Positions 1 through 64,000 of a stretch of 64,000 nt of DNA are shown here, piece by piece. Origin of the DNA: Candidatus Bathyarchaeia archaeon (GTDB lineage: Archaea > Thermoproteota > Bathyarchaeia > Bathyarchaeales > Bathycorpusculaceae); contig JBEKKX010000006.1 of NCBI GenBank assembly GCA_050010515.1, positions 11,316 to 75,315 of the forward strand, written 5' to 3'. Below the pieces are notes generated by a model, which ran no database searches, was not told the DNA's origin, and saw only the letters and a list, made by a program, of their open reading frames with translations. A program made the position numbers and the translations under genes. Position 1 is the stretch's first letter, and the number at the start of each line of letters is the position of its first letter.

Positions 1-108
1 GCCGGTTCTGACGCAGAAATCAAGTTTGTCTTTGAGGGCTAAATAAGAGATTATTTTTCCTTTGCCTTCGTCTCCCCAGAAGGCACCGACAATTACCGTG
101 CAAGGCAT
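1..108 (-). CDS. purA: adenylosuccinate synthetase, 5' part (runs off window start)
   Basis: Manual translation [23 protein letters not shown]...FCVRTG contains the PurA signature WGDEGKGK. Confidence 0.93.
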
Positions 109-160
109 TTCAATTTCACCGTTGACAAGTCATCTCAAGAATTATTTAAACATAGGGCAT

Positions 161-355
161 CTAACACGGCTTATTTTCACTTTTTCGTTTCTTTTCTTCG
201 TTTATCAGTTGAGCTAAAGTGTATGTAACATAGGCTGAGAAACTATGAATGCCTTTTTTAATTACGTATTCCTCTTTGATCTTAAGCCACTCGTTAAAAA
301 AGTAATCATAAACTTCAGCCTTTACAGTGATGCTTTTAAAGCCTTTTTTCGGCGT
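161..355 (-). CDS. small ribbon-helix-helix-like DNA-binding protein (64 aa), apparent ACG start
   Basis: Manual translation (T/M)PKKGFKSITVKAEVYDYFFNEW...GIHSFSAYVTY; GGGGGA SD-like motif upstream; not in the ORF track. Confidence 0.65.
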   Translation of the reverse strand, partial: TPKKGFKSITVKAEVYDYFFNEWLKIKEEYVIKKGIHSFSAYVTYTLAQLINEEKKRKSENKPC

Positions 356-443
356 TTTGTTTCCCCCTTAAGTTAGTTAGCGAAAGTACATTTATATAAG
401 GTTTCTCAATACTGCTGAATTCACCGTTAATTATATATTCAAT

Positions 444-459
444 CGTACTGTAAAGTACG
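444..459. promoter_or_regulatory. palindromic operator candidate CGTACT-N4-AGTACG between divergent RHH genes
   Basis: Perfect 6-bp inverted repeat just downstream of an AT-rich TATA-like box (TTATATAT, ~431-438). Confidence 0.45.
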
Positions 460-478
460 GAAGTGGGGATTGGGAGTT

Positions 479-625
479 TTGCCACGAAAAGGCTACAAAT
501 GCATAACAGTCACAGAAAAAGTTCATGCAGATATCAGAAAAAAAGCAGCGGAAACCAACCTTACTATGAGAGGATACGTTGAATACTTGATTGCTAAGGA
601 TAAAGTTGCAAAAGAAGGAAAATAA
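479..625 (+). CDS. small RHH/CopG-like DNA-binding protein (48 aa)
   Basis: TTG start; MPRKGYKCITVTEKVHADIRKKAAETNLTMRGYVEYLI has a beta-strand plus two-helix pattern. Confidence 0.65.
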   Translation: MPRKGYKCITVTEKVHADIRKKAAETNLTMRGYVEYLIAKDKVAKEGK

Positions 626-627
626 TT

Positions 628-801
628 GTGCCCATTAAGGTCCTTCAATCTAACGACCGCGTTGCTGAAGTACAATTTATATGTGATTGCTGTGGCAAAC
701 TAGTAAGAACCAGTGTAATAACAAGGCAGGAAGCTGACGCTAAAAAAGACACAAAAATAACTTGCTGCCAATGCAAACATACCCAAAACAGCAAGAATTA
801 A
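628..801 (+). CDS. small Cys-rich zinc-finger protein (57 aa)
   Basis: GTG start 2 nt after the upstream stop; CDCC...CCQC motifs. Confidence 0.55.
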   Translation: MPIKVLQSNDRVAEVQFICDCCGKLVRTSVITRQEADAKKDTKITCCQCKHTQNSKN

Positions 802-822
802 CCCCTGATTTTTAAAAGAAGC

Positions 823-1203
823 TTAAGAACGCCTGTTTGCCGCTTCGTTATCGATTCTCTCTAAAAGTCTAATCACTATTTTGCCCTTTAGTTTTTTTTC
901 TTTTTCTGTAATGGTGTTTCGTGAATCGCAGATATCGTCTAAAATTATTCCTTTTTCTTCATCCAGTATAACAGGGTATACTCGACAGCCTGAAGGCCTA
1001 TCAACGTAAACGTTGCATTGGCATTTTTTGGGGTTGTAGAAAACGCAGTAGCCTTCTCGGTTTTTGAGTTGTGCATAGCCTTGCCTGTCATATTTTACGA
1101 AGTAGTTTTTGCTGAAGCCTTTCTTTTCTAACCGTGCGATGTCTTTTTCGGATAGAAGCATTTCAGTTTCTGTACAACAGATACCGCAGTTTGAGCAACG
1201 CAT
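823..1203 (-). CDS. YkgJ-family Cys-cluster (Zn/Fe-S) protein
   Basis: CSNCGICC, CVFY, CNVYVDRPSGCRVYP motifs. Confidence 0.85.
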   Translation of the reverse strand: MRCSNCGICCTETEMLLSEKDIARLEKKGFSKNYFVKYDRQGYAQLKNREGYCVFYNPKKCQCNVYVDRPSGCRVYPVILDEEKGIILDDICDSRNTITEKEKKLKGKIVIRLLERIDNEAANRRS

Positions 1204-1258
1204 AAGCTTGAAGTGTTTTGGCTTGTATTTTTGTTTTTATGCTTCTTTTAGTAACATT

Positions 1259-1495
1259 TTAGGCGGCTCTTTGCAGTAAATTTGAATTTAACAGTTCAGC
1301 CCAAGCGACGTTTCTTAATGGTATACGGGTGGTTCTGCGGTTTCCGTATGGAGTGTACTCGATTAGACTGTTTTTCCCTGAGCCCTTATGGATTCCGATT
1401 AATTGCACATTTATTATCACGGCACCATCTTTTAAGTGCAGGTTAACGTTTTTTCCAATGTAAGATTTGGCGCTGTTAACGCTGAAGTTCTCCAT
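1259..1495 (-). CDS. small hypothetical protein, possible Sm/LSm-like fold
   Basis: YIGKNVNLHLKDGAVIINVQL resembles an Sm1 motif. Confidence 0.6.
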   Translation of the reverse strand: MENFSVNSAKSYIGKNVNLHLKDGAVIINVQLIGIHKGSGKNSLIEYTPYGNRRTTRIPLRNVAWAELLNSNLLQRAA

Positions 1496-1502
1496 TGCCT
1501 TT

Positions 1503-1640
1503 TCACCATTCTTGTTCTTGGTCAGCTATTTTGATCCAGCATTGTTGGCAGATGGGCAATTTTTCGCCTTTTATCTCAATGTATAGTTTGATGTTTTCGT
1601 TTTTACAGTCGTCTTTCCAAGGGTTTTTACAATGCTCCAT
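1503..1640 (-). CDS. small Cys-rich protein (45 aa)
   Basis: Manual translation MEHCKNPWKDDCKNENIKLYIEIKGEKLPICQQCWIKIADQEQEW; GAGGT SD-like motif; co-oriented with 1259-1495. Confidence 0.65.
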   Translation of the reverse strand: MEHCKNPWKDDCKNENIKLYIEIKGEKLPICQQCWIKIADQEQEW

Positions 1641-1873
1641 GTATCTTACCTCTGAAATACCGCTTTAGCATTTAGCGCTTTTAAGGTGGTTGCAGAAACT
1701 ACTGTTTGAAGCAGGGGAGGGGTGAGTGAAAGTAAAACTTTTGGCGCTTTCAAGGCTTAAAGGGCTGCTTTAAGAAAAAAAGGTTTATGCTTTGGACAAT
1801 GATATTTTGGCTTGCGCCGCTATTTTTTTGGAATCGTGTTGTATACTATCTTGTATTGGGCGGTTCTATTGAG

Positions 1874-2416
1874 TTAAAGGTTAATTATTTGCGGCGTTAT
1901 GGTTTCCTTTGTTATTTTTAGCAATCCAACAGATGGTTTATGCATGAAAGATGCTGGGTCAGTGGGGCTTCCAGGGTTAATAAAGAGATTTTTTTCTTCC
2001 CATTTTATTTTGGAAGCATGCGTATGCCCATAAACAAAAACGTTGAAACCATTCTCTTTAGCTATTTTCACCATCTTACCTGAACCTTGAAGAACGTTCG
2101 GATTATGCATTACGCCTATTTTCCAATCGAAAATTTTAAGTGAATTAAGCTCAGGTAAAGCAGCGCTGACTTCTTGATCATCCATGCTGCCATGAACCGC
2201 TAAAACTGGTGCAATCTGTTCTAATTCGTCAATTACTGATAATTCCACTAAGTCGCCAGCGTGTATAATGAAATCTGCATCCTTTAAGACCTCGAAAACT
2301 TTTTTGGGAATACACATGGCTCTTTTAGGGATATGAGTATCAGAGATTAACCCGATGATTTTAGCGGCTTCGAAACTTGCCGTCTCTCGATTAGTTATTG
2401 TTTGCATGCTGGTCAT
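1874..2416 (-). CDS. YfcE/MJ0936-family metallophosphoesterase
   Basis: ISDTH, HAGD, GHTH and NPGS motifs. Confidence 0.9.
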   Translation of the reverse strand: MTSMQTITNRETASFEAAKIIGLISDTHIPKRAMCIPKKVFEVLKDADFIIHAGDLVELSVIDELEQIAPVLAVHGSMDDQEVSAALPELNSLKIFDWKIGVMHNPNVLQGSGKMVKIAKENGFNVFVYGHTHASKIKWEEKNLFINPGSPTDPASFMHKPSVGLLKITKETITPQIINL

Positions 2417-2605
2417 TTTGCGGTTGACACCAAAGTGGCGCTATCTTAGTTGTTAGAATGGGTAAGTATAAAAATTTTACATTTCAAGAACTTTTGAGCA
2501 TTTTAGAGTTACAGGGCACCCTTCTTTTTCTCCACGGCAAGGTATCTCCAAAAAAATAAAAGGTAAATTGGGCGGTGAGCAAATACTAAGAAAGCTTGCT
2601 TAATG

Positions 2606-3964
2606 TTAGCTCATGAACCTTTTCACGGTTTCATAGAGCACACTTGTTCCGTAAACAAGGTTTTCTATAGTTATTCGCTCGTCGATGCCGTGCATTCGTT
2701 TATTTAATTGATCGTTTGGTTCATCTGGAATCATTGGTTGGAAACCATAGCATATGCTGCCTTTTTCTCTAAAGAATCGTGAATCCGTTCCGCCAGTGGC
2801 TAGTGTTGGTGTTACTCCGCAGTTGGGTTCAAATTCTCTAAGAACACTTGTGATGGTACTGTAAAGTGGTGTTTCTGTTGATGATTCAGAACCGTCATGC
2901 ACTTGAAGAAACTCAAAAGTCAATTTTTCTAAGCCCACATCTTCGAGCAAACCTTTGATTAAATCAATTGTTTTAACCACATTTTGCCCAGGAAGTATTC
3001 TGCAGTCAAATACTACGTCGCATTCTGAAGGTATAATGTTCTCTTTGACACCGCCATGAATCATAGTTGGTGTAATAGTCATTTTAGTCCGCGGTCTAAT
3101 TTCCTCAGCCAAAGCTCTGTCTTTTTTTGCTAACTCATCTAATATTTGTTCGCTTTGCTTGGGATTGGCAAGTAAACGTGCAAACGGCTCATTAAGCTCG
3201 GGATTATGCTTTGCTATTTCAGCAAGATACTGCTTAAGTGTGGGAATATACATGGTTTCCGGCTGGTAATTTCCAAGTTTATCGATGACTTTGTATATGC
3301 GCATAATAGCGTTATCAGCTGTGTTTGGAGTAGAACCGTGACCTGGAGTTCCTTTTGCTTTTATTTTAAGCCATAAAATTCCTTTTTCTGCCGTCTGCAC
3401 CGTAAAGACGTTTCCTTTTTCTGTTGGAACAGCCAGTCCTCCGCCTTCATTAAGCACGTATGGGCACCAAATTTTTTCTCGGTAATTCTGCAGAAGGTAG
3501 CCTGCCCCTTCTTCACCCCCTTTTTCTTCATCTGCAGTAGCTGCCAAAACGACATCGCCTTTAAGTTTGACATTATTTTTCTTTAAAAGCTCCATGACTA
3601 GCACTTCGCTGGCTGTCATGCTTTTCATGTCTATGGCTCCCCTGCCATAAACGTAATCGTCCTTAATTGTGCCGGCAAACGGGTCAACGGTCCATTCGTT
3701 TGGGTTAGCTGCAACCACATCAAGATGCGACAGTAAAAGGAGGCTGGGCTTTTCACCTGTTCCCTTAAGCCGTGTGATTACGCTGCCTCTTCCGGGCGCT
3801 GACTCGATAATTTCTGTCTTGAATCCTTCATTAGCTAAGTACTGTGCTAAGTAAGTGGCTGCTTGGGTTTCGTTTCCTGGCGGATTTGTTGTATCTATCC
3901 GTATTAACTCTCTAAGCAATTGAGTGACTTCTTGCTTTACCGCATTTAAAATTTGAGGTGGCAT
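2606..3964 (-). CDS. M20/M25/M40 metallopeptidase (ArgE/DapE-like)
   Basis: SHLDVV, GRGAIDMK, DEE, GGTD and MHGIDE motifs. Confidence 0.92.
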   Translation of the reverse strand: MPPQILNAVKQEVTQLLRELIRIDTTNPPGNETQAATYLAQYLANEGFKTEIIESAPGRGSVITRLKGTGEKPSLLLLSHLDVVAANPNEWTVDPFAGTIKDDYVYGRGAIDMKSMTASEVLVMELLKKNNVKLKGDVVLAATADEEKGGEEGAGYLLQNYREKIWCPYVLNEGGGLAVPTEKGNVFTVQTAEKGILWLKIKAKGTPGHGSTPNTADNAIMRIYKVIDKLGNYQPETMYIPTLKQYLAEIAKHNPELNEPFARLLANPKQSEQILDELAKKDRALAEEIRPRTKMTITPTMIHGGVKENIIPSECDVVFDCRILPGQNVVKTIDLIKGLLEDVGLEKLTFEFLQVHDGSESSTETPLYSTITSVLREFEPNCGVTPTLATGGTDSRFFREKGSICYGFQPMIPDEPNDQLNKRMHGIDERITIENLVYGTSVLYETVKRFMS

Positions 3965-4108
3965 TATTTTTTCGAAGCTCCTGTATGTGTCTAGGCGTTT
4001 TTTCTCTTAAGAGTATCTATTACAATGTTACTGTTGCCCTGTTCAACTGGAACGATTTTTTGTTTATTGAACAATGATGTTTATATATGATGCTAAAATC
4101 GCTATTGA

Positions 4109-4633
4109 ATGATAAAGTTGGTTGCAATGAAAGAACTTAAACCTATAGATTACAAAATATTGTTTGAATTAATGAAGGATTCTCATAGAAGCGATAGGCA
4201 ACTAGCAAAATCCCTAGGTGTTTCCCAACCTACGGTGACCCGAAGAAGAGCTATGCTTGAAGAAAACTTCATAGAAGGATACACTGTTATACCAAAGTTT
4301 GGTCAAATCGGGTTTGAAATAGCAGCTTTCACATTTTTGAAAAGCAAACTTAAATTTAAAACAGGTGAGGAAAAAACTCAAGCTTTACAGAAAATGAAGG
4401 ACTGGTACATGAAGCAATCCAATGTGATTCTTGTTTTGGACGGAAGAGGAATGGGTTGGGATGCTGTCTGCGTTTCGCTCCATGAAAACTTCTCAAATTT
4501 CGCTGAGTTCATAAGAGCGCATGATTCAGAACTGTCTGAGTGGGTAGTTGAAAGCCAAACTTTCCATGCTGATTTGAAAGCTGGAATCACAATCAAGCCA
4601 TTCCACCTTAAATATTTGACAGCACCAAAATAA
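4109..4633 (+). CDS. Lrp/AsnC family transcriptional regulator
   Basis: N-terminal HTH DSHRSDRQLAKSLGVSQPTVTRRR. Confidence 0.88.
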   Translation: MIKLVAMKELKPIDYKILFELMKDSHRSDRQLAKSLGVSQPTVTRRRAMLEENFIEGYTVIPKFGQIGFEIAAFTFLKSKLKFKTGEEKTQALQKMKDWYMKQSNVILVLDGRGMGWDAVCVSLHENFSNFAEFIRAHDSELSEWVVESQTFHADLKAGITIKPFHLKYLTAPK

Positions 4634-5090
4634 ATCAGCATAAACTGCCTTACTTTTAAAGCGTAAGACGGTTAACACGCTCTCCTTGCATTTTATTTCC
4701 TTTTTTTCAAAATATTTGCCAAATATCTGCTTTCTGTCGGATCAGGGTAGCCTTTTTGCTTGGTAATTTAACTACCAAAAAGAGTACCCCTTCAGGTTAG
4801 CCAGCTTTTCAAACGAGCCTTTGCATGTTGTTGACGAAAACGCATGGTTAAAAAATGCATTTCCTTAGCTAAATTTTTAAAAAAGTGGGCAAACTCGAAG
4901 CTTATCAATGGTTCATCTTTGTTTTATTTTCTTTAGCAACCGCTTTTTAGGAAGCTTCGGTTTCTTTGTTCTCGAGGTCTCTACAGCCAAACCGATCAAC
5001 CCGTCTTTTAATCAGTTGTTGACTGCATATAAGGTTTGATATGTTTTTTGCTTAGGGAAGTTAAATTGTGAACAATAAGTTTAATGTTTT

Positions 5091-5228
5091 GTGGTTGGAG
5101 GGCAGGTTTGTGTGTGTTGGCTACTCATTGCCATCCGTCATCGAGGAGAAAGGAGAAGGCTTCGAAAACGGAAAAATTCTTTTGGCTTGAGTGGTTTAGC
5201 CTTCAACCTTAACTTACCCTCCAATCAC
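5091..5228 (+). ncRNA. putative structured non-coding element (long imperfect hairpin)
   Basis: Nested complementary segments 5091-5108/5211-5228, 5119-5127/5188-5196, 5130-5133/5183-5186, 5134-5138/5168-5172, 5141-5144/5162-5165. Confidence 0.35.
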
Positions 5229-5315
5229 TAACAAGACTCAAGATACTGCAAGAATACTTAAAAGAATTATGAATCAAAAATAAGGATTAAAAATATGAGG
5301 AAAAAAAATATTAGC

Positions 5316-5879
5316 TTACCCTATCGCTAAAACGCCTTCCAAAATATTTGTTTCAGGGACATCCAGTTGCTTAGACAACCATGCCTTCAGAATAGAAGAA
5401 AACTTTGGAAGTGCACCATTATAAGTGATAATTTGGTTACCCTTAAGCGCATCAGCTTGGAAAACCTTCTCATCTTCCTTATAGCAAAAAGACAACGTTT
5501 GAGCTTGGAAAGCTAAAGTTTGAAAATCTTCCCACTGCTTGCACCGCAAAATCACGGAAGGTTTACCCTGAAGCACCGGAACAGGTGCAGTTTGACTTGT
5601 TTGCTCTTTGACTGCTGCAGGAAGTGCTTCTTTGGGTGTGCTGGGTGTGCTGCTTGACATGTAGGTGATCAAGTTTGTTACTTCTTTCTGTAGACTGTTT
5701 ATTTTTTCTTCAACTTTTTCTACTTTACCACTTAATTCGCCTGTGTCTCCAAGTTGCTCGGTAACCGTTGCCAACTCATTAATCAATTTGTCTAAATCTT
5801 TCTCATGTTCTTTGAGAACGTTTACTATGAAGTCTAAAGCCTCTAATGAATCATCCTTTGACTGTGGATTCTTCGCCAA
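5316..5879 (-). CDS. hypothetical protein with N-terminal coiled coil
   Basis: 187-aa ORF with heptad-rich N-terminal half. Confidence 0.8.
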   Translation of the reverse strand: MAKNPQSKDDSLEALDFIVNVLKEHEKDLDKLINELATVTEQLGDTGELSGKVEKVEEKINSLQKEVTNLITYMSSSTPSTPKEALPAAVKEQTSQTAPVPVLQGKPSVILRCKQWEDFQTLAFQAQTLSFCYKEDEKVFQADALKGNQIITYNGALPKFSSILKAWLSKQLDVPETNILEGVLAIG

Positions 5880-6143
5880 TCTATATATCCCTCATGCCTG
5901 CCAACTCATTATGAGGAGACTGTAAATAAAGATAGCGAATCCTCAAGCAATATCACAGTAACGGCATACCTATAACTATTAAGAATCATTCTTTCTAATA
6001 TATGATGATTTACGATACTATATGACGGTTTACGATACCATGTTTGCGTTTCCCCCGCCTGCCCACACAAATAAAGTAGCCTACTGCCACCAACGCTATG
6101 GTCATTCCAACGGCATTTCCATATACAACCACAAGTGGAAAGC

Positions 6144-7253
6144 CTAAGCTTGAACCTCAGGACTGGAACCTGGAGGCATGGATGCTTCAGGTACAGGTTG
6201 AGGTGCAGGTTGCGTAACATCTGTTGGAGGTGCAACTGGTTCAGTGCTGACCTCGTTTTTAGGGGAGCATTGGGTTGTGGTTAAAAACTCCTCACTGGGT
6301 TTTAATTGCTGTTTTAGTTGTTCCTTGAAAATTTCTCGGCTGCGCTCAATAACGCTTTCTCTATTGCTATCAACATCGATTTTATTGATGGTGCTCTTTA
6401 GCTCATCAATGTTAACTTTGAAGTTAGTCTCGGCAGCTAAATTCTGCAGGACGCTTTCAAGCTGACTGATTTCTTCCTTGTTTTCTTTGTCTCCAACAAC
6501 CTTGCCGAGTAAAAGGTCGTTTAACATGAAATACGCTGAAATCACTGCTTTCGCATCCTGAAAGTTCGGATGATTCTCTTTAAATTCATCATCAACGCTT
6601 AAGCCGTGAAAGTACCCGTACGCCGCTTTTAAGATGCTGTAGGCTTCGTTTGAGGCTTCTTTTGGAATCTGGCTTTTTACGGCGGAAGAAATTTTTGAAA
6701 AGTCCAAGTTAAAAGGCGGCATCGTTTGCCCCAAGAAACTCAGGTTCTCACCAAAATCGTTGGAGTAGCCTTCTATCCGTTGCCAATTTATTCGCTTCGC
6801 CTGCAAGCCAATCAGGACATCAAACGAATGGTCAATGATGCCTACTGAAGTGTTAATTACCCCTAACAACTCGTTTCGTCTCAGAGAGGCTTTCTCCTCT
6901 TTCTCGTTGTTCTCCTTAGATTTCCGTTGATCCTCAAGATGGTCCGCAAGCATTCCGTTAACTTGACCGACCAATTTACCAAATAAATCGGTCTTTTCCT
7001 TGGTGAAAAACGCGTCAGTAACACCCTTCCACGTTACGCTTAACTGGTTCCCAAAATTCTCAATGTGTGTTATCTCATAAACTGGAATTTCCTTGACGAC
7101 AATCCATTGTTTTTTACCCAAACCTTTGGCAACAAAAAACTTTACTGTGCTGTCAGAAACCTCAACTTTAGCTACCTGAATACCCTTCTGCTTTTTTTTC
7201 GGCGGGTCCTCTTGACCTGCAGAATCGCTAGATTGCTTTCTCTTAAGTCTCAT
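6144..7253 (-). CDS. hypothetical protein
   Basis: 369-aa ORF with helical core and Pro-rich tail; no family recognised. Confidence 0.75.
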   Translation of the reverse strand: MRLKRKQSSDSAGQEDPPKKKQKGIQVAKVEVSDSTVKFFVAKGLGKKQWIVVKEIPVYEITHIENFGNQLSVTWKGVTDAFFTKEKTDLFGKLVGQVNGMLADHLEDQRKSKENNEKEEKASLRRNELLGVINTSVGIIDHSFDVLIGLQAKRINWQRIEGYSNDFGENLSFLGQTMPPFNLDFSKISSAVKSQIPKEASNEAYSILKAAYGYFHGLSVDDEFKENHPNFQDAKAVISAYFMLNDLLLGKVVGDKENKEEISQLESVLQNLAAETNFKVNIDELKSTINKIDVDSNRESVIERSREIFKEQLKQQLKPSEEFLTTTQCSPKNEVSTEPVAPPTDVTQPAPQPVPEASMPPGSSPEVQA

Positions 7254-7430
7254 TTTGCATCTATCTTTAATTGATTTTTCAATTTATAAACCAATGCATT
7301 AAACGCTGCTAAAGTTAGCTGCAACTTGATACTTTTAAGGAAGCTTACATGGCTCTTTAGCCTAGCGATTTGTGTGTGCACAACCTACCCTCCTAGTCTA
7401 CTAGATGCTTCTAATATGCTTCAAATATGA

Positions 7431-7547
7431 TTCAACATAGTTCAACATAGAAGTAATTCCCGCACTTTCTACATGAAACAGTGCTCTTTTTACATGTGAA
7501 GAGTTTAGTTACGTTGGTTTTAGACAAGGTTTTAGAACATTCCCGAG
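7431..7547 (+). repeat. dispersed ~118-bp non-coding repeat, copy 1
   Basis: About 12 differences from 53828-53945 by manual alignment; starts with tandem TTCAACATAG x2. Confidence 0.9.
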
Positions 7548-7571
7548 TAAGTAGTCTTGAAGGCGGAGTTC

Positions 7572-7895
7572 ATGAGCAAAACGGGTTTTGTACCATCCAT
7601 AAAAGAGAGCGAACTCAAGGAAGGCCACATGAAACCCGTGCGTGTCAGGGGCAGGCCTATTTTGCTGGTGCGGCAAGGCGGCGAAGTTTTTGGAGTGTCA
7701 AACCTTTGCCCGCATGAGGGGTGCTCTTTTGAAGGAGGAATCCTGAAAGGTTACGTGGTTATGTGTCCATGTCATGGCTGGAAGTTTGATGTGCGAAATG
7801 GGCAATACCAAGAAATCCCGCAAGTAAAGCTGTTGAGCTACCGATGCAAAATCGAAAACGGAAAAATATACATTGAAATCAAAAACAATGAATAG
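7572..7895 (+). CDS. Rieske [2Fe-2S] ferredoxin
   Basis: CPHEG...CPCHGWKFD motifs; ATG at 7572 preferred over TTG at 7557. Confidence 0.9.
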   Translation: MSKTGFVPSIKESELKEGHMKPVRVRGRPILLVRQGGEVFGVSNLCPHEGCSFEGGILKGYVVMCPCHGWKFDVRNGQYQEIPQVKLLSYRCKIENGKIYIEIKNNE

Positions 7896-7999
7896 TACGT
7901 TTCGGATTCGACTCAAGCTCTTGGACATGTTAAATACCCGATTTTCTGGAGCTGATGAGAAAGTGAGTCACAATGTTAAAAACTATTGAAAAGTTAGGA

Positions 8000-8305
8000 T
8001 TAAATGTGTTTTTGTGGCTTCCATGTGCAGTTGATTGCTTTGTTCTCGCAGGCTAATACGCATGGAGCGTTGTTGGTTTCGGGTTTGCAGGAAGAGCAAG
8101 TGTACTTTATTTTTTTCCGATGCTCCTCCACAACTGACGCTACAGTTTTATCTTCAAGGTCAATAAGCATAGCCTCTATCTGAAGAGCAGATTGGGAACA
8201 CTGCTTAACGCATTTGCCACAGCCACTGCACTTGTCTGTGTCAATAGTTATATAATACTCGCCTGAACCATCACTGTAGCCATAATGCGTAATAATAGCC
8301 CTCAC
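8000..8305 (-). CDS. 4Fe-4S ferredoxin (BzdM-like)
   Basis: HYGYSDGSGEYYITIDTDKCSGCGKCVKQC...CSSC...CVLAC; start uncertain, and the ORF-track N-terminus overlaps the upstream gene. Confidence 0.8.
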   Translation of the reverse strand: MRAIITHYGYSDGSGEYYITIDTDKCSGCGKCVKQCSQSALQIEAMLIDLEDKTVASVVEEHRKKIKYTCSSCKPETNNAPCVLACENKAINCTWKPQKHI

Positions 8306-8312
8306 TCTCCGT

Positions 8313-9224
8313 CTAAGATTTTTGCGCCTTCTCATACAGCGCCTTACCAAAAAGCGCTGCACCAAATGCGCCAGCAACCATTGGGTCTAAACCGTTTTCC
8401 CTCCAATTAGGCATCGGCAAACACTTCACGCCCAAATCAACCTCTATTCTGCTCACGATTCCAATGTTTTTCGACTGCCCCCCAGTGATAACAAGTTCTT
8501 TTTCTAAACCTACCCTGTTGATCAAGTTAGCCATGCGCACTGCCATAGCCCGCGTGTAAGCAGCCAACACTTTTTCTTTAGACCAGCCCTTACGCAACAG
8601 TCCCATTGCTTCGGTTTTTGCAAAAGCCACGCACGTGCAGCTTACTGGCGGCGGCTCTTCATCAACCTTCAGTGAGATTGCACCGATTTCTTCGATAGGA
8701 ATCTTTAGCAAATCAGCGAAAACTTCCATGCCTCTGCCTGTTCCAGCCGCGCACTTATCATTCATCAAAAAAGAAACAACTCTGCCCGTCTCATCACAGC
8801 GGATGGCTTTGATGTCTTGTCCTCCAACATCCAGCACGGTTCGGACGCTTGGTCCCCAAATGTAATTTGCGCCTTTAGCGTGGCAAGCAATTTCCGTTAT
8901 CGCTTTGTTTGCCATGGGCACGTTAACTCGCCCGTAACCTGTGCCAACAATGTATTTGAGGTCACCGACTTTTAGCCCAGTTCCCTCCAGTGTCCAGTCT
9001 AAAGCTTTTTTGGCGCTTTCAGGACTGTTAGAGCCAGTTCGTGTTATTCCCCAAGAGTACGCTTCACCATTAATCATTATGGCAGCTTTAGAACTGACTG
9101 AACCAACATCAACGCCTGCAGTGATTATGTCCCTGCTTGTCCACTTCTTGCCAGAGACCACGTGATGGTATTCACGCCAACGCCAAAACTCAAATTCCTC
9201 TCTAACACTGCTTGGCTCTTTCAT
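8313..9224 (-). CDS. ASKHA ATPase activator, benzoyl-CoA reductase BzdQ-like subunit
   Basis: GVDVGSVSSK, TGYGR, DVGGQDIK, NDKCAAGTG, SCTCVAF; N-terminal FWRW extension as in BzdQ. Confidence 0.85.
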   Translation of the reverse strand: MKEPSSVREEFEFWRWREYHHVVSGKKWTSRDIITAGVDVGSVSSKAAIMINGEAYSWGITRTGSNSPESAKKALDWTLEGTGLKVGDLKYIVGTGYGRVNVPMANKAITEIACHAKGANYIWGPSVRTVLDVGGQDIKAIRCDETGRVVSFLMNDKCAAGTGRGMEVFADLLKIPIEEIGAISLKVDEEPPPVSCTCVAFAKTEAMGLLRKGWSKEKVLAAYTRAMAVRMANLINRVGLEKELVITGGQSKNIGIVSRIEVDLGVKCLPMPNWRENGLDPMVAGAFGAALFGKALYEKAQKS

Positions 9225-10006
9225 TTTTTACCCTCCTTAGCTCGGGTTGCCGCTGTAAGAGCTGCACCTAAAGCACCAGCATAATCAGGAAAATCAGGAA
9301 TCAACACATCAACCCCCAGCTTTCTCTTCAGTGACGCAACAAAACCAACGTCCTTAGCTACGCCGCCAATCAAAACCACATCGGGGTTTACGCCTAACCT
9401 TTGAACCATGGATGAAATTCGGTCAGCCATCGCATCAAAAACCGCCCGGGCAATTTCAGGTTTAGACTCCTGTCGGTGAATAAGCGAAACAACATCTGAT
9501 TCGCCGAAGATAACGCAGGAAGCGTTTATGGGGCTTGCGCGTTCCGCCTTAAGTGAAAGCGGGCCCATCTCCTCCAATTTCACTTCTAACGCTCGCGCCA
9601 TAGCCTCTATGAATGCTCCTGCACCAGCAGCACACCTTTCGTTAACGATAAAATCAACCATAAGTGCTTTCTCATCGCATTTAACGGCTCTTGCCTCTTC
9701 AGCGCCGACATCAATTATCGTTCTGGCTTTTGGAAAAAGGTAAACTCCTGCTTTAGCGTCAGCGCCCATCATGCTTACAGTGCCTTTAGCGTAAGGCGCC
9801 ATTTCCATAGCTGACCCCGTAGCAACAAAATAAACTACATCAGAAATCTTCAGGTCGGCGTCTTTTAATGCTTCGTTTACTGCTTCTTCAGCGGCTTTGG
9901 CAGGGTCGAACCCTGAGAAAGCTTGCCCCCTTGAAACAACAGCATCATCTTTTAGCACTACCGCTTTTACTTTTTGAGTGCCTAAATCTATTCCGACAGT
10001 AATCAT
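9221..10006 (-). CDS. ASKHA ATPase activator, BzdP-like subunit
   Basis: GIDLG, DVGAEEARA, NERCAAGAG, NASCVIF; 4-nt overlap with the downstream gene. Confidence 0.85.
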   Translation of the reverse strand: MITVGIDLGTQKVKAVVLKDDAVVSRGQAFSGFDPAKAAEEAVNEALKDADLKISDVVYFVATGSAMEMAPYAKGTVSMMGADAKAGVYLFPKARTIIDVGAEEARAVKCDEKALMVDFIVNERCAAGAGAFIEAMARALEVKLEEMGPLSLKAERASPINASCVIFGESDVVSLIHRQESKPEIARAVFDAMADRISSMVQRLGVNPDVVLIGGVAKDVGFVASLKRKLGVDVLIPDFPDYAGALGAALTAATRAKEGKK

Positions 10007-10016
10007 GAATTCACCC

Positions 10017-11360
10017 CTAAATATCCGCTCTTGCCGTTAACATCTCAAGGAACGCTTCAACACGCGTCTTCATTTGCCCAACGTCTTCCCTAGTGTACTC
10101 AGTGTCAAGATAGTACATGGGAATATTTATTTTGTCAAGAGCTTTCTTGATTCTGTTATATTCCATTGCGTAGAGCATGCAGCCTCGCACTACATAGTAA
10201 ATAACGCCTTGAACGTTCCATTCCTTAACCTTGTTTAATAGCCAGTTGATCCTGTCTTCGTTTCCGTCGCTTGAAGTGAAGCAGGGGCAAGTGGAAGCCA
10301 TAAGGTACCGTTCTCCAATAGCGTTAAGCATGTCATCCATGGTCCATTCATCTACGCCGACTGGGTCGTAGAGAATTTTCTCGCCTGAACAAAGCTCGTC
10401 TGCAACGATAATGCCTTTAGGATTAGCTTCCTCAACCAGAGTTGGCAGCTTCCAATTATCAGGCCAAAACATCGGTGTACCAGTTACTAATACCCGCGGG
10501 GTCTCAGGAGAACAAACCCAATCTTTCCTCTGCGCTCTTTTTTCCAGTTCATCACATAAGACCTCAGTTTTCTCCGTCCACCGCACTTTATCATCCCACA
10601 AGTATGCTTGATTAACCAGCATAGCGTCTCTGCCCATAATTACTGGTTGACCTTTACGCAAATCCTGTAAGCGGCGAAAAGCTTTTGTTGCCTTCTGTGT
10701 CTGCTCAATAGCCTCTTTCAAGCTTTTCCTTGTAATTTTGTTGCCCGTAAATTCCTCAATTTGCGCTTTCATGAGTTTTATTTCATCATTCCAAAAACGA
10801 AGTGAATGAGCAGAATCTTTAACCCTTGGAATATTCATTCCCCAAACAGTCTTGTAATCACTTAAAATTTCGCTCAGTTTAGTCATTCCGTCACATGTTA
10901 AAACACTAATCAAAGCATCGCTCAACTCAAGAAAAGGCGAAAGCCCAATCATTTCCGCGCCTATAGTTGAACGAATAACTGGGCAAACCTCCACTGGCAC
11001 AACCCTGTCGCCAACTTTAGAAGCATCATACCAGCCTGAATTTACCCTGACTGGAATGGCATCAGCCGCTAAAATCAGCTCTGTCGGAGCAAACAAGCAC
11101 ATGTAACCAATAACTTTCTTTCCCTTCTCCTTCTCAGCCAGAATCTCAGTTGGACGTTTACCAAACAAGTTTGCGATTTCATCAAAATACTTCATGGCTT
11201 CAGGCCTGTTAGGGTCAGTTTTTTTCATGCGCTCAATATTCTCAGCCATAATTTTCTGAGACGCCGTTTTGATAGAGTTTCTAAGTTCCTCTATTTCTTT
11301 TGTAGAGATTTCAGGTGTGTACTTTTTTTCAGTTTTTTCGCTTTTCATTTTTTTCTTCAC
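10017..11360 (-). CDS. HgdAB/2-hydroxyacyl-CoA dehydratase superfamily protein, double-cubane-cluster (YjiM/DCCP)-like reductase
   Basis: Cys motifs GYMC, VCPVIRS, TCDG, ELCSG, TCPCF, GCMLY; C-terminal GQMKTRVEAFLEM. Confidence 0.8.
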   Translation of the reverse strand: MKKKMKSEKTEKKYTPEISTKEIEELRNSIKTASQKIMAENIERMKKTDPNRPEAMKYFDEIANLFGKRPTEILAEKEKGKKVIGYMCLFAPTELILAADAIPVRVNSGWYDASKVGDRVVPVEVCPVIRSTIGAEMIGLSPFLELSDALISVLTCDGMTKLSEILSDYKTVWGMNIPRVKDSAHSLRFWNDEIKLMKAQIEEFTGNKITRKSLKEAIEQTQKATKAFRRLQDLRKGQPVIMGRDAMLVNQAYLWDDKVRWTEKTEVLCDELEKRAQRKDWVCSPETPRVLVTGTPMFWPDNWKLPTLVEEANPKGIIVADELCSGEKILYDPVGVDEWTMDDMLNAIGERYLMASTCPCFTSSDGNEDRINWLLNKVKEWNVQGVIYYVVRGCMLYAMEYNRIKKALDKINIPMYYLDTEYTREDVGQMKTRVEAFLEMLTARADI

Positions 11361-12337
11361 TCACTTGTTGATGGTTCTAGCCAGTTTCTTGATTTGAATA
11401 CTGTTTTATTTCCAAGCTTCACTTTTAAGGCATCTTCGTAGGGGCACATTTCGGCGCATCGCAAGCATAACATGCACATTGAAGTGTTTATTTTTCCTCC
11501 CTTCTGTTCATACACATCTGGTACTTGCAATTGGCATACCCTCTTGCAAACGCCGCACTTTGTGCATTTTTCCTCATCTTTTTCAATATGAAGCAGAGGT
11601 GCCCACTTGAAACCCTTAAACCTATTCACAACTGCTAATGAGGCGCCGGTTGGGCAGAAGCGGCACCAAACTCTTCTTATATAGAAGGAGCCCACCAGCG
11701 TCAAACCGACAAAAGTAATAGCGATTATTTGACTTATATTTTGGCCAGCATAAGTGATGATGTCTTGAGCATAGGGGTAATTAAGGTTAATCTGATTAAC
11801 AACTAATGGGCCCTTCCATGGAACAACTAGTGGAATCATGGGATCAAGCAGAACACTGTATATTCGGAAGGGACCAGCCAGTAGTTGCGCCATAACAACG
11901 GCAAAGTTGAAATTTGGAGGCGGTTGGATTCGCCATAAGACAGCGGGTAAAAACAAGAAAAACAACAGTATTACGTATCTTGATTGATGTAGGCTCTTGT
12001 TAAGTTTTTCAGGAATATTTCGGTAGCGAATGCTGAACGCTTTTCTTAGTGGAATCAATAGATCCATGAGTAAGCCGAATGGGCAAAGCCACCCGCAATA
12101 CAGTCGACCTAAAACAATAGTCATTGCAAAAACAACAATTAGCACATAGAGAAGCGGAATAGAATAGGTGAACACATAAAATATGGCTGCAAAAGCGACC
12201 GCCTGAATGACTAGCCTAATGTAAGTTATTCTTGTCGCTAAGTTCTTCTTCCATATTAAAATGGTAAGTATCCCTGCTACCCCAAGTCCTGCAAGTACTG
12301 CAATTCTTAGTATGTCGCCTATGATTTCCCAGATCAT
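11357..12337 (-). CDS. NapH/MauN-like membrane 4Fe-4S protein
   Basis: GRLYCGWLCPFG, WCRFCPTG, two CxxCxxCxxxC motifs, several TM segments. Confidence 0.88.
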   Translation of the reverse strand: MIWEIIGDILRIAVLAGLGVAGILTILIWKKNLATRITYIRLVIQAVAFAAIFYVFTYSIPLLYVLIVVFAMTIVLGRLYCGWLCPFGLLMDLLIPLRKAFSIRYRNIPEKLNKSLHQSRYVILLFFLFLPAVLWRIQPPPNFNFAVVMAQLLAGPFRIYSVLLDPMIPLVVPWKGPLVVNQINLNYPYAQDIITYAGQNISQIIAITFVGLTLVGSFYIRRVWCRFCPTGASLAVVNRFKGFKWAPLLHIEKDEEKCTKCGVCKRVCQLQVPDVYEQKGGKINTSMCMLCLRCAEMCPYEDALKVKLGNKTVFKSRNWLEPSTSE

Positions 12338-12849
12338 TTTTTTCCCATTTTAATTGGTATAGTTGAATTATGAGTTTATCAATGTGCTAATTCAAGCACT
12401 ATTAGTTTCCTGCACCTGCCATTGAAACTCACTTCTTAAATTCAAATTCGGGTGCCTTGTTAGGAAGTCAACCAGTATTCCTCTTATAAGCAGTGCTGGC
12501 GAGAAAACGGTTTCCAAATCACTTAATAAACCGATTAAACCAACAATCCAGGCGTAACCTGCCAACGGTATCGAGTTAAAAATTATAGTTACTGCACCGC
12601 CTTTGAGAGAAGCACCTACACATGCAAAGTGACTTGCGATGTAACGGAGATGTGAGGCAGTACAAACAACTAATCCATATAAAAGTCCACGAGTAAACGC
12701 TCCATGATACAGATTAGAGGCTTCAGGTATGAACGACATGCGGAGGTCTCGATAAATTTTTAATAATCAAAATATGAAGAGAACCTTTTAAATCTTCCAT
12801 ATCTTTGCCGCCTCGTCAGTTTCTTTCAGTTTTGGCAAGAAAACTTGGG

Positions 12850-15114
12850 TCATGAAGGAGGAGGTATTACACGTGTATTGTACTCTTTCAGATATGCCAA
12901 GTGCGCTGAATCGTAGGGGTAGCTTTCAGCTGTCGTGTACGGAAATCCACTCATGCCCATGAAAGGCAACGGGTCAACGGTAAAGCTGAATCCATAGCCC
13001 CATCCTCCAGGCGGATCTTTAAACCAGCACGCTACAAAAAAGAAATAATCTCTTTCCATGCCCTTGGCTGGTGCCGTGAGATTGCTGACTGGAAAGTCCA
13101 GAGTAACTTGGTCGCCTTGTCGTCCGATTACATACATGTTGTCTGCATTTTGAACTAGCGCGGTTACATCGCCATATCGTGTGAAGTTTCCGGAAGACGT
13201 TGAGTTGGTATCCCACACTTGGCTTAGAGTTGCGATGGGGCTAATTTTTTGAACTGTTATTTTCTGTTGAGTAGTAAGGTCAACTCCAATGTAGTCGTAG
13301 GTTACATTCCACCAATTGACAATTCTAATCTGGTAATCGCTTAAGCCTGTGGGAAATAGGCCTGTTAAGTCCACCACGAAAGTTCTAGGGTTAGAATCTG
13401 AAGGTATTGGCATCTGCCTGTCCTGTGGGACAGGAATCCACGTACCGTTTGGATATTTAACTTCCATGTATGAGGGTGGAGTAATTTGCGTGCCATTTGG
13501 TACAAGTCCTTGGGCAGCTGCCGCTTTAAAGCTGTTTACCCAATTGTCATAAGCGCCAGGTGATCCCCAATCAACCATTCCGTTGATTACAAGTTTGATT
13601 TGTTTTGCAGAGGATAAGTTACCTAAGTCTAGCGTTAATTGGTTTAAGTAGATGTTGTTCCATGACGGACTAAGAGCCCCATTGTTGCCAGGCGTGAAGA
13701 CACCGTCAAGCTTTGAAATTTGAGGTAATACATTTTCCTCTTTCGCGTTGGTGCCGCTTGGTCCCCAAACATAAGTTGCACTGACTGGTGATATTACGCT
13801 GGTTTGGTTAACTGTGTAGATTTGATCGTTTAAGCCTTGGTTTAGGTAATTGGTTACACTTGAGTAAACGTCGGTACCTACTGGGTGGTCAACAACTAGC
13901 AGGTACGCTGCGTCCAAGTAGAAGATTTCATCCGCTTGTTGAAAAAGAGTCATGTCATAGTAATTGTTGCCATTAATGTTTTTTATTGCTAGCAAGTTTT
14001 TGTCAAGTTTTACGTTGTCCCATGGATTTCCTCCGATATACACGATGTTGCCGTTACTAGTCATGTAGCCCATGTATCCTAACCAGCCAGCGTTTGAAAC
14101 GTCAGTAACATAAGAGTAGCCTGTTCCATTCCACGTGTACAGCGACGGGCAAGATGCATATCCGCTGATTAAGGTGTAGGTTGCAACTAATATTAGCCAG
14201 TCATTTAACGTGAAAGTAATTGTTGCGCTAGTTGATCCGTCGCTCCAATAGGAAAATGCTAAAACTCCAGTCCCAACACTAAAGGGGGTTGGGCAAGATA
14301 CGGTGTATTGTCCTACTGGCAGAAGCGCAATATATGGCGTATCATGGGTTACTCCGTTGAGTGTAAAAGGCAAGGGTGTGGAACCACCGCCGGATCTGGC
14401 AATTTCAAGCGTGTGGTAGCCAGTCTGTACTATTGTGAATTCTCCGCCTAAAGTGTTCAGTTTGACGGTGTGCGTTCCTATTGTTGTTGCGTTAACCGTG
14501 AATTCCACAGTTTGGGTTGTACTTGCGTTCACTTGAATAACTCTTGCTTCTACCAAGGCACCATCAACTGTTACAATAACATAAAGGCTATCCGATTGAG
14601 TGGTTGGGTTTTTTGCAGTGGCGGTCACGTTAACTGGTTGATTTGGCCAAGCTTCATATGGATCAAAAACGAGGTTGTATAAAATTATTTTGCTTGATCC
14701 CGGAGGAGCAGGGTTAATTACGAACATTCCTGTCAAATCGCCGACTTGAACGGTATAATTGCCAGGTGTAGTTTCGATATCGGTGAACTGGACAAGTTGA
14801 GACGCACCGCCCTCGAGCGTTACGTTTTCGGTGTCTTTTATTGCATTGTTGATTTCAAGGTTTAGCGTTTGGTTGCCTTCTAAAGCGCCGACGTTTGTTA
14901 CGTTAACTGAGATTTCTACGGCATCTGTCACGTTTGTTTCAGGTGGATTGATGGTTAGGTTTGTTAGGGTAAACTTAGCGGGCTTAGGCGTCGCTGCTAT
15001 CACGCCTTGATTTTGAAGATAAAGGTAGGCTCCTGCAGCCGAGCCTATAATGATAAGGTCAATAATCAGTATCGCTTTCAATTTAACTATGGCTGAATGA
15101 GATAGCATTCTCAT
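12850..15114 (-). CDS. large extracellular/membrane-anchored protein with CARDB/Ig-like repeats
   Basis: N-terminal hydrophobic anchor, Thr/Asn-rich beta repeats (VNVTNVG), C-terminal region starting SCPSLYTWNG. Confidence 0.8.
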   Translation of the reverse strand: MRMLSHSAIVKLKAILIIDLIIIGSAAGAYLYLQNQGVIAATPKPAKFTLTNLTINPPETNVTDAVEISVNVTNVGALEGNQTLNLEINNAIKDTENVTLEGGASQLVQFTDIETTPGNYTVQVGDLTGMFVINPAPPGSSKIILYNLVFDPYEAWPNQPVNVTATAKNPTTQSDSLYVIVTVDGALVEARVIQVNASTTQTVEFTVNATTIGTHTVKLNTLGGEFTIVQTGYHTLEIARSGGGSTPLPFTLNGVTHDTPYIALLPVGQYTVSCPTPFSVGTGVLAFSYWSDGSTSATITFTLNDWLILVATYTLISGYASCPSLYTWNGTGYSYVTDVSNAGWLGYMGYMTSNGNIVYIGGNPWDNVKLDKNLLAIKNINGNNYYDMTLFQQADEIFYLDAAYLLVVDHPVGTDVYSSVTNYLNQGLNDQIYTVNQTSVISPVSATYVWGPSGTNAKEENVLPQISKLDGVFTPGNNGALSPSWNNIYLNQLTLDLGNLSSAKQIKLVINGMVDWGSPGAYDNWVNSFKAAAAQGLVPNGTQITPPSYMEVKYPNGTWIPVPQDRQMPIPSDSNPRTFVVDLTGLFPTGLSDYQIRIVNWWNVTYDYIGVDLTTQQKITVQKISPIATLSQVWDTNSTSSGNFTRYGDVTALVQNADNMYVIGRQGDQVTLDFPVSNLTAPAKGMERDYFFFVACWFKDPPGGWGYGFSFTVDPLPFMGMSGFPYTTAESYPYDSAHLAYLKEYNTRVIPPPS

Positions 15115-15281
15115 GGCACTCTTACACGTTAATGCAAGTTAGTATGTGATTATAACCATTAAAGTGTTTTTGTTTCTGAAAAATAACTGATTTTCTTTTT
15201 GCTGTTGTTGTGATTTTGCAATCACAAAGTTATGTTGGGAATAAAGAATCTTTTTTTAGTTTATTAAGCGATTGTTAAAAT

Positions 15282-16652
15282 TTATGGGCATTCTGGTTCA
15301 ATATGAACTGTGACAACCGCGTTTGCAAAGCGCTCTTTTGTTTCTTTCTCAACCTGTGAGGCAATCCTGTGGGCTTCTTTTATATGAATCTGTTTGGTGA
15401 AGCAGCAGTCAATGTTAATGTAACGTTTACCCTCAGCAGCGTAAGTTACTATTCGCTTTATTTGCAGGTTACCACCGATGCCTTTGGCAACTTCGTAAAT
15501 GACTTTGCTAAGCTGTGTTTCGTTCACCTCGGCGGCAGGAACCGCAATACCAGAAGGCTCTATATGTACAGTAACGTTTTCAAGCGGATTAATTTCAGCT
15601 TTCATTCTTCGTTCGATAGTTTCAGCTATTTTATGTGCTTCTTCAACTGACAGCTCAGGATCCACGTAGGCGTGCAAGGTAATGTAGAATTTACCGCCAG
15701 TGTAAATAGTGGAGATTTCATGCACCTCTTTTACGCCCTCCACAGTTGCTAGTTTTTCTACTAGCTGGTCCATTTTTGTTTCTTTTTCTGATGGTTCAAT
15801 ATGGATGGTGGCGTCTACATTGCCAAGAGCTTGCTTCAAGTCAACTTCAATGTTAGATACTAAAGAATGCGCCTCTTCCAACGGCATATGGCTTGGAACT
15901 TGTACGGATGCATCAATGAAAATTTTAGAGCTTACTTTGCGAACTTTCAGGTTTTCAATTTTCACGATGCCCTCATGTGAAAGAATCACTTTTCTTGTTT
16001 TCTGCACAAGCTCCTTTGATGCCGTATCGCTTAGTTCCATCACACTGGATCGCACGAGCTTAACGCTCAAATAACTAAGCATAACTCCGAGGAGAATTGA
16101 TGCCAACGCATCTCCATAATAAAAGCCTAAAGTAGCTAAGCCAAACCCCAGCAGAGCCAGCAAAGTTGAGCTTAAATCTGAAACAGCGTCGTAAAAACCG
16201 ACTTTCATAGAGGGACTTTGTATATGCTCGGTTTTCTTGAAAACCGTAACTCTTAAAGAAGCAATAAAAAGAGCGTAGCCTATCGCAATGAAACCCGCAA
16301 ACTCTACTCCTTTAACAATCTGCGTGTTCTCTATCAATCTTATTGCGGCTTCGTAAAAAATTAAGAATGCAACTGCAATTAAGACTACTCCACCAATGAG
16401 TCCACCTATGGTTTCAAACTTCTCATGTCCGTAAGTGTGTTCCTCGTCAGGAGGCTTAATTGAAGCGCGAACTGCAAAAAACAACATTATAGTTGACACA
16501 ACATCAAGCAATGCATGTAAACCGTCGCTCTGTATAGCTAAACTTTTAACAATCCAGCCTATCGAAAGCTCAACTATTACAACGCTAAAGATTGCAATAG
16601 CTGAAATCTTCAATGCTTTAAGTTTGTATTTTCCTTCGCCAGAGCCTTGCAT
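15282..16652 (-). CDS. cation diffusion facilitator (CDF) transporter with triplicated C-terminal domain
   Basis: SDGLHALLD, PPDEEHTYGHEK; three EAH...(T/V)HIEP repeats. Confidence 0.9.
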   Translation of the reverse strand: MQGSGEGKYKLKALKISAIAIFSVVIVELSIGWIVKSLAIQSDGLHALLDVVSTIMLFFAVRASIKPPDEEHTYGHEKFETIGGLIGGVVLIAVAFLIFYEAAIRLIENTQIVKGVEFAGFIAIGYALFIASLRVTVFKKTEHIQSPSMKVGFYDAVSDLSSTLLALLGFGLATLGFYYGDALASILLGVMLSYLSVKLVRSSVMELSDTASKELVQKTRKVILSHEGIVKIENLKVRKVSSKIFIDASVQVPSHMPLEEAHSLVSNIEVDLKQALGNVDATIHIEPSEKETKMDQLVEKLATVEGVKEVHEISTIYTGGKFYITLHAYVDPELSVEEAHKIAETIERRMKAEINPLENVTVHIEPSGIAVPAAEVNETQLSKVIYEVAKGIGGNLQIKRIVTYAAEGKRYINIDCCFTKQIHIKEAHRIASQVEKETKERFANAVVTVHIEPECP

Positions 16653-16843
16653 TTTATTAATCTAAATATGCTCATAACAAGGGCGATTTAAGAATTGCGG
16701 GAGAAAATAAACCAACCAATTTTGAATCCAAACGCTCTTTACGCCGCTCTTAATTTATATCCCAACCCCAAACTATTTCTCCCGCCTAATTTCCCTTTTT
16801 CTTTTTTTATTGCCTCAACCTCTTAGACCTAATGACTTAAGAT

Positions 16844-16869
16844 TTTGAACCCCGACTAAAGTGGAGATG
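16844..16869 (+). repeat. 26-bp direct repeat, copy 1 (TTTGAACCCCGACTAAAGTGGAGATG)
   Basis: 24/26 identical to 17271-17296. Confidence 0.75.
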
Positions 16870-17270
16870 CAGCCGCTTTTTCCCTGATTGTTGACGGGAA
16901 TTAAGCAAAACCCTTAACTTTTTCCATTGAAGAGATAATCCTTGCGAGAAGTTGAATGATGAGCTTTCTACGGACGTCGAGTAGTGGGATTTCGAAATTG
17001 TCTCTTTTTGTTTTAATGCTTGTGTTCTATTCGAAATCTAGGTTTCTAACCATGACGTTTCTGTCTTTGTATGGTTTAATTCATGGTGTTGCATGTGTGC
17101 CTGGAAGCAGGGTAAGCGCGGTTAAAAGTCTACTCCGTTATGGCGTTGATGTGCTTCAACATGGGTTGGGCTCGTCAATTCCAGCCGACTTTTGAGATTC
17201 CTCTCCATGTGAGCCACGTAGTTTCACCATAAAGCCCCTATTAATTTCATTATTTTTTATTGGAGGAGGA

Positions 17271-17296
17271 TTTGAACCCCGACCAAGGTGGAGATG
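17271..17296 (+). repeat. 26-bp direct repeat, copy 2 (TTTGAACCCCGACCAAGGTGGAGATG)
   Basis: 24/26 identical to 16844-16869. Confidence 0.75.
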
Positions 17297-17545
17297 TCAC
17301 CCGCGATTCCCCTTTTTTTATGGATGATTCGCGATACTGAAATCGTTAGGTTTAGAAAGAAATGATGTTAGGCATAGATGTTCTGCTGTTTGTTTGGGAA
17401 CCAGCATCCTCAGATATGTTATTCCGTAAATGGCTCTTTCTTTTTTAAAGAAAAAATATTTTGGTCAAATGTATCTAAAAGTTAAAAGCCTAAAATCGAT
17501 AGGCATTTAGGTTTGAAAATAAGTATTAATGGAAACGGTTGATGC

Positions 17546-18832
17546 TTGATGGCTTTAGTAAAAATAAGCAAAATCTTAGAAGGATGCTGTCTAGACCAGA
17601 AAGTAACTATACGCGGCTGGGTTTACCGTAAACGTGAAGGAAAAGAACTTGTTTTCCTAGTAATCCGCGATTCAACGGGAGTAATCCAATGTACAGTTAA
17701 AAAAACTAGTCCCTGCTGGAACGAAGCACTACGCTTAACAATTGAATCTTCACTCACGCTTGAAGGCACCGCCAAACAGGACAAGCGTGCCCCAGGCGGA
17801 TACGAGATAAGCATAGAAAACTTGACGATTATCGGTTTAGCAGAAACCTTTCCAATTGCGAAAGATAAAAGCGAAGAATTCATCCGTGACATGCGGCACC
17901 TCTGGCTTCGCAGCCGAAAAATGAATTTAGTCATGAAGGTTCGCGCTGACGTGTTAGAAGCAACACGCGAATACTTCAAAAGCCAAGATTACACAGAGGT
18001 TTCGCCGCCGATGTTTATTTCCGCGGCAGTTGAAGGCGGCTCAACTCTTTTCGGCTTAAAATATTTTGATCAAGACCTTTACCTGACGCAGAGTTCTCAG
18101 CTTTATCTGGAAATTTTAATCTATTCTTTAGAAAATGTTTATTGCATCGCTCCCTCGTTTCGGGCTGAAAAAAGCAGGACAATTAGGCATTTAACTGAGT
18201 ACTGGCACATTGAAGGCGAATGGCCGTTTGCGGATATGAATGATTTAATGAAGTTTGAAGAAGGCTTAATGATGCATGTTTGCCAAAGCATCGGCGACAA
18301 ATGTCAAAAAGAATTTGCAGAGTTAGGCGCTGACATATCAAAGTTGAAAGCAGTAAAGACTCCGTTTCCAAGGATAACTTATGAAGAAGCAATCAATAGA
18401 CTTAAAGTTAAAAATCAAGCGTTAAATTGGGGTGTTGATTTAGGTTACGAGGACGAGAAGGTTTTAGCTGAAGATTTCGGCAAACCCTTCTTCGTTTATG
18501 ATTACCCTACAGCGATTAAGGCGTTTTATTGCAAGACGTACCCTGACCATCCTGAAGTTGCAATGTCGGTTGATATGATGGTTCCACGGATAGGCGAAAT
18601 CAGCACAGGCGGAGCAAGAGAAGAAGACAAGGACATACTTATTCAACGTATGAAAGAGCAGGGCTTGAAACCTGAAGATTACGAATGGTACCTTGACCTA
18701 CGGCGCTACGGCACCGTGCCCCATGTTGGCTTCGGCATGGGACTAGAGCGATTGATAACTTGGATGCTTGACCTAGACAACATCATCGACGCTATTCCAT
18801 TTCCGAGAACAACCCGCAGGTTCTACCCATAA
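17546..18832 (+). CDS. asnS: asparagine--tRNA ligase
   Basis: N-terminal OB fold, RHLWLRS, YLTQSSQLYLE, FRAEKSRTIRHLTEYW, GFGMGLER. Confidence 0.93.
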   Translation: MMALVKISKILEGCCLDQKVTIRGWVYRKREGKELVFLVIRDSTGVIQCTVKKTSPCWNEALRLTIESSLTLEGTAKQDKRAPGGYEISIENLTIIGLAETFPIAKDKSEEFIRDMRHLWLRSRKMNLVMKVRADVLEATREYFKSQDYTEVSPPMFISAAVEGGSTLFGLKYFDQDLYLTQSSQLYLEILIYSLENVYCIAPSFRAEKSRTIRHLTEYWHIEGEWPFADMNDLMKFEEGLMMHVCQSIGDKCQKEFAELGADISKLKAVKTPFPRITYEEAINRLKVKNQALNWGVDLGYEDEKVLAEDFGKPFFVYDYPTAIKAFYCKTYPDHPEVAMSVDMMVPRIGEISTGGAREEDKDILIQRMKEQGLKPEDYEWYLDLRRYGTVPHVGFGMGLERLITWMLDLDNIIDAIPFPRTTRRFYP

Positions 18833-18843
18833 TATTTTTTTGT

Positions 18844-19554
18844 TTACGGGTAACCCGTAAAATACTCCAGTTTTAACTGTGCTTTCTGCAAGCCGATGCT
18901 TACGACAAGTGTCTTCATCGCTGCAACCATCGGCGGCGGTCCACAAACATAAAACACGTTTTCCATGTAATCAGGCAATTCCTTCTTAATCATATCTGCA
19001 GTGATTACGCCGGTTGCACCTTTCCATTGACTGGTTGCTTCGTTAACGATAAAAACGACTTTTAAATTCTTGTTTTCTTCTTGCATTTTCTCAAGTTCTT
19101 GTTTGAATGCTATATCATTTTGCGTGCGGCAACCATAGAAGAGCGTAATTTTCGAGTTCAAGCGTTTGTCTGCGGCGTATTTGCATATGCTCACAAAGGG
19201 GGTTATTCCTATACCTCCTGCAAGCAACGCGATTTTGGGATACTCACCCTCAAAAGTGAATTGTCCATATGGCGCGTCTATTCTTGCCCAGTCGCCTACT
19301 TTAACGGCTTTTAAAGCCATTGAATATTCGTGATCAGTCAGTTTTTTAGTAAATTCAAAGTGTTCTTTTTCTGTTGGGCTGCTGCTAAAACTAAAATGGT
19401 GAGTTAACTCTTTGTCGCCCTGTTTTATAGTTGTGAAAAAGTATTGCCCCGGCTTGTAAGCTAATTCAGGCGGTCTGGAAAACCTGTAACTGGTTACATC
19501 AGAAGTTCTAGGTATAATTTCTTTGATTTTCGTTTCAAGCTTCATAAAAATCAT
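18844..19554 (-). CDS. FAD/NAD(P)-binding oxidoreductase (ferredoxin-NADP reductase family)
   Basis: YKPGQY, AGGIGITP, YVCGPPPM. Confidence 0.9.
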   Translation of the reverse strand: MIFMKLETKIKEIIPRTSDVTSYRFSRPPELAYKPGQYFFTTIKQGDKELTHHFSFSSSPTEKEHFEFTKKLTDHEYSMALKAVKVGDWARIDAPYGQFTFEGEYPKIALLAGGIGITPFVSICKYAADKRLNSKITLFYGCRTQNDIAFKQELEKMQEENKNLKVVFIVNEATSQWKGATGVITADMIKKELPDYMENVFYVCGPPPMVAAMKTLVVSIGLQKAQLKLEYFTGYP

Positions 19555-19833
19555 GTCGCTATTTAGAATGTGCGGATTCTAGTATAATTATTAGATTACA
19601 ATAAACTTTGCGGCTAACTCGTAAGGCAATATATCAATCTAAACATGGTTAAGCAAAGAAAAGATAACTAAACACTTTAAGAAAAAAGGGTTGGAATGGG
19701 GCAGACAACGGAAAAATTGCTATTCTCGTTGTGCAGATGAAGCTATAAAAACGCTTGAATCTTTAGTCTTAGAAATTGGCAAATATAGGCATCAAGAAAG
19801 AAAAATGTATGAAATCCCCCGAAAAGCTTTAAA

Positions 19834-20490
19834 ATGAAACTGCAGAATTCAAGGGTTAATACAGCGAACTTGGGGAAAACACTAAAAATGAGTGACGATC
19901 TGGTAACGAAATTGGCGAATCCAGCACCGCTAGGACTTTTAGGCTTTGGCGTAACTACTGTTCTACTTAACTTGGTTAACGCAGGGGCTTTTCCTCTGGA
20001 CACAATGATTTTAGCTATGGGCATAGCTTACGGAGGATTAGCACAGGTTATTGTTGGAATAATGGAGTTCAAAAAAGGCAACACTTTCGGTACTGTAGCT
20101 TTCATGTCCTATGGCTTGTTCTGGTGGAGTCTCGTGATGCTTTTGGTTTTACCGAAGCTTTCGTTCCTAAGTGGATTCAGTGCTCCTTCTGCGGCTTCAA
20201 TGGCGGCATATTTCATAATGTGGGGAATCTTTACCTTCGCCATGTTCTTTGGTACATTGAAGGCTAATCGCGCTTTGCAGTTCGTATTCGGGAGCTTAAC
20301 CATACTATTCTTCATGTTAACAATAAGAGAGTTAACTAACAACCCCACTCTGTTTGGATCAGTAACGTTCAACACAATCACTGGCATTGAAGGCGTCATA
20401 TGCGGCTTAAGCGCAGTATATCTTGGCGTAGCTGAAATCTTAAATGAAGCCAACCATAAAACTGTCTTACCAATTTACCCTACAAGCTAA
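19834..20490 (+). CDS. satP: acetate uptake transporter (GPR1/FUN34/YaaH family)
   Basis: [13 protein letters not shown] signature, NTFGTVAF; true start probably the ATG at 19888. Confidence 0.9.
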
Positions 20491-20533
20491 AAAATAACTA
20501 AAATAACTAATTCCTTTTTTATTTTTCAATAAA

Positions 20534-22552
20534 ATGACTGAAAAACTTATATTCTTTAGAGTTTACCCTTCCCAGCAATTTAGGTTGAGTGAAATGTCAG
20601 AAGATAGTTTACCATTTGACGAGAAGTTTTGTCCAAGTATTGCAAAATTTTCTAATGGAGAAAAACGAAAGCAAGAATGGGAGAAATCAATAAAGAATCC
20701 GCAGGAATATTGGGTGGAAAAAGCAAAAGCCATCGATTGGTTTAAGCCATTCAGCAAGGTCCTTGATGATTCTAACCCGCCGTTTTACAAGTGGTTCCCT
20801 GATGGAGAACTAAACATTTCCTACAACGCCCTAGACAGGCACGTGAAAAGTAACCGTAAAAACAAGCTTGCCTACATTTGGGAAGGCGAAATGGGAGAAG
20901 TAAAAACTTACAGTTACTATCAACTTTACCGAGAAGTAAACAAACTTGCAAAAGTACTAAAAGAATTCGGCATCAAAAAAGGCGACCGCGTCGCAGTTTT
21001 CCTCCCCGTTATTCCTGAGTTGCCAATAACTTTGCTTGCAACAACAAGAATCGGTGGAGTCCACACAGTAGTCTTTTCAGGATTTAGTGCTGAAGCATTA
21101 ACCGACAGAGTAAATGACAGTGGAGCAAAAATCCTAGTAACAGCAGACGGTTCCTTCCGAAGAGGAAAATCAATCGCCATTAAAGACAACGCAGACCGCG
21201 GATTACCAAACATGCCTAATATTGAAAAAGTTATTGTTGTAAAACGGACTGGTCAACCTGTTCAGATGAAGGAAGGTAGAGATGTATGGTATCATGATGC
21301 TCTTGCAAACGCAGGCGCAGACGCCTACGTGGAACCAGAAAGCATGAAATCTACAGACCCGCTATTCATCCTTTACACTTCAGGAACTACAGGGAAACCA
21401 AAAGGTGTTCAGCATGGGATAGGCGGATACCTTGTCTGGGCTTATTGGACGCTCAAGTGGGCTTTTAACCCAACTGACGAGGATATTTTTTGGTGTGTTG
21501 CTGACATCGGCTGGATTACCGGGCACACATACAACGTTTATGCACCGTTAAGCCTAGGCGTTACCGCATTCATTTTTGAGGGGACACCTGATTACCCCGC
21601 GCAAGACCGATGGTGGGACATAATTGAAAGACACGGCATAACCATCCTCTACGCTACACCAACCGCCATCAGAATGTTCATGAAATTCGGTGAACAATGG
21701 GTAACAAAACATGACCTAAGCACCCTACGCATTCTAGGCTCAGTAGGCGAACCAATAAATCCTGAAGCGTGGAAATGGTACTACAGCGTCGTTGGCAAAG
21801 AAAAACTCCCAATAATTGACACCTGGTGGCAAACGGAAACTGGCGGATCTATGATTTCCCCCACCTCAGGAATAGAACTCACACCGTTAAAACCTGGCAG
21901 CGCAACGTTCCCAATGCCAGCAGTCAACGCTGACATCTACGATGAGAAGGGACAGCCAGTACAAGCAGGCACTAAAGGTTTTCTAGTAATCAAATCGCCA
22001 TGGCCTGGAATGTTGCAGACAATTTGGAAAGACCCCGATCGATTCAAGCAAACTTACTTTGGCAGGTGGCCGGGAATATACTATTCTGGCGACTATGCTG
22101 TCCGAGACCCTGAAGGCTACTTCTGGCTCCTTGGCAGAGCCGACGAAGTTCTCAAAGTTGCCGGACACCGAATAGGAACAGTAGAGCTTGAAAGTGCATT
22201 GGTTGCGCACCCAGCGGTTTCGGAAGCAGCAGTAATGGGTAAAGAGGACGCAGTGAAAGGCGAAGTTCCAGTGGCATTCGTTGTTCTGAGAAGCGGTTTC
22301 ACGCCGTCAGACGAACTTCGTGCAGAACTCATTAAGCGGATTAGAACCGCAATAGGCCCAATAGCCACTCCAGACGCTGTTATTATAGTTAACAAGCTGC
22401 CAAAGACACGAAGCGGCAAAATCATGCGCAGACTACTTAAAGCAGTACTGTCCGGAGCACCACTCGGCGACACATCAACAATTGAAGACGAAGGCTCAAT
22501 TGAAGACATAAAAGCAACATACGACGAGCTGCGAAAGCATCTAACTAAATAA
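20534..22552 (+). CDS. acs: acetyl-CoA synthetase (AMP-forming)
   Basis: YTSGTTGKPKG, DTWWQTETGG, PKTRSGKIMRR. Confidence 0.95.
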   Translation: MTEKLIFFRVYPSQQFRLSEMSEDSLPFDEKFCPSIAKFSNGEKRKQEWEKSIKNPQEYWVEKAKAIDWFKPFSKVLDDSNPPFYKWFPDGELNISYNALDRHVKSNRKNKLAYIWEGEMGEVKTYSYYQLYREVNKLAKVLKEFGIKKGDRVAVFLPVIPELPITLLATTRIGGVHTVVFSGFSAEALTDRVNDSGAKILVTADGSFRRGKSIAIKDNADRGLPNMPNIEKVIVVKRTGQPVQMKEGRDVWYHDALANAGADAYVEPESMKSTDPLFILYTSGTTGKPKGVQHGIGGYLVWAYWTLKWAFNPTDEDIFWCVADIGWITGHTYNVYAPLSLGVTAFIFEGTPDYPAQDRWWDIIERHGITILYATPTAIRMFMKFGEQWVTKHDLSTLRILGSVGEPINPEAWKWYYSVVGKEKLPIIDTWWQTETGGSMISPTSGIELTPLKPGSATFPMPAVNADIYDEKGQPVQAGTKGFLVIKSPWPGMLQTIWKDPDRFKQTYFGRWPGIYYSGDYAVRDPEGYFWLLGRADEVLKVAGHRIGTVELESALVAHPAVSEAAVMGKEDAVKGEVPVAFVVLRSGFTPSDELRAELIKRIRTAIGPIATPDAVIIVNKLPKTRSGKIMRRLLKAVLSGAPLGDTSTIEDEGSIEDIKATYDELRKHLTK

Positions 22553-22580
22553 TTTCTTTTCTTATTTTTTTTAAAAAAAA
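22553..22580. terminator. T-rich/A-rich tract between convergent acs and dnaJ
   Basis: TTTCTTTTCTTATTTTTTTAAAAAAAA directly after the acs stop. Confidence 0.45.
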
Positions 22581-22628
22581 TCATAAATTATTTTACGTTA
22601 GTGATTACTAATGCCTTTAGATTAACTG

Positions 22629-23735
22629 TTAAAAGTGGAATTTGTGGCTTTTTTGCACTTCAGTGTCGAATTCTTTTGCTAATTCTTCAAGAAGCGTTCG
22701 TTGCTGGAACGTAAGTTTTTCTGGAACTGACATGCCTATGCGTATTAGTATGTCGCCTTTGCCATAAGCCCTGAAATGTGGCATTCCTTTTCCCTTCAAC
22801 GTTATGACTTCGCCTACCTGCGTTCCTGGATGAATCTTGATGGTTGTTGGTCCTTCAAGGGTGGGAACGGCTATTTCAGCGCCTAATGCTGCTTGCGGAT
22901 AAGTGATTATGGCTACGTGCCATAGGTCGTCTCCTTCCCTTATAAATTGCGGGTGCGGCTTAACGTGAACGACGACATAGAGGTCGCCTGGTTCGCCATC
23001 GTCAGACGCCATTTCTCCTTCTCCTCTGAGCCTAAGCTGATTACCTTCATCTATGCCCATTGGAATTTTAACGGTGATTTTACGGCGTATCCTAACCCGC
23101 CCTGTACCATGACAATTACTACATGGCTTTTCAATCAGTTGGCCTTTTCCTTTACATGTTGGGCAAGCAGTCACTTGCACGTACATCCCGAAGCCGCTTT
23201 TGCGCATATTTTGCACTTGACCCGAACCGCCGCACCTTGGGCAAATTTTAACGGAAGTGCCTGGGGCAGCGCCTGAACCCTCGCATACATTGCATTTTTC
23301 AGTTCGTGGGATTTCAATTTCTTTTTCGGCTCCGTTAGCAGCCTCTTCCAAGGTTATTTCAAGGTCATAAGCTAAGTCTTGGCCTATGTTTCTTCTTTCG
23401 CCTCCGAATCCCCCGCCGAAGAAAGTTCGGAAAATGTCCCCGAAACCCATGTCTCTAAAAACAGAGTCAAAGTTGGCACCTCTGAAAATGTCTTCTGAAC
23501 TGTATCTTTGGTCAAAACCTGAATGGCCAAGGGTATCGTATTGTTGTCGTTTTTGGTCGTCGGAGAGAACAGCATAAGCTTCAGAGATTTCTTTGAATCT
23601 TTCTTCTGCTCCAGGAGACTTGTTTCGGTCTGGATGGAATTGCATTGCCAGTTTTCTGTAAGCGTCTTTGATTTCGTCCTTTGATGCGTTGCGTTGTACG
23701 CCTAGAACTTCGTAGTAGTCTCGTTTTTCAGCCAT
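22629..23735 (-). CDS. dnaJ: chaperone DnaJ
   Basis: J domain with HPD, G/F region, four CxxCxGxG repeats. Confidence 0.96.
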
Positions 23736-23767
23736 TAGATTTTACCGCTAAATCAGCATCTATTATT

Positions 23768-25693
23768 TTATTTGACTTTGTAATCTTCTGAATCAACCAC
23801 TCTCTCTTGACCTGATTCTTCGGGACCTGGACCTTCAGGACCGCCGCTTGGGGGTGGTTGGGGTCCTGTTCCTGCTTCTGGTCCTTGGCCTGGTTGTTGC
23901 TGTCCCTTCTGTTTTGCGTATTCTGCTGCTGCTTGCTGGTAAACCTTCGTTCCGACATCCTGCAGTACCTTCTGGAGTGCGTCGGATTTTGTTTTCACCA
24001 GTACCATGTCATTGCTTGCTAGAGCGTTTTTGAGTTCTGTTACTGCCGCGTCGATTTTTCCTATTTCTTCCTGTGTGATTTTGCCTGCAAGGTCTGTCTT
24101 TGTTCGTTCCGCCGTGTAGACTAGGCTGTCAGCGTTGTTGCGCAGTTCAGCTTCTTCCCTTTTCTTTTTGTCTTGCTCTGCGTATTGGTCGGCGTCTTTG
24201 ATTAAACGTTCCTTTTCTTCTTTAGATAGCTTGGTGGATGCGGTTATGCGTATTTTTGATTCTTTTCCTGTGCCTAAGTCTTTGGCAGTTACGTTCATTA
24301 TACCGTTGGCGTCGATGTCGAATGTCACTTCTATCTGTGGGACGCCTCGTGGTGCAGGCGGCAAATCTACGAGGTTAAACATGCCAAGTGAAACGTTGTC
24401 CCCTGCCATTGCACGTTCGCCTTGGAGCACGTGGATGGTGACTGCTGTCTGGAAGTCCGCTGCTGTCGTGAAGATTTGGCTTCTCTTAGTTGGAATGGTC
24501 GTGTTCTTTTCCATTACTTTAGTGTGTACGCCGCCCATGGTTTCTACACCGAGCGACAATGGTGTAACGTCAAGTAAAAGTAGGTCTGTGACTTCGCCTG
24601 TTATGACTGCTGCTTGGATGGCTGCTCCTATTGCAACGCATTCCATGGGGTCAAGTCCACGTTCGGGCGCTTTGCCTAAGATTTGCTCAACAAACCTTTG
24701 AACAAGTGGCATTCTGGTCATTCCGCCGATTAGAATGATTTTGTCGATTCCTTGCGGCGTCAGTTTTGCGTCTTCAAGAGCTTTCAGAAGGGTAGGTTGT
24801 GTTCGCTGCACGATTGGTTGCGCTAAAGATTCCAGTTTAGTTCGCGTTAATGTTAGGTGTAGGTGTTTTGGTCCTGAAGCGTCTGCTGTTAAAAATGGCA
24901 GGTCGATGTCGGTGCTCATCAGCGCTGAAAGCTCAATTTTGGCTTTTTCCGCGGCTTCTTTAAGCCTAGGCATTGCCATTCTGTCGCCTGAGACATCTAT
25001 GCCTGTTTGACGTTTGAACTCGCCTAAAATGTAGTCCATGACTGCTTTGTCAACGTCTGTTCCGCCGAGTTGGGTGTCACCGCTTGTGCTGAGCACTTGG
25101 AAGACTCCTTTGCCAAAATCCATTACTGTGACGTCGTGTGTTCCGCCGCCGAAGCTGAACACGAGAATTTTCATTTCTTGCTGTACCTTGTCTATGCCGT
25201 ATGCGAGGCATGCAGCTGTGGGTTCGTTGACTATTCGCATGACTTGGAAGCCTGCAATTTCTCCTGCATCTTTGGTTGCTTGGCGTTGGTTGTCATTAAA
25301 GTGTGCTGGAACAGTAATGACTGCTTTGCGCATAGTGCCGCCAAGGTAGGTTTCTGCGTCCTTCTTTATTTTTTGCAGTATGAATGCTGAGATTTGCTGG
25401 GGACTGTACTCTTTTCCGTAAACGTTGACTTTGTAGTCAGTGCCCATTTTGCGTTTTATTTCAAAAATTGTTCCTTCTGGGTTGGTGGCTGCTTGGCGTT
25501 TCGCTGGTTCACCTACCAAGAGTTGTCCGTCTTTTGTGAAGGCAACAACTGATGGGAACATTTTTCCCGCCATTGTAGGGCCTTCTGCGCTTGGGATAAC
25601 TGTTGCGTGTCCGCCTTCATATATGGCGGCTGCTGAATTGGTTGTTCCCAAATCTATTCCTAATACTTTTTCACTTGTTTTTTGATTACTCAT
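23768..25693 (-). CDS. dnaK: chaperone DnaK (Hsp70)
   Basis: [39 protein letters not shown]. Confidence 0.97.
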
Positions 25694-26239
25694 TTACTTT
25701 TTTTCCTCCATTTGGTTACTTTGATTGTTTTTTGATGGTTTGACTGCTACTTTGACGATGGTGGGTCGAATTACTTTGCCCTTCATCATGTAGCCTTTTC
25801 TTATTTCCTCAATCACGGTGCCGTCTTCAACATCGTCTTGCTCTACAGCGGCAATAGCGTTATGACGTGTGGGGTCAAAAGCTTTGCCCTCTGGGCTTTC
25901 TATTGGAGTGACACCTTCTTGCTCAAGAACCTTTCTGAGCTTTTTCAGCGTCATTTCCACGCCTTCTAGCAAGGATTCGGGCGATGTTGAGATTTCGCCG
26001 TTTTTAACCGCTAACTCCAGCTCATCCACAACATCCAGTAGTTGGATGACTAAGCGTTCGGTGCAGTAATTCTTGGTCTGCTCCGCTTCACGGTCAAACC
26101 GTTTCTTAAAGTTATCAAGGTCAGCCTGCAAATACTTAAGCCTAGTCAAATAATCTTCTGCACGTTTCCGCTCACAATCCAGAAGCTGCTCTAGCTGGTC
26201 AACAGACTTCTCTTCTTGCTCTTTTTGTGCATCAACCAT
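25694..26239 (-). CDS. grpE: nucleotide exchange factor GrpE
   Basis: QADLDNFKKR, FDPTRHNA, KGYMMKGKVIRP; adjacent to dnaK. Confidence 0.95.
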   Translation of the reverse strand: MVDAQKEQEEKSVDQLEQLLDCERKRAEDYLTRLKYLQADLDNFKKRFDREAEQTKNYCTERLVIQLLDVVDELELAVKNGEISTSPESLLEGVEMTLKKLRKVLEQEGVTPIESPEGKAFDPTRHNAIAAVEQDDVEDGTVIEEIRKGYMMKGKVIRPTIVKVAVKPSKNNQSNQMEEKK

Positions 26240-26376
26240 TTTACGCTAGCTCCTTGTGTTTAAAAGCAATCTAACAATCAAACAAAAAAATTTTTCGCCT
26301 TAAAAGGCTTTACCTTTAAAATGTGCAAAGTTAAGAAAAAACATCAAAATTTGTAATAAGTAATTGGTTTTATCGA

Positions 26377-26660
26377 CTAGTGTTTCAACTGTTTCTTAAC
26401 TGCTTCTTCGGCTGCTTTGACTGCTTCGGGTAGTTTGTCGCATTTTGTTCCTCCGCCTTGTGCAAAGTTGGGTCTTCCGCCGCCTCCGCCGCCAAAAATC
26501 GGTGCAACCTCTTTCACTATTTGGTTTGCGTTTACGCCTTTTTGCACCGCGTTTTCTCCAGCCATAACCATGAGTCTGCAGGTTTTTCCGTCAGAACCAT
26601 AAAACAGCGTTACGGTTGCTGGGTTGCGCTTGATAATCTCCGCGGGGTTTTCACCATGGG
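26377..26660 (-). pseudogene. alaS: orphan 3' fragment of alanyl-tRNA synthetase (C-Ala/DHHA1 domain)
   Basis: AEIIKRNPATVTLFYGSDGKTCRLMVMAGENAVQKGVNANQIVKEVAPIFGGGGGGRPNFAQGGGTK...KKQLKH parallels the C-terminus of 31000-33843; no catalytic domain; frame breaks near MVKT (~26645). Confidence 0.85.
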
Positions 26661-26753
26661 CGCCTATTCGGCAAGTTTTCTTTTGATTACCATATTTATC
26701 ATAAATTTATCATTAGAATTTGCTTAACTAAAAACAAGAAATTTCTTTAATGA

Positions 26754-29700
26754 TTATGTCGGATTTTCTTTATTCGCGATATTAATTAGCGCAATCTTTG
26801 CTGCCATTCGAACACGGCTTTCATAATTGTTATGAGAATCAGCCCTGTATTTAGAGAATTTTGGTAAAGGTGATTTTATTATATTTGTTAGAAGCAATAT
26901 CGCTGCGCTATCTCCGATTATGTCCAAAGACTCGATGATCTCGAGCCTATAATCCAAAGCCTCGAACCATTCCTCTTCCTTCGGAGGAATAAAATCTTCA
27001 TAAAGCCTTATCAACCTGTCTGTGGCCGATCTACTTGCAATTTTGCCCAACGTAATTACCGTCTCTTTCCAAAGCTCTGTCGGATTTCCGAAAGTTGGTT
27101 GGTTCATCCAATTTAAGCCCTTGGCAACTTGCCTTTTATCTTCAAAAATCTGCATTAAGCTCGTGATTGATTTAGCATTTCCTATTTCCCCGAGTGCCCG
27201 CACAATCGATATTTTTGCATTATAATCCGATTCTGTTGAAAGCAGGTTAAGCAAAGGTGTCACTCCAACTCCACTCTTAAGTTTACCTATGGAATCTATT
27301 GCGGATATTCTGACTTGCGGGTCGGAATCAGTCAAGAAAGAGATTAACGGTTTCATAACTTGATTTCCTCCAATTTCACCTAGCGCGTCAGCCACAGCCT
27401 GCCGTATTTTCGGTTGGCCGCTTTTCATAGGTACTATAAGCGTTTCAACACTATTTTGATCACCGATTTTTCCAAGGGCGATTATCGAATGAATCCGAGT
27501 TTTTTCATCGCTTGTTTTTACAAAAGAAGTTAGTAAATCGACCGCGCTCTTCGTTCTCATGCGGCCAAGTCCATCAATAGCCAGCAATCTAAGGTCGGGA
27601 TTCTTCTCTTGTTCTCTTGATATTTGTAGAAGAATATTTTCTGCTTCTCCCCCACCAATCATTTCAATAGCAAGCATAATCTCTTTTTCATATCGTCCTT
27701 CATTGCTTTTCATGAATTCGACCAAAGGTTCAATTCCCGAATCTATTCTTAACTCGCCAATAGCTTCGATTATACAATTCATGTGAGTAGATGTGCCCTC
27801 TCTCAAAACTTGCACTAGTAAAGGAAGTGCTGCTTCAACTCCTAAGGCTTGGAAGGCATCAAATATGTGTCGTCTGTTTTCTGTTTTCTTATTACAAAGC
27901 AGGTCGACCAGCGCGGGTATCGCTTTGTTACTACCAATCATTCCCAACGCAATTATAGCATTTTTTGCAACAATTGTATCGGTCTCGTTCAATAACCCAA
28001 TAAGTGGTGTTAATATGTCATTTCCGCCAATTCTACCCAGTGCTTCAATTGCTCGACTTCTAACTTGTTTATCGTCATCAGATAGCAACCCAAGAAGCGG
28101 TTTGATGGCTGCCCTATTCTGGGTTATGCCTAGTGCCTCTGAGGCGCTAATCCGAATCCACTTATTTGGACTTTTTAGTAGTTCAATAAGCGAAATAGTT
28201 ACCTTGTCATTCCAATTCTTCTGGAGATTTTCACTTGTAAAAAGTATGTTTCCTATAGATTCTGTGGCTGATGTTACAACCATTTCGTCGGTATCTTGAA
28301 GGGCGGTTAGCAGGAATTCAAGTGATTCTTCAGTACATTTTTTTCCTAATATCTCAATTACAGATTTTTTAGTATAAGCATCAGCGTTATCTGCCATTTT
28401 CAAGAGTTTTTTTGTTATGTTTTCGTTTTTTATCTTTGACAACGCTCTTACAATTGCATAACGCAAAGACAAGTCTTGTTTGTCCTTAAGTGCATTGATC
28501 AAGCCTTCGACTGCTTCATTACTTCCTACTTCTGATAAGGAATTAATTGCTTCGTTCCATACATCAGAATCTTCGTCATCTAGCGCTTTTATCAAGTACT
28601 CAGTAACTCTATTATCACCAAGTTCTCCTAGCGTCTTTATCGCAAAGACCTTAAAGTTGCCTTTAATCGCTAAATTGCCGATTATACCTATACTGGTTTC
28701 AGGCCTTTTGAGTTTACGTGATAAATTTATTACAAACGTTTCCCAGGTAGGTTCTTGGGACTTAAGGATCTCGTTTATCATGGATATATGAATATCCTGT
28801 TTTTTTCCTTCCATCATCATTACAAGATACTGAATGGTTCCCCTCATAATTCTAAATTTTTTCGCTTCATCGATAAAATTGTTCAAATCATTGATTATTT
28901 CTGCTTGTTCTTTTTTTTGCCATTGGTAATCAGATCCGTAAATTATCCATCTTGCCATGACATATTCGAAAAATGCCTCGTAAGCAAAGCCTACTACTCT
29001 ATCCCCTTCCCAATTAAGATAGGTAATAAGATTTTCGCTAAGTATCTTACTCAACACTGTTTCTAAATCAGCTGTTGTATCACCAAGAAGAGCTATTATT
29101 TCTGTTTTTGGCAGTTCGCTTTTTTGTTTCTTCTTAAGTTCGGCCACGAATTTGTACATTTGTTCTGTGGCTTTACTCTCTTTACCTGTATGTTCGAGCT
29201 TCCTTAACCAATATTGATCGAATATTTCAATTCTTCGAACGTCACTAGGAAGATTTTGACCTTCAAATCCTTCGGCAAGAAATCTCAACATTAGCGGATG
29301 CAAACAGATAGCCCTGAGTTCCTTTACAAGAGTTCCCTTGAGTTGATATAACCGCTTATATAATGTCCATGCTTCTTTGAACTCTTTTGCATTAAACTCA
29401 TTGAAGCGCAGGTCGTTTTTCATGAAAACGCGGCCTTTTTTTGAGTAAAGGCGATCCAGGAATCCTTCATTATCCTTCAGGAAGAATTCCCAATCCATGT
29501 CTCGACAGCTAATATAGAATTTGATTCTGTTACCGATATTATTTTGAACTATATCTGCCAAGTCTCTTTTGATCGCCTGTGGGTTAGGGGATTCGTTAAT
29601 TGCGTCTAAAAATACTATCAAATCAAAGTTTTTTTCGTTTAGGGCTTCATTCAAATTTGGCATTAACTGATCAAGATTAGGGTAATCCTGCGCGTTAAGA

Positions 29701-30938
29701 GCATCAATCAAATGTTGTTCAAGTGACCCGTTGATATACATGCTGTTTAGGAATAATACTGGTCGACTATCCATGAGCTTTTCAGATAAATGACAGAGAA
29801 GGTTAGTCTTTCCAATTCCGGCTTCGCCAACAACAACACATGCGTTTTTTTCTTGCTGATCTAGAAATTCGTCGAACTCTTTTTCTATCTCTGCGCGTTT
29901 GACGTACAGATTTGGAATGTACTTTTTGCTTCGATCAATTGCACTTCCTTTAAGGTCTTGCATTTGATTTATAACCTGTTCTTTGCATGTTTGCAATATC
30001 TTTAGGAATGTTATTTTAGGGTGAATAACAGGAGTTTGTTCGAGTAATGCTCTTGTGTACGCCGAAGCGACAAGTGCAGCGTAGGAATGCCAATCATCAT
30101 TTTTTCTATCATCAGAATAATCGCAAATGCCGCGCACTATTAAGTAGCCTACTTGTTGATCCCACGTGGCTTCAGCAGTACCTGACCCTTCCATTTCAAA
30201 AGCTCTTACCCCAAATTGATCTCTTAACTGATCTCGTTTCCGAGCATTTTTAAGAAGCGTGTTCCCAGATGCGACTGAGCCAATAAATACTCGAGGCTGC
30301 CCTGCAATTCTTTTAGGGTCTTCAGGATGATTAATGAAGATTTCAGGATTATTTGAACTAACTAGGATATCGGTTTTTTCTGAAGGACGCTCAATCTTTA
30401 GCTTTTTCATACCTTGCTTAATGAATTTAAGCCATGGTCGGTCTCCCTCAATTTCCAATGCTTCCATACGTCGAACTGAAGCAAGTAAATGCGAACTTGG
30501 GGGTCTTGGCAAGGGTCTAACAATGATATTTTCTGTTTCTTCCTTAACAAAATCATATTGTATTACGCCATTCTGACCAGATACTACTATGTCTCCTAAA
30601 CGAACATGCTCAGTGGTTTTTTCGGGGTTCGGTGCTCCTCCAGCGATACCTACCATTATAATTGAGTTAATGTTAGGGAAGTCTTCTAATAACATTGTAG
30701 TCTTACTAGCCGCAATGTTATTTCCCATTCCGGCAAGAAATAAAACTACAATATGCGTTCCTCCGTTTAATGCGTGTATTTGTCCTATACAATAAGTTCG
30801 TGGTGACCGAGCGCCTGTTGAATAAGATTTTGTTTTGTTCATCATTGCTTTTACAGCGGCATACTCCTCAGGCAATGCAGTAAGTATACCAATTGAAGCC
30901 TGCTTGCACTCCGGTGCGCTATCCACATTGCTTGACAT
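26754..30938 (-). CDS. NLR-like defence protein: PNP/MTA-SAH nucleosidase + STAND/NACHT-like NTPase + HEAT repeats
   Basis: GILTALPEEY, MVGIAGG, RLGDIVV, FEMEGSG, RGICDYSD (PNP_UDP_1); GEAGIGKT and LIVFLDAINE (Walker A/B); many AxxALGxIG repeats. Confidence 0.88.
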   Translation of the reverse strand: MSSNVDSAPECKQASIGILTALPEEYAAVKAMMNKTKSYSTGARSPRTYCIGQIHALNGGTHIVVLFLAGMGNNIAASKTTMLLEDFPNINSIIMVGIAGGAPNPEKTTEHVRLGDIVVSGQNGVIQYDFVKEETENIIVRPLPRPPSSHLLASVRRMEALEIEGDRPWLKFIKQGMKKLKIERPSEKTDILVSSNNPEIFINHPEDPKRIAGQPRVFIGSVASGNTLLKNARKRDQLRDQFGVRAFEMEGSGTAEATWDQQVGYLIVRGICDYSDDRKNDDWHSYAALVASAYTRALLEQTPVIHPKITFLKILQTCKEQVINQMQDLKGSAIDRSKKYIPNLYVKRAEIEKEFDEFLDQQEKNACVVVGEAGIGKTNLLCHLSEKLMDSRPVLFLNSMYINGSLEQHLIDALNAQDYPNLDQLMPNLNEALNEKNFDLIVFLDAINESPNPQAIKRDLADIVQNNIGNRIKFYISCRDMDWEFFLKDNEGFLDRLYSKKGRVFMKNDLRFNEFNAKEFKEAWTLYKRLYQLKGTLVKELRAICLHPLMLRFLAEGFEGQNLPSDVRRIEIFDQYWLRKLEHTGKESKATEQMYKFVAELKKKQKSELPKTEIIALLGDTTADLETVLSKILSENLITYLNWEGDRVVGFAYEAFFEYVMARWIIYGSDYQWQKKEQAEIINDLNNFIDEAKKFRIMRGTIQYLVMMMEGKKQDIHISMINEILKSQEPTWETFVINLSRKLKRPETSIGIIGNLAIKGNFKVFAIKTLGELGDNRVTEYLIKALDDEDSDVWNEAINSLSEVGSNEAVEGLINALKDKQDLSLRYAIVRALSKIKNENITKKLLKMADNADAYTKKSVIEILGKKCTEESLEFLLTALQDTDEMVVTSATESIGNILFTSENLQKNWNDKVTISLIELLKSPNKWIRISASEALGITQNRAAIKPLLGLLSDDDKQVRSRAIEALGRIGGNDILTPLIGLLNETDTIVAKNAIIALGMIGSNKAIPALVDLLCNKKTENRRHIFDAFQALGVEAALPLLVQVLREGTSTHMNCIIEAIGELRIDSGIEPLVEFMKSNEGRYEKEIMLAIEMIGGGEAENILLQISREQEKNPDLRLLAIDGLGRMRTKSAVDLLTSFVKTSDEKTRIHSIIALGKIGDQNSVETLIVPMKSGQPKIRQAVADALGEIGGNQVMKPLISFLTDSDPQVRISAIDSIGKLKSGVGVTPLLNLLSTESDYNAKISIVRALGEIGNAKSITSLMQIFEDKRQVAKGLNWMNQPTFGNPTELWKETVITLGKIASRSATDRLIRLYEDFIPPKEEEWFEALDYRLEIIESLDIIGDSAAILLLTNIIKSPLPKFSKYRADSHNNYESRVRMAAKIALINIANKENPT

Positions 30939-30999
30939 GCAACATAGATAAAGATAGGATACCTAAAAAACATGCGCTAATTTTAGATTGCCAGTTTTC

Positions 31000-33843
31000 T
31001 TAGCAAATGCCCAGTTTGTTCAATTGTTTCTTTACTGCGTCTTCTGCTGCATTTACTGCCTCTTTTAGTTTCTCTGGTTTTGTTCCGCCGCCCTGCGCAA
31101 AGTTGGGTCTTCCACCTCCGCCGCCTCCGATAATAGGCGCAACTTGACGGATTACTTCAGCTGCATTGAAGCCTTGGTCCACTGCTAATGATCCAGACAT
31201 AATAACTAGACCGGACGTTTTGTCAGTTTTTCCTCCGAAGACAGTTATTGTGCCTGGATCTTTTTTGATTAATTCACTGGCAAGCTGAATCATTGGTGCT
31301 ACGTCAACGCCAGAAAACTCTCGTCTTATTACTTTACATTCCCCGAGAATCGTTATTCCTTCTGTCGTTTCCGCAATAAAATCTGGTCTCACTTGTTTGC
31401 TTTCTTTTTCAATAACAAAGCTTTCCTTTTGGGCTAGTTCCTTGATTAGCTTGCGTTTCTCAACATTTGCCTCCTTGAGTTCTTTGACGATTTTCTCAGC
31501 CGTCTTATCCAACTTGTTCGCAGGAGCCGTCAAAACTTCTGAAACCTTCCAGAGCAGGCTTTCCTGTTTCTGTACTGCCTTTAGCGCTTCCAGCCCAACT
31601 GCGTAGCCTAAGCGTTCCACGCCGTCCTGTACGCGTTCGGTGTAGACGATTTTTACAAAGCCGACCTCGCCAGTGCTTCCCAGATGTGTTCCAGCGCACG
31701 CTTCAACGTCCCAATCGCCAGTTTTCACCACTCGGATATCTTTGCCAGGTACTGCACCGCCTTGGTAGAGTCTGAAGCCGTAACGTGCTTCCGCCTCGTT
31801 GCGCGGTAGCCAAGTTGTCTCAACCTTCATGTTAGCGCCTATCGCCTGATTAGCCAATATCTCAATTTTATGAACTTCTTCAGTGCTCAGTCTTCGGTAA
31901 TGTGAAATGTCAAGGCGTGAAGTTTCCAAGCCCTTCTGAGTGCCTGATTGCCAAACATGCTCGCCTAAAACCCGTCTTGCAGCACCATTAATTAGGTGCG
32001 TAACCGTATGCGCCTTCATCAAAGCGTAACGTCTGTCCCAGTTGAGAACGCCGTGAACAGTGCTGCCTTCTTTGAACGTTGGCGATGTGCTGAGTTTGTG
32101 CACTATGATTTTACCGATCTTTTGGGTGTCAACCACGTCAAACTTTGAAGCGCCAACTGTTAGCCATCCGTGGTCTGCTGGTTGCCCTCCGCCCTCAGGG
32201 TAAAAGCATGTTCGATCCAACACGACGTACTTGTCGTTGATTATTTTGAGGACTTTAGCGTCGAACTCACGCATATACGTGTCGGCATAGTACAGTTGTT
32301 CTGTTGCTGGCAGTTGCTCAGCCACTTTCTCGAGCGTTTTCTCGGCTTGGGTTTCTTCCTCTTCGACGGGTTTGGTTGCTTGCATGTGTCGTTTAGCGAT
32401 TAACGCGTAAAAGTTCTCCGGAACCTCCACTTGCACGCCTTCTTTTTCAGCTGCTTGCTTAACAATTTCTGGTGGAAGCCCATGCGAATCATACAGTTCT
32501 GTCAGCGTATCCATTGGTAGTTTGCCTGTGCCTTTTGCTTTCAGGTCGCTGGCTATTCGTTTAACCATGCCTTCTCCGCGTTTGAGCGTGTCTTCAAACT
32601 TTTCCTCCTCAACCTTGAGCATTTCAACGATTTCGTTTTGCATTTCTTTGATGTGTGGGAAATCTTTTGACCAATAATCGACCTGCATATCCACGATATC
32701 GTACAGTTTTGCTGGCTCCATGTTGAGGGTTCGCATTAAACGGTAAACCTTGCGGTACAGCAGCCGCGCTAAGTATCCTTCCTGAATGTTCGATGGCACA
32801 ACCCCTTCAGACAGCATGAAGCTTAAGGTTTTAGTGTGGTCAGTTACTGCCCAAGCATTCTCAATCGGAATCAACACTTTATCAAGCGTTTCCATGTCAA
32901 TTCCAGATAACTCTGACACACGTTTTCTAGTGACAAGCCGATTCGCGTTTTTGTCAACGCTAACCAGACCAGAATACTTCGCTACACGAGATAGAAAATC
33001 GTTGTCAACATTGGTTATTCCCGCCATGCTGAGAACTTTATCAAGCAAATTCCCGTAAATCGCTTGGAACAAGCTTGGCACACCCTGACTGATCCAGGTA
33101 AAGCGGTCAATGCCATAGCCCGTGTCAACCGTGCGAATAGGCAACTCGATGAAGTCGTCGCCGACAACCTTGTACTGCATGAAAACCAAAGTGCCAACCT
33201 CTAATCCCCGCACGATGCATTCCACGTCTGGACCAGCGTTGCCGCCGCCAACCCACACATCCTCCTTGTAGACGACCTCCTCAGATTTTATGCCAAGCAC
33301 TTCAGTGGCAAAGCGGTGGTGAAAACGCACTGTTTCATCCTTCCAGTACACTTCCTTGTCAGGATAGTTGAATGCGTGTGCTCCGCCCATCTCGAAAATG
33401 GTTAAGTGCCTGCCAAAAGTTGGTCCAGTATTCGAAATATCCGTCAGCCTAATGCATGGCTGAGAAATCACCAGCGGATTTGCAGGTGGCGGAGAAATCC
33501 CCTCGGTCACGTAGGGCTGGAAGTCAATTATACTTGCATGCGTTAAGTAAATGTCTTTTCGCCATCGGGCAACAACCGGATAAGGTTTAATGCGGGTATG
33601 CCCATTCTTCTCAAAAAACGAAAGAAACGCCTCCCTCATCTCGGAAAGGCTGAAACTTTTCTTTGTGGCTGGATTATTAATGAAAGTGTAGTATCCGCAT
33701 TCGTCGGAGCTGGATTCGCCGCAAGTTTCCTGCTCAGGGTTCTGAGTCCAATAATACTCACCGCATTTTGGACAATGCTTCCTAACGAAACCTTCCTGTT
33801 TAAAGAATGGAAGAGCATAATCTTCTGCCGTAAACTGCTTCAA
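31000..33843 (-). CDS. alaS: alanine--tRNA ligase (archaeal type)
   Basis: SQPCIR, RHLTIFEM, DTGYGIDR, HTVTH editing motif, EACAGTH, GGGGGRPNFAQGGG. Confidence 0.96.
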   Translation of the reverse strand: MKQFTAEDYALPFFKQEGFVRKHCPKCGEYYWTQNPEQETCGESSSDECGYYTFINNPATKKSFSLSEMREAFLSFFEKNGHTRIKPYPVVARWRKDIYLTHASIIDFQPYVTEGISPPPANPLVISQPCIRLTDISNTGPTFGRHLTIFEMGGAHAFNYPDKEVYWKDETVRFHHRFATEVLGIKSEEVVYKEDVWVGGGNAGPDVECIVRGLEVGTLVFMQYKVVGDDFIELPIRTVDTGYGIDRFTWISQGVPSLFQAIYGNLLDKVLSMAGITNVDNDFLSRVAKYSGLVSVDKNANRLVTRKRVSELSGIDMETLDKVLIPIENAWAVTDHTKTLSFMLSEGVVPSNIQEGYLARLLYRKVYRLMRTLNMEPAKLYDIVDMQVDYWSKDFPHIKEMQNEIVEMLKVEEEKFEDTLKRGEGMVKRIASDLKAKGTGKLPMDTLTELYDSHGLPPEIVKQAAEKEGVQVEVPENFYALIAKRHMQATKPVEEEETQAEKTLEKVAEQLPATEQLYYADTYMREFDAKVLKIINDKYVVLDRTCFYPEGGGQPADHGWLTVGASKFDVVDTQKIGKIIVHKLSTSPTFKEGSTVHGVLNWDRRYALMKAHTVTHLINGAARRVLGEHVWQSGTQKGLETSRLDISHYRRLSTEEVHKIEILANQAIGANMKVETTWLPRNEAEARYGFRLYQGGAVPGKDIRVVKTGDWDVEACAGTHLGSTGEVGFVKIVYTERVQDGVERLGYAVGLEALKAVQKQESLLWKVSEVLTAPANKLDKTAEKIVKELKEANVEKRKLIKELAQKESFVIEKESKQVRPDFIAETTEGITILGECKVIRREFSGVDVAPMIQLASELIKKDPGTITVFGGKTDKTSGLVIMSGSLAVDQGFNAAEVIRQVAPIIGGGGGGRPNFAQGGGTKPEKLKEAVNAAEDAVKKQLNKLGIC

Positions 33844-33906
33844 ACTTTTGGCACTCCATTTTCATTGACTGTTCTTTAGCTTTTAATGGGTACTAGATTC
33901 ATGCAT

Positions 33907-35277
33907 TTAAATAATTTCGCCCAACTTTCTAACTAAAGAAGAATGCCAGCCCTCAATCATCGGCTTAGATTCATAAAGCTGTTTTTCCAACCCGTAACGC
34001 CTAAGCGGTTTGGTAAGATGTCTCTGTGACCTTGTCGAAGTCAAGTACAGACCAGCGTTAAGCGTTCTAGGTAGGGCTGATTCTTTCTTGGTTAAGTCGC
34101 CATATTCCGCTCCGCATTTTTCACAGCGGAACCCTTGGTTTTTGCCCATGGACTTCAAGCGTTTACCGCAGCATGGGCAGAGCGGATTCTCAAATACCGT
34201 TTTCGGCGCAAGGTTTAGGATGTTAATTTTTTCAAGGTTAATTGTTAACGGCTTGCTTGACGTTGGCTTATGCACTGCACCATAAACCTCAACGCTGTCG
34301 CCAACGATGAGTTCTCTTGCGATTTTGCGTAGGCTACCAGTTGGTTCGTAAGCGGCGCAATCTACTTCTGCCGAATCATCTTTAATTGAAAAGATAACGT
34401 GGCGCAGGGGAACTATCCGCGGGTTCTGCGAAACAACGCCTTTAGCGATTACTGAACTGTAAGGTTCAATCTTGCTTAATGCTTCAACAGGCTTTAGGTG
34501 GGCATCGGTGCCTTGGTTTGAACGGAAAATAACCCAGCGCTCAACACTTTCAAGCGGCTTAATCATGCCGTAAGCTTTCTTTACTATTTCTGGCGATTCG
34601 CCTCTTATGCCGAAGAGAATTGGGTCTGGACCTCGAGGTGTAATGATTACTCTGCGCTTCTCACAATCAACATTGTTAAAAGTGTAAGGCTGCAATTGCT
34701 GATCCATCTCAAAAATGGATACTTCATCAACTTTCCTCTTTGAACCCCAATTCTGCGGTGCCCTATAAGCAATTAACTCGTACGTGTGGTCGCAGTTGAG
34801 GGTTTCGCCAACGGCTGCCAACGCGCCAATGATGCCTCTGCAAGAGTTAAAGCCTAACGCTTCAGCCCCAAACTTCTTGATTAGCGCCATTGCTTCTTTG
34901 AGTTTTACAATGCTTGTTTCAGTTTTTTTCGCAAAAACCCCCAGTTCCTCGGGGATTTCTTGCCCCTTCAAAAAGACTATTCCAGGGTCTGTGCCTTTCT
35001 CTTTGATGGCTGAGTTTTCTTCCCATAAAGTTATAGCTGACTCTTTTATTTGCTCTTCAAATGTGGCGTCATACTTGAATCTTAGGCAGAGGGCACCGTT
35101 GCCTCTTGTTTTCCATGGCACGTTCGGATTAAGCCTGATCAAGCTTGGATAATCAGTAAATTCAACGTAAAACTTTTCAAGCTCTTCAATAAGTAATGCC
35201 GCAAGATAGGTTGTGCAACCCCCCTTCGTTGAGTCTGTATCGTCCAGCCCAATGTGCATTACCTGTTGCCTATTCAA
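33907..35277 (-). CDS. tiaS: tRNA(Ile2) 2-agmatinylcytidine synthetase
   Basis: GLDDTDSTKGGCTT, RLNPNVPWKTRGNGA, NQGTDAH, zinc ribbon, RHLTKP. Confidence 0.95.
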   Translation of the reverse strand: MNRQQVMHIGLDDTDSTKGGCTTYLAALLIEELEKFYVEFTDYPSLIRLNPNVPWKTRGNGALCLRFKYDATFEEQIKESAITLWEENSAIKEKGTDPGIVFLKGQEIPEELGVFAKKTETSIVKLKEAMALIKKFGAEALGFNSCRGIIGALAAVGETLNCDHTYELIAYRAPQNWGSKRKVDEVSIFEMDQQLQPYTFNNVDCEKRRVIITPRGPDPILFGIRGESPEIVKKAYGMIKPLESVERWVIFRSNQGTDAHLKPVEALSKIEPYSSVIAKGVVSQNPRIVPLRHVIFSIKDDSAEVDCAAYEPTGSLRKIARELIVGDSVEVYGAVHKPTSSKPLTINLEKINILNLAPKTVFENPLCPCCGKRLKSMGKNQGFRCEKCGAEYGDLTKKESALPRTLNAGLYLTSTRSQRHLTKPLRRYGLEKQLYESKPMIEGWHSSLVRKLGEII

Positions 35278-35358
35278 AGCAGCTGCTCTCCAAGCTAAAT
35301 TAGAGAATTAAGCAGCGAAGGTAAAAAATATTGTTAGCCAGAAGCGAAGGTTAGTCTA

Positions 35359-35649
35359 TTATTTATTGAAGAATGGGGTTTGTTCAAAAATTACTTGTTC
35401 TTGCAGTGTTGTTTGACGTTTTTCACTTATTATCATGGTTAGTTTCGAGTTTATTTTGCCGATTTTCTCGATTCTTTTTGCTACGATATATTTGAATTTC
35501 TCCATGTTGTCTGCTTTTACGTTTGCGATTATATCATAGACGCCCCAGAGGTTATGCGCTTCTTAGACGCCTTCAATCTTTTTAAGCGATTTCAGTACTT
35601 GATTTTCAGCTCCTATTTCGGTACTTAAGAGGATATACGCTGTTGAGAT
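35359..35649 (-). pseudogene. Lrp/AsnC ligand-binding (RAM) domain pseudogene
   Basis: ISTAYILLSTEIGAENQVLKSLKKIEGV*EAHNLWGVYDII...; in-frame TAA at 35563-35565 where the paralogues have Glu; start codon reads ATC. Confidence 0.8.
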
Positions 35650-35945
35650 TTTCTTAACAAACTCCTTTCATTTTTGGGGGCGGGGCGGTTGGATTCAGAG
35701 GTTTGGGGAATCTTTCTTGTTCAAGGGAAACGAAAAATGCTCGATAGGTGTCCAAACCTCTTCACCCAACCTATAAAAAATTCAGTGCATCTGTTCACGG
35801 GGAGAGTTCTTACTATGATGTGGCTCCTTCCTAGCTTACTATTGTGGATTTGCACGTTTGCTTCCATTCTCTCACTGCTCCAGACACACTGAGATGTTAA
35901 GATGAGTTGTACAAAATTTAAAATTATGTGACTAGCATGATACAG

Positions 35946-36092
35946 TCACAACTTGACATTCATTGTGCGGAAGTTTGGAAGTTTTTGTTTGTTGAGCTTA
36001 ATTTTAGCGTAGTGGTTTCTGGCATGGATCTATAGTTCTTTTCCGTTTTGGAAGTCGGTTCTGCACCATGGGCATTTGAATTCTACTTTTAT
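35946..36092 (-). pseudogene. small C2H2 zinc-finger gene remnant
   Basis: IKVEFKCPWCRTDFQNGKEL*IHARNHY; in-frame TAG at 36030-36032; no canonical start. Confidence 0.5.
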
Positions 36093-36203
36093 TAGTTATC
36101 GTTTTTAAGTTTGTTTCTAGGTAATTTAAGGCTGCGTATTTATCTAAAAATAGCAATCGCGGTTCTTTGAGGTTATTATAAAAGAAAGGGAGTTTAAATG
36201 ATG

Positions 36204-36440
36204 TTATTTTTCTTCAACGACAATCATTGTTAATGTTGACCGTACTTTGTCTAGTCGTCGAATGCGCCACGTTACTATTTCTTTTAATTTATCCATGGTG
36301 TCTGCTTTGACTCTTGCCACTATGTCGTAGACTCCGTAAACGGCTGATGCTTCTTCAACACCCTCGACTTTTTTGAGTTCTTTCAGCACGTCAGATTCTG
36401 AACCTATCTCGGTATTTATTAAAACAAAGGCTGTTGGCAT
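36204..36440 (-). CDS. standalone Lrp/AsnC ligand-binding (RAM) domain protein
   Basis: AFVLINTEIGSE...VYGVYDIVARV...STLTMIV. Confidence 0.9.
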   Translation of the reverse strand: MPTAFVLINTEIGSESDVLKELKKVEGVEEASAVYGVYDIVARVKADTMDKLKEIVTWRIRRLDKVRSTLTMIVVEEK

Positions 36441-36558
36441 ATCAATCCAATCCTATAATAATTGAGTAGTTAAGTATGCATTAAAATGTTTCCTAGGAAG
36501 CTCTCAAGTTACCGTTTGATGTCATCTAAAATATATAGAAATTGGGCAAATTATCATT

Positions 36559-37587
36559 CTACTTCTTTCGTATAATTTTTATACCTGCCCATTGTAAGGC
36601 TCCATAAGACACGACGAGCCGGAACCATAGGCTCACAACCCTTGTCAGCAAAGTAACAGAAACACTTAGTGCTGCGGGGATTCCAAGTGCAGTAAATGAA
36701 ATGCTCATGATTAATTCAGGAAACCCGAAAAATGTTACGCCTACAGTCTGGAGCGTCCCAGTTAAGGTGAATACAATGAGCACTTTATCAACGGGCACGG
36801 GATAACCTAATGCAATAAAAGTCAAAAATATAACAGATACTTCGAAAATAAAGCTTATAACGGCATATATGATGGGTTTAACTAGCGCTTTGGGATTCGC
36901 CTTCAATTGTTCCATGCCTAAATGAAATTTACCCAACACCCCATCTGCTTTAAGCATAAAATTTTGAGGGTTCCACCTTTTTCTGAAAAAAGACGCTATG
37001 CGTATGCCCCAGTTTAGCAAAGTTTTGGTTGCTTTTGGCTTAAGGCTCACGTAGTAAACGAGCAGAAGGGATAAAATTGAGAGAGCTAAGACAAAGGCAA
37101 TTAAAAAAGTAACTATGAAAGGCAAGGGATAACTAATAAGTACTAATCCTAAACCAAGACCTAAAGCAACAACAGTCATTGTTATGGTAAAAATTTTTTG
37201 TCCAACGACAGAAGCACCTATTTTTCCCGAAGCTTCATTTGAGTCCTTGGTTAAAAAATAAGTTTTAGATATTTCCCCAGACCAACCCAACTGCGGAACT
37301 GTTGCGTCAAAAAATAATCCAACCCACGTTAACAACAAAGCCTTTCGTTTGCTGATTTTTACTGATAAATTATTTAGCAAGTTACGCCAAACGAGCGAAG
37401 AGAAAAATGCAAACATAAAATATGATACAAAAGCACATGCATAATAAGCAAGATTTGTCCTTGAAAGTATGTCCAAAACTTGCGCAGGATTGATGAAGAA
37501 GTAAAAATAAAGAATGAAGGCTATTAACCCTAATATTAAAACTGTAAGAATCACGTTTAGACGCAGCGGTCTTTTAGTTGTGTTCAT
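36559..37587 (-). CDS. UPF0104/lysylphosphatidylglycerol-synthase-TM flippase-like membrane protein
   Basis: Multi-TM; W..LL...GLFFDATVP..SGE pattern; C-terminal LLTRVVSLWF. Confidence 0.85.
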   Translation of the reverse strand: MNTTKRPLRLNVILTVLILGLIAFILYFYFFINPAQVLDILSRTNLAYYACAFVSYFMFAFFSSLVWRNLLNNLSVKISKRKALLLTWVGLFFDATVPQLGWSGEISKTYFLTKDSNEASGKIGASVVGQKIFTITMTVVALGLGLGLVLISYPLPFIVTFLIAFVLALSILSLLLVYYVSLKPKATKTLLNWGIRIASFFRKRWNPQNFMLKADGVLGKFHLGMEQLKANPKALVKPIIYAVISFIFEVSVIFLTFIALGYPVPVDKVLIVFTLTGTLQTVGVTFFGFPELIMSISFTALGIPAALSVSVTLLTRVVSLWFRLVVSYGALQWAGIKIIRKK

Positions 37588-37830
37588 TTAGGTTTTCAAG
37601 CCTTTGATTAAACACTCAGCACCTAATCTATTAAGCGTACCCAACCTGTTAAGTCACATTTTTCACTTTATTTCTTAAGAATAATCGGAATCAGCAACCA
37701 AAGACGCTTAAGCCAATAACTAAAAAGCAAGGCTGATAATTTGTCTGGTAGGAATGTTACAGTAAGTTATAAACAAAATTAATTTTCCACATTATAAAAC
37801 AAAAAATAAGAGAATGATGGTTCGTCGGCT

Positions 37831-38076
37831 TTATTCTTCCATCATTATCAACGTTAACGTTGACCTGACTCTGCTTATGTTTCTTACTTTCCGCGTTACC
37901 GTTTCCCTAAGTTTTTCCATTGACTCAGCTTTTACTTTAGTAATTATGTCATATACGCCATAAGAGTAGTATGCTTCTTCTACGCCTTCAATTTTTTTAA
38001 TTTGCTCAAGAACTTCTTCTTCCGAGCCTGATTCAACGTTTATCAATACAAAGGCTTTAGGCATTTCTATCTCCAC
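37831..38076 (-). CDS. standalone Lrp/AsnC ligand-binding (RAM) domain protein
   Basis: AFVLINVESGSE...SYGVYDIITKV...STLTLIM. Confidence 0.9.
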   Translation of the reverse strand: MEIEMPKAFVLINVESGSEEEVLEQIKKIEGVEEAYYSYGVYDIITKVKAESMEKLRETVTRKVRNISRVRSTLTLIMMEE

Positions 38077-38183
38077 TCATACTTAGTAGGCTCTTAATTA
38101 AAATATTTCTGCCATAAAAGACAAATTTTTCAATCAATTCTATGAGGACTATTCTATTCTAAAAGAAAAGTTAAGAAAAAAAA

Positions 38184-38456
38184 TTGGTTCATTGTACAAA
38201 ATGTGGCAAATTAAACCCTAACAGTGCTACCCACTGTTATAACTGTCGGACTCCGCTTTATGGCGTTGACTGGAGAGGCTGTTGGCGTGAGCATCGACAT
38301 CGGTATTACGAAGACGAATATGATCATATCAAGGAGGTCCCAGTGGCTTTGGGCTTTCTAATTTCAGGTGTAATAGTAATTTTTATGACGTTCGCCTTAT
38401 TTTTCATCTTTCATTATTTTTCACGGTTTTTGGTCTATAGGGTTAGTCCTGATTAG
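38184..38456 (+). CDS. zinc-ribbon membrane protein
   Basis: CTKCG...CYNC plus a C-terminal TM helix. Confidence 0.65.
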   Translation: MVHCTKCGKLNPNSATHCYNCRTPLYGVDWRGCWREHRHRYYEDEYDHIKEVPVALGFLISGVIVIFMTFALFFIFHYFSRFLVYRVSPD

Positions 38457-38630
38457 TAGGCGAACTTATACGCGGAGGTGATGCTCAACCGCAGATACAG
38501 GCAACCGCGCCTCATTAGTCTGCTTACATGTTTAAAGTAAATCATTCTTGATTGCACGTTTTTGCAGTTCAGCACACAAAAGAGTTATATTAAGTCAGCT
38601 TGAAAGGTGTAAGTTATTGCGGGGAAAGCA

Positions 38631-40259
38631 ATGGTTAAGTATATTTTCGTAACAGGCGGCGTGTTAAGTTCGGTCGGCAAAGGCATATTGACTTCTTCCA
38701 TCGGTAAAATGCTTCAGGCTCGAGGATTAAAGCCTACGGTTGTAAAAATCGACCCTTACGTAAATGTTGATGCGGGAACGATGAATCCGTACATGCATGG
38801 TGAAGTCTTTGTGACCGACGACGGAGGAGAAACAGACTTAGATTTAGGCTGGTACGAACGCTTCTTAGATTTAAGCCTCAAACAAGAAAACAACTTAACC
38901 ACTGGCATGGTTTATAAATCTGTTATTGAGAAAGAGCGGCGAGGCGACTTTTTAGGACGATGCGTCCAAATTGTGCCACATATAACTAACGAAATTAAAA
39001 ATCGCATTAAAATCGTGGGCAAAGCTACATGTGCAGATATTGTTTTGACTGAAGTTGGCGGAACAGTTGGCGACATTGAAGGCTTGCCATTTCTGGAAGC
39101 TATTCGCCAGATGCGTATTGATGAAGGCTATGAGAATACGCTTTATGTACATTTGGCTTTGGTGCCCATTTTAGATGTTACTGGTGAAATGAAAACCAAA
39201 CCCTTACAGCACAGCGTTAACGAGTTAAGAGGCATCGGTATTCAACCTGATACTATAGTGGCTAGAAGCCCCAAAATGATTGATGATGAAGCCCTCAGAA
39301 AAATAGCTTTGTTTGGCACTATTCCGGAAAGCTCCGTTTTCTGCTCTTATAACGCTGAATCCGTTTATCAGGTTCCGCTTATTTTAGATAAGCAAGGTAT
39401 GGGCGATTTCATATGTCAAAGATTAGCTATTAAATGTGACACTAAAGATTTCGGTGCTTGGCAGCAGTTCGTTGAAGGACTGGTAAATCCAAAAAATGAG
39501 GTAAAGATAGCGTTAGTAGGCAAATACGCTGGGTTAGCTGACAGTTATGTAAGCATGACCGAAGCACTCCGGCACGCTGGCGGCGCATGCAAGACTAAAG
39601 TTTGCATCTCTTACTTAGAAGCTGAGAAACTGGAGCATGAACCTCAATGTGTAAAAGACCTTGCCAATTTTGACGGAGTTTTCGTTCCTTACGGATTTGG
39701 TCCAAGAGGAACTGAAGGCAAAATTGCAGCTGTCCAGTTTGCCCGAGAGAATGATATTCCATTCTTAGGCATTTGTTACGGTTTCCAATTAGCAGTTATC
39801 GAGTATGCTCGAAACGTTTGCGGGTTAAAGGATGCAAATAGCACGGAAATTAATCCTGAAACTCCATATCCAGTCATAGACCTTATGCCTGAGCAGCGTG
39901 GCATAGAAATTAAGGGCGCAACGATGCGTTTGGGTGCGCATAAAGTGATTTTGCAAAAAGGTACGCTTGCCTATAGCATGTACGGGCAAGAAGAAATTTA
40001 CGAGCGCCACAGACACCGCTTTGAAGTTAACTTGGACTACCAAGAAAATCTAAGAAACAATGGTTTATGCTTCACTGGCAAAAGCACTGACGGCAGAAGA
40101 ATGGAAACCTTAGAGTTGCCAAAAAACTACTTCTTCTTTGCCTCTCAGTTCCATGGAGAATTCAAAAGCCGACCTGGAAGACCTTCACCTGAATACTTCG
40201 GGTTTATCCAAGCATGCATTAATAAAAAGCTTGGAAAACCAAAAGCCATTATTTCTTAG
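38631..40259 (+). CDS. pyrG: CTP synthase
   Basis: KYIFVTGGVLSSVGKG, GICYG, ERHRHRFE, SQFHGEF. Confidence 0.97.
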   Translation: MVKYIFVTGGVLSSVGKGILTSSIGKMLQARGLKPTVVKIDPYVNVDAGTMNPYMHGEVFVTDDGGETDLDLGWYERFLDLSLKQENNLTTGMVYKSVIEKERRGDFLGRCVQIVPHITNEIKNRIKIVGKATCADIVLTEVGGTVGDIEGLPFLEAIRQMRIDEGYENTLYVHLALVPILDVTGEMKTKPLQHSVNELRGIGIQPDTIVARSPKMIDDEALRKIALFGTIPESSVFCSYNAESVYQVPLILDKQGMGDFICQRLAIKCDTKDFGAWQQFVEGLVNPKNEVKIALVGKYAGLADSYVSMTEALRHAGGACKTKVCISYLEAEKLEHEPQCVKDLANFDGVFVPYGFGPRGTEGKIAAVQFARENDIPFLGICYGFQLAVIEYARNVCGLKDANSTEINPETPYPVIDLMPEQRGIEIKGATMRLGAHKVILQKGTLAYSMYGQEEIYERHRHRFEVNLDYQENLRNNGLCFTGKSTDGRRMETLELPKNYFFFASQFHGEFKSRPGRPSPEYFGFIQACINKKLGKPKAIIS

Positions 40260-40327
40260 CAATCAAGGGTAATAGTAGAAAAAGCTATAATGCATGATTG
40301 ACATGAGACGGTAAGGATTGGTTAAAA

Positions 40328-40618
40328 ATGACTGAAGAAGGAAAATGGGATTCAAACGGTTTTGACAAGCTAATGAAAAATAGCAAAAACGAACTTTCAG
40401 ATTTACAGAACCAGCAGCAAAATTTAATGATGAAGTTTTGTTTGCGTGCCTTGAGAGTTTATCAAGCTACAAGGCCAGAACCGCTAAGACCTAATGAAGT
40501 CTCTTTGCTAATTAAGAACGAACTGAACAACGTTATTGCTGACCTTACAGCGCAGTCAAACTTGGATAACATTGCTAAACTTGTAAAGGAAGAGTGGACT
40601 AAACAGCCTAAACCATAG
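40328..40618 (+). CDS. hypothetical protein
   Basis: 96-aa ORF of helical composition. Confidence 0.65.
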   Translation: MTEEGKWDSNGFDKLMKNSKNELSDLQNQQQNLMMKFCLRALRVYQATRPEPLRPNEVSLLIKNELNNVIADLTAQSNLDNIAKLVKEEWTKQPKP

Positions 40619-41255
40619 GTTAACTACCTTAACACTGTTTTTTCCATGCGACCGTAACTGGCATGCAAAGGCTTGTTTGAGACACTGGCAAAGCGAGGCC
40701 TACCCGCACTTTTGAGGTAATTTTCACTCAATAGTGCGCATACCTACCCGTACCTCATTTTTTAAACACGGTTCACCAGCTAAAAACTATGTTGCCCCTC
40801 TCCTCATTTAGCTATCAATTTCGGGAACAAATTGACAAGCGCTCCCTGCCTGCACGCTGAAAAATACGAGAACAAAATAGAATGGGCTGTCGGGTGCATG
40901 AGCCTTCAAAAGTGAACCCAACTTGTTTTTTCCACTGAAAACTGATATAGTCGCAAGAATCAACCCATAACCTTACTCTACCGCATAAGTCCTACAGGTC
41001 ATTAAAAGGTCGGTCAAAACTGCCTTCTTGCCTGCGTTCTTGCCCATCTCAGAAATTTAAAACTCGCCCGAAACTTCAATGGCAAAAATGTGACAAATTA
41101 ATGTCCCTCCTAACATTGGATTTACGCCACATAAAGGACCCGCTATGAAAATAAATTTGGTGTATGACTTTTGCTTTTTTATGCATTGCAGTTCATAAGA
41201 AACATTAAAAGGATTAGCATACAACCTATTCTTATAACTATAAATCGTTGGTGAA

Positions 41256-42554
41256 GTGTTGAGCGACCATTATGCACCTCTAGTAGGAGACAGCTATGCT
41301 CCTGAAAAGATAAGAGTAATTATTCCAGTGGGCGGAAAAGCAACACGCCTCTTGCCGTTGACGGCTGAAACAAGCAAAGCCTGCCTACGCTTTTTGAACA
41401 GGCCGCTAGTAGAGTTTTCTCTTTTGTCGCTGGCAAGCCAGGGCATTCGCAACTTTATCTTCGGAGTTAAAGGCTATACCAACTATCGAGACCTGTATGA
41501 CTATTTTGAGTCAGGCTATGGATTCTCAGCACGTTATAACATAAAGCCACGCATCCACATAAAATATCAGCCTAACGTTGATGATTTGGGAAGCGCTGAT
41601 TCAGCAAGAATAAACATGGAGTACTATGAACTTAACAACCCAGTTTTCGCAGTACAAGGCGACAACATTTTTGACATAAAAGTTAAGAGCTTAATTGATT
41701 ATCATAAAGAAAAATGCGCCACCTTAACCATAGTGTTGCGAGAAGTTGATAACGTTGAAGGCTTAGGCATAGCTGACATCGACAAGAACGGTCGCATACA
41801 AAGATTTGTCGAAAAGCCACTGCCTAAAGACGCTCCTAGTAACCTTGCGAATACAGGTTTGTACGTGTTATCACCTGAAGTGAAAAAGATTTTCATGGAA
41901 AAAGGCGTTAAACAAATCATTAAAGAAAGAAAGAGGTTAGACTTCGGTTACGACTTCATTCCCTACGTGATTCAGACTGGACGCCCAGTGTATGGCTACA
42001 CGTTGAAAGGCAACTGGTTTGACGTGGGCACACCTAAAAACTACTTAGAAGCCATGAAGAACATGCTGCACGGCGGCTTCTCAACCCTAAACGATTTCGG
42101 CGGAAGACTAAAAGAGGGAGACCTAATTTGGGTTCAAGGCGAAAGCAATGATTCAGAAAAATGCCGTCTAGAAATTATCCATAAAATAAAACAAAAGAAA
42201 ATCACTATTGAAGGCGCTGTTTTGATTGGGAGACATTGCCAAATTGAAGATGGCGCAAGAATTGTGGATTCATGCATTGACAATTTCACTAGAATAGGCA
42301 AAAACGCTGTAGTATCCAACTCGGCAGTAATGGACAGAGTGATAATCGGAGAAAACGCTGAAGTATTCGAAAGCATAATCGGCAGACACGTAATTGTTAA
42401 CTCAAGCCAGCGTAAACCAACAAAAATAACCGCCATCTCAGTAATAGCAGACGATGTAAAACTAGAAGAAGGCTGCTCCCTTACAGCGTCAAAAATTTAC
42501 CCACACCAGTACATTCAAGGAGAATTCCAAAACCAAACAATAATAGCAAACTAA
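41256..42554 (+). CDS. NDP-sugar synthase (nucleotidyltransferase with left-handed beta-helix)
   Basis: PVGGKATRLLPLT, FVEKP, WFDVGTP, hexapeptide repeats. Confidence 0.9.
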   Translation: MLSDHYAPLVGDSYAPEKIRVIIPVGGKATRLLPLTAETSKACLRFLNRPLVEFSLLSLASQGIRNFIFGVKGYTNYRDLYDYFESGYGFSARYNIKPRIHIKYQPNVDDLGSADSARINMEYYELNNPVFAVQGDNIFDIKVKSLIDYHKEKCATLTIVLREVDNVEGLGIADIDKNGRIQRFVEKPLPKDAPSNLANTGLYVLSPEVKKIFMEKGVKQIIKERKRLDFGYDFIPYVIQTGRPVYGYTLKGNWFDVGTPKNYLEAMKNMLHGGFSTLNDFGGRLKEGDLIWVQGESNDSEKCRLEIIHKIKQKKITIEGAVLIGRHCQIEDGARIVDSCIDNFTRIGKNAVVSNSAVMDRVIIGENAEVFESIIGRHVIVNSSQRKPTKITAISVIADDVKLEEGCSLTASKIYPHQYIQGEFQNQTIIAN

Positions 42555-42574
42555 GCATTATTGTCAATTAAATA

Positions 42575-42751
42575 ATGATGAAATTGGGTAAACTAAACGG
42601 CTCGAAAAAGAGGACTAATCCAATTGTTCAGAACCCAACAGAACTACTTACCGGTTTAGCCAAAAGAGTACAAGTTACAGAACCAGTGAAGCAAGAGCTA
42701 ATGAAGGCATCAGCGTTAGGAATAGAAAAGAAACTATCGAGGTCTAAGTAA
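42575..42751 (+). CDS. possible small hypothetical protein (58 aa)
   Basis: Open frame filling the intergenic gap; no motif recognised. Confidence 0.3.
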   Translation: MMKLGKLNGSKKRTNPIVQNPTELLTGLAKRVQVTEPVKQELMKASALGIEKKLSRSK

Positions 42752-42779
42752 CAAAAAATTCAGCAAGATGTCAGATAAC

Positions 42780-43334
42780 TTAAGCTTTGAACCACTTGAA
42801 AATTAAATACTTAATTTTACCTGAAGCCAAATCTGGCACCGCAATAATAAACCGTTTGCGCACTGTGGTAGCTAGCCGTCCAGCTTTAACAATCTCGGTT
42901 GCTGAAATGTCTGAGCCTGTCTTCTTTACCGAGACCATGTAAGGGGCATGTTCAACGCCTGGACCGTACTTGTAAACGGCGAAGTCGCAGCCAAACTTTA
43001 TTCCAGGAGTAACTATTAAGCCGCTGTCCCTAAGGTCGTGGTAAACAGCGTATTTCTCTTCAAATTCATCGTATAACTGTTTAGCTTTTTGCCTTAGCTT
43101 TTTGAGGCTAACCTTGCTCTCGTCTGGATCCTCGTAAATTTCTATTTTCTTGTTCTCGACAAGGTACAAGCCTTCCATCAAATCCAAAATTAGTGGAGCA
43201 TCAAACTCTGGAATTTTAGGTTTAGGAATCCCAACTGGCTTCCCGTAATATCCTGCTTTGTATAGTTGAGAGCCTTCAGTAGAATTCCACACAACTAAGA
43301 AGTTATCGATGAGTTCAACTTTTATTTTTGGCAT
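42780..43334 (-). CDS. endA: tRNA-intron endonuclease, catalytic subunit
   Basis: VYHDLRDSG...GIKFGCDFAVY...H...GRLATTVRK (Y/H/K triad). Confidence 0.93.
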   Translation of the reverse strand: MPKIKVELIDNFLVVWNSTEGSQLYKAGYYGKPVGIPKPKIPEFDAPLILDLMEGLYLVENKKIEIYEDPDESKVSLKKLRQKAKQLYDEFEEKYAVYHDLRDSGLIVTPGIKFGCDFAVYKYGPGVEHAPYMVSVKKTGSDISATEIVKAGRLATTVRKRFIIAVPDLASGKIKYLIFKWFKA

Positions 43335-43349
43335 TGAAGTCGGCTCTTG

Positions 43350-44009
43350 TTACATGATGAACGAAAGCATCCGTGCTGCGTCCGCTGCGTCTTCAGCTTT
43401 GTCAGCGCTGTTTTCTAGCAGTTGAAGGATTTCTCTCAGAAGCAAAAGCACTGGAACGTCAAGTTTGCCGTTGAGAACTTTTATGGTTAATGCTCGGTAC
43501 TGGTCGTCAACTATTCGCTCAGCGATTTCTACGTCTTTAGCTCTTTCTAGGGTTTTTTGTGAGCCGTAGTTTAGAACCATCATTGTTTCCCTGAGCTTAA
43601 GCACGGTGTCCAAGACAGCTAAAGAAAGCTTAAGCAAGTCTTTTTTGACTTCTGGTGAAATGTTCCAGTTGTGCTCCATTATTTCAACTAAATAATAAGC
43701 GATTCCTTCTGAGAAATCGGCTATTTCGCTTGATAAATTTGTAAATCTCAAGAAGTCTTCACGGGCAATCAAAATGGCGCCTATCTCTGCTAGCTCTTGA
43801 GAAACCATACGTCTTGCCTTGACAACTTCTTCTTCGCCTGTTCTGATTTCGCTGAAGAGCTTTCTTGCGTTTTCCCTGTCGCCGCTTGCAAAACACTCAG
43901 CAAGTTGAGGAATTTTCCTTGAGACATCGACAACCTTACGTAGGTTATCTTGACAAGCGTTTAGGGCTCTCCGTTTCACGCGCTCTTCTGTTTCTGATGG
44001 AAGTACCAC
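43350..44009 (-). CDS. DUF47/PhoU-like protein
   Basis: REDFLR, ERIVDDQYR, LENSADKAEDAAD. Confidence 0.8.
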   Translation of the reverse strand: MVLPSETEERVKRRALNACQDNLRKVVDVSRKIPQLAECFASGDRENARKLFSEIRTGEEEVVKARRMVSQELAEIGAILIAREDFLRFTNLSSEIADFSEGIAYYLVEIMEHNWNISPEVKKDLLKLSLAVLDTVLKLRETMMVLNYGSQKTLERAKDVEIAERIVDDQYRALTIKVLNGKLDVPVLLLLREILQLLENSADKAEDAADAARMLSFIM

Positions 44010-44080
44010 TTGTTCCCCCGCCTACGAATATCCCTGATTTATCATGTTACTATCAAGTGTTCATTAAAAAAGTTAGCTGC

Positions 44081-45856
44081 TTAACTTTCAATTAATAAAC
44101 CTAAATTTCCGAAGTTTATTTTTCCTTGGAAGTAACTGTGTAAGAGTTCTGGTAGGTCTTTGACTTGGGTTCGAACTTGTTGCCAACTATCGCGGTCTCG
44201 TATGGTTACTGTGTTATCTTTTAGCGTATCGTAATCTATGGTTATTCCTAATTGTACGCCTGCCTCATCAGCTCTTGCATAACGGCGACCGATGGAGCCT
44301 GTTTCGTCTAATTCAACCATGAAACCCTCGTTCGCCAGCATCCTTTGCACTTCCGCTGCTTTGGTATCTAAGCCGTCTTTGCTCATTAAGGGATAAACGC
44401 CAACTTGGACTGGTGCAATGCTTCTTGGAAAACTCATGACAACGCGGTCATCCTTGATGCCGTAAGCATACTCCAATGCCGCGTAAAAGAGCCTATCAGA
44501 GCCAAAACTTGGTTCCACCACATGCGGTATGAAGCGGGTGCCGCGAACAATCGTTTTTTGCCTGCTAATGTCTACTTGGTCAGCTTTGACTTCATAGTTT
44601 TCAACCATAAAGTAACCTTGCTTTTGCATGGCGTCAGCAACTTCCTGCGCAGGAAACTTAGCAAGCAGTGCCGCTACTTTTGAGGCTTCTTTCTTGTATA
44701 TTGGACCAAGCTTAGCCATAATTGGCTTGACAACAAGCTCTTCTTTTTCGACAGGATTAGTGTATTCTTTGTAAACGGTCATGTCGACGCCGCTTGCTTT
44801 CATGTGGCACTTCAAATCGTAATCTGTTCGGTATGCATGTCCAGAAACTTCTACCCAGCCCCAACGGTCAACTAAGACTTCTTGGTCGAAGCTTTGGCTT
44901 GAGTAATGCGCTTTTTCCCAAGTGAGTTTTTCGATAAACCGCTGTTTCTCTGCTGGTACGCCGAGCTCCATTAAAAGTTTCTTCGCCATCACCATGAAAA
45001 ACGCTTGCCATTCTGAGCGAATTATTTTCCGGTCAAGCGCTTCTCTAACTGTAAGGTCTGTTGTGTCCTCGCATTCTTTCAGCCTTGTTTCGCATAGTAG
45101 AATGGGCAATACTTCGTTTTCCACTTCCGGAAGCAAATGGCAGCATGGCTCTTCAGGATCAAAGAAGAACTCTAAATCAGCAATAGTGAACTCTCTCAAC
45201 CTAATCAAGCCTTGCCTTGGCGAAATCTCGTTACGCAAAGCGTGACCGATTTGGATAACTCCGAAAGGAAGTCTTTCCCGCGCAACATTGTAGAGGCGGT
45301 TAAACTCCACGAAAATATTTTGTGCTGCTTCCGGTCTCCCGTAACCAACCGCACCCGAGTAAGGACCAATAGTGGTTTTAAACATTGTTAAGAAATGCTG
45401 TGGCTCGCCAAATTTGCCGCCGCAGTCGGGGCATAAAATGCCATGGCGCTCGATTTCTTCTTTAATCTCGTTTAAACTCATTTTTTCAGCTTCAGCCGAG
45501 CTAATGCCTGCTTTTTCCTCAAGCAAATGGTCAGCTCGGAAGCGACCCTGACAGTTTTGGCACTCAACCATCGGCTCCTTGAAATGGTCCACGTGACCTG
45601 ATGCTTCAAAGACTTTTTCGGGCGCAATTACCGATGATTCTATTTCGTAAATCCCGATTTTTTTAATGAAAAGGTCTCTAAGCTTAGCCTCAATATTCTG
45701 TTTCAACCGTGCGCCAAGGGGACCATAAGTTACAAAGCCGCCGCTACCACCGTAAATCTCAAACGATGGCCAGAAAAATCCTCTGCGGCGTGCCAACTCG
45801 TTTATGGCTGTGAACTTGTCGCATTCTGGTTTTGAGCATTTGGCGTCGTCGTTCAA
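44081..45856 (-). CDS. glyS: glycine--tRNA ligase (alpha2 type)
   Basis: RRRGFFWPSFEIYGG, RPEAAQ, RNEISPRQGLIRLREF, EPSFGSDR, GSIGRRYARADE. Confidence 0.96.
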   Translation of the reverse strand: MNDDAKCSKPECDKFTAINELARRRGFFWPSFEIYGGSGGFVTYGPLGARLKQNIEAKLRDLFIKKIGIYEIESSVIAPEKVFEASGHVDHFKEPMVECQNCQGRFRADHLLEEKAGISSAEAEKMSLNEIKEEIERHGILCPDCGGKFGEPQHFLTMFKTTIGPYSGAVGYGRPEAAQNIFVEFNRLYNVARERLPFGVIQIGHALRNEISPRQGLIRLREFTIADLEFFFDPEEPCCHLLPEVENEVLPILLCETRLKECEDTTDLTVREALDRKIIRSEWQAFFMVMAKKLLMELGVPAEKQRFIEKLTWEKAHYSSQSFDQEVLVDRWGWVEVSGHAYRTDYDLKCHMKASGVDMTVYKEYTNPVEKEELVVKPIMAKLGPIYKKEASKVAALLAKFPAQEVADAMQKQGYFMVENYEVKADQVDISRQKTIVRGTRFIPHVVEPSFGSDRLFYAALEYAYGIKDDRVVMSFPRSIAPVQVGVYPLMSKDGLDTKAAEVQRMLANEGFMVELDETGSIGRRYARADEAGVQLGITIDYDTLKDNTVTIRDRDSWQQVRTQVKDLPELLHSYFQGKINFGNLGLLIES

Positions 45857-46387
45857 TTTAGTTTACCTTTTTATGCTTAGTACCGTGAGTAGATTAAAAG
45901 GTTACTAACGAATTAGCGTGGTTATTCAAGCGATAGAGAGTAAAATTTTGGAACAGGCGATGTTGCTTGGTTTTTTTCGCTTATCAAAAGAGAGGATTGA
46001 GGCTTTTAGTGAACTAGCGTATGGTGCCTGTGACTGAAGCAAGCTCCCACTTGTTTTGCTACGCCTAAGCCTTCACGCATGTGGCGTCTATCTTCTTGGG
46101 CGAATGGACTGGTGGTCTGTCTTTTTAGGATGCTGCGCGGGAGTCGTTCTGCCTGTTCATCAGCCGGGTCAACTTGTCGATGATTTCTGGGAAGCTCCCT
46201 TGAATATGTCCGGTAATAGGTTGCCAATACCAATCCCACTGCTTATGTTTGCTTTTAGCCAAGCTTTTTCCAAAGGGGGAAATTATATGCTATACTGCCC
46301 TAAAAAATGTTAGCAGACAACTATACGCAAGTTTTATAAATAAACTAAGCCCTAGTGGTATCTATAAAATTTTAGGAGAAAAGAAAA

Positions 46388-49069
46388 ATGCAAAAGCTAA
46401 AAGGTAAAACTATGGCTATTTTATTTGCAGTAATTTTGACACTTTCAATGGAAGGTTCAATGATACTAATACCAACTACTAGCGCACATTCACCTGGATG
46501 GAATATTCCAACATTTTCTTTCTGCAGTGTTTCACCTAATCCTGTAGGCAAAGGTCAAACCGTTAACGTTAACTTCTGGGTTAACATGCCTCCACCAACA
46601 GCGAGTGCACAATACGGCGACAGATGGATGGGTATGACAGTGCTAGTTACACTGCCAGACAAAACCACTACGACTCTAGGACCATTTACATCCGATGACA
46701 CAGGAGGATCACACAGTACCTACACGCCTACCCAAGTCGGCAACTACACTTTCCAAATGAGCTTTCCTGGACAAACATTAGCAGGCGCCAATGCAGCTCC
46801 GGGAACTCCCCCGGGAGTTGCGGGTAACCCGAGTGTTGGTGATTATTACCAACCCAGCAAAAGCAACGTATTTACTCTTGATGTGCAATCGACGCCAATA
46901 GGATATGTACCGGTAAATCCGCTTCCAACAAACTATTGGACACGCCCGATTAACGCTATAAACAACAATTGGTATTCGATTGGCGGGAACTGGCTTGGTC
47001 TTTCTGCATCGACATTTGCTGCGACTGGACAGTACAATGCTACCGGAGACTATAATCCGTATACTACAGCGCCACTCACCAGCCACATATTATGGACAAA
47101 GCCGATAGCGTTCGGAGGCACAATCGGAGGAGAATTCGGCGGTAGCGAAGAAAGCAACTACTACGCAACTGCGCAGTACGAACCTAAATTTGCGCCAATA
47201 ATCATGCAAGGCATACTCTACTACACTGATTATCCAGACACTTCGACTGACCCGACAGGCTGGACTGCAGTAAACTTACAAACTGGACAAGTAATATGGC
47301 AAAATAATATTACCAATGAAGTATTAAAATGCGGCCAAATACTCGATATGATAACACCTAACCAGTACGGAGCACTCACATACCTGTGGGCTGAGCCCTT
47401 AAGTGCAGCCGGCTTTATGGCTGCGGGTGCGTCTTTATCGATGTACGATGCAATGACAGGAAGCTATATACTAACCATTACCAACACTCCTGCGATGACA
47501 CTTACTGAAGATTCACACGGCGACTTGATAGGCTACTACACTAATACTAGTTATGGCTTCGGACCTTCTGGGATGTTTGTCAGCGGGGCGTCGCTTACTA
47601 TGTGGAACTCAACCGTATGCATCAATCTAGAAGTAGGAAACTATGCAGGTGGTCCAAATGTTGCAAATCAATGGATGTGGAGACCTCCACTAGATGCACA
47701 AATTCCGTTCGCTCCGGGAGTACAATGGTCAGCACCACTACCACTTACAGACAAGACAGGCAGCCCATTAACTTACATGATGAGCTATTTCGGTGAGACT
47801 TTCCCCGCGTATTTGCTAGGGATTTCGGCAGTTCAGAGCAATGTAGTATACTTGACAGGGTATAATTCGGGTAGCGGAGGAATGTTCTTCCAGTCTGGAT
47901 GGGAAGAAGAACTAGGCGCCAGTGCAACCGACGGCACAATACTATGGGGCGCAATTAACCGGACCGAAGTACCATATTCAATTGTCTACTCTGGTGGTGT
48001 TTGGTCTGGAAGCGACGCTTACGTAGAACTCACTGAATCCACATTGTCAATCAGCAGTTACAGCCTCAGCACAGGCGCCCTACTATGGGGACCAACTGCA
48101 CTTCCAAATGTCAGTCCATATAGTTCACTCGGAGCAAACTCTTTAGTCGCTAATGGCAATATTTACATATGGGGCTACGGAGGAGACGTTTATTCCTACA
48201 ACATCCTTACTGGAGCTTTGAATTGGCAATATCACACGCCGCCCGGTGGCTACGAGTCTCCCTATGGTGTAGAGCCTATATGGACTTTCACCGTAGGAAC
48301 AATCGCTGGTGGTATACTATTCCTTCCCGAAGGCCACATGTACAGTCCACCACTATTCAGAAATGCACAGCAACTGGCTTTGAACATTACTAATGGAAAA
48401 GTAGTATGGAGCATGGATGCTTTCGACGTTACTAGCGCTCCCGCAGTGTCAGACGGCATCGCAACAACACTAAACGCCTATGACAACCAGATATACGCCT
48501 GGGGAATGGGTCCTACCAAAACAACAGTTACGGCACCTGACATTGGCGTGACAACTGCCACACCAGTGACGATAACGGGTTCAGTAATGGACATCTCTGC
48601 CGGCTCACAACAAAACGCAGTAGCAGCAAACTTCCCCAACGGTCTTCCATGCGTATCTGACGCAAGCATGAGTCAGTGGATGGAATTCGTTTACGAGCAG
48701 CAGCCGTGCCCAACAAACGTGACTGGTGTTCCAGTTACCCTGAGTGTTATTGACGCCAACGGCAACAACAGACCAATCGGCACTACCACAACTAATGGCA
48801 TGGGGACGTTCGCTTATACTTGGACACCTGACATTTCAGGCAATTACACTGTCATCGCCACCTTTGCAGGTACAAACGCATACTATGGATCTTCAGCTGA
48901 CACATACTTCTATGCTAGCTCGCCACCGGCAACACCAGCGCCAACCGCTACACCTGTAACAGGCCTAGCAACAATGTCAGCCCTAACTTATGGAATCGCC
49001 GCTGCAATAATCGTAATAATCATCGCAATCGCCATAGTCGGCTTACTCTTACTAAGAAAAAAGCCATAA
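46388..49069 (+). CDS. secreted PQQ-like beta-propeller surface protein with C-terminal TM anchor
   Basis: Signal peptide, repeated A..TG...W blades, Thr/Pro linker, C-terminal TM + RKKP. Confidence 0.85.
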   Translation: MQKLKGKTMAILFAVILTLSMEGSMILIPTTSAHSPGWNIPTFSFCSVSPNPVGKGQTVNVNFWVNMPPPTASAQYGDRWMGMTVLVTLPDKTTTTLGPFTSDDTGGSHSTYTPTQVGNYTFQMSFPGQTLAGANAAPGTPPGVAGNPSVGDYYQPSKSNVFTLDVQSTPIGYVPVNPLPTNYWTRPINAINNNWYSIGGNWLGLSASTFAATGQYNATGDYNPYTTAPLTSHILWTKPIAFGGTIGGEFGGSEESNYYATAQYEPKFAPIIMQGILYYTDYPDTSTDPTGWTAVNLQTGQVIWQNNITNEVLKCGQILDMITPNQYGALTYLWAEPLSAAGFMAAGASLSMYDAMTGSYILTITNTPAMTLTEDSHGDLIGYYTNTSYGFGPSGMFVSGASLTMWNSTVCINLEVGNYAGGPNVANQWMWRPPLDAQIPFAPGVQWSAPLPLTDKTGSPLTYMMSYFGETFPAYLLGISAVQSNVVYLTGYNSGSGGMFFQSGWEEELGASATDGTILWGAINRTEVPYSIVYSGGVWSGSDAYVELTESTLSISSYSLSTGALLWGPTALPNVSPYSSLGANSLVANGNIYIWGYGGDVYSYNILTGALNWQYHTPPGGYESPYGVEPIWTFTVGTIAGGILFLPEGHMYSPPLFRNAQQLALNITNGKVVWSMDAFDVTSAPAVSDGIATTLNAYDNQIYAWGMGPTKTTVTAPDIGVTTATPVTITGSVMDISAGSQQNAVAANFPNGLPCVSDASMSQWMEFVYEQQPCPTNVTGVPVTLSVIDANGNNRPIGTTTTNGMGTFAYTWTPDISGNYTVIATFAGTNAYYGSSADTYFYASSPPATPAPTATPVTGLATMSALTYGIAAAIIVIIIAIAIVGLLLLRKKP

Positions 49070-49094
49070 AAACAAAACAATAAAACAACCACAA

Positions 49095-49123
49095 TCCCTC
49101 TTTCTTTTTCTTTTTTATTTTTA
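49095..49123 (+). terminator. T-rich archaeal terminator
   Basis: CCCTCTTTCTTTTTCTTTTTTATTTTT after the stop. Confidence 0.5.
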
Positions 49124-49330
49124 AACGAAATTAATTCCGTTTCTATTTTGGCCTTATCAACCTTTGCTTTTATCCCTACCGTTTATGTTGGTCTTTAGCC
49201 AAGGCTTCTCTTAAGAAAAAGTGAACCTTTACATAAGTTGCTTTAAACTGAATTAGCCGATAATCCTGCTTTGTGGAAACGCTTAAAACTATCAGTTGAT
49301 ATTTTAGCGGTTGAATAGGAGAAATGCCTT

Positions 49331-50734
49331 TTGGTTTCAGCAGAAAAAGGTAAACCAACCGTTGATGAGTTGCTTGCGAAAGCCAAGAAGCCTGCACAGT
49401 TAGCTTCTCCAATGCACAGGTTTTATGAGGGAAAAATGCAGGTCATCCCTAAATGCGCTATCAGAAGCGTTGACGACTTTGCCGTTTGGTACACCCCAGG
49501 CGTGGCTACGCCATGTAGAGAAATTCAAGCTGACCCTGACAAATCATTTGAATTAACTAATCGCTGGAATTACGTAGCAGTGGTTTCAGATGGAACGCGT
49601 GTTTTAGGTTTAGGCGACATAGGTCCTGAAGCGGCGTTGCCTGTGATGGAGGGAAAAGCGCTTTTGTTCAAGTATTTAGGCGGCGTTGACGCGTTTCCAA
49701 TTTGCCTAGGAACCAAGGACCCAGATGAAATAGTTAGGATTTGTAAAGCTCTTGAACCGTCTTTCGGCGGCATTAACCTTGAAGATATTGAGAAACCAAA
49801 ATGTTTTCATATTCTTGAGAAATCCTGCGAACAACTGAATATTCCAGTTTGGCATGATGACCAGCAGGGAACCGCCACGGTGATCTTGGCAGGGCTAATT
49901 AACTCTTTCAGAATCGTGGGCAAAAAACCGCAAGAAAGCTTAATCACATTGGTTGGGTCAGGAGCAGCAAATATTCGGACAGCTTATGTGCTTATGCGGT
50001 GGGGCATTAAACCAGGCAACATAATACTTGCCGACAGCAAAGGCGTTGTTCATAAGAGCAGAAAAGACATCACAAAAGAAGAAGATCCATGGAAATATGA
50101 TGTTGCACAGAAAACTAACGCTGAAGGCAGAACCGGCGACATCCAAGAAGCATTCAAAGGCGCGGATGCAGTTGTTGCTGCTTCAAAACCCGGTCCAGGC
50201 ACCATTAAGAAAGAATGGATTAAAACAATGGCTAAAGATGCAATAATCTTTGCATGCGCTAACCCAATACCTGAAATTTGGCCTTGGGACGCAGAGGAAG
50301 CAGGAGCACGAATTGTAGCGACAGGTAGAAGCGACTTTCCCAACCAAGTGAACAACAGCTTAGGGTTTCCAGGTATTTTCCGAGGAGTCTTAGACGTTAA
50401 GGCAAAAACTGTCACAGACGACATGTGCATTGCAGCAGCGCAGGAACTGGCAAATTACGCCCAAGAACGTGGAATAAACGAGAAGGATATCTTGCCTAGA
50501 ATGGATGAGTGGGAAGTTTTTCCAAGAGAAGCGGTTGCATGCGCATTAAAATCAATCGAGCAAGGCGTTGCAAGAATAAAACCCAGCAAGAAAGAATTAT
50601 ACGAACGGGCTTCCGCCATAATACAAAACGCCAGGCAATCAACTGAACTGTTGATGAAGCATGGATTAATTAAGCAGCCTCCAACTGAGAGCGAACTTTT
50701 GAAACAATCTTCGAAGTTCGCCCAGTTTGCTTGA
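49331..50734 (+). CDS. NAD(P)-dependent malic enzyme
   Basis: YTPGVA, PVMEGKA, INLEDI, HDDQQGTA, ATGRSDFPNQVNN. Confidence 0.95.
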   Translation: MVSAEKGKPTVDELLAKAKKPAQLASPMHRFYEGKMQVIPKCAIRSVDDFAVWYTPGVATPCREIQADPDKSFELTNRWNYVAVVSDGTRVLGLGDIGPEAALPVMEGKALLFKYLGGVDAFPICLGTKDPDEIVRICKALEPSFGGINLEDIEKPKCFHILEKSCEQLNIPVWHDDQQGTATVILAGLINSFRIVGKKPQESLITLVGSGAANIRTAYVLMRWGIKPGNIILADSKGVVHKSRKDITKEEDPWKYDVAQKTNAEGRTGDIQEAFKGADAVVAASKPGPGTIKKEWIKTMAKDAIIFACANPIPEIWPWDAEEAGARIVATGRSDFPNQVNNSLGFPGIFRGVLDVKAKTVTDDMCIAAAQELANYAQERGINEKDILPRMDEWEVFPREAVACALKSIEQGVARIKPSKKELYERASAIIQNARQSTELLMKHGLIKQPPTESELLKQSSKFAQFA

Positions 50735-50838
50735 AAAGTTAGAGGTTGCATGGGAAGTTATTTAGGTAAAATCAGTCGTAGCCCAAATGGATTCACGAAG
50801 CAAAAAAGTTTAACAAAAATAAAAAATGTGGTTTTGAA

Positions 50839-51126
50839 TTAAAGTGGTGTAATTTTTACTATATTTCTTTTTTCAAGCCTTCGCAGCGCATCTAAGCACT
50901 CATCTTTTTTCTCGCCAGTAATATTTAGGTTGAGCATTATGTCCCTAACTGAAACTTCTGCTTTACCGAAATTTTGATGACGCTTGTAAAGATGTTGGAC
51001 AATAGATTTTTCAAGCTTCCCACATCGCCAAGTAGTGTTGCGAATTAAAACAACGATGGTTCGGACAAGTGTCTGCTCTTTTGATTTTCTTCCTCGCGAA
51101 TCTCCCATCTCGCCCCACTGCTCCAT
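50839..51126 (-). CDS. hypothetical protein, possible winged-helix domain
   Basis: 95-aa basic ORF ending DALRRLEKRNIVKI. Confidence 0.65.
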   Translation of the reverse strand: MEQWGEMGDSRGRKSKEQTLVRTIVVLIRNTTWRCGKLEKSIVQHLYKRHQNFGKAEVSVRDIMLNLNITGEKKDECLDALRRLEKRNIVKITPL

Positions 51127-51201
51127 GTAAAATGCACCATAGTTTTTAAACGTTTGTTCCTCAGTGGAATAAAGCTTTAATCTTGGGAGATGGCAATTGT
51201 T

Positions 51202-51651
51202 TTATAGTGTTTTTTTGAGGTACAAGCCGTGTTTTTTGCCGTAGTATTTTTCTAGTCTACTGATTTTTTGGTACCCGTTGCTTTGGTAGAGTTTTAATGC
51301 GGTTGTGTTGTCTTCGCGGACTTCTAAATGACATTCGGTTATACCCTTTTGCTTGAGAATGTCTTCTGTTTCTTTTAGCATTTTGCTTGCAATGCCTTTT
51401 CGTCGGTAGGTTGGGGTCACGTTTATTGTTATTATATGCCCGTAGAGTGTATTGTTTTCTATTTCTACTTGTGCTATTATGAATCCTGCTATGTCGCTGT
51501 TTGCTTTGGCTGCTAATGCGATTGTATTGTAATCTGTAAGCAAGTAGGCTATTTGTCGTTTTGTGAAGGCTTCTTGGTCAAAGCATTGCTCTTCAATTTC
51601 ACAGAGCTTATCGATTAGCCTGATGGAAGCGGTTTCAATTTTTATTTCCAT
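51202..51651 (-). CDS. rimI: RimI/Ard1-like GNAT N-acetyltransferase
   Basis: YRRKGIAS, LEVREDN..A..LY, YY. Confidence 0.88.
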   Translation of the reverse strand: MEIKIETASIRLIDKLCEIEEQCFDQEAFTKRQIAYLLTDYNTIALAAKANSDIAGFIIAQVEIENNTLYGHIITINVTPTYRRKGIASKMLKETEDILKQKGITECHLEVREDNTTALKLYQSNGYQKISRLEKYYGKKHGLYLKKTL

Positions 51652-51670
51652 TTTATTATCTTAAGAATAA

Positions 51671-52774
51671 TTAGGGTAGAGGGTCGATTTTAATTTTTTC
51701 TGTGTTTACCGCTGAGGATACAGCTGGTTTTAGTTCAAGCCATTGCTGGGCTCCAAAGCCTATAATGAAGAATAACCACAATGTTATGATTCTTGTAAGT
51801 ATAGTGGCTGTGGCGCTCAGTGCTCCAGGGACACCCATTGAAATGAAAAGGGTAGTCATTACTGCCTCTGGAAGCCCAACTTCAAACGGTATACCTACGG
51901 GAATTGATTTGACAGCTAAGAATATGGCTGAAGTGACGAGAATTACACTCCATGAAACTGGATGCCCAAGCGATACAAAGACAAGGTATGGTATGCTTAG
52001 ACTAAAAAACCAAGATATAAGCAAATAGACCAGTGAATAAGCTATAGTCCTTGGGTTATGCCTGAACTCTTTCATTGAATCATGAAAGTGCTCTGTAATT
52101 TCGACAGCTTCTTCTTTCAATTTTCCCAGTTTCATTTTTCCAATACTGATTTTTTGCGCAAACTTTGTTATCCAATTGACTACTTTTAAGGTCCATTGCC
52201 GCTTGAAAGACAAAACAATCATTAAAACAAGTATTGCTATTATTGCTGCCGCAACTAATATAATCAGGTTGAAGACCAAGGGGTTAACGTTGCCTCCAAA
52301 GGTAAGTAACACTAATCCTGCGATTAGTGCAAAAGCGTTTATTGCGGTGCCAAGAAGCCTATGAGCATAGAGTGACGCTACCACTTTTCCGAATGAGCCG
52401 CATCCGTCTCTTGTAAGCAGATATGTTCGGGTTACTTCTCCGCTAATGGATTGCGCTGGAACAATGGTGTCAACGTACATGCCGTACCAAACATAGAGGT
52501 AAGCTCGAACTATAGTCATTTTGATGGAAAGATGATTGGTTAACACATGCCAGGAAACTGTAAAGAATAACACTTGAAATAAACCGAACAATATGGCTAT
52601 CGAATAAATAAGTGGATTGGCGGTTTTCGCGGTGGCAAATATTCCTAAAATGTTTACTTGGAACACATAAATGTACAAGAAAAATCCAACTAAACCTAGC
52701 AGTGGAAAAAGCACTGACTTCCAAGATAATTTTAGTTTAGGCGGTTGCATTTTGGTTCTTTGCACCCATGGCAA
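51671..52774 (-). CDS. UPF0104 flippase-like membrane protein (paralogue of 36559-37587)
   Basis: Multi-TM; VDTIVPAQSISGE, PFEVGLPE, ILTRIITLW. Confidence 0.85.
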   Translation of the reverse strand: MPWVQRTKMQPPKLKLSWKSVLFPLLGLVGFFLYIYVFQVNILGIFATAKTANPLIYSIAILFGLFQVLFFTVSWHVLTNHLSIKMTIVRAYLYVWYGMYVDTIVPAQSISGEVTRTYLLTRDGCGSFGKVVASLYAHRLLGTAINAFALIAGLVLLTFGGNVNPLVFNLIILVAAAIIAILVLMIVLSFKRQWTLKVVNWITKFAQKISIGKMKLGKLKEEAVEITEHFHDSMKEFRHNPRTIAYSLVYLLISWFFSLSIPYLVFVSLGHPVSWSVILVTSAIFLAVKSIPVGIPFEVGLPEAVMTTLFISMGVPGALSATATILTRIITLWLFFIIGFGAQQWLELKPAVSSAVNTEKIKIDPLP

Positions 52775-53020
52775 ACGGTGAAATGTCTATTTGCTATTAT
52801 ATACTTTGCCTAAATCCATGCCTATGTTTCTTCAAGCAAGCATGTTCTTCAGCGGTTGGAGAAAGCGAACACTAAAAAGGTTAGACAACCAACTTAATTC
52901 AGGGATAGTCAATACGGAAATTACTGTTTTCCATAAGAAATATTATTACTTAAAATATTATTTACAATTAAGAATTATAAAAAGACAAAAAAGGATTAGG
53001 TTTTTTAAGACTTGAAGCTT

Positions 53021-53632
53021 TTAGTATCTTGGTCTGTAACCGCCGCCGCCAGAGCCTCTTCGATCTCTGTCTCTGTTGCCACCGTAACCTCCGCCGCCAC
53101 CGCCGCGTCTGTCTCTGCCACCGTAGCCGCCGCCTCCGTACCCTCTACCGCCGCCTCCGCCGCCTCTGTATGGTCGTCTTTCTTGCTCGTATGTTTTGCT
53201 GGATACGTTGTTTTCAGTGTTTACTTCTACTGCGAGTGGTTCTTTTGCTGGTTCGAGTTTGCCGTATTTGCCGATGTTTAGGCGTATGTTGCCTTTGAAT
53301 AGGGTTACGTAACCGTTTTCTACGCGGATTGTGTCGTTTTCGTTGACTTTTTCAATGTTGTCGTCCCAGAGTGTCACGTATACTACGCCTGTTTCGTCGC
53401 CGACCAGTGCGTCGCTTACTTTATGTGGGGATCCGTCTCTGCCCATTGGGATTTCGCGGATTTCTGTTTTGGATACTACTTTGGCCGTAACGTTAACCGC
53501 TTTTGATTGTGGGGTTAAGTCGCCGACTTTTGCTTCTACTGGTGTCTTTTTGTTTTCGAAAAAACCTTCAACAGCCAATTGGTTCAACATCCTAGTTTTT
53601 GATTCTAAGACAAAACTACATGTTCTCTGCAC
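53021..53632 (-). CDS. ssb: single-stranded DNA-binding protein (single OB fold + RGG tail)
   Basis: GDETGVVYVTLWD, ENGYVTLFKG..RLNIGKYG; Gly/Arg-rich tail; true start probably ~53578. Confidence 0.9.
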   Translation of the reverse strand: MQRTCSFVLESKTRMLNQLAVEGFFENKKTPVEAKVGDLTPQSKAVNVTAKVVSKTEIREIPMGRDGSPHKVSDALVGDETGVVYVTLWDDNIEKVNENDTIRVENGYVTLFKGNIRLNIGKYGKLEPAKEPLAVEVNTENNVSSKTYEQERRPYRGGGGGGRGYGGGGYGGRDRRGGGGGGYGGNRDRDRRGSGGGGYRPRY

Positions 53633-53827
53633 TTAAGTATTTCGCTTTTGCTATTGTGGTTTTTTTGGTGTTTGTTTTGGGAGGTTTTGGGGGTGGTTTT
53701 TGGGGGTGTTTTTTTGGTTTAATTTTAAGTTGCGATTTTGTGGGTGGTGTAAGTTGCGACTTTTTGTTTGTGATTTGGTTATGTGTATTGCTGGCGGGTT
53801 ATTGGCGGGTGTTTGCATCAACACTGT

Positions 53828-53945
53828 TTCAACATAGTTCAACATAGAAATAATCCCCGCACTTTCAACATGAAACAGTGCTTTTTCTACATGGGAAGAG
53901 TTTAGTTTTTGTTGGTTTTAGCCAAGGTTTTAGAGCTTTCCCGAG
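53828..53945 (+). repeat. dispersed ~118-bp non-coding repeat, copy 2, at the left edge of the island
   Basis: About 90% identical to 7431-7547; also a 10-bp inverted repeat CACTGTTTCA (53822-53831) / TGAAACAGTG (53871-53880). Confidence 0.9.
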
Positions 53946-54095
53946 CTAATTAGTGATGCAAAGTTTTAAATTTAAAATGGGAACATCTGTATCTTAAAGC
54001 GGGGGACATATTTCGGTCAGTTTAGCTGGGGACCAGCTCGTTAACATCAAGGTCCTAAATAATTACGTATTCTTCCAACGAGGTCTTGTACATTC

Positions 54096-56198
54096 ATGAC
54101 TCTTCAGGATCTTATATTAAAAAACGCTTATGACTCAGACACCGACAATGTACTGACCGATTTCTATATTCCAGCATTAGCTAATTCTATTCTCTATGAT
54201 CGTCTAACAGGTTTTTTTTCTTCAACTACTTTAGCTGCGGCTGCAAAAGGTATTGTCGGTTTAATGAAAAATGGCGGTAGCATACGGCTAATTACAGGAG
54301 CAGTTTTTCAAGAGCAAGATATCAAAGCAATTAAAGAAGCTATCAATACGCCTGAAAAAATAATAGAGCAATTCATGTTAAAAGAAATCGATAACCTTGA
54401 AGAAGGATTCATAAAAGATCATGTTAAGGCTTTAGGTTGGCTTGTAGCGAAAGGAAAACTTAACATCAAGATTGCTTTTGTTCTTGATGACCAAGGTTTT
54501 CCTACAGACGTTAAAAGTTCATCTCGAAGCGGCATTTTCCATCAAAAAGTAGGGATTCTTGAGGATAAAGAAGGCAATAAATTATCATTTAGTGGGTCTG
54601 ACAACGAAACAATAAACGGTTGGCAACAAAACATAGAAGAATTCAAAGTTTTTCGGAATTGGGTTGAAGCTGAAAAAGAATATTTTGAATCAGACTTACT
54701 CAAATTTCAAAAATTTTGGGCTGGCACAGCAAGAAGAACCAAAATAATAGGTCTGCCAAAAGCCGTTCAAGAAGAACTTATCAAAATAGCTCCTAGCACA
54801 TTTGAAGAGTTAGATTTAGACAAATGGATAAGAAAAAACAAGCCCGTCAGCATTGAGCTTCGCGATTACCAAAAAAAAGCCGTAGATTGTTGGGTAGAAA
54901 ATGGACATCGAGGTATATTTGAGATGGCAACAGGGACAGGCAAAACTTTCACGGCACTAGCTTGTTTGAACACGACATTTTCTACCGAAAAAAAGTTGAT
55001 TGTTATAATCAGTAGTCCCTTTATCCACTTAAGTGAGCAATGGATTAGAGAAATTGAAAGATTTGGGTTAACCAGTGAAATAACACTTTGCGATAGTGAT
55101 CAAGCAAACTGGAAAAATGGTTTAGTTGATAATATTCTAGATGTGGAAAATGGCGTAGTAGATCGGTTAATAATACTTACAACGCACAATACGTTTTCTT
55201 CAGAAGATTTCATCGATATAATCGAGAAAAGCAAGAAAAGAGCACCGGATCAAAGATTTTTTTTAATAATTGACGAAGTTCATGGCATAGGAGCACCGAT
55301 AAGACAAAAAGGTCTAATTGAGGAATATGATTTTCGTTTAGGTCTTAGTGCAACCCCAAAGAGATGGTTTGACACTATTGGAACAGACAAATTGTTTGCG
55401 TATTTTGGTGATGTCGTCTATAGCTTTTCTTTAGAAAATGCAATAAAGGCTGGCTTTCTAACGCCTTACATATATAAACCGTATTTTACTACTTTGACCA
55501 ATGAAGAATTACAACAGTACGAATTAGAAACAAGAAAGTTGGTTAAAACCTATTATCACTCAAAAGATGATAACGAGAAAAATGATATTTTTACTCTGCT
55601 TTGTATAAAAAGGCAGAAAATAATTAGAAACGCCAATAACAAATTTAGCATTTTTAAAGATATATTAACAGAAATAAAAGAAGTAAAGCACTGTCTTGTC
55701 TATTGCTCTCCACAGCAAATTCGTGATGTCCAAAAAATTCTAAATAGCGTTGGAATTGTTCAACATAAATTTACACAAGAGGAGGGCACGAAGTCAGAAA
55801 ACCGCTTTAAAGGTTTATCCGAAAGAGACGTACTAATTGAACGATTTTCTGAGGGGACGTATCAGGCATTGGTTTCAATGAAATGTTTGGACGAGGGAGT
55901 GGATATACCGCCAGCTAGAATCGCGATTATGTTAGATAATTCAGGGAATCCGCGAGAATATATTCAAAGAAGGGGAAGAGTTTTGCGCAAGTTTGCAGGC
56001 AAGGAGAAAGCAACAATCTATGACATTATCGTAGAGCCTGTTTTAAAAGCGCAAGTTCCAGAACAATTGAAAGACATAGAGAGAAAAATCATAAAGAAGG
56101 AATTACAACGATACAGGGAATTTTCACAATCTGCCGAAAATGCAGAGGAGAACCTAGAGAAAATGCAAAACATTGAAGCAAAATACGGATTATGGTGA
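54096..56198 (+). CDS. PLD-like nuclease + SF2 DEAD/DEAH helicase (dnd-associated restriction-enzyme-like)
   Basis: IFHQKVGILED...SGSDNET (PLD-like); MATGTGKT, DEVH, LSAT, LDEGVDIP, QRRGRVLR. Confidence 0.88.
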   Translation: MTLQDLILKNAYDSDTDNVLTDFYIPALANSILYDRLTGFFSSTTLAAAAKGIVGLMKNGGSIRLITGAVFQEQDIKAIKEAINTPEKIIEQFMLKEIDNLEEGFIKDHVKALGWLVAKGKLNIKIAFVLDDQGFPTDVKSSSRSGIFHQKVGILEDKEGNKLSFSGSDNETINGWQQNIEEFKVFRNWVEAEKEYFESDLLKFQKFWAGTARRTKIIGLPKAVQEELIKIAPSTFEELDLDKWIRKNKPVSIELRDYQKKAVDCWVENGHRGIFEMATGTGKTFTALACLNTTFSTEKKLIVIISSPFIHLSEQWIREIERFGLTSEITLCDSDQANWKNGLVDNILDVENGVVDRLIILTTHNTFSSEDFIDIIEKSKKRAPDQRFFLIIDEVHGIGAPIRQKGLIEEYDFRLGLSATPKRWFDTIGTDKLFAYFGDVVYSFSLENAIKAGFLTPYIYKPYFTTLTNEELQQYELETRKLVKTYYHSKDDNEKNDIFTLLCIKRQKIIRNANNKFSIFKDILTEIKEVKHCLVYCSPQQIRDVQKILNSVGIVQHKFTQEEGTKSENRFKGLSERDVLIERFSEGTYQALVSMKCLDEGVDIPPARIAIMLDNSGNPREYIQRRGRVLRKFAGKEKATIYDIIVEPVLKAQVPEQLKDIERKIIKKELQRYREFSQSAENAEENLEKMQNIEAKYGLW

Positions 56199-56398
56199 AA
56201 CCCATGAGCGTTAGCAAGCGATTGTTAGAAGCAATTGATAAATCTGAGAATTCCGACGAAATAAAAGAGCTTCTTAAAACCCTTCTATTCATAGAACTGA
56301 GAAATTCAGAACGAGGAGATCTTCATTACAGCGAGGAATATGATAGGGTAATCAAACGGATATTTGGCGTTTCATTACAACCAGAGGCATCAGAATGA
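56192..56398 (+). CDS. small helical protein (resembles the small partner of CxC-ATPase systems)
   Basis: 68 aa, overlaps both neighbours; assigned mainly from its position between helicase and ATPase. Confidence 0.65.
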   Translation: MVKPMSVSKRLLEAIDKSENSDEIKELLKTLLFIELRNSERGDLHYSEEYDRVIKRIFGVSLQPEASE

Positions 56399-58392
56399 AA
56401 ATTGACTATATTTACCTAAAAAATTACCGTCAATATCGAGAAGCGCGAATTGACTTTGCAGGTTCACCAAACGAAAATTTTACTGTAATTGAAGGACCAA
56501 ATGGAGCAGGCAAAACAAACTTGCTAAACGCTGTTACATGGTGTCTTTTTGGAGAGGAAAAACATATCAACCTTATCAAATCTAAAGGACTTTCGATAAT
56601 TAATACAGTTGCCGTTGATCAAGCAAAAGAGGGCGAACTGCTTAATGTTAAAGTTGAAATTCAGTTCTTGAATAACAATAATAAACGAATAAAAATAATT
56701 CGTGAGTTGAAATACAAAAAACAGAAACAAACAACTATAGAGATACCTATGGCCCATCCACCTCCGAGTATTATCTTTGAAGGAGAAGGAGACTGGTCAC
56801 AACCACTTAATGGTGAAGAAGCGACATATCAAATTAAGAACTTGATACCACCATCTCTGGAAGAATATTTCTTCTTTGATGGAGAACGAATGAATGACTA
56901 TTTCAGAGATAATACGGGTAAAGACATTCAAAAGGCAGTTTTTAAAATATCTCAATTGGGATTGTTTGATGACTTAATAAGACACTTGACCGCAAGAAAG
57001 AATGAGTTCCTAAGGGCTGCAAAAGACTTAGACTCGAAAGGCAAAGAGCTTCAAGAATTTATAGAGCTTCAAGAACAATCCCAATCTTCTGACAATGAAG
57101 AACTAAAGAGCCTCATCTCAGCAGAACATGAGGCAGAATTATTGGATGAAAAATTGAACGCCCAGCTGAAAAACACATCGAAGGAAGACATAGAAAATCT
57201 TGTCAATAGGAGAGAGCAACTTATCAAAGACCTGCTATCAGTAAAGCAAGAAATCAAAGGGGTGGAAGATGATAAACTTCAGATATTGCACAAGAAGATG
57301 GCGACTATCCTCTGCCAAAGAGCTTTACTAAAGACTAAGACTCTTATCGATAATTCCAGGGCAGCAGGAAAAATACCTCCAAAGTTTGAAGCCATTTTTA
57401 TCCAAAGCCTTCTAGATAAAGGAAAATGCATTTGTGCGGCTGATATTTCTGGAAAAGATGAATATTCAAATAAACGTCGAAAGAAGATAGAGGTACTGTT
57501 AGAATCTGCGAAGTTATCAAAGGTAAGCACAGAACTAATTGAAACAAATGGTCAAATACAGGAGATGTTCTCGGGGTTAACAGGTTTTAGCGAGGATATT
57601 ATCGATTTTGAGAAGCGATTGAAAGTACTTGATGCACTAAGAGTTAAGACTGATAATGAAATAAAGGTTATAGGCCAGCAGCTTGAAACATGTGATTTAG
57701 AAAATATCAGACTATTAGAACAGCAAAAAAAGAAGAATTTAACAAAACTAAAGGAATTAACAGGAGATATTGCCATCTTGAGAGACCACCTGACGAGACG
57801 TGAAAAATTAATTAAGGACAAAAGAAGCGAGCTGGAAAAAGAGATCAAGAAAGATAATAAACACAAGTCTTTAATGGTAATGTTTGATCTTTGTGAAAAA
57901 TCCATTAAAGCCGCGGAAAATATCAAGGAAACAATTATGATTGAAATCAAAACAGAAATTGAGCAAAAAACTAGCAACCAATTCCTTGGGCTCATCTGGA
58001 AAAAAGAAACATTCAAAGGAGTAACAATCGATAACGAATATAACATCTCTGTACCCCTTATTTCAGGGCGTGATTGTTTCGGCACTCTTTCGGCGGGAGA
58101 GCGGCAGGTATGTGCGTTAGCTTTTATGTCTGCGCTCAATAGTGTTTCCGGATTTGATGTGCCAGTCATAATTGACACACCTCTTGCTAGAATATCTGAT
58201 GACCCAAGATTGAACATTGCGAAGAAATTGCCAACATATTTGCAAGGAACTCAGGTAACTCTCTTGGTAACAAAAGAAGAATATACCCCTGATGTTCAAG
58301 CAGCGCTTTCTACTAGGGTGGGGAAAGTTTATAAAATAAACGTTCAAGAAGAAAAGCTCGGTAATTTGGCAGAGGTGCAAATAGTAAAATGA
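56395..58392 (+). CDS. DndD/Rad50-like coiled-coil ABC ATPase with CxC hook
   Basis: GPNGAGKT, YFFFDGE, central KCIC, LSAGE signature, IIDTPLARI. Confidence 0.88.
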   Translation: MKIDYIYLKNYRQYREARIDFAGSPNENFTVIEGPNGAGKTNLLNAVTWCLFGEEKHINLIKSKGLSIINTVAVDQAKEGELLNVKVEIQFLNNNNKRIKIIRELKYKKQKQTTIEIPMAHPPPSIIFEGEGDWSQPLNGEEATYQIKNLIPPSLEEYFFFDGERMNDYFRDNTGKDIQKAVFKISQLGLFDDLIRHLTARKNEFLRAAKDLDSKGKELQEFIELQEQSQSSDNEELKSLISAEHEAELLDEKLNAQLKNTSKEDIENLVNRREQLIKDLLSVKQEIKGVEDDKLQILHKKMATILCQRALLKTKTLIDNSRAAGKIPPKFEAIFIQSLLDKGKCICAADISGKDEYSNKRRKKIEVLLESAKLSKVSTELIETNGQIQEMFSGLTGFSEDIIDFEKRLKVLDALRVKTDNEIKVIGQQLETCDLENIRLLEQQKKKNLTKLKELTGDIAILRDHLTRREKLIKDKRSELEKEIKKDNKHKSLMVMFDLCEKSIKAAENIKETIMIEIKTEIEQKTSNQFLGLIWKKETFKGVTIDNEYNISVPLISGRDCFGTLSAGERQVCALAFMSALNSVSGFDVPVIIDTPLARISDDPRLNIAKKLPTYLQGTQVTLLVTKEEYTPDVQAALSTRVGKVYKINVQEEKLGNLAEVQIVK

Positions 58393-59336
58393 GTGAAAAT
58401 AAAAAAATCGATCGACTAAGTGTTGAAAAAAATGATTTGAATAACTTTAATAGGCTTAAAGAAAAAGATAGCCCGTTTGCAGGTTGCCAAAACAAAGACA
58501 TCTTCTTAGCCGCAATGGTTACTGGTTTTTATCATGGCGTGAAATTAGACCTAATAAATAAGGAAGGATACGTAAGGGATGAGTATCTGCATCCCGAAGA
58601 TCGGGCATTAATAAATGCAATAGCAATCTTTGATGAAGGAGACCTTAAGGTTCTCCTCGATAAGCAAAAAGTATTTTCAATTGCAGAAAAATACGCAGCA
58701 GGTGGCATTGAGAGCTTAAAAGCTAAAGCATTAGGCACGGATGAATATGGGTCATATGCAAAAAGATTAGAAAGCGATATGTTAAAGGAATATGATCAAT
58801 TCCGAAAAATTTTGCCTGAAAAACCTGTTACTGCAGAAGACTTAGACGGCATTTCGGTCGAAGACTTAGCAGAAAAAGGAGAAACACATGCTATTGAATT
58901 CAAATCTTCTTTTATATGGGATTACAAGAATTCACAGCCTAGTAAGGACATGAAAATAGCCGTTGTTAGGGGAATTTCCTCTTTCATGAACTCAGATGGA
59001 GGTTATATGCTAATCGGAGTTGATAATAAAAAGAACCCAATGGGACTAGATAACGATCTAGCGCAAACTCATCAAAGTACTGATGAACTTGAACTAGCCT
59101 TAACTAACTCTGTCAGGGACTGCCTTGGAAAAGTAAATCTACCTTATATTAAGATCAAGTTCGATAAAGTCAATGACAAGCTTGTAATAATTGTAAGAGT
59201 TTATGCTTCTCCTCATCCTGTATATCTGAAAAGCGAAAATAAAAACCCTGAATTTTATATTAGAACAGGGAACAGTACTCAAAAATTGGATGTTAGTGAG
59301 GCACCTGACTATATTAAAGAACATTGGCCTGCATGA
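58389..59336 (+). CDS. DndE/dnd_assoc_4-like domain fused to Schlafen/AlbA_2 domain
   Basis: N-half SPF...DIFLAAMVTG...AEKYAAGGIESL; C-half GETHAIEFKSS, SFMNSDGGYMLIGVDN, FYIRTGNST. Confidence 0.78.
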   Translation: MSENKKIDRLSVEKNDLNNFNRLKEKDSPFAGCQNKDIFLAAMVTGFYHGVKLDLINKEGYVRDEYLHPEDRALINAIAIFDEGDLKVLLDKQKVFSIAEKYAAGGIESLKAKALGTDEYGSYAKRLESDMLKEYDQFRKILPEKPVTAEDLDGISVEDLAEKGETHAIEFKSSFIWDYKNSQPSKDMKIAVVRGISSFMNSDGGYMLIGVDNKKNPMGLDNDLAQTHQSTDELELALTNSVRDCLGKVNLPYIKIKFDKVNDKLVIIVRVYASPHPVYLKSENKNPEFYIRTGNSTQKLDVSEAPDYIKEHWPA

Positions 59337-59459
59337 TATACAATTCACTAAAAGCAGTGAAATCAATCATTGGCTCTAAGTAAAAATCACGCGCACGTGT
59401 GCTAAAGACTTAAAATCTTCTCTAAGAATACCTTACGATCGCTTAAGTACTCGTCAGCT

Positions 59460-60569
59460 ATGGCTGGGATCGTAATGACTAAACATGTCCTCTTAGTAAA
59501 ACCGAGATACTACTCAGCATACCCACCCTTAGGTCTGCTCAAACTTTCTACATATCAAAAGAAGTTAGGTAATACTACAGAACTTGTTTGGGGTACTGGT
59601 CAACCGGTTAAGGGCGAACCAGATATAATTTATGTAACAAGCCTGTTTACGTGGGCTTGGGAACCTGTATGGGAAGCTATCCGTTACTATTCCTTGAAAT
59701 TTTCAAATGCTGAGCTGTGGCTTGGAGGATTATATGCTTCTTTAATGCCTGAACATGCAGCATTAAGCGGAATAAAACCAGACCATATATTCCGAGGAAT
59801 ACATCCTCAAGCAGAATTTGAGCTCCCAGATTATGATTTGGTTCCTCAGTGGAATGAAAAAGAGGCCGCTAGCATAATTTTTTCTTCTAGAGGTTGCATA
59901 CGTTCATGCGTCTTTTGTGGCGTTCCAAAAATTGAAGGTAAACTTTGCTTGGAAAGAAATAACATTAAAGAGCAAATATGGCCTGGACATAAGCGATTGG
60001 TCTTTTTCGATAATAATTTATTGGCAAGTAAAAATCGGGAGAACGTTTTTTCTCAAATAAGAGAGATCGGTCTTGCGGTTGATTTTAATCAGGGCTTGGA
60101 TGCGAGATTAATTACTAATAAAGTTGCTAAGCAAATATCCGAACTTAAAATTGACCGCTTCGTCAGAATTGCGTATGATACATCAGAAGTAGGTCAATCG
60201 GTAAAAAAAGCCATTGAGCTTCTAAAGTCAAATGGCATTGATGGGCGAAATATTCTTGTTTATTTGCTCTATAATTTCATCGACACACCACAAGATTTCT
60301 TCGAAAGAGTCAAAAATGTCCTTAAATTAGGAGCAGTTGCTTACCCGATGCGTTTCCAGCCTGTTTACACGCTGAAAAAGAATAGTTACGTATCTCCACA
60401 GTGGGATCAAGTGAGACTTGCTGCTATTGCTACTGCACGCAGATTATTCGGTTCTGGTGGTACTTTCCCACCATATGCCGGAATGATGAAAGTTAAAGTA
60501 GAAGGTTGCAAAACCTTCGACGAAGCTTTTACAAACGGTATTTACAAAAGAGTGGAGGCAATTTTATGA
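59460..60569 (+). CDS. radical SAM enzyme with N-terminal cobalamin-binding-like domain
   Basis: PPLGLLKLSTY, TSLFTW, GGLYASL; SRGCIRSCVFC (CxxxCxxC); DNNLL, DFNQGLDARL. Confidence 0.88.
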   Translation: MAGIVMTKHVLLVKPRYYSAYPPLGLLKLSTYQKKLGNTTELVWGTGQPVKGEPDIIYVTSLFTWAWEPVWEAIRYYSLKFSNAELWLGGLYASLMPEHAALSGIKPDHIFRGIHPQAEFELPDYDLVPQWNEKEAASIIFSSRGCIRSCVFCGVPKIEGKLCLERNNIKEQIWPGHKRLVFFDNNLLASKNRENVFSQIREIGLAVDFNQGLDARLITNKVAKQISELKIDRFVRIAYDTSEVGQSVKKAIELLKSNGIDGRNILVYLLYNFIDTPQDFFERVKNVLKLGAVAYPMRFQPVYTLKKNSYVSPQWDQVRLAAIATARRLFGSGGTFPPYAGMMKVKVEGCKTFDEAFTNGIYKRVEAIL

Positions 60570-61999
60570 TTTGCTCTTGTTGCGGTTTTGAAATAGACGG
60601 TAAACCACATGAGATAGATAATGGACAAAAAAATGTATGTGAAAAATGTTGGAATAGCCCTGATATTTTTTTCCCAGAAAAAATCAGCCAAGACCAAAGG
60701 CTAAGCCTGCTTTCTAAAATGGCTCAAGAAATGGGTAACCCTAATGGGATAGTTGAAGTTACGGCAATCAAACTTGTTCAAAAAGGAATTGAAATGTTTG
60801 TAGGAAAAATGAAAATAACCGATATACTGAACCTTTACGAATTGGACAAATTTAAGGAACAGGAGCTTGAGGGATATCAACGTGAGCGATATGAAGAAAG
60901 AACATCGCAACTCGTTGATTATCTGGAGAAAAGCCCTTTGGCTGTAATGCCGGCTCTTTTAGTTGGCTTGCGTGAGACTAATTTTATACAAGTTAAGGAT
61001 GATCTGGGTATACTTAGGATAGACAGAAGAAAAGGGGCTATATGGATAATAGACGGCCAACACAGAGTTGGTGGATTTAGCAAAATACGCGATCAATTCT
61101 TCTTCACCAAAAAATTGGGCACTTCCTTATTTACCGATTTAATGGATTACGAGCTACCTGTAGTATTCATCGATTCTCAAGGTGCTTCTGAAAAAATAAA
61201 GTCAAAAGACGGCAAAGGCTCATTATCAGCAGAAGACATAGAAAAAACGATATTTTTTATCGTAAACAAAACTCAAAGAGGCATCAACCCCTCTCTAAAA
61301 GACGCGCTTCTGTATAGCATTAAGACTAGCGGGATCGAAGGTTTGGCAATAGCTGACGCGGAAGGTTGGCGGATACTTGGGGCTCAGATAGCTATAACCT
61401 TAAACTGTAAGGAAGGTTCACCCCTTCGGGCAAAAATAAACATAAGTGGTCAAAGAAACAGTGGAAAACCAATTCAGCTAAATTCATTTGTCTCCTCGCT
61501 TGAAATTCTATTTAAAGACAAAGAATTTTCAAATTTAGCTATTGATAAAAAAATAAGTTTCTTAGAAGCATATTGGTTGGCGCTCAGAGAGATAATTCCT
61601 CAAGCGTTTAAAGATAGAGAAGAACCAAAAGAAAACGGGGAGGAGTTTGGCAGAAGATTTGCTTTGAACATCAATGACAAAGCCAAGAAAAATAAAAGAG
61701 GAAAGGAAACCGACCAAAGATATTTACTTTTGACAGCCCTTGGGGTTTATGCCCTTCATCGTATAGCAAGGGACCTTCTGCATCTGGCAACAAAAAATAG
61801 CAGTAGCTTCAACCAACTGGAGGCAATAAAAAAGATTCTTGAACCACTCCAATCATTTGATTGGAAAGCAAACTCGTCACCACTTTCAGCCTTAGGAGGA
61901 ATGAAAGGGGTAAGTAAGGCCTACGAGCTTTTGTCGGAAACTATCGGTCAAGAGAGGTTAGCGCCGATTTTAGATGATGGGCTAAAAAAGTACTCCTAA
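60566..61999 (+). CDS. DGQHR-domain (DndB-like) protein with N-terminal Zn finger
   Basis: GYQR, WIIDGQHRV, IFFIVNKTQRGI; CSCC...CEKC; ATG at 60566 overlaps the radical SAM stop (ATGA) and follows GGAGG. Confidence 0.88.
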   Translation: MICSCCGFEIDGKPHEIDNGQKNVCEKCWNSPDIFFPEKISQDQRLSLLSKMAQEMGNPNGIVEVTAIKLVQKGIEMFVGKMKITDILNLYELDKFKEQELEGYQRERYEERTSQLVDYLEKSPLAVMPALLVGLRETNFIQVKDDLGILRIDRRKGAIWIIDGQHRVGGFSKIRDQFFFTKKLGTSLFTDLMDYELPVVFIDSQGASEKIKSKDGKGSLSAEDIEKTIFFIVNKTQRGINPSLKDALLYSIKTSGIEGLAIADAEGWRILGAQIAITLNCKEGSPLRAKINISGQRNSGKPIQLNSFVSSLEILFKDKEFSNLAIDKKISFLEAYWLALREIIPQAFKDREEPKENGEEFGRRFALNINDKAKKNKRGKETDQRYLLLTALGVYALHRIARDLLHLATKNSSSFNQLEAIKKILEPLQSFDWKANSSPLSALGGMKGVSKAYELLSETIGQERLAPILDDGLKKYS

Positions 62000-62141
62000 A
62001 TCATGTGCCCCTTTTTGATTTCTACATGTATTTTCTCATTTTGTGTTTTAAATTGTAGCTTGTTAGGACTGTTTGTGTGCATTGATGGTGTATTGTTGGA
62101 GTTTGTTTGAGTGGTTGGTGTTGATAATGTTTATACTTTGG

Positions 62142-62159
62142 TGTGTCATAGGTGACACA
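62142..62159. promoter_or_regulatory. palindromic operator candidate TGTGTCA-TAGG-TGACACA
   Basis: Perfect 7-bp inverted repeat between a TTTATA box (~62130) and the 62195 start. Confidence 0.45.
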
Positions 62160-62194
62160 AAGAATGTGCTGACTTAAACCTGAGGCAACCTGTT

Positions 62195-62632
62195 TTGGGT
62201 GGAACAAGGTGGACAGAAGAAGAAAACAAAACGTTAAGGGCGCTAGTTGAGCAGGGATTGGGCGCGCAGCAAATCCACGAAGCAGGAAAACTGCCAGGCA
62301 GAACCTATGAGGCGATAAGGAAACAGCTCAACATAGAAGCCTTAGCCGCAGCCAAAGGCAGCACAACCGTAGAAACCATAGAGCCAGCATCCGACGCCCT
62401 AACCCTGGAAAAAGTCGTGAAACTTTTCACCACCACCTTAGACAAAATCTGCCAAACAGAAAAAGTGGATAAGCTCACGCTGGAGCGGTACAGAATAATT
62501 TTCCAAGCAGCCAAGGACTACGGCCCCCTGCTAGCTGGCTACGAGAAGTGGGAGAAAATTGAGAAGAAACTTGACGAGCTTACAACTGCGGTGGCGCAAC
62601 TACAAGCAGCGAAGAACACTGCGAAAACTTGA
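62195..62632 (+). CDS. HTH + coiled-coil protein, candidate terminase small subunit
   Basis: RWTEEE...LPGRTYEAIRKQL (Myb/GcrA-like HTH); directly upstream of terminase large subunit. Confidence 0.65.
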   Translation: MGGTRWTEEENKTLRALVEQGLGAQQIHEAGKLPGRTYEAIRKQLNIEALAAAKGSTTVETIEPASDALTLEKVVKLFTTTLDKICQTEKVDKLTLERYRIIFQAAKDYGPLLAGYEKWEKIEKKLDELTTAVAQLQAAKNTAKT

Positions 62633-64000
62633 AGAAGTAGACCGCGCCATCAAGCAGATCCTCGCCGAAGAAGAGGTTGAGATAACTGATCCCGTTGATT
62701 ATGCACGGGTAGTTTTGGGGGTTGAGCCCTATGCCTATCAGGCTAAGCTGCTTGAGGATAAGAGCAAGCGCATTGTAGCGTGCATGGGAAGGCAGACGGG
62801 CAAAACCATGTCGATAGCCATGAAAGCCATCCACTTCGCCGACATAAACCCTAAAATGACCGTGCTAATCACAGCGCCCAGCCTCCGGCAGAGCATGATA
62901 ATGTTCGACCGCATAGTCAGCTTCGTCTACTCGTCACCGCGCCTAAGAAACAAGCTTGTGAGAATCACCAGAACGCTGGTCTGCTTTGAAAATGGCAGCC
63001 GCATCATCGCTTTGCCGTGTTCTGAGCATCGTCTCCGCGGCTACAGCGCCAACATGATCATCTGCGACGAAGCATCATGGGTATCTGAAAAAGTCATCAC
63101 CCAGGTTCTTTTCCCCATGTTGACAACCACTCAGGGCTACGCCGTTTTTCTCAGCACACCCTGGGATAAGAACCACTTTTTCTACCGAGCCTTCATCAAC
63201 CCACAGTACAGCGTCCACAAGGTCAAGTCTGAAGAGTGCCCGCTGGTAACGAAGGATTTTTTGGAAGAAATGCGGCAGAACATGACGTATGAGCAGTATT
63301 TGATGGAGTACGAAGCAGAGTTCGTTGAAGCACTAAACAGCTATTTGCCCCAGAGCTTAATACGCGGTTGCGTGGAGCTTGCGCAAAAGCTTGATCTTGA
63401 GCTTGCGACGACGCTTGAAGCCAACTTCCCAAGAGCAGACTATTACGCCGGAGTTGACTTCGGAAAGCTGCAAGACTACAGCGTAATCGCCGTTATCAAA
63501 CGCGAAGAAGAAATTCTAAGGCTCTTTTATCTGTATGAGTTTCCGCTTGACACCCCGTACACCCAGGTCATAGGACATTTAGCGCGGGCCAACCAGAAAT
63601 TCGCTTTCCGCGGTGTGCTTGTAGATCAAACAGGTGTTGGAGAGCCAGTTCTTGAGGAGATGCACAATCAAGGATTAAACAACGTTGAAGGCATAAAATT
63701 CACCGTACAAACCAAAGAAGAACTGCTAACCAGCCTAAAAATCGCCATGGAACAAAACCGCCTAGCCATCCCGTACCACCGGCAGCTTTGCCAGCAGCTA
63801 AACGAGCAGCAATACACCTACGCCAAAAACGGACACCTACTGTTTAGCCATCCCCAGAACAGCCATGACGACATGACTTGGGCACTAGCTTTGGCAGTTG
63901 CTCACAGCATGCAAACGCCGCCTCCGGGTGCAGGAGCTGCCATGCTTCCTCACCCAGAAAAGCTTCCTCATTCAAAGGTTACGCCGTATCTTCCATTTCT
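62571..64000 (+). CDS. phage-type terminase large subunit (3'-partial; start uncertain)
   Basis: Manual translation: PYAYQ, GRQTGKT (Walker A), ICDEAS (Walker B), LSTP, GVDFGKLQDYS, VDQTGVG, HDD; open to the window end, hence absent from the ORF track. Confidence 0.88.
   Translation, partial: MTSLQLRWRNYKQRRTLRKLEEVDRAIKQILAEEEVEITDPVDYARVVLGVEPYAYQAKLLEDKSKRIVACMGRQTGKTMSIAMKAIHFADINPKMTVLITAPSLRQSMIMFDRIVSFVYSSPRLRNKLVRITRTLVCFENGSRIIALPCSEHRLRGYSANMIICDEASWVSEKVITQVLFPMLTTTQGYAVFLSTPWDKNHFFYRAFINPQYSVHKVKSEECPLVTKDFLEEMRQNMTYEQYLMEYEAEFVEALNSYLPQSLIRGCVELAQKLDLELATTLEANFPRADYYAGVDFGKLQDYSVIAVIKREEEILRLFYLYEFPLDTPYTQVIGHLARANQKFAFRGVLVDQTGVGEPVLEEMHNQGLNNVEGIKFTVQTKEELLTSLKIAMEQNRLAIPYHRQLCQQLNEQQYTYAKNGHLLFSHPQNSHDDMTWALALAVAHSMQTPPPGAGAAMLPHPEKLPHSKVTPYLPF

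Follow-up and report, generated by a model that had tools for sequence, protein, structure and literature searches.

The window, that is, the whole 64,000-nucleotide stretch of DNA that was analysed, belongs to a metagenome bin of an uncultured archaeon (66 contigs, completeness 98.5%, contamination 2.15%). It comprises, on its minus strand, the alanyl-tRNA synthetase gene alaS, a large gene coding for a STAND protein, called here the cargo, and a second, diverged alaS 3' end, called the orphan, which precedes grpE. This layout had been proposed in a sequence-only reading of the same DNA, and the ORFs, the Pfam matches and the similarity of the two alaS ends (53/86 identities) confirm it. The features, compared where indicated with those of two relatives, G488 (same genus) and G003, are as follows.

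33907..35277, minus strand: TiaS, tRNA-Ile2 agmatidine synthetase (Pfam TiaS_FLD 3.5e-42, TiaS_TCKD, Zn_ribbon_TiaS)
31000-33843, minus strand: whole alaS ORF, 947 aa (tRNA-synt_2c, tRNA_SAD, DHHA1)
31420..33843, minus strand: native part of alaS, codons 1-808 (91.6% nucleotide identity to G488, 86.9% to G003)
31000..31419, minus strand: foreign "type-2" alaS 3' end, codons 809-947 and the stop (Pfam DHHA1 7.7e-16)
30939..30999, minus strand: 61-bp spacer from the new alaS stop to the cargo gene, part of the insert, without a counterpart in G488
26754..30938, minus strand: cargo gene for a STAND protein of 1394 aa (Pfam, PADLOC and PDB matches; GC 0.389, GC3 0.339)
26658..26753, minus strand: last 96 bp of the insert, AT-rich, up to the right-hand, presumably illegitimate junction, without a counterpart in G488 or G003
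26377..26657, minus strand: orphan, the remnant of the native alaS 3' end, 93 codons and the stop, within a 9.2-kb block 91.9% identical to G488
26240..26376, minus strand: native alaS-grpE spacer, 137 bp (144 bp at the same place in G488)
25694..26239, minus strand: grpE (Pfam GrpE 4.3e-46; 93% amino acid identity to G488)

TiaS is the conserved upstream neighbour of alaS, occupying the same position in the relatives, while on the other side grpE is followed by dnaK and then dnaJ. Codons 1-808 of alaS encode the catalytic, tRNA-recognition and editing domains together with the helical part of the C-terminal domain. The chimeric ORF of 947 aa is whole and has a complete domain set, codons 809-947 and the stop being in frame with the preceding part, and it is the sole full-length alaS in the genome. 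One other contig, 100% identical to the window over 18,160 bp, probably stems from the same assembly.

The homologous part of the orphan amounts to 93 codons (26377-26657), slightly fewer than the ca. 95 given in the sequence-only reading, and is contained in a stop-to-stop frame spanning 26377-26706 (minus strand). It aligns with residues 856-941 of the in-gene AlaRS with 53 identities in 86 positions (62%, E 8e-29) and on its own matches Pfam DHHA1 at 1.2e-14, so that the similarity is far beyond chance. As had been noticed earlier, the two C-termini have GGGGGGRPNFAQGGGTK in common and diverge strongly upstream of it. The orphan is a displaced, promoter-less 3' end lying downstream of the new end and the passenger gene, with a 1-nt deletion near its own 5' end.

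An empty site is found in G488, where 120 bp of continuous alaS stand in place of the 4762 bp (26658-31419) of the window. G488 is collinear with the window on both sides at ca. 92% nucleotide identity, the alignment blocks comprising window positions 17482-26657 (91.9%, 9199 nt) and 31420-33916 (91.6%, 2500 nt), and both break points are reproduced in the comparison with G003. The break in alaS maps to 31420/31419, after codon 808, close to the position of ca. 31430 suggested earlier; across it, in 45-nt windows, nucleotide identity to four relatives with the other, type-1, kind of end drops from 71-88% to 17-37%. At the protein level, identity to G003 is 93% in the core (residues 250-800), 24% over residues 812-855 and 58% over 856-942. 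This left break falls in a conserved stretch encoding KLIKELAxKES. At the right break there is no homology, native homology resuming at 26657, and the two junctions are 120 bp apart in the coordinates of the G488 gene, which corresponds to 120 bp of native alaS lost. The sole repeat bracketing the insert is the pair of alaS ends itself, 203 nt long and 71% identical, including the conserved Gly-rich stretch, with the two copies 4.6 kb apart in direct orientation. The third-position composition also varies along the locus: GC3 is 0.516 in the native part of alaS, 0.321 in the type-2 end, 0.339 in the cargo, 0.462 in the orphan, and 0.44-0.52 in the flanking genes. Comparison with the empty site shows that the ancestral order was TiaS, alaS with a type-1 C-end, ca. 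140 bp, and grpE-dnaK-dnaJ, as still found in G488; in it the foreign segment 26658-31419 replaced 120 bp inside alaS, and the old 3' end of 93 codons was pushed in front of grpE.

The orphan shares 83.5% of its amino acids with G003 and up to 90% with G447 and G454 (83.8% at the nucleotide level with G003). Overall, its identity to the relatives' C-termini is 83-90% vs 33-48% for the in-gene end, and the identity of the latter to all 19 full-length rows of the genus falls to 31-48%. Of the separate trees of the AlaRS core and the C-terminal ends, as proposed in the sequence-only reading, that of the C-ends places the orphan with G003, G016, and G020, and the in-gene end inside a clade of 10 type-2 ends (SH-aLRT 99); the trees were "quick" searches with SH-aLRT support only, and the C-end tree comprises 94 columns. 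A local duplication, with the two copies as sisters, is rejected by the AU test (p 0.004). Another AU test, placing the in-gene end inside the type-1 set of the genus (p 0.03), is badly posed, with type-1 database rows on the other side, and is not relied on. On the strength of the G488 empty site, of the identity profiles, and of the trees with the AU test, the orphan is the native, orthologous alaS end, and the C-terminal module of the working enzyme is foreign from codon 809 onwards, which upholds what had been suspected before. For the orphan, dN/dS against the relatives lies at 0.13-0.22 (0.07-0.30 when intact genes are compared) and the reading frame is open, so that selection was still acting on it while most of the divergence accumulated.

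The exchanged piece is a globular, DHHA1-like subdomain with a Gly-rich motif. Residues 701-919 of the window AlaRS align to residues 690-883 of the Archaeoglobus fulgidus enzyme (PDB 3WQY), whose C-terminal dimerisation domain (PDB 3WQY, 2ZVF) has a globular subdomain of the same kind; unlike in that enzyme, the subdomain in the family studied here comes in two deep sequence types exchanged between lineages. Type-2 carriers are scattered on the core tree, requiring 9 changes, of which at least 6 are forced by starred branches, and type-2 ends are patchy over at least two genera, every one of the closest relatives examined having a type-1 end. The 12 database proteins of the C-end tree were chosen from matches of the type-2 query, which biases that set towards type-2 carriers. 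In 8 sister pairs identity breaks directly after KELAxKES; for P0007/G540 and P0002/G540 it is restored past the GGGGGG motif. In the database protein P0008, a type-1 end passes, precisely at the conserved Gly-rich motif, into the unusual ...NKLGI tail that is otherwise the window's own. G478 has a type-2 end with neither cargo nor orphan. The module, at about residues 810-915, exists in two deep types, and these have passed repeatedly from one lineage to another, probably at the same two conserved borders. A literature search found no report of two such deep subdomain types swapped between lineages.

The search for a donor of the type-2 end found none, the nearest type-2 ends being 59-68% identical. 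The best matches were 61% in 120 genomes of the genus (G478), 59% in 332 of the family (G507), 56% in 401 of the class (best non-self match), and 68%, over 73% of the query, in a set of 5.8 billion proteins. A DNA search of the genus with the type-2 end and the spacer gave as its closest match G477, 89% identical over 125 nt of the conserved tail. The arrangement of alaS followed by this cargo was found in no genome searched; since neither it nor a donor was found, the order of genes in the donor is one that we infer.

The cargo protein begins with a PNP/MTA-nucleosidase-like domain, continues with a NACHT/Avs2-like NTPase and ends in HEAT repeats. PNP_UDP_1 is matched at residues 16-282 (Pfam 9.4e-17), the Avs2-like NTPase at residues 332-706 (PADLOC Avs2 7.6e-17), with a GEAGIGKT P-loop in the translation, and HEAT repeats over the whole remainder from about residue 750 (Pfam HEAT_2 1.2e-77; PADLOC HEAT-ARM 7.9e-39). 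The NACHT match (1.2e-4) is below the Pfam cut-off (22.4 vs 26.7 bits), the PADLOC match to a PN-superfamily effector (1.4e-20) spans residues 217-295 only, and among solved structures the closest are MTA/SAH nucleosidases of the housekeeping kind (PDB, down to 1.9e-7). According to the preprint on Avs and NLR-like STAND proteins with a PNP domain (bioRxiv 10.1101/2023.01.24.525353), these have PNP_UDP_1, a STAND NTPase and C-terminal repeats in the same order as the cargo, and their N-terminal PNP domains are ATP-nucleosidase effectors. The cargo gives both Avs2 and PN-superfamily effector matches in PADLOC; unlike in the known proteins of this kind, its putative sensor consists of HEAT repeats and its host is archaeal. 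A relative of it occurs in 1 of the 331 other genomes of the family (G001:C7), in pieces, 45-66% identical, away from alaS and adjoining type I restriction-modification genes. A scan of genome contigs with the cargo led back to the G001 locus; among metagenome contigs the sole match was on one with 100% identity to the window. The Pfam and PADLOC matches and the context of the relative bear out the earlier impression of a defence gene, and the product can be said to resemble Avs/NLR immune proteins. It may act as a sensor of this type, with the HEAT repeats sensing, the STAND NTPase switching and the N-terminal nucleosidase as the effector, possibly degrading ATP/dATP on infection.

The locus is best explained, and in our judgement probably, by the placing of a 4762-bp foreign segment with an NLR/Avs-like cargo in alaS through homology-anchored, one-end illegitimate recombination. 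The donor would have been another member of the same family with the STAND gene directly behind a type-2 alaS. Its DNA would have entered the cell and recombined by homology in the stretch encoding ...KLIKELAxKES, and its far end would have been attached by illegitimate joining to the recipient alaS, 120 bp deeper in the gene. Such a route, homology-facilitated illegitimate recombination (HFIR), would make an element-encoded recombinase unnecessary. The essential enzyme stayed whole because the segment starts in frame with a complete alternative globular subdomain and its own stop, and the swap is tolerated since the exchanged piece forms a subdomain complete in itself.

Integrative elements such as e14 and phage 21 insert in the coding gene icd of E. 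coli and supply a replacement 3' end, and the sequence-only reading had taken integration of this type as its model. In a corresponding account of alaS, a site-specific mobile element would have inserted at the 3' end of the gene and supplied a replacement, with its integrase and most of its length later deleted and one cargo gene left. The layout is the one that such elements give, in that an incoming 3' copy keeps the target intact and the native 3' end comes to lie beyond the insert; the patchiness of type-2 ends over at least two genera might be expected of element-borne sequence, and the joining of a type-1 end to the window's tail in P0008 exactly at the Gly-rich motif can also be read in this way. 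Nevertheless, we hold this account to be unlikely. Pfam revealed no integrase or transposase domain in the cargo, nor in any of the 18 ORFs of 150 aa or more scanned from 12.8 to 50.7 kb. Short identical, att-type repeats were not found at the two junctions either, and, unlike in icd, these do not lie at one core site but 120 bp from each other in the gene, with native sequence lost. Again unlike in icd, the protein identity of the replacement is only 62% over the 86 residues in common, G478 has the type-2 end without cargo or orphan, and a search of viral contigs, able to detect close relatives only, revealed no relative of the alaS end. The idea that the replacement locks the cargo in place is not supported either, as the 203-nt, 71% identical repeat remains and a deletion between the two ends would give a hybrid of the kind that occurs naturally.

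The remaining accounts concern the direction and the reality of the event. The direction of insertion is not given by the sequence alone, and the type-2 end with the cargo might be old in the lineage, the type-1 fragment having come later with a relative's grpE-dnaK block, since grpE and dnaK are highly similar to the relatives' copies. This reversed polarity is very improbable: both flanks are equally diverged from G488 (91.9% and 91.6%), as expected if both were inherited vertically, the closest relatives examined all have type-1 ends, and GC3 is deviant in the cargo and the type-2 end, not in the fragment (0.462). Just as little probability is given to an assembly chimera, in which reads from the type-2 alaS of a co-occurring strain were joined to the genome in the conserved part of the gene; the origin of the genome as a metagenome bin of 66 contigs with 2.15% contamination and the position of the left junction within a conserved stretch would allow it, but two mis-joins would be required, there is no homology at 26657/26658 to cause one, and that junction restores exactly the native synteny and spacer of G488, while the chimeric gene is the genome's only full-length alaS. 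If the alaS 3' end had been duplicated locally in tandem and the copies had then diverged, the one in the gene being orthologous, two direct copies of the same domain 4.6 kb apart would be accounted for; this is refuted by the resemblance of the fragment, not the in-gene end, to the orthologues (83-90% vs 33-48%), by the AU test (p 0.004), and by the continuity of the fragment with the gene in the G488 empty site.

For homology-anchored recombination with one illegitimate end there is a counterpart in bacteria, the displacement of C-terminal ends in Rhs, CdiA, and T6SS effector loci, reportedly described by Jackson in 2009 and Poole in 2011. There, as at alaS, the conserved 5' part serves as a homology anchor, the new 3' end comes with an accompanying gene, the old end is orphaned just downstream, and a recombinase is not involved; in both, moreover, only one of the two junctions shows homology and part of the recipient sequence is lost. 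Unlike the polymorphic toxins, alaS codes for an essential housekeeping aminoacyl-tRNA synthetase of an archaeon, the new end has the function that the old one had, an immune-type STAND gene takes the place of an immunity gene as passenger, and there is one orphan only instead of an array. HFIR that leaves displaced orphans has been reported from T6SS loci of Vibrio (Kirchberger 2017, PMC5361080).

The window would extend C-terminal displacement from bacterial polymorphic toxin loci to a housekeeping gene of an uncultured archaeon and offers a case, controlled by an empty site, in which the last subdomain of an essential synthetase gave way, as a by-product of gene acquisition, to a version only 62% identical to it over 86 shared residues. 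It also suggests one route by which a single defence-type gene may come into a core-gene neighbourhood without mobile-element machinery. Aminoacyl-tRNA synthetases are often taken as stable, vertically inherited markers; in this group the same AlaRS subdomain has repeatedly switched type among related lineages, and alaS 3' ends should not be used for phylogeny. A broader view, speculative and in our opinion rather doubtful, is that the globular C-terminal subdomain of AlaRS in the family is a mobile cassette between two conserved motifs, with two old types moving repeatedly among species and genera, and that the harmlessness of the swap makes the alaS 3' end a portable homology arm able to install foreign DNA, here an immune gene, without an integrase; the window would then be the first such event caught before the displaced end decayed. 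The two cassette types constitute a natural test of the modularity of the AlaRS C-terminal domain.

A recurrent defence hotspot targeting alaS, as envisaged in the sequence-only reading, did not emerge from the genome surveys. No further orphan was found among the 104 genomes of the genus or the 336 of the order with a match. Candidate carriers, picked for a short open frame or for two matches, were rejected, G365, G169, G390, and G472 having an alaS split by a frameshift and G661 two full-length alaS loci on different contigs. The single other family genome with the cargo has it elsewhere, as described above, and no defence system was found in the alaS-grpE spacers of 13 relatives. These spacers are 0.14-2.7 kb long and code for PadR-like regulators and a receiver-domain protein, besides small ORFs of unknown kind; the sole PADLOC matches in them are weak ones of two PadR-like ORFs to a CARF model.

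The alaS locus of the window carries a real and cleanly delimited insertion, which exchanged the final subdomain of an essential synthetase for another and delivered a gene of immune type. The genes of the locus are the following:

33907-35277, minus strand, TiaS
31000-33843, minus strand, alaS (947 aa; Pfam tRNA-synt_2c, tRNA_SAD, and DHHA1)
26754-30938, minus strand, large gene of 1394 aa (the cargo)
26377-26706 (stop-to-stop frame), minus strand, alaS-like fragment (the orphan)
25694-26239, minus strand, grpE, followed by dnaK and dnaJ

The orphan aligns with AlaRS residues 856-941 (53 identities in 86 positions, E 8e-29) and by itself matches DHHA1 (Pfam, 1.2e-14); the second alaS 3' end in front of grpE, noticed in the sequence-only reading, is thereby confirmed in substance and in coordinates. 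An ATG within the orphan starts a 64-aa frame (26571-26377) spanning the Gly-rich motif and the tail, which would be the sole way for the orphan to yield a product; no sign of expression was seen. The window also contains two more class II aminoacyl-tRNA synthetase genes, 17546-18832 (Asp/Asn/Lys-type) and 44081-45856 (of class IIa type, its anticodon domain being HGTP), and, at 42780-43334, a gene for a tRNA-splicing endonuclease, so the insert lies in a translation-rich core region.

The empty site is preserved in G488, a 68% complete genome of the same genus, collinear with the window. Its locus L080 aligns at 1754-10902 with window positions 17482-26657 (91.9%, 9199 nt) and at 11023-13522 with 31420-33916 (91.6%); between the two blocks there are 120 bp of unbroken alaS in G488 versus 4762 bp (26658-31419) in the window. 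That the two flanks have diverged to the same extent speaks for vertical inheritance of both and for the middle as the newcomer. The stop-to-grpE distance is 144 bp for the G488 alaS and 137 bp for the orphan, and comparison with G003, another genome of the genus, gives the same break points. The proposed sliding-window comparison maps the crossover to 31420/31419, after codon 808 (...KES|F...), where nucleotide identity to four relatives with a type-1 end (type-1 and type-2 being two deep sequence types of the AlaRS C-terminal end) falls from 71-88% to 17-37% (45-nt windows). At the other junction homology starts again at 26657, with the first few orphan codons shifted by a 1-nt deletion. The insert comprises, in order:

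31000-31419, minus strand, type-2 alaS 3' end (codons 809-947 and its own stop)
61 bp, spacer
the 1394-aa gene
96 bp, AT-rich tail

GC3 is low in both the type-2 end (0.321) and the cargo (0.339), which fits their having arrived together; it is 0.516 in the native part of alaS and 0.44-0.47 in TiaS, grpE, dnaK, and the orphan. The overall G+C content of the insert (0.390) is not extreme for the window, 47 of 297 equal-size windows being as low. The sole other contig found for the locus is identical to the window and probably comes from the same assembly. An assembly chimera is very improbable, since it takes two false joins, of which one has no homology, and these would still have to give back the native synteny. 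No full-length alaS other than the chimeric gene was found in the genome, whose completeness is estimated at 98.5%, and this gene must therefore presumably work.

AlaRS sequences were taken from 29 relatives (matches in 40 of the 41 genomes searched). From residue 61 to ~780 the window enzyme is 65-100% identical to 19 full-length same-genus proteins (60-residue windows); over the last two windows it is 31-48% identical to each of the 19, which are there alike among themselves and unlike the window enzyme. Against G003, identity is 93% for residues 250-800, 24% for 812-855, and 58% for 856-942. The orphan is 83.5% identical to the G003 end, 61-83% to other ends of the genus, and, in a later scan, up to 90% to those of G447 and G454. 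When the last ~95 residues are placed in a tree (46 rows, 94 columns; all trees here are quick searches with SH-aLRT support only), the orphan groups with G003, G016, and G020, and the in-gene end belongs to another clade, made up of 10 type-2 ends (SH-aLRT 99). The orphan is thus the native end, as had been supposed. A local duplication of the alaS 3' end, the alternative named in the sequence-only reading, is excluded by the AU test, in which a sister relation of the two copies is rejected (p 0.004). The dN/dS of the orphan against relatives (0.13-0.22) falls inside that of intact genes among themselves (0.07-0.30), and its frame is open; selection therefore acted on it through most of its past, and its displacement is recent on the scale of species divergence.

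The cargo contains a PNP_UDP_1 domain at residues 16-282 (9.4e-17) and many HEAT repeats (HEAT_2, 1.2e-77), with weak NACHT/AAA matches (NACHT 1.2e-4, below the cut-off), according to Pfam; PADLOC models match it for Avs2 (residues 332-706, 7.6e-17), a PN-superfamily effector (217-295, 1.4e-20), and HEAT-ARM. Among solved structures, its N-terminal 320 residues come closest to those of MTA/SAH nucleosidases (down to 1.9e-7). N-terminal PNP domains of Avs proteins are proposed to be ATP/dATP-nucleosidase effectors, the activity having been demonstrated for Cap17, DtcC, and two eukaryotic examples (bioRxiv 10.1101/2023.01.24.525353). One of 331 other family genomes, G001, has a relative of the cargo, on a contig other than that of alaS (locus L049, G001:C7, 3261-7484 and 7744-12559); it is in pieces, with four frames of 570, 271, 105, and 408 aa, and directly adjoins type I restriction-modification genes (hsdM-like and hsdR-like, as read from translations), that is, it lies in a defence neighbourhood. 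From the domains, the nucleosidase structures, the Avs literature, and this context, the cargo is read as an NLR/Avs-like putative immune gene.

Site-specific integration of the type of e14, an element which supplies a replacement 3' end to E. coli icd and to which the event had been likened, does not fit. A Pfam scan of the cargo, and of 18 ORFs (150 aa or longer, 12.8-50.7 kb) that are housekeeping genes or without a known role, found no integrase or transposase domain; the pair of alaS ends (203 nt, 71%) is the only repeat bracketing the insert; and the junctions lie at different positions of alaS, with 120 bp lost. The most likely mechanism is homology-anchored illegitimate recombination, in which one end would be anchored in the conserved KLIKELAxKES-coding stretch, the other would be an illegitimate joint, and the donor would carry type-2 alaS followed by the cargo gene. 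Such a donor was not found in genome, protein, metagenome-contig, and viral-contig searches. [quoted passage not shown] The gene (AlaRS) and the domain of life are, however, unexpected for C-terminal displacement.

Beyond the sequence-only reading, the AlaRS end proves to be a two-type cassette, exchanged recurrently. Type-2 ends are rare among species representatives, being carried in the genus only by the window's genome and G478 (of 104 genomes with a match), and a family-wide search adds one more carrier, G507. The AlaRS cores that bear database type-2 ends belong to this genus (P0001, P0003, P0004, P0006, and P0009) and to another family lineage grouping with G507, G540, and G612 (P0002, P0005, and P0007); the trees include 12 database rows picked from 120 listed matches to a type-2 query, so that type-2 carriers are over-represented and give no frequency information. 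The 10 type-2 carriers require 9 state changes on the core tree (45 rows, 460 columns), a count no better than for shuffled labels; starred branches force at least 6 of these changes. Identity between a type-2 carrier and its type-1 core neighbour breaks directly after KELAxKES in 8 pairs and comes back after the GGGGGG motif in P0007/G540 and P0002/G540; the exchanged unit is therefore about residues 810-915, whose counterpart in the C-terminal dimerisation domain of A. fulgidus AlaRS (3WQY, 2ZVF) is the globular subdomain. Since G478 has the type-2 end with neither cargo nor orphan, ordinary double crossovers seem to be the usual route and the one-sided event of the window the exception. The last 25 residues of P0008, a type-1 protein, equal the foreign tail of the window at 24 positions, the unusual extension included, which may point to another recombinant whose donor was of the same type.

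The idea of an alaS-targeted defence hotspot finds no support. Two matches to the orphan (E 1e-10) occur in the window's genome, G472, and G661 among 336 order genomes with a match, and neither of the latter is a second orphan case, G472 having a frameshift-split gene and G661 two full-length alaS loci on two contigs. The alaS-grpE spacers of 13 relatives (0.14-2.7 kb) contain PadR-like regulators, a receiver-domain protein, and small ORFs without a known role; no defence system was found in them, two PadR-like ORFs giving weak PADLOC CARF matches only. In 9 other genomes of the genus, grpE is not within 10 kb of alaS. Nor is there support for the suggestion that the cargo is locked in place: the alaS ends are still direct repeats around a highly conserved stretch, and clean loss is possible in principle, since deletion between them would give a type-2/type-1 hybrid like the natural ones.

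The two alaS loci of G661, a genome of another family, L084 (G661:C79) and L085 (G661:C2), are 66.8% identical in DNA, and their likeness extends beyond alaS, which in L085 is followed by a large synthetase-like ORF; they are either true paralogues or the product of a mixed bin. Of 13 genus relatives examined, 10 have, immediately upstream of grpE, a conserved ORF of ~130 aa that starts MRRSLTVTPENDKK... (e.g., L004:4644-5033, L026:3842-4240, and L073:16756-17169). It has no Pfam or PADLOC match, is absent from the window, G003, G016, and G004, and would not fit into the alaS-grpE spacer of G488 (144 bp); its product may regulate the grpE-dnaK operon. Frameshifts or stops split alaS in G004, G012, G020, G022, G365, G390, G169, and G472, many of these assemblies consisting of few contigs, and are likely sequencing errors rather than marks of pseudogenes.

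What the first reader, a model, noticed from the sequence alone, without database searches (positions are those of the whole stretch)
54096..61999. Candidate new DNA-modification/defence system: Dnd-like scaffold with a B12-radical SAM enzyme in place of the sulfur machinery
Seen: two translationally coupled units, [PLD-SF2 helicase, small protein, CxC-hook ABC ATPase, DndE-like-Schlafen fusion] and [radical SAM, DGQHR]. No cysteine desulfurase (DndA), PAPS-reductase-like DndC, DNA methyltransferase or tRNA-guanine-transglycosylase-like gene lies in the island. Established: DndB/D/E act with DndA/C in phosphorothioation, DpdB is a DndB relative in 7-deazaguanine systems, and CxC ABC ATPase loci have been linked computationally to varied modification enzymes. 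Cobalamin-dependent radical SAMs methylate unactivated C or P atoms. Inference: the radical SAM + DGQHR pair writes an unknown DNA or nucleotide mark, while the ATPase/helicase-nuclease complex scans and restricts unmarked DNA. This is the strongest novelty candidate in the window.
Basis: partly seen in the sequence, partly recalled or inferred. Interest (0 to 1): 0.87.

Follow-up and report, generated by a model that had tools for sequence, protein, structure and literature searches.

The report
Radical SAM partner of Pbe defence
A known four-gene anti-virus system (PbeABCD) in an uncultured archaeon sits beside an uncharacterised radical SAM enzyme and its DNA-clamp-like partner, a pair that turns up next to several restriction-type systems where a DNA methylase normally sits and may write a new kind of DNA mark.

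Summary
The six genes are there as described. Genes 1-4 (54096-59336) are not new. They are a PbeABCD / CxC-ABC-ATPase-DndE system, here with a Schlafen/AlbA_2 domain fused to the DndE-like protein. The new part is the coupled pair at 59475-61999: a 364-aa radical SAM enzyme with the fold of cobalamin-dependent class B enzymes, and a Zn-ribbon-DGQHR (DndB/DpdB-like) protein.

The rSAM family is large (3010 representatives at E<=1e-10), mostly unnamed, and found in archaea, bacteria and phages. In 77 loci it lies within two genes of a DGQHR, GHKL or ParB-like NTPase in 56. It lies within six genes of Pbe in 19 and of DISARM core genes in 5, in several separate rSAM clades. No recurrent DNA methylase or phosphorothioation gene was seen in these loci.

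Some relatives are fused to complete C5-cytosine DNA methylases, to a ParB-like domain, or to the partner's Zn-ribbon. A complex model supports rSAM-DGQHR binding (0.70; best control 0.00).

DndC, DpdA and C5 methylase were not found in the own genome (98.5% complete).

Best reading, unproven: the pair is a DNA-modification module serving Pbe. The chemistry and cobalamin use are unknown. No description was found in the searched literature.

The parts
53760..53900 (.). Approximate left border of the strain-variable, low-GC island
   Evidence: GC falls from 0.43-0.44 to 0.37 here. In runs X10 and X12, contigs that cover the host flank at summed depth 160-280 and 62-70 run on unlike the window at 53723-53902, while the island is covered at about 5.
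54096..56198 (+). PbeA: HKD/PLD-type nuclease domain fused to an SF2 helicase
   Evidence: PADLOC PbeA 1.7e-232 over residues 3-688. TIGR04095 dnd_restrict_1 4.2e-134, 448 bits, below its 600-bit cut-off. ResIII, Helicase_C and a weak PLDc_2 hit. HQK seen directly in the translation; GTGKT and DEVH located by script.
56192..56398 (+). PbeB-like small protein (68 aa), overlapping both neighbours
   Evidence: No family hit. It is conserved at the same position between PbeA and PbeC in L001, L002, L004, L005, L010, L013, L014 (42-60% identity) and L065 (37%). PMC10853773 describes PbeB as a rapidly evolving small protein.
56395..58392 (+). PbeC: CxC-hook ABC ATPase (sister of DndD)
   Evidence: PADLOC PbeC 9.6e-123, against DndD 1.3e-49. 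TIGR03185 DndD 155.5 bits, below its cut-off of 245.85. Walker A at residue 34 and C-I-C at 345-347; hook conserved in 16 of 16 homologues.
58389..59336 (+). PbeD variant: DndE-like double strand-helix-helix N-domain fused to a Schlafen/AlbA_2 domain
   Evidence: SLFN_AlbA_2 1.4e-18 at residues 165-300. TIGR04062 dnd_assoc_4 9.6e-5 at residues 23-114. AF2 model pLDDT 90 with two strand-helix-helix units. Foldseek: SAMD9/SLFN domains at 8e-6 to 1e-3, and E. coli DndE 4lrv_C at TMt 0.69, prob 1.0, E 0.09. E165, E170, K172 and D223 are nearly invariant.
59337..59474 (.). Intergenic gap that separates the two coupled units
   Evidence: Read directly. The bacterial-type promoter scan is uninformative for an archaeon.
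59475..60569 (+). Radical SAM enzyme with an N-terminal Rossmann (B12-binding-like) domain; alternative ATG at 59460
   Evidence: CxxxCxxC at C141/C145/C148 of the 364-aa form, invariant in 55 sequences. AF2 pLDDT 94.9. Best PDB folds are cobalamin-dependent rSAMs MgmA 9ccb (2.1e-13, TMq 0.61), TsrM, CysS, TokK and OxsB, plus AprD4 and MiaB/RimO. 1732 word-indexed homologues.
60566..61999 (+). Zn-ribbon + DGQHR (DndB/DpdB-like ParB superfamily) partner of the rSAM
   Evidence: TIGR03187 DGQHR 2.3e-29, 103 bits, cut-off 58.85. Pfam DndB 8.8e-19. Invariant C3, C5, C6, C25, C28, W29, F35, F36 and DGQxR. The complex model places the Zn-ribbon on the rSAM.
62195..63998 (+). Context: 145-aa ORF and terminase large subunit, cut by the contig end
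   Evidence: Terminase_6N 3.5e-14 and Terminase_6C 1.2e-5. The contig ends at the window end. TerL homologues lie in the same fetched locus as the system (1 to about 9 genes away) in L001, L004, L006, L007 and L012.

Best explanation
The locus is a composite, mobile, restriction-modification-like defence island.

Unit 1 (PbeA-PbeB-PbeC-PbeD) is a known PbeABCD / CxC-ABC-ATPase-DndE system. The ABC ATPase and its DndE-like DNA binder scan DNA, and the HKD-SF2 protein translocates and cuts. In this variant a Schlafen-type nucleic-acid-binding or nuclease domain is fused to the DndE-like protein.

Unit 2 is a heteromer of a class-B-like radical SAM enzyme and a Zn-ribbon-DGQHR NTPase. By analogy with DpdB, which powers DpdA on DNA, the DGQHR protein loads or positions the rSAM on DNA. 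The rSAM then installs a covalent mark on resident DNA, most plausibly a C-methyl or other alkyl group on a base (cytosine is the leading guess). That mark would spare resident DNA from unit 1.

Shown here: gene content, folds, recurrence of the association, fusions, and absence of DndC, DpdA and C5 methylase from the assembly. Inferred: DNA as substrate, the protective role of the mark, cobalamin use and the chemistry.
For: (1) Identity of unit 1: and PMC10853773 (passages).

(2) The rSAM and DGQHR genes are translationally coupled here and adjacent in 18 of 80 fetched loci. The complex model scores 0.70 against a best control of 0.00. That mark was reached by 58 of 80 solved complexes and 2 of 110 mismatched pairs; the counts hold only roughly because my own alignments were used. 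The runs agree in at least 72% of contacts and the partner pLDDT is at least 71. The interface uses the invariant Zn-ribbon/FFPEK motif of the partner. That motif is fused to the rSAM in P0244, and a ParB-like domain is fused to the rSAM in P0248 (3.5e-25).

(3) Of 77 rSAM loci, 56 have a DGQHR (22), GHKL (25) or ParB-like (11) gene within two genes (two loci carry two kinds and are counted twice), and 21 have none.

(4) Restriction-type neighbours within six genes: Pbe in 19 of 77, DrmA/DrmB in 5, SNF2+ParB-like in 7, HerA/NurA-like in 11. Pbe occurs in at least 5 separate rSAM clades and DISARM in at least 3.

(5) Among 109 other proteins of 180 aa or more within 9 kb in 21 Pbe- or DISARM-bearing loci, no DNA methylase family and no PAPS_reduct appeared among the 25 most frequent Pfam families.

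(6) Fusions: P0275 is a complete C5 cytosine DNA methylase (5.3e-57) joined to the rSAM. P0379 is the rSAM followed by C5-methylase motifs IX-X (1.4e-14).

(7) Genome level: 4 of 5 PbeC-positive genomes in a 401-genome class sample have the rSAM on the same contig about 0.5-2.7 kb away, against 14 of 396 others. Kin are not independent.

(8) DndC reaches its cut-off in 0 of 11 carriers. The only PF01507 hit in the own genome is GuaA. DpdA and C5 methylase are not found in the own genome.

(9) Precedent: DpdB, a DGQHR ATPase, is required for DpdA to insert preQ0 into DNA (PMC10164549, abstract).
Against: No modified base has been observed. All support is contextual or predicted.

The pair also occurs without any recognised restriction module: 6 of 21 DGQHR-partnered loci. 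About 290-310-aa relatives stand alone in 63 of 70 viral loci. So the family does not need Pbe.

Three loci combine the rSAM with a type IIG enzyme that already has its own methylase. This does not fit a simple 'replaces the methylase' picture.

The C5-methylase fusions are 2 of the 10 long proteins scanned, out of 22 long forms among 150 representatives. They could mean that the rSAM needs 5-methylcytosine as substrate, which the own genome would lack.

The Pfam tally shows only the 25 commonest of 123 families, so single methylases may be hidden. Generic Methyltransf_25/31 domains matched 3 of 109 proteins.

The best structural match, MgmA, methylates a protein, so a protein or RNA substrate is not excluded. 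AprD4 is also among the top matches. From recall only, AprD4 has this fold without using cobalamin.
Confidence: 0.5

Rival explanations
1. The rSAM-DGQHR pair is an autonomous defence or effector module, for example one that makes a modified or chain-terminating nucleotide or depletes nucleotides. It merely clusters with Pbe, DISARM and other systems because all are cargo of defence islands and proviruses.
For: The pair stands without Pbe or DISARM in 6 of 21 DGQHR-partnered loci. Relatives stand alone in most viral loci (63 of 70). An NT5C-like nucleotidase gene lies next to the rSAM in L027, L037 and L073. PMC10853773 (passages) notes that ParB-superfamily proteins may act as nucleotide-degrading effectors. 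Radical SAM effectors exist in defence: the Ophion system (passages), and viperins as cited in that preprint.
Against: Adjacency to Pbe and DISARM arose repeatedly in separate rSAM clades and in several gene orders, usually as the immediate neighbour. Four of 5 PbeC genomes in an even sample carry the rSAM next door. Fusions to complete C5 DNA methylases point to DNA as the substrate. These Pbe and DISARM loci show no recurrent alternative modification gene. The rSAM matched no PADLOC model at E<=0.1, and no viperin structure is among the 50 listed fold matches.
Confidence: 0.2
2. The pair is virus-derived DNA hypermodification machinery. Carried on a provirus, it protects the element's own DNA against host restriction (counter-defence). 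Pbe is a separate superinfection-exclusion cargo.
For: A terminase gene lies directly downstream. TerL homologues of only 27-33% identity lie in the same fetched locus as the system in 5 further loci. The island, terminase region included, is covered at much lower summed contig depth than the host flank in two metagenome runs. Nearest ESM Atlas clusters include one with 82% viral members among the few members with a record. Homologues occur in isolated viruses: Marinitoga camini virus 1, Bacteroides LoVEphage, Clostridium phage phiCT453B and Methanomassiliicoccales viruses.
Against: This reading also makes the rSAM a DNA-modifying enzyme, so it differs from the best explanation only in whom the mark serves. 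The tight, repeated linkage with Pbe or DISARM, and not with virion or replication genes, in the cellular loci fits a cognate pair better. The contig ends in the terminase gene, so a provirus is not demonstrated.
Confidence: 0.15
3. The rSAM modifies a protein or an RNA and not DNA, for example a component of the system itself or a tRNA, in the way of its nearest structural relatives.
For: The best fold matches act on proteins, peptides or small molecules (MgmA, TsrM, CysS, TokK) or on tRNA and ribosomal protein (MiaB, RimO). A Schlafen-type domain, which is a tRNase in some solved relatives (SAMD9), is encoded next door.
Against: The recurrent partners belong to the DGQHR, GHKL and ParB-like families; the view of these families as DNA-acting NTPases is partly recalled. 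Fusions are to C5 DNA methylases and a ParB-like domain. The only invariant Cys outside the CxxxCxxC in the close set is C345, so there is no MiaB/RimO-type second cluster.
Confidence: 0.1

Closest known systems
PbeABCD / CxC ABC ATPase-DndE anchored systems (Xiong et al. 2019, PMC6459918, search listing only; Aravind laboratory 2024, PMC10853773, passages read)
   Same: Genes 1-4 have the same four components in the same order: HKD-SF2 PbeA, small PbeB, CxC-hook ABC ATPase PbeC and a DndE-cognate PbeD.
   Different: PbeD carries a C-terminal Schlafen/AlbA_2 domain. The paper's main text holds no 'Schlafen' or 'AlbA'. The described partners are DndCDEA or cytosine methylases; here the neighbour is an rSAM plus DGQHR pair. 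'Radical' occurs in that paper only in connection with DndC. Its supplements, and the 2020 ABC-ATPase paper it builds on, could not be read.
DpdA-DpdB of the Dpd 7-deazaguanine system (PMC10164549, abstract)
   Same: A DGQHR/ParB-superfamily protein is encoded beside, and there required for, a DNA-modifying enzyme inside a restriction-modification-like island.
   Different: The enzyme here is a radical SAM protein, not a transglycosylase. DpdA is not found in the genome. The DGQHR protein scores 39.6 bits on the DpdB model, whose cut-off is 300, and has an extra N-terminal Zn-ribbon.
Cobalamin-dependent (class B) radical SAM enzymes: MgmA, TsrM, TokK, CysS, OxsB
   Same: N-terminal Rossmann domain plus radical SAM barrel with CxxxCxxC. 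These are the best structural matches (TMq 0.55-0.63).
   Different: 11-15% identity. The protein is much shorter (364 aa). No Pfam B12-binding hit on the window protein. The genomic context is defence and DNA, not cofactor or natural-product biosynthesis.
DISARM (DrmA, DrmB, DrmC with a methylase) and classical C5-methylase restriction-modification systems
   Same: Relatives of the pair precede DrmA-DrmB-PLD in L017 and L018, and a GHKL+rSAM pair precedes DrmA-DrmB in L045. No methylase was detected in the fetched part of those loci. In canonical DISARM a methylase accompanies these genes (recalled).
   Different: The window itself has no DISARM genes. The would-be modification enzyme is a radical SAM protein.
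Dnd phosphorothioation (DndABCDE)
   Same: Relatives of DndD (PbeC), DndE (PbeD N-domain) and DndB (DGQHR) are present.
   Different: There is no DndC in the island or in the genome. All three relatives score below the equivalog cut-offs.

Membership tests
PbeABCD / CxC ABC ATPase-DndE system | HKD-type nuclease fused to an SF2 helicase (PbeA) | tested here: met
   PADLOC PbeA 1.7e-232, full length. ResIII, Helicase_C and a weak PLDc_2 hit. HQK motif seen in the translation.
PbeABCD / CxC ABC ATPase-DndE system | [quoted passage not shown] | tested here: met
   PADLOC PbeC 9.6e-123. C-I-C at 345-347; hook conserved in 16 of 16 homologues.
PbeABCD / CxC ABC ATPase-DndE system | Cognate DndE-like protein with two tandem ribbon-helix-helix units directly after the ATPase | tested here: met
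   The model has two strand-helix-helix units at residues 9-48 and 58-115. DndE 4lrv_C TMt 0.69, prob 1.0, though E is only 0.09. TIGR04062 9.6e-5, below its cut-off.
PbeABCD / CxC ABC ATPase-DndE system | Small, fast-evolving protein between PbeA and PbeC | tested here: met
   A 68-aa ORF overlaps both neighbours. It is conserved in position in 8 loci at 37-60% identity.
PbeABCD / CxC ABC ATPase-DndE system | Antiviral activity | not testable with these tools
   Needs an experiment.
Dnd phosphorothioation system | DndC (PP-loop/PAPS-reductase-like sulfur transferase) | tested here: not met
   TIGR03183: no match in the own genome, which is 98.5% complete. The only PF01507 hit is GMP synthase. 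0 of 10 other carriers reach the cut-off.
Dnd phosphorothioation system | Equivalog-level DndD, DndB and DndE | tested here: not met
   TIGR03185 scores 155.5 against a cut-off of 245.85. DGQHR_dnd_1 scores 33 against 450. TIGR03233 gives no hit on the window protein.
Dpd 7-deazaguanine system | DpdA transglycosylase and equivalog DpdB | tested here: not met
   NF041059: no match in the own genome. NF041060 DpdB scores 39.6 bits against a cut-off of 300.
DGQHR domain proteins (ParB/DndB superfamily) | DGQHR domain above the curated cut-off, with the DGQxR motif | tested here: met
   TIGR03187 scores 103 bits against a cut-off of 58.85. D163, G164, Q165 and R167 are invariant in 18 sequences.
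Radical SAM superfamily | CxxxCxxC cluster motif in a partial TIM barrel | tested here: met
   C141, C145 and C148 are invariant in 55 sequences. The fold matches many radical SAM structures. Pfam PF04055 is only 0.026 on the window protein, but 1e-6 to 1e-7 on relatives.
Cobalamin-dependent (class B) radical SAM enzymes | N-terminal Rossmann cobalamin-binding domain | tested here: inconclusive
   The fold is present, and the best matches are B12-dependent enzymes. PF02310 gives no hit on the window protein and weak hits on relatives (1.6e-6 to 9.5e-4).
Cobalamin-dependent (class B) radical SAM enzymes | Bound cobalamin and methyl transfer | not testable with these tools
   Needs purified protein.
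MiaB/RimO methylthiotransferases | Second [4Fe-4S] cluster on three N-terminal Cys | tested here: not met
   The only further invariant Cys in close relatives is C345, and there is none in the N-domain. No hit to these families reaches its cut-off.

The most novel reading that the evidence does not exclude
This radical SAM family is a new class of DNA-modifying enzyme. It is loaded on DNA by an NTP-driven clamp (DGQHR, ParB-like or GHKL) and uses radical, possibly cobalamin-dependent, chemistry to put a carbon substituent on a DNA base. That could be direct C-methylation, or extension of 5-methylcytosine where the enzyme is fused to a C5 methylase. It would serve as the self-mark for Pbe, DISARM and other restriction modules in archaea and bacteria, and as an orphan protective mark in phages.
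Probability: 0.35. Interest if true: 0.92.

Novelty: new variant of a known kind. Interest (0 to 1): 0.8.

Why it matters
Known self-marks in prokaryotic immunity are SAM-dependent N- or C5-methylation, phosphorothioation, 7-deazaguanines and some glycosyl or acyl groups. To my knowledge (recalled; the searches turned up none) a radical SAM enzyme that marks genomic DNA for a restriction system has not been described.

The family is large: 3010 representatives at E<=1e-10. It spans archaea, bacteria and isolated phages and is almost wholly annotated 'hypothetical'.

It would also suggest a modification partner for those Pbe/CxC and DISARM loci that lack a methylase or sulfur genes, which PMC10853773 raises as an open problem for CxC systems.

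Cultured carriers make it testable: Methanoculleus sediminis S3Fa, Methanohalophilus euhalobius WG-1MB and Marinitoga camini virus 1.

Tried and rejected
- No listed sequencing run that holds the stretch is on record as RNA, so expression could not be examined.
- The sigma-70 promoter and intrinsic-terminator scan gave counts near the shuffled expectation and does not apply to an archaeon.
- No tRNA gene lies in the window to mark an integration site.
- The contig ends at the window end, so the suspected provirus could not be followed.
- Pfam PF27807, precomputed on nearly all homologues of protein 4, is not in the local Pfam copy. Its meaning is unknown to me.
- Krishnan et al. 2020 (NAR 48:10045), which first described CxC systems, is not held. 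Supplements are closed. Either could already list an rSAM neighbour.
- Our-findings look-ups by place, sequence and words returned nothing.
- Papers checked and found irrelevant to this pair: ProPhylo (DGQHR appears only in a phosphorothioation table); the Ophion rSAM system, which is rSAM+PHP+PRTase; the Tiamat preprint (radical SAM only in its references); the EVE-domain paper; the BREX 2026 paper (no 'radical').
- The c40/c42 proteins after DrmB, and the c7, c11 and c13 proteins, gave no Pfam or PADLOC hit. c6 gave only weak PADLOC hits to mad8 and HerA. Marinitoga camini virus 1 annotates the corresponding neighbours as HerA and a Rad50/Mre11-associated exonuclease.
- C5 methylases near the rSAM are rare: 1 of 77 cellular and 5 of 70 viral loci by phmmer with the P0275 N-half, and only L118 has one adjacent.
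- Four loci (L009, L029, L037, L068) were dropped from the context counts because my simple ORF caller did not call their rSAM. L066 (293 aa) was dropped from the tree.

Full report
**What is in the window**

Six + strand ORFs fill 54096-61999. The first four overlap one another by 7, 4 and 4 nt. A gap of 123-138 nt follows. The last two overlap by 4 nt if the partner starts at the ATG at 60566. That start is fixed by the 17 orthologues, which begin at or within a few residues of the same Cys-rich motif. The rSAM most likely starts at 59475, because its closest database homologue is 364 aa.

The block is low in GC, 0.35-0.39 against 0.42-0.51 around it. To the left lie ordinary genes: an Ssb-like OB protein, an LPG-synthase-type membrane protein, a GNAT and a malic enzyme. 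To the right lies a terminase large subunit, cut off by the contig end. The genome is a 2.38-Mb, 66-contig assembly estimated 98.5% complete. The nearest loci are from Bathyarchaeia.

**Unit 1 is a known system**

- Protein 1 matches PADLOC PbeA end to end (1.7e-232). It carries ResIII and Helicase_C domains and a weak PLD hit with an HQK motif.
- Protein 3 matches PbeC (9.6e-123) far better than DndD (1.3e-49). It is below the DndD equivalog cut-off. It has a Walker A motif and a C-I-C hook that is conserved as CxC or CxxC in 16 of 16 homologues.
- Protein 2 (68 aa) has no family, but it recurs at the same position in eight loci.
- Protein 4 has a C-terminal Schlafen/AlbA_2 domain (1.4e-18). 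Its N-terminal 120 residues fold, in a pLDDT-90 model, into two strand-helix-helix units. These superpose on E. coli DndE (4lrv_C, TMt 0.69, prob 1.0, E 0.09).

The Aravind laboratory's 2024 paper (PMC10853773, passages read) equates PbeABCD with its CxC-ABC-ATPase systems. In that scheme PbeA is the HKD-SF2 protein, PbeB the small disordered protein, PbeC the CxC ATPase and PbeD the DndE cognate.

The Schlafen fusion is a variant. About 110 of the 120 listed homologues share the same two-domain make-up. Neither 'Schlafen' nor 'AlbA' occurs in that paper's main text. E165, E170, K172 and D223 are nearly invariant. The domain may therefore be catalytic, as in Schlafen and SAMD9 RNases, but that is inference.

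**Unit 2: the enzyme**

The rSAM has its three cluster cysteines invariant across 55 diverse relatives. Its model is confident (pLDDT 94.9). The best PDB matches are cobalamin-dependent radical SAM enzymes: MgmA (2.1e-13), TsrM, CysS, TokK and OxsB. They are followed by AprD4 and the methylthiotransferases MiaB, RimO and MtaB.

There is no second cysteine triad in the N-domain, so it is not a methylthiotransferase. Pfam finds no B12-binding domain in the window protein, and only weak hits on some relatives. Cobalamin use is thus a fold-level suggestion.

The family is big and anonymous:
- 1732 word-indexed hits, nearly all 'hypothetical'.
- 8963, 3010 and 955 50%-identity representatives at E<=1e-3, 1e-10 and 1e-30.
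- No PADLOC model matches it.

**Unit 2: the partner**

The 477-aa protein is a DGQHR-domain protein (TIGR03187, 103 bits, above the cut-off). It scores far below the DndB, DpdB and 'dnd-associated DGQHR' equivalogs. Its first 40 residues form a Zn-ribbon with invariant Cys and an FFPEK motif. Tandem DGQHR paralogues that follow it in L007, L009 and L016 lack that motif.

A complex prediction with paired alignments scored 0.70 (three runs: 0.70-0.72) against a best control of 0.00. That mark was reached by 58 of 80 solved complexes and 2 of 110 mismatched pairs. The runs agreed in at least 72% of contacts and the partner pLDDT was at least 71. The counts hold only roughly, because my own alignments were used.

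The interface joins the Zn-ribbon/FFPEK segment to rSAM residues 59-77, 91-101 and 296-308, which include invariant positions. Two natural fusions fit this. P0244 carries the Zn-ribbon motif in front of the rSAM. P0248 carries a ParB-like domain behind it (3.5e-25).

**Context across 160 loci**

From 80 cellular loci I called ORFs and clustered them. I annotated cluster representatives with Pfam, NCBIfam and PADLOC. I then re-scanned everything with profiles built from the clusters. Four loci without a called rSAM were dropped.

Among 77 loci, the window included:

| Feature | Loci (of 77) |
|---|---|
| DGQHR gene within two genes of the rSAM | 22 |
| GHKL (HATPase_c_3) ATPase within two genes | 25 |
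| ParB-like gene within two genes | 11 |
| None of the three | 21 |
| Pbe genes within six genes | 19 |
| DrmA/DrmB within six genes | 5 |
| SNF2 + ParB-like set within six genes | 7 |
| HerA/NurA-like pair within six genes | 11 (3 of them with a type IIG enzyme) |

Two loci carry two kinds of partner and are counted twice in the first three rows.

On the rSAM tree, Pbe appears in at least five separate clades and DISARM in at least three. The window sits in a 13-member clade that is entirely DGQHR-partnered. Near-identical rSAM-DGQHR pairs are combined with two Pbe subtypes, at about 60% and about 32% PbeA identity, in upstream, downstream, divergent and swapped orders. This argues for repeated, selected association and against one inherited operon.

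L017 (Methanoculleus sediminis S3Fa) and L018 read rSAM-DGQHR-DrmA-DrmB-PLD-unknown. L045 reads GHKL-rSAM-DrmA-DrmB-unknown.

A Pfam tally was made of the 109 other proteins of 180 aa or more within 9 kb in 21 Pbe- or DISARM-bearing loci. No DNA methylase family and no PAPS reductase appeared among the 25 commonest of 123 families. Generic Methyltransf_25/31 matched 3 proteins and phage integrase 3.

**Genome-level checks**

- DndC is not found in the own genome. The one PF01507 hit is GMP synthase. DndC reaches its cut-off in 0 of 10 other carriers. Two methanogens have weak sub-cut-off hits, as do the control methanogens.
- DpdA is not found.
- C5 methylase is not found in the own genome. 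It is present above the cut-off in 4 of 10 other carriers, so it is not a required companion.
- In an even sample of 401 genomes of the class, 18 carry the rSAM, 5 of them among the 40 sampled genomes of the own genus (G000 included), which is a patchy distribution.
- In the same sample 5 carry PbeC. Four of those have the rSAM on the same contig about 0.5-2.7 kb away. Kin are not independent, so I give no p-value.

**Fusions that point to DNA**

Of the 150 best representatives, 22 have more than 120 extra residues. I scanned 10 of them with Pfam.
- P0275 is a complete C5 cytosine DNA methylase (residues 25-345, 5.3e-57) followed by the rSAM.
- P0379 is the rSAM followed by the C-terminal methylase motifs (1.4e-14).
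- Three are rSAMs interrupted by inteins with LAGLIDADG domains.
- The remaining five gave no informative extra domain.

CxC systems are reported to carry cytosine methylases (PMC10853773). DISARM systems carry a methylase (recalled). The rSAM therefore occurs in the same kinds of loci as, and in two proteins fused to, a DNA cytosine methylase.

**Viruses and mobility**

Nearest ESM Atlas clusters are auto-named 'B12-binding domain-containing radical SAM'. One is 82% viral among the few members that have a record.

GenBank phages with homologues include Marinitoga camini virus 1 (45% identity, full length). There the gene lies beside genes annotated HerA and Rad50/Mre11-associated exonuclease, in the lysogeny region. 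Others are Bacteroides LoVEphage, Methanomassiliicoccales viruses and Clostridium phage phiCT453B. In phiCT453B a 291-aa form stands alone, about 3 kb upstream of the HNH-terminase genes.

In IMG/VR, 63 of 70 called loci have a solo, mostly 280-310-aa form.

In the window, a terminase gene follows the island. TerL homologues of only 27-33% identity lie in the same fetched locus as the system in five other loci.

Metagenome contigs of two runs cover the host flank at high summed depth with 3-5% differences, and then diverge from the window at 53.72-53.90 kb. The island and terminase region are covered at about 5. This fits a strain-variable mobile element. Contig depth is a crude measure.

**Reading**

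The most economical account is a restriction-modification-like island. Pbe is the scanning and cutting arm. The rSAM-DGQHR heteromer is a DNA-marking arm. The DGQHR protein plays the role that DpdB plays for DpdA (PMC10164549, abstract).

I put this at about 0.5. The rivals are an autonomous effector, a virus-serving mark, and a protein or RNA substrate. They are given above with their evidence.

Nothing here shows a modified base, cobalamin binding or defence.

**Prior art**

Searches for DGQHR with radical SAM, CxC/DndE/ABC ATPase with radical SAM, radical SAM with DISARM/DndB, with defence islands and cobalamin, with GHKL/ParB and with DNA hypermodification found no description of this pair. 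The library lacks most subscription papers, the 2020 CxC paper and all supplements.

Noticed in passing
window 62195-63998; L001, L004, L006, L007, L012: A terminase large subunit (with a small upstream ORF) lies right after the island. TerL homologues of only 27-33% identity lie in the same fetched locus as the same system in five other Bathyarchaeia loci, so the system may be cargo of diverse proviruses. The contig ends inside the gene.
   Followed up: partly
window 53720-53900: In two peat metagenome runs, contigs of abundant close relatives match the host flank and then diverge here. The island and terminase region are covered only at about 5, so the island looks strain-variable.
   Followed up: partly
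P0300, P0330, P0331 (representatives of the rSAM family): Some family members are interrupted by an intein with a LAGLIDADG homing endonuclease.
   Followed up: no
L164 (Clostridium phage phiCT453B) 5965-6840; IMG/VR loci L098-L162: A short (about 280-310 aa) solo form of the rSAM is common in phage genomes. In phiCT453B it lies after the replication genes and about 3 kb upstream of the terminase genes.
   Followed up: partly
L007 3618-7550; L009; L016 1513-4177; L015 11069-14911: The rSAM's Zn-ribbon-DGQHR partner is followed by one or two further DGQHR paralogues that lack the Zn-ribbon. In L015 the follower is a 791-aa long form.
   Followed up: no
L001 2928-4385; L004 2911-4434; L007 10213-11667: A roughly 485-aa protein with ABC_tran and GNAT hits follows the terminase gene in three loci. 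That is an odd neighbour for a packaging gene.
   Followed up: no
L027, L037 4-1245, L073 11365-12741: A protein with a borderline NT5C (deoxyribonucleotidase) hit lies directly beside the rSAM in three loci. This is a hint that some family members may act on nucleotides.
   Followed up: no
L017 18769-21038; L018 18924-21038; L045 8415-10580; L021 11745-14327: A 700-860-aa protein without any Pfam or PADLOC hit follows DrmB or DrmC in the rSAM-linked DISARM-like loci. In L017 and L018 it runs to the end of the fetched stretch.
   Followed up: partly
window 49090-49127: The read-laying tool flagged and skipped a short repeat at the 3' end of the 893-aa PQQ/Ig-like ORF. Several small joints were listed nearby (48.4-49.0 kb).
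   Followed up: no
window 26754-33843: Two very long minus-strand ORFs (1394 and 947 aa) lie upstream. They were not examined.
   Followed up: no
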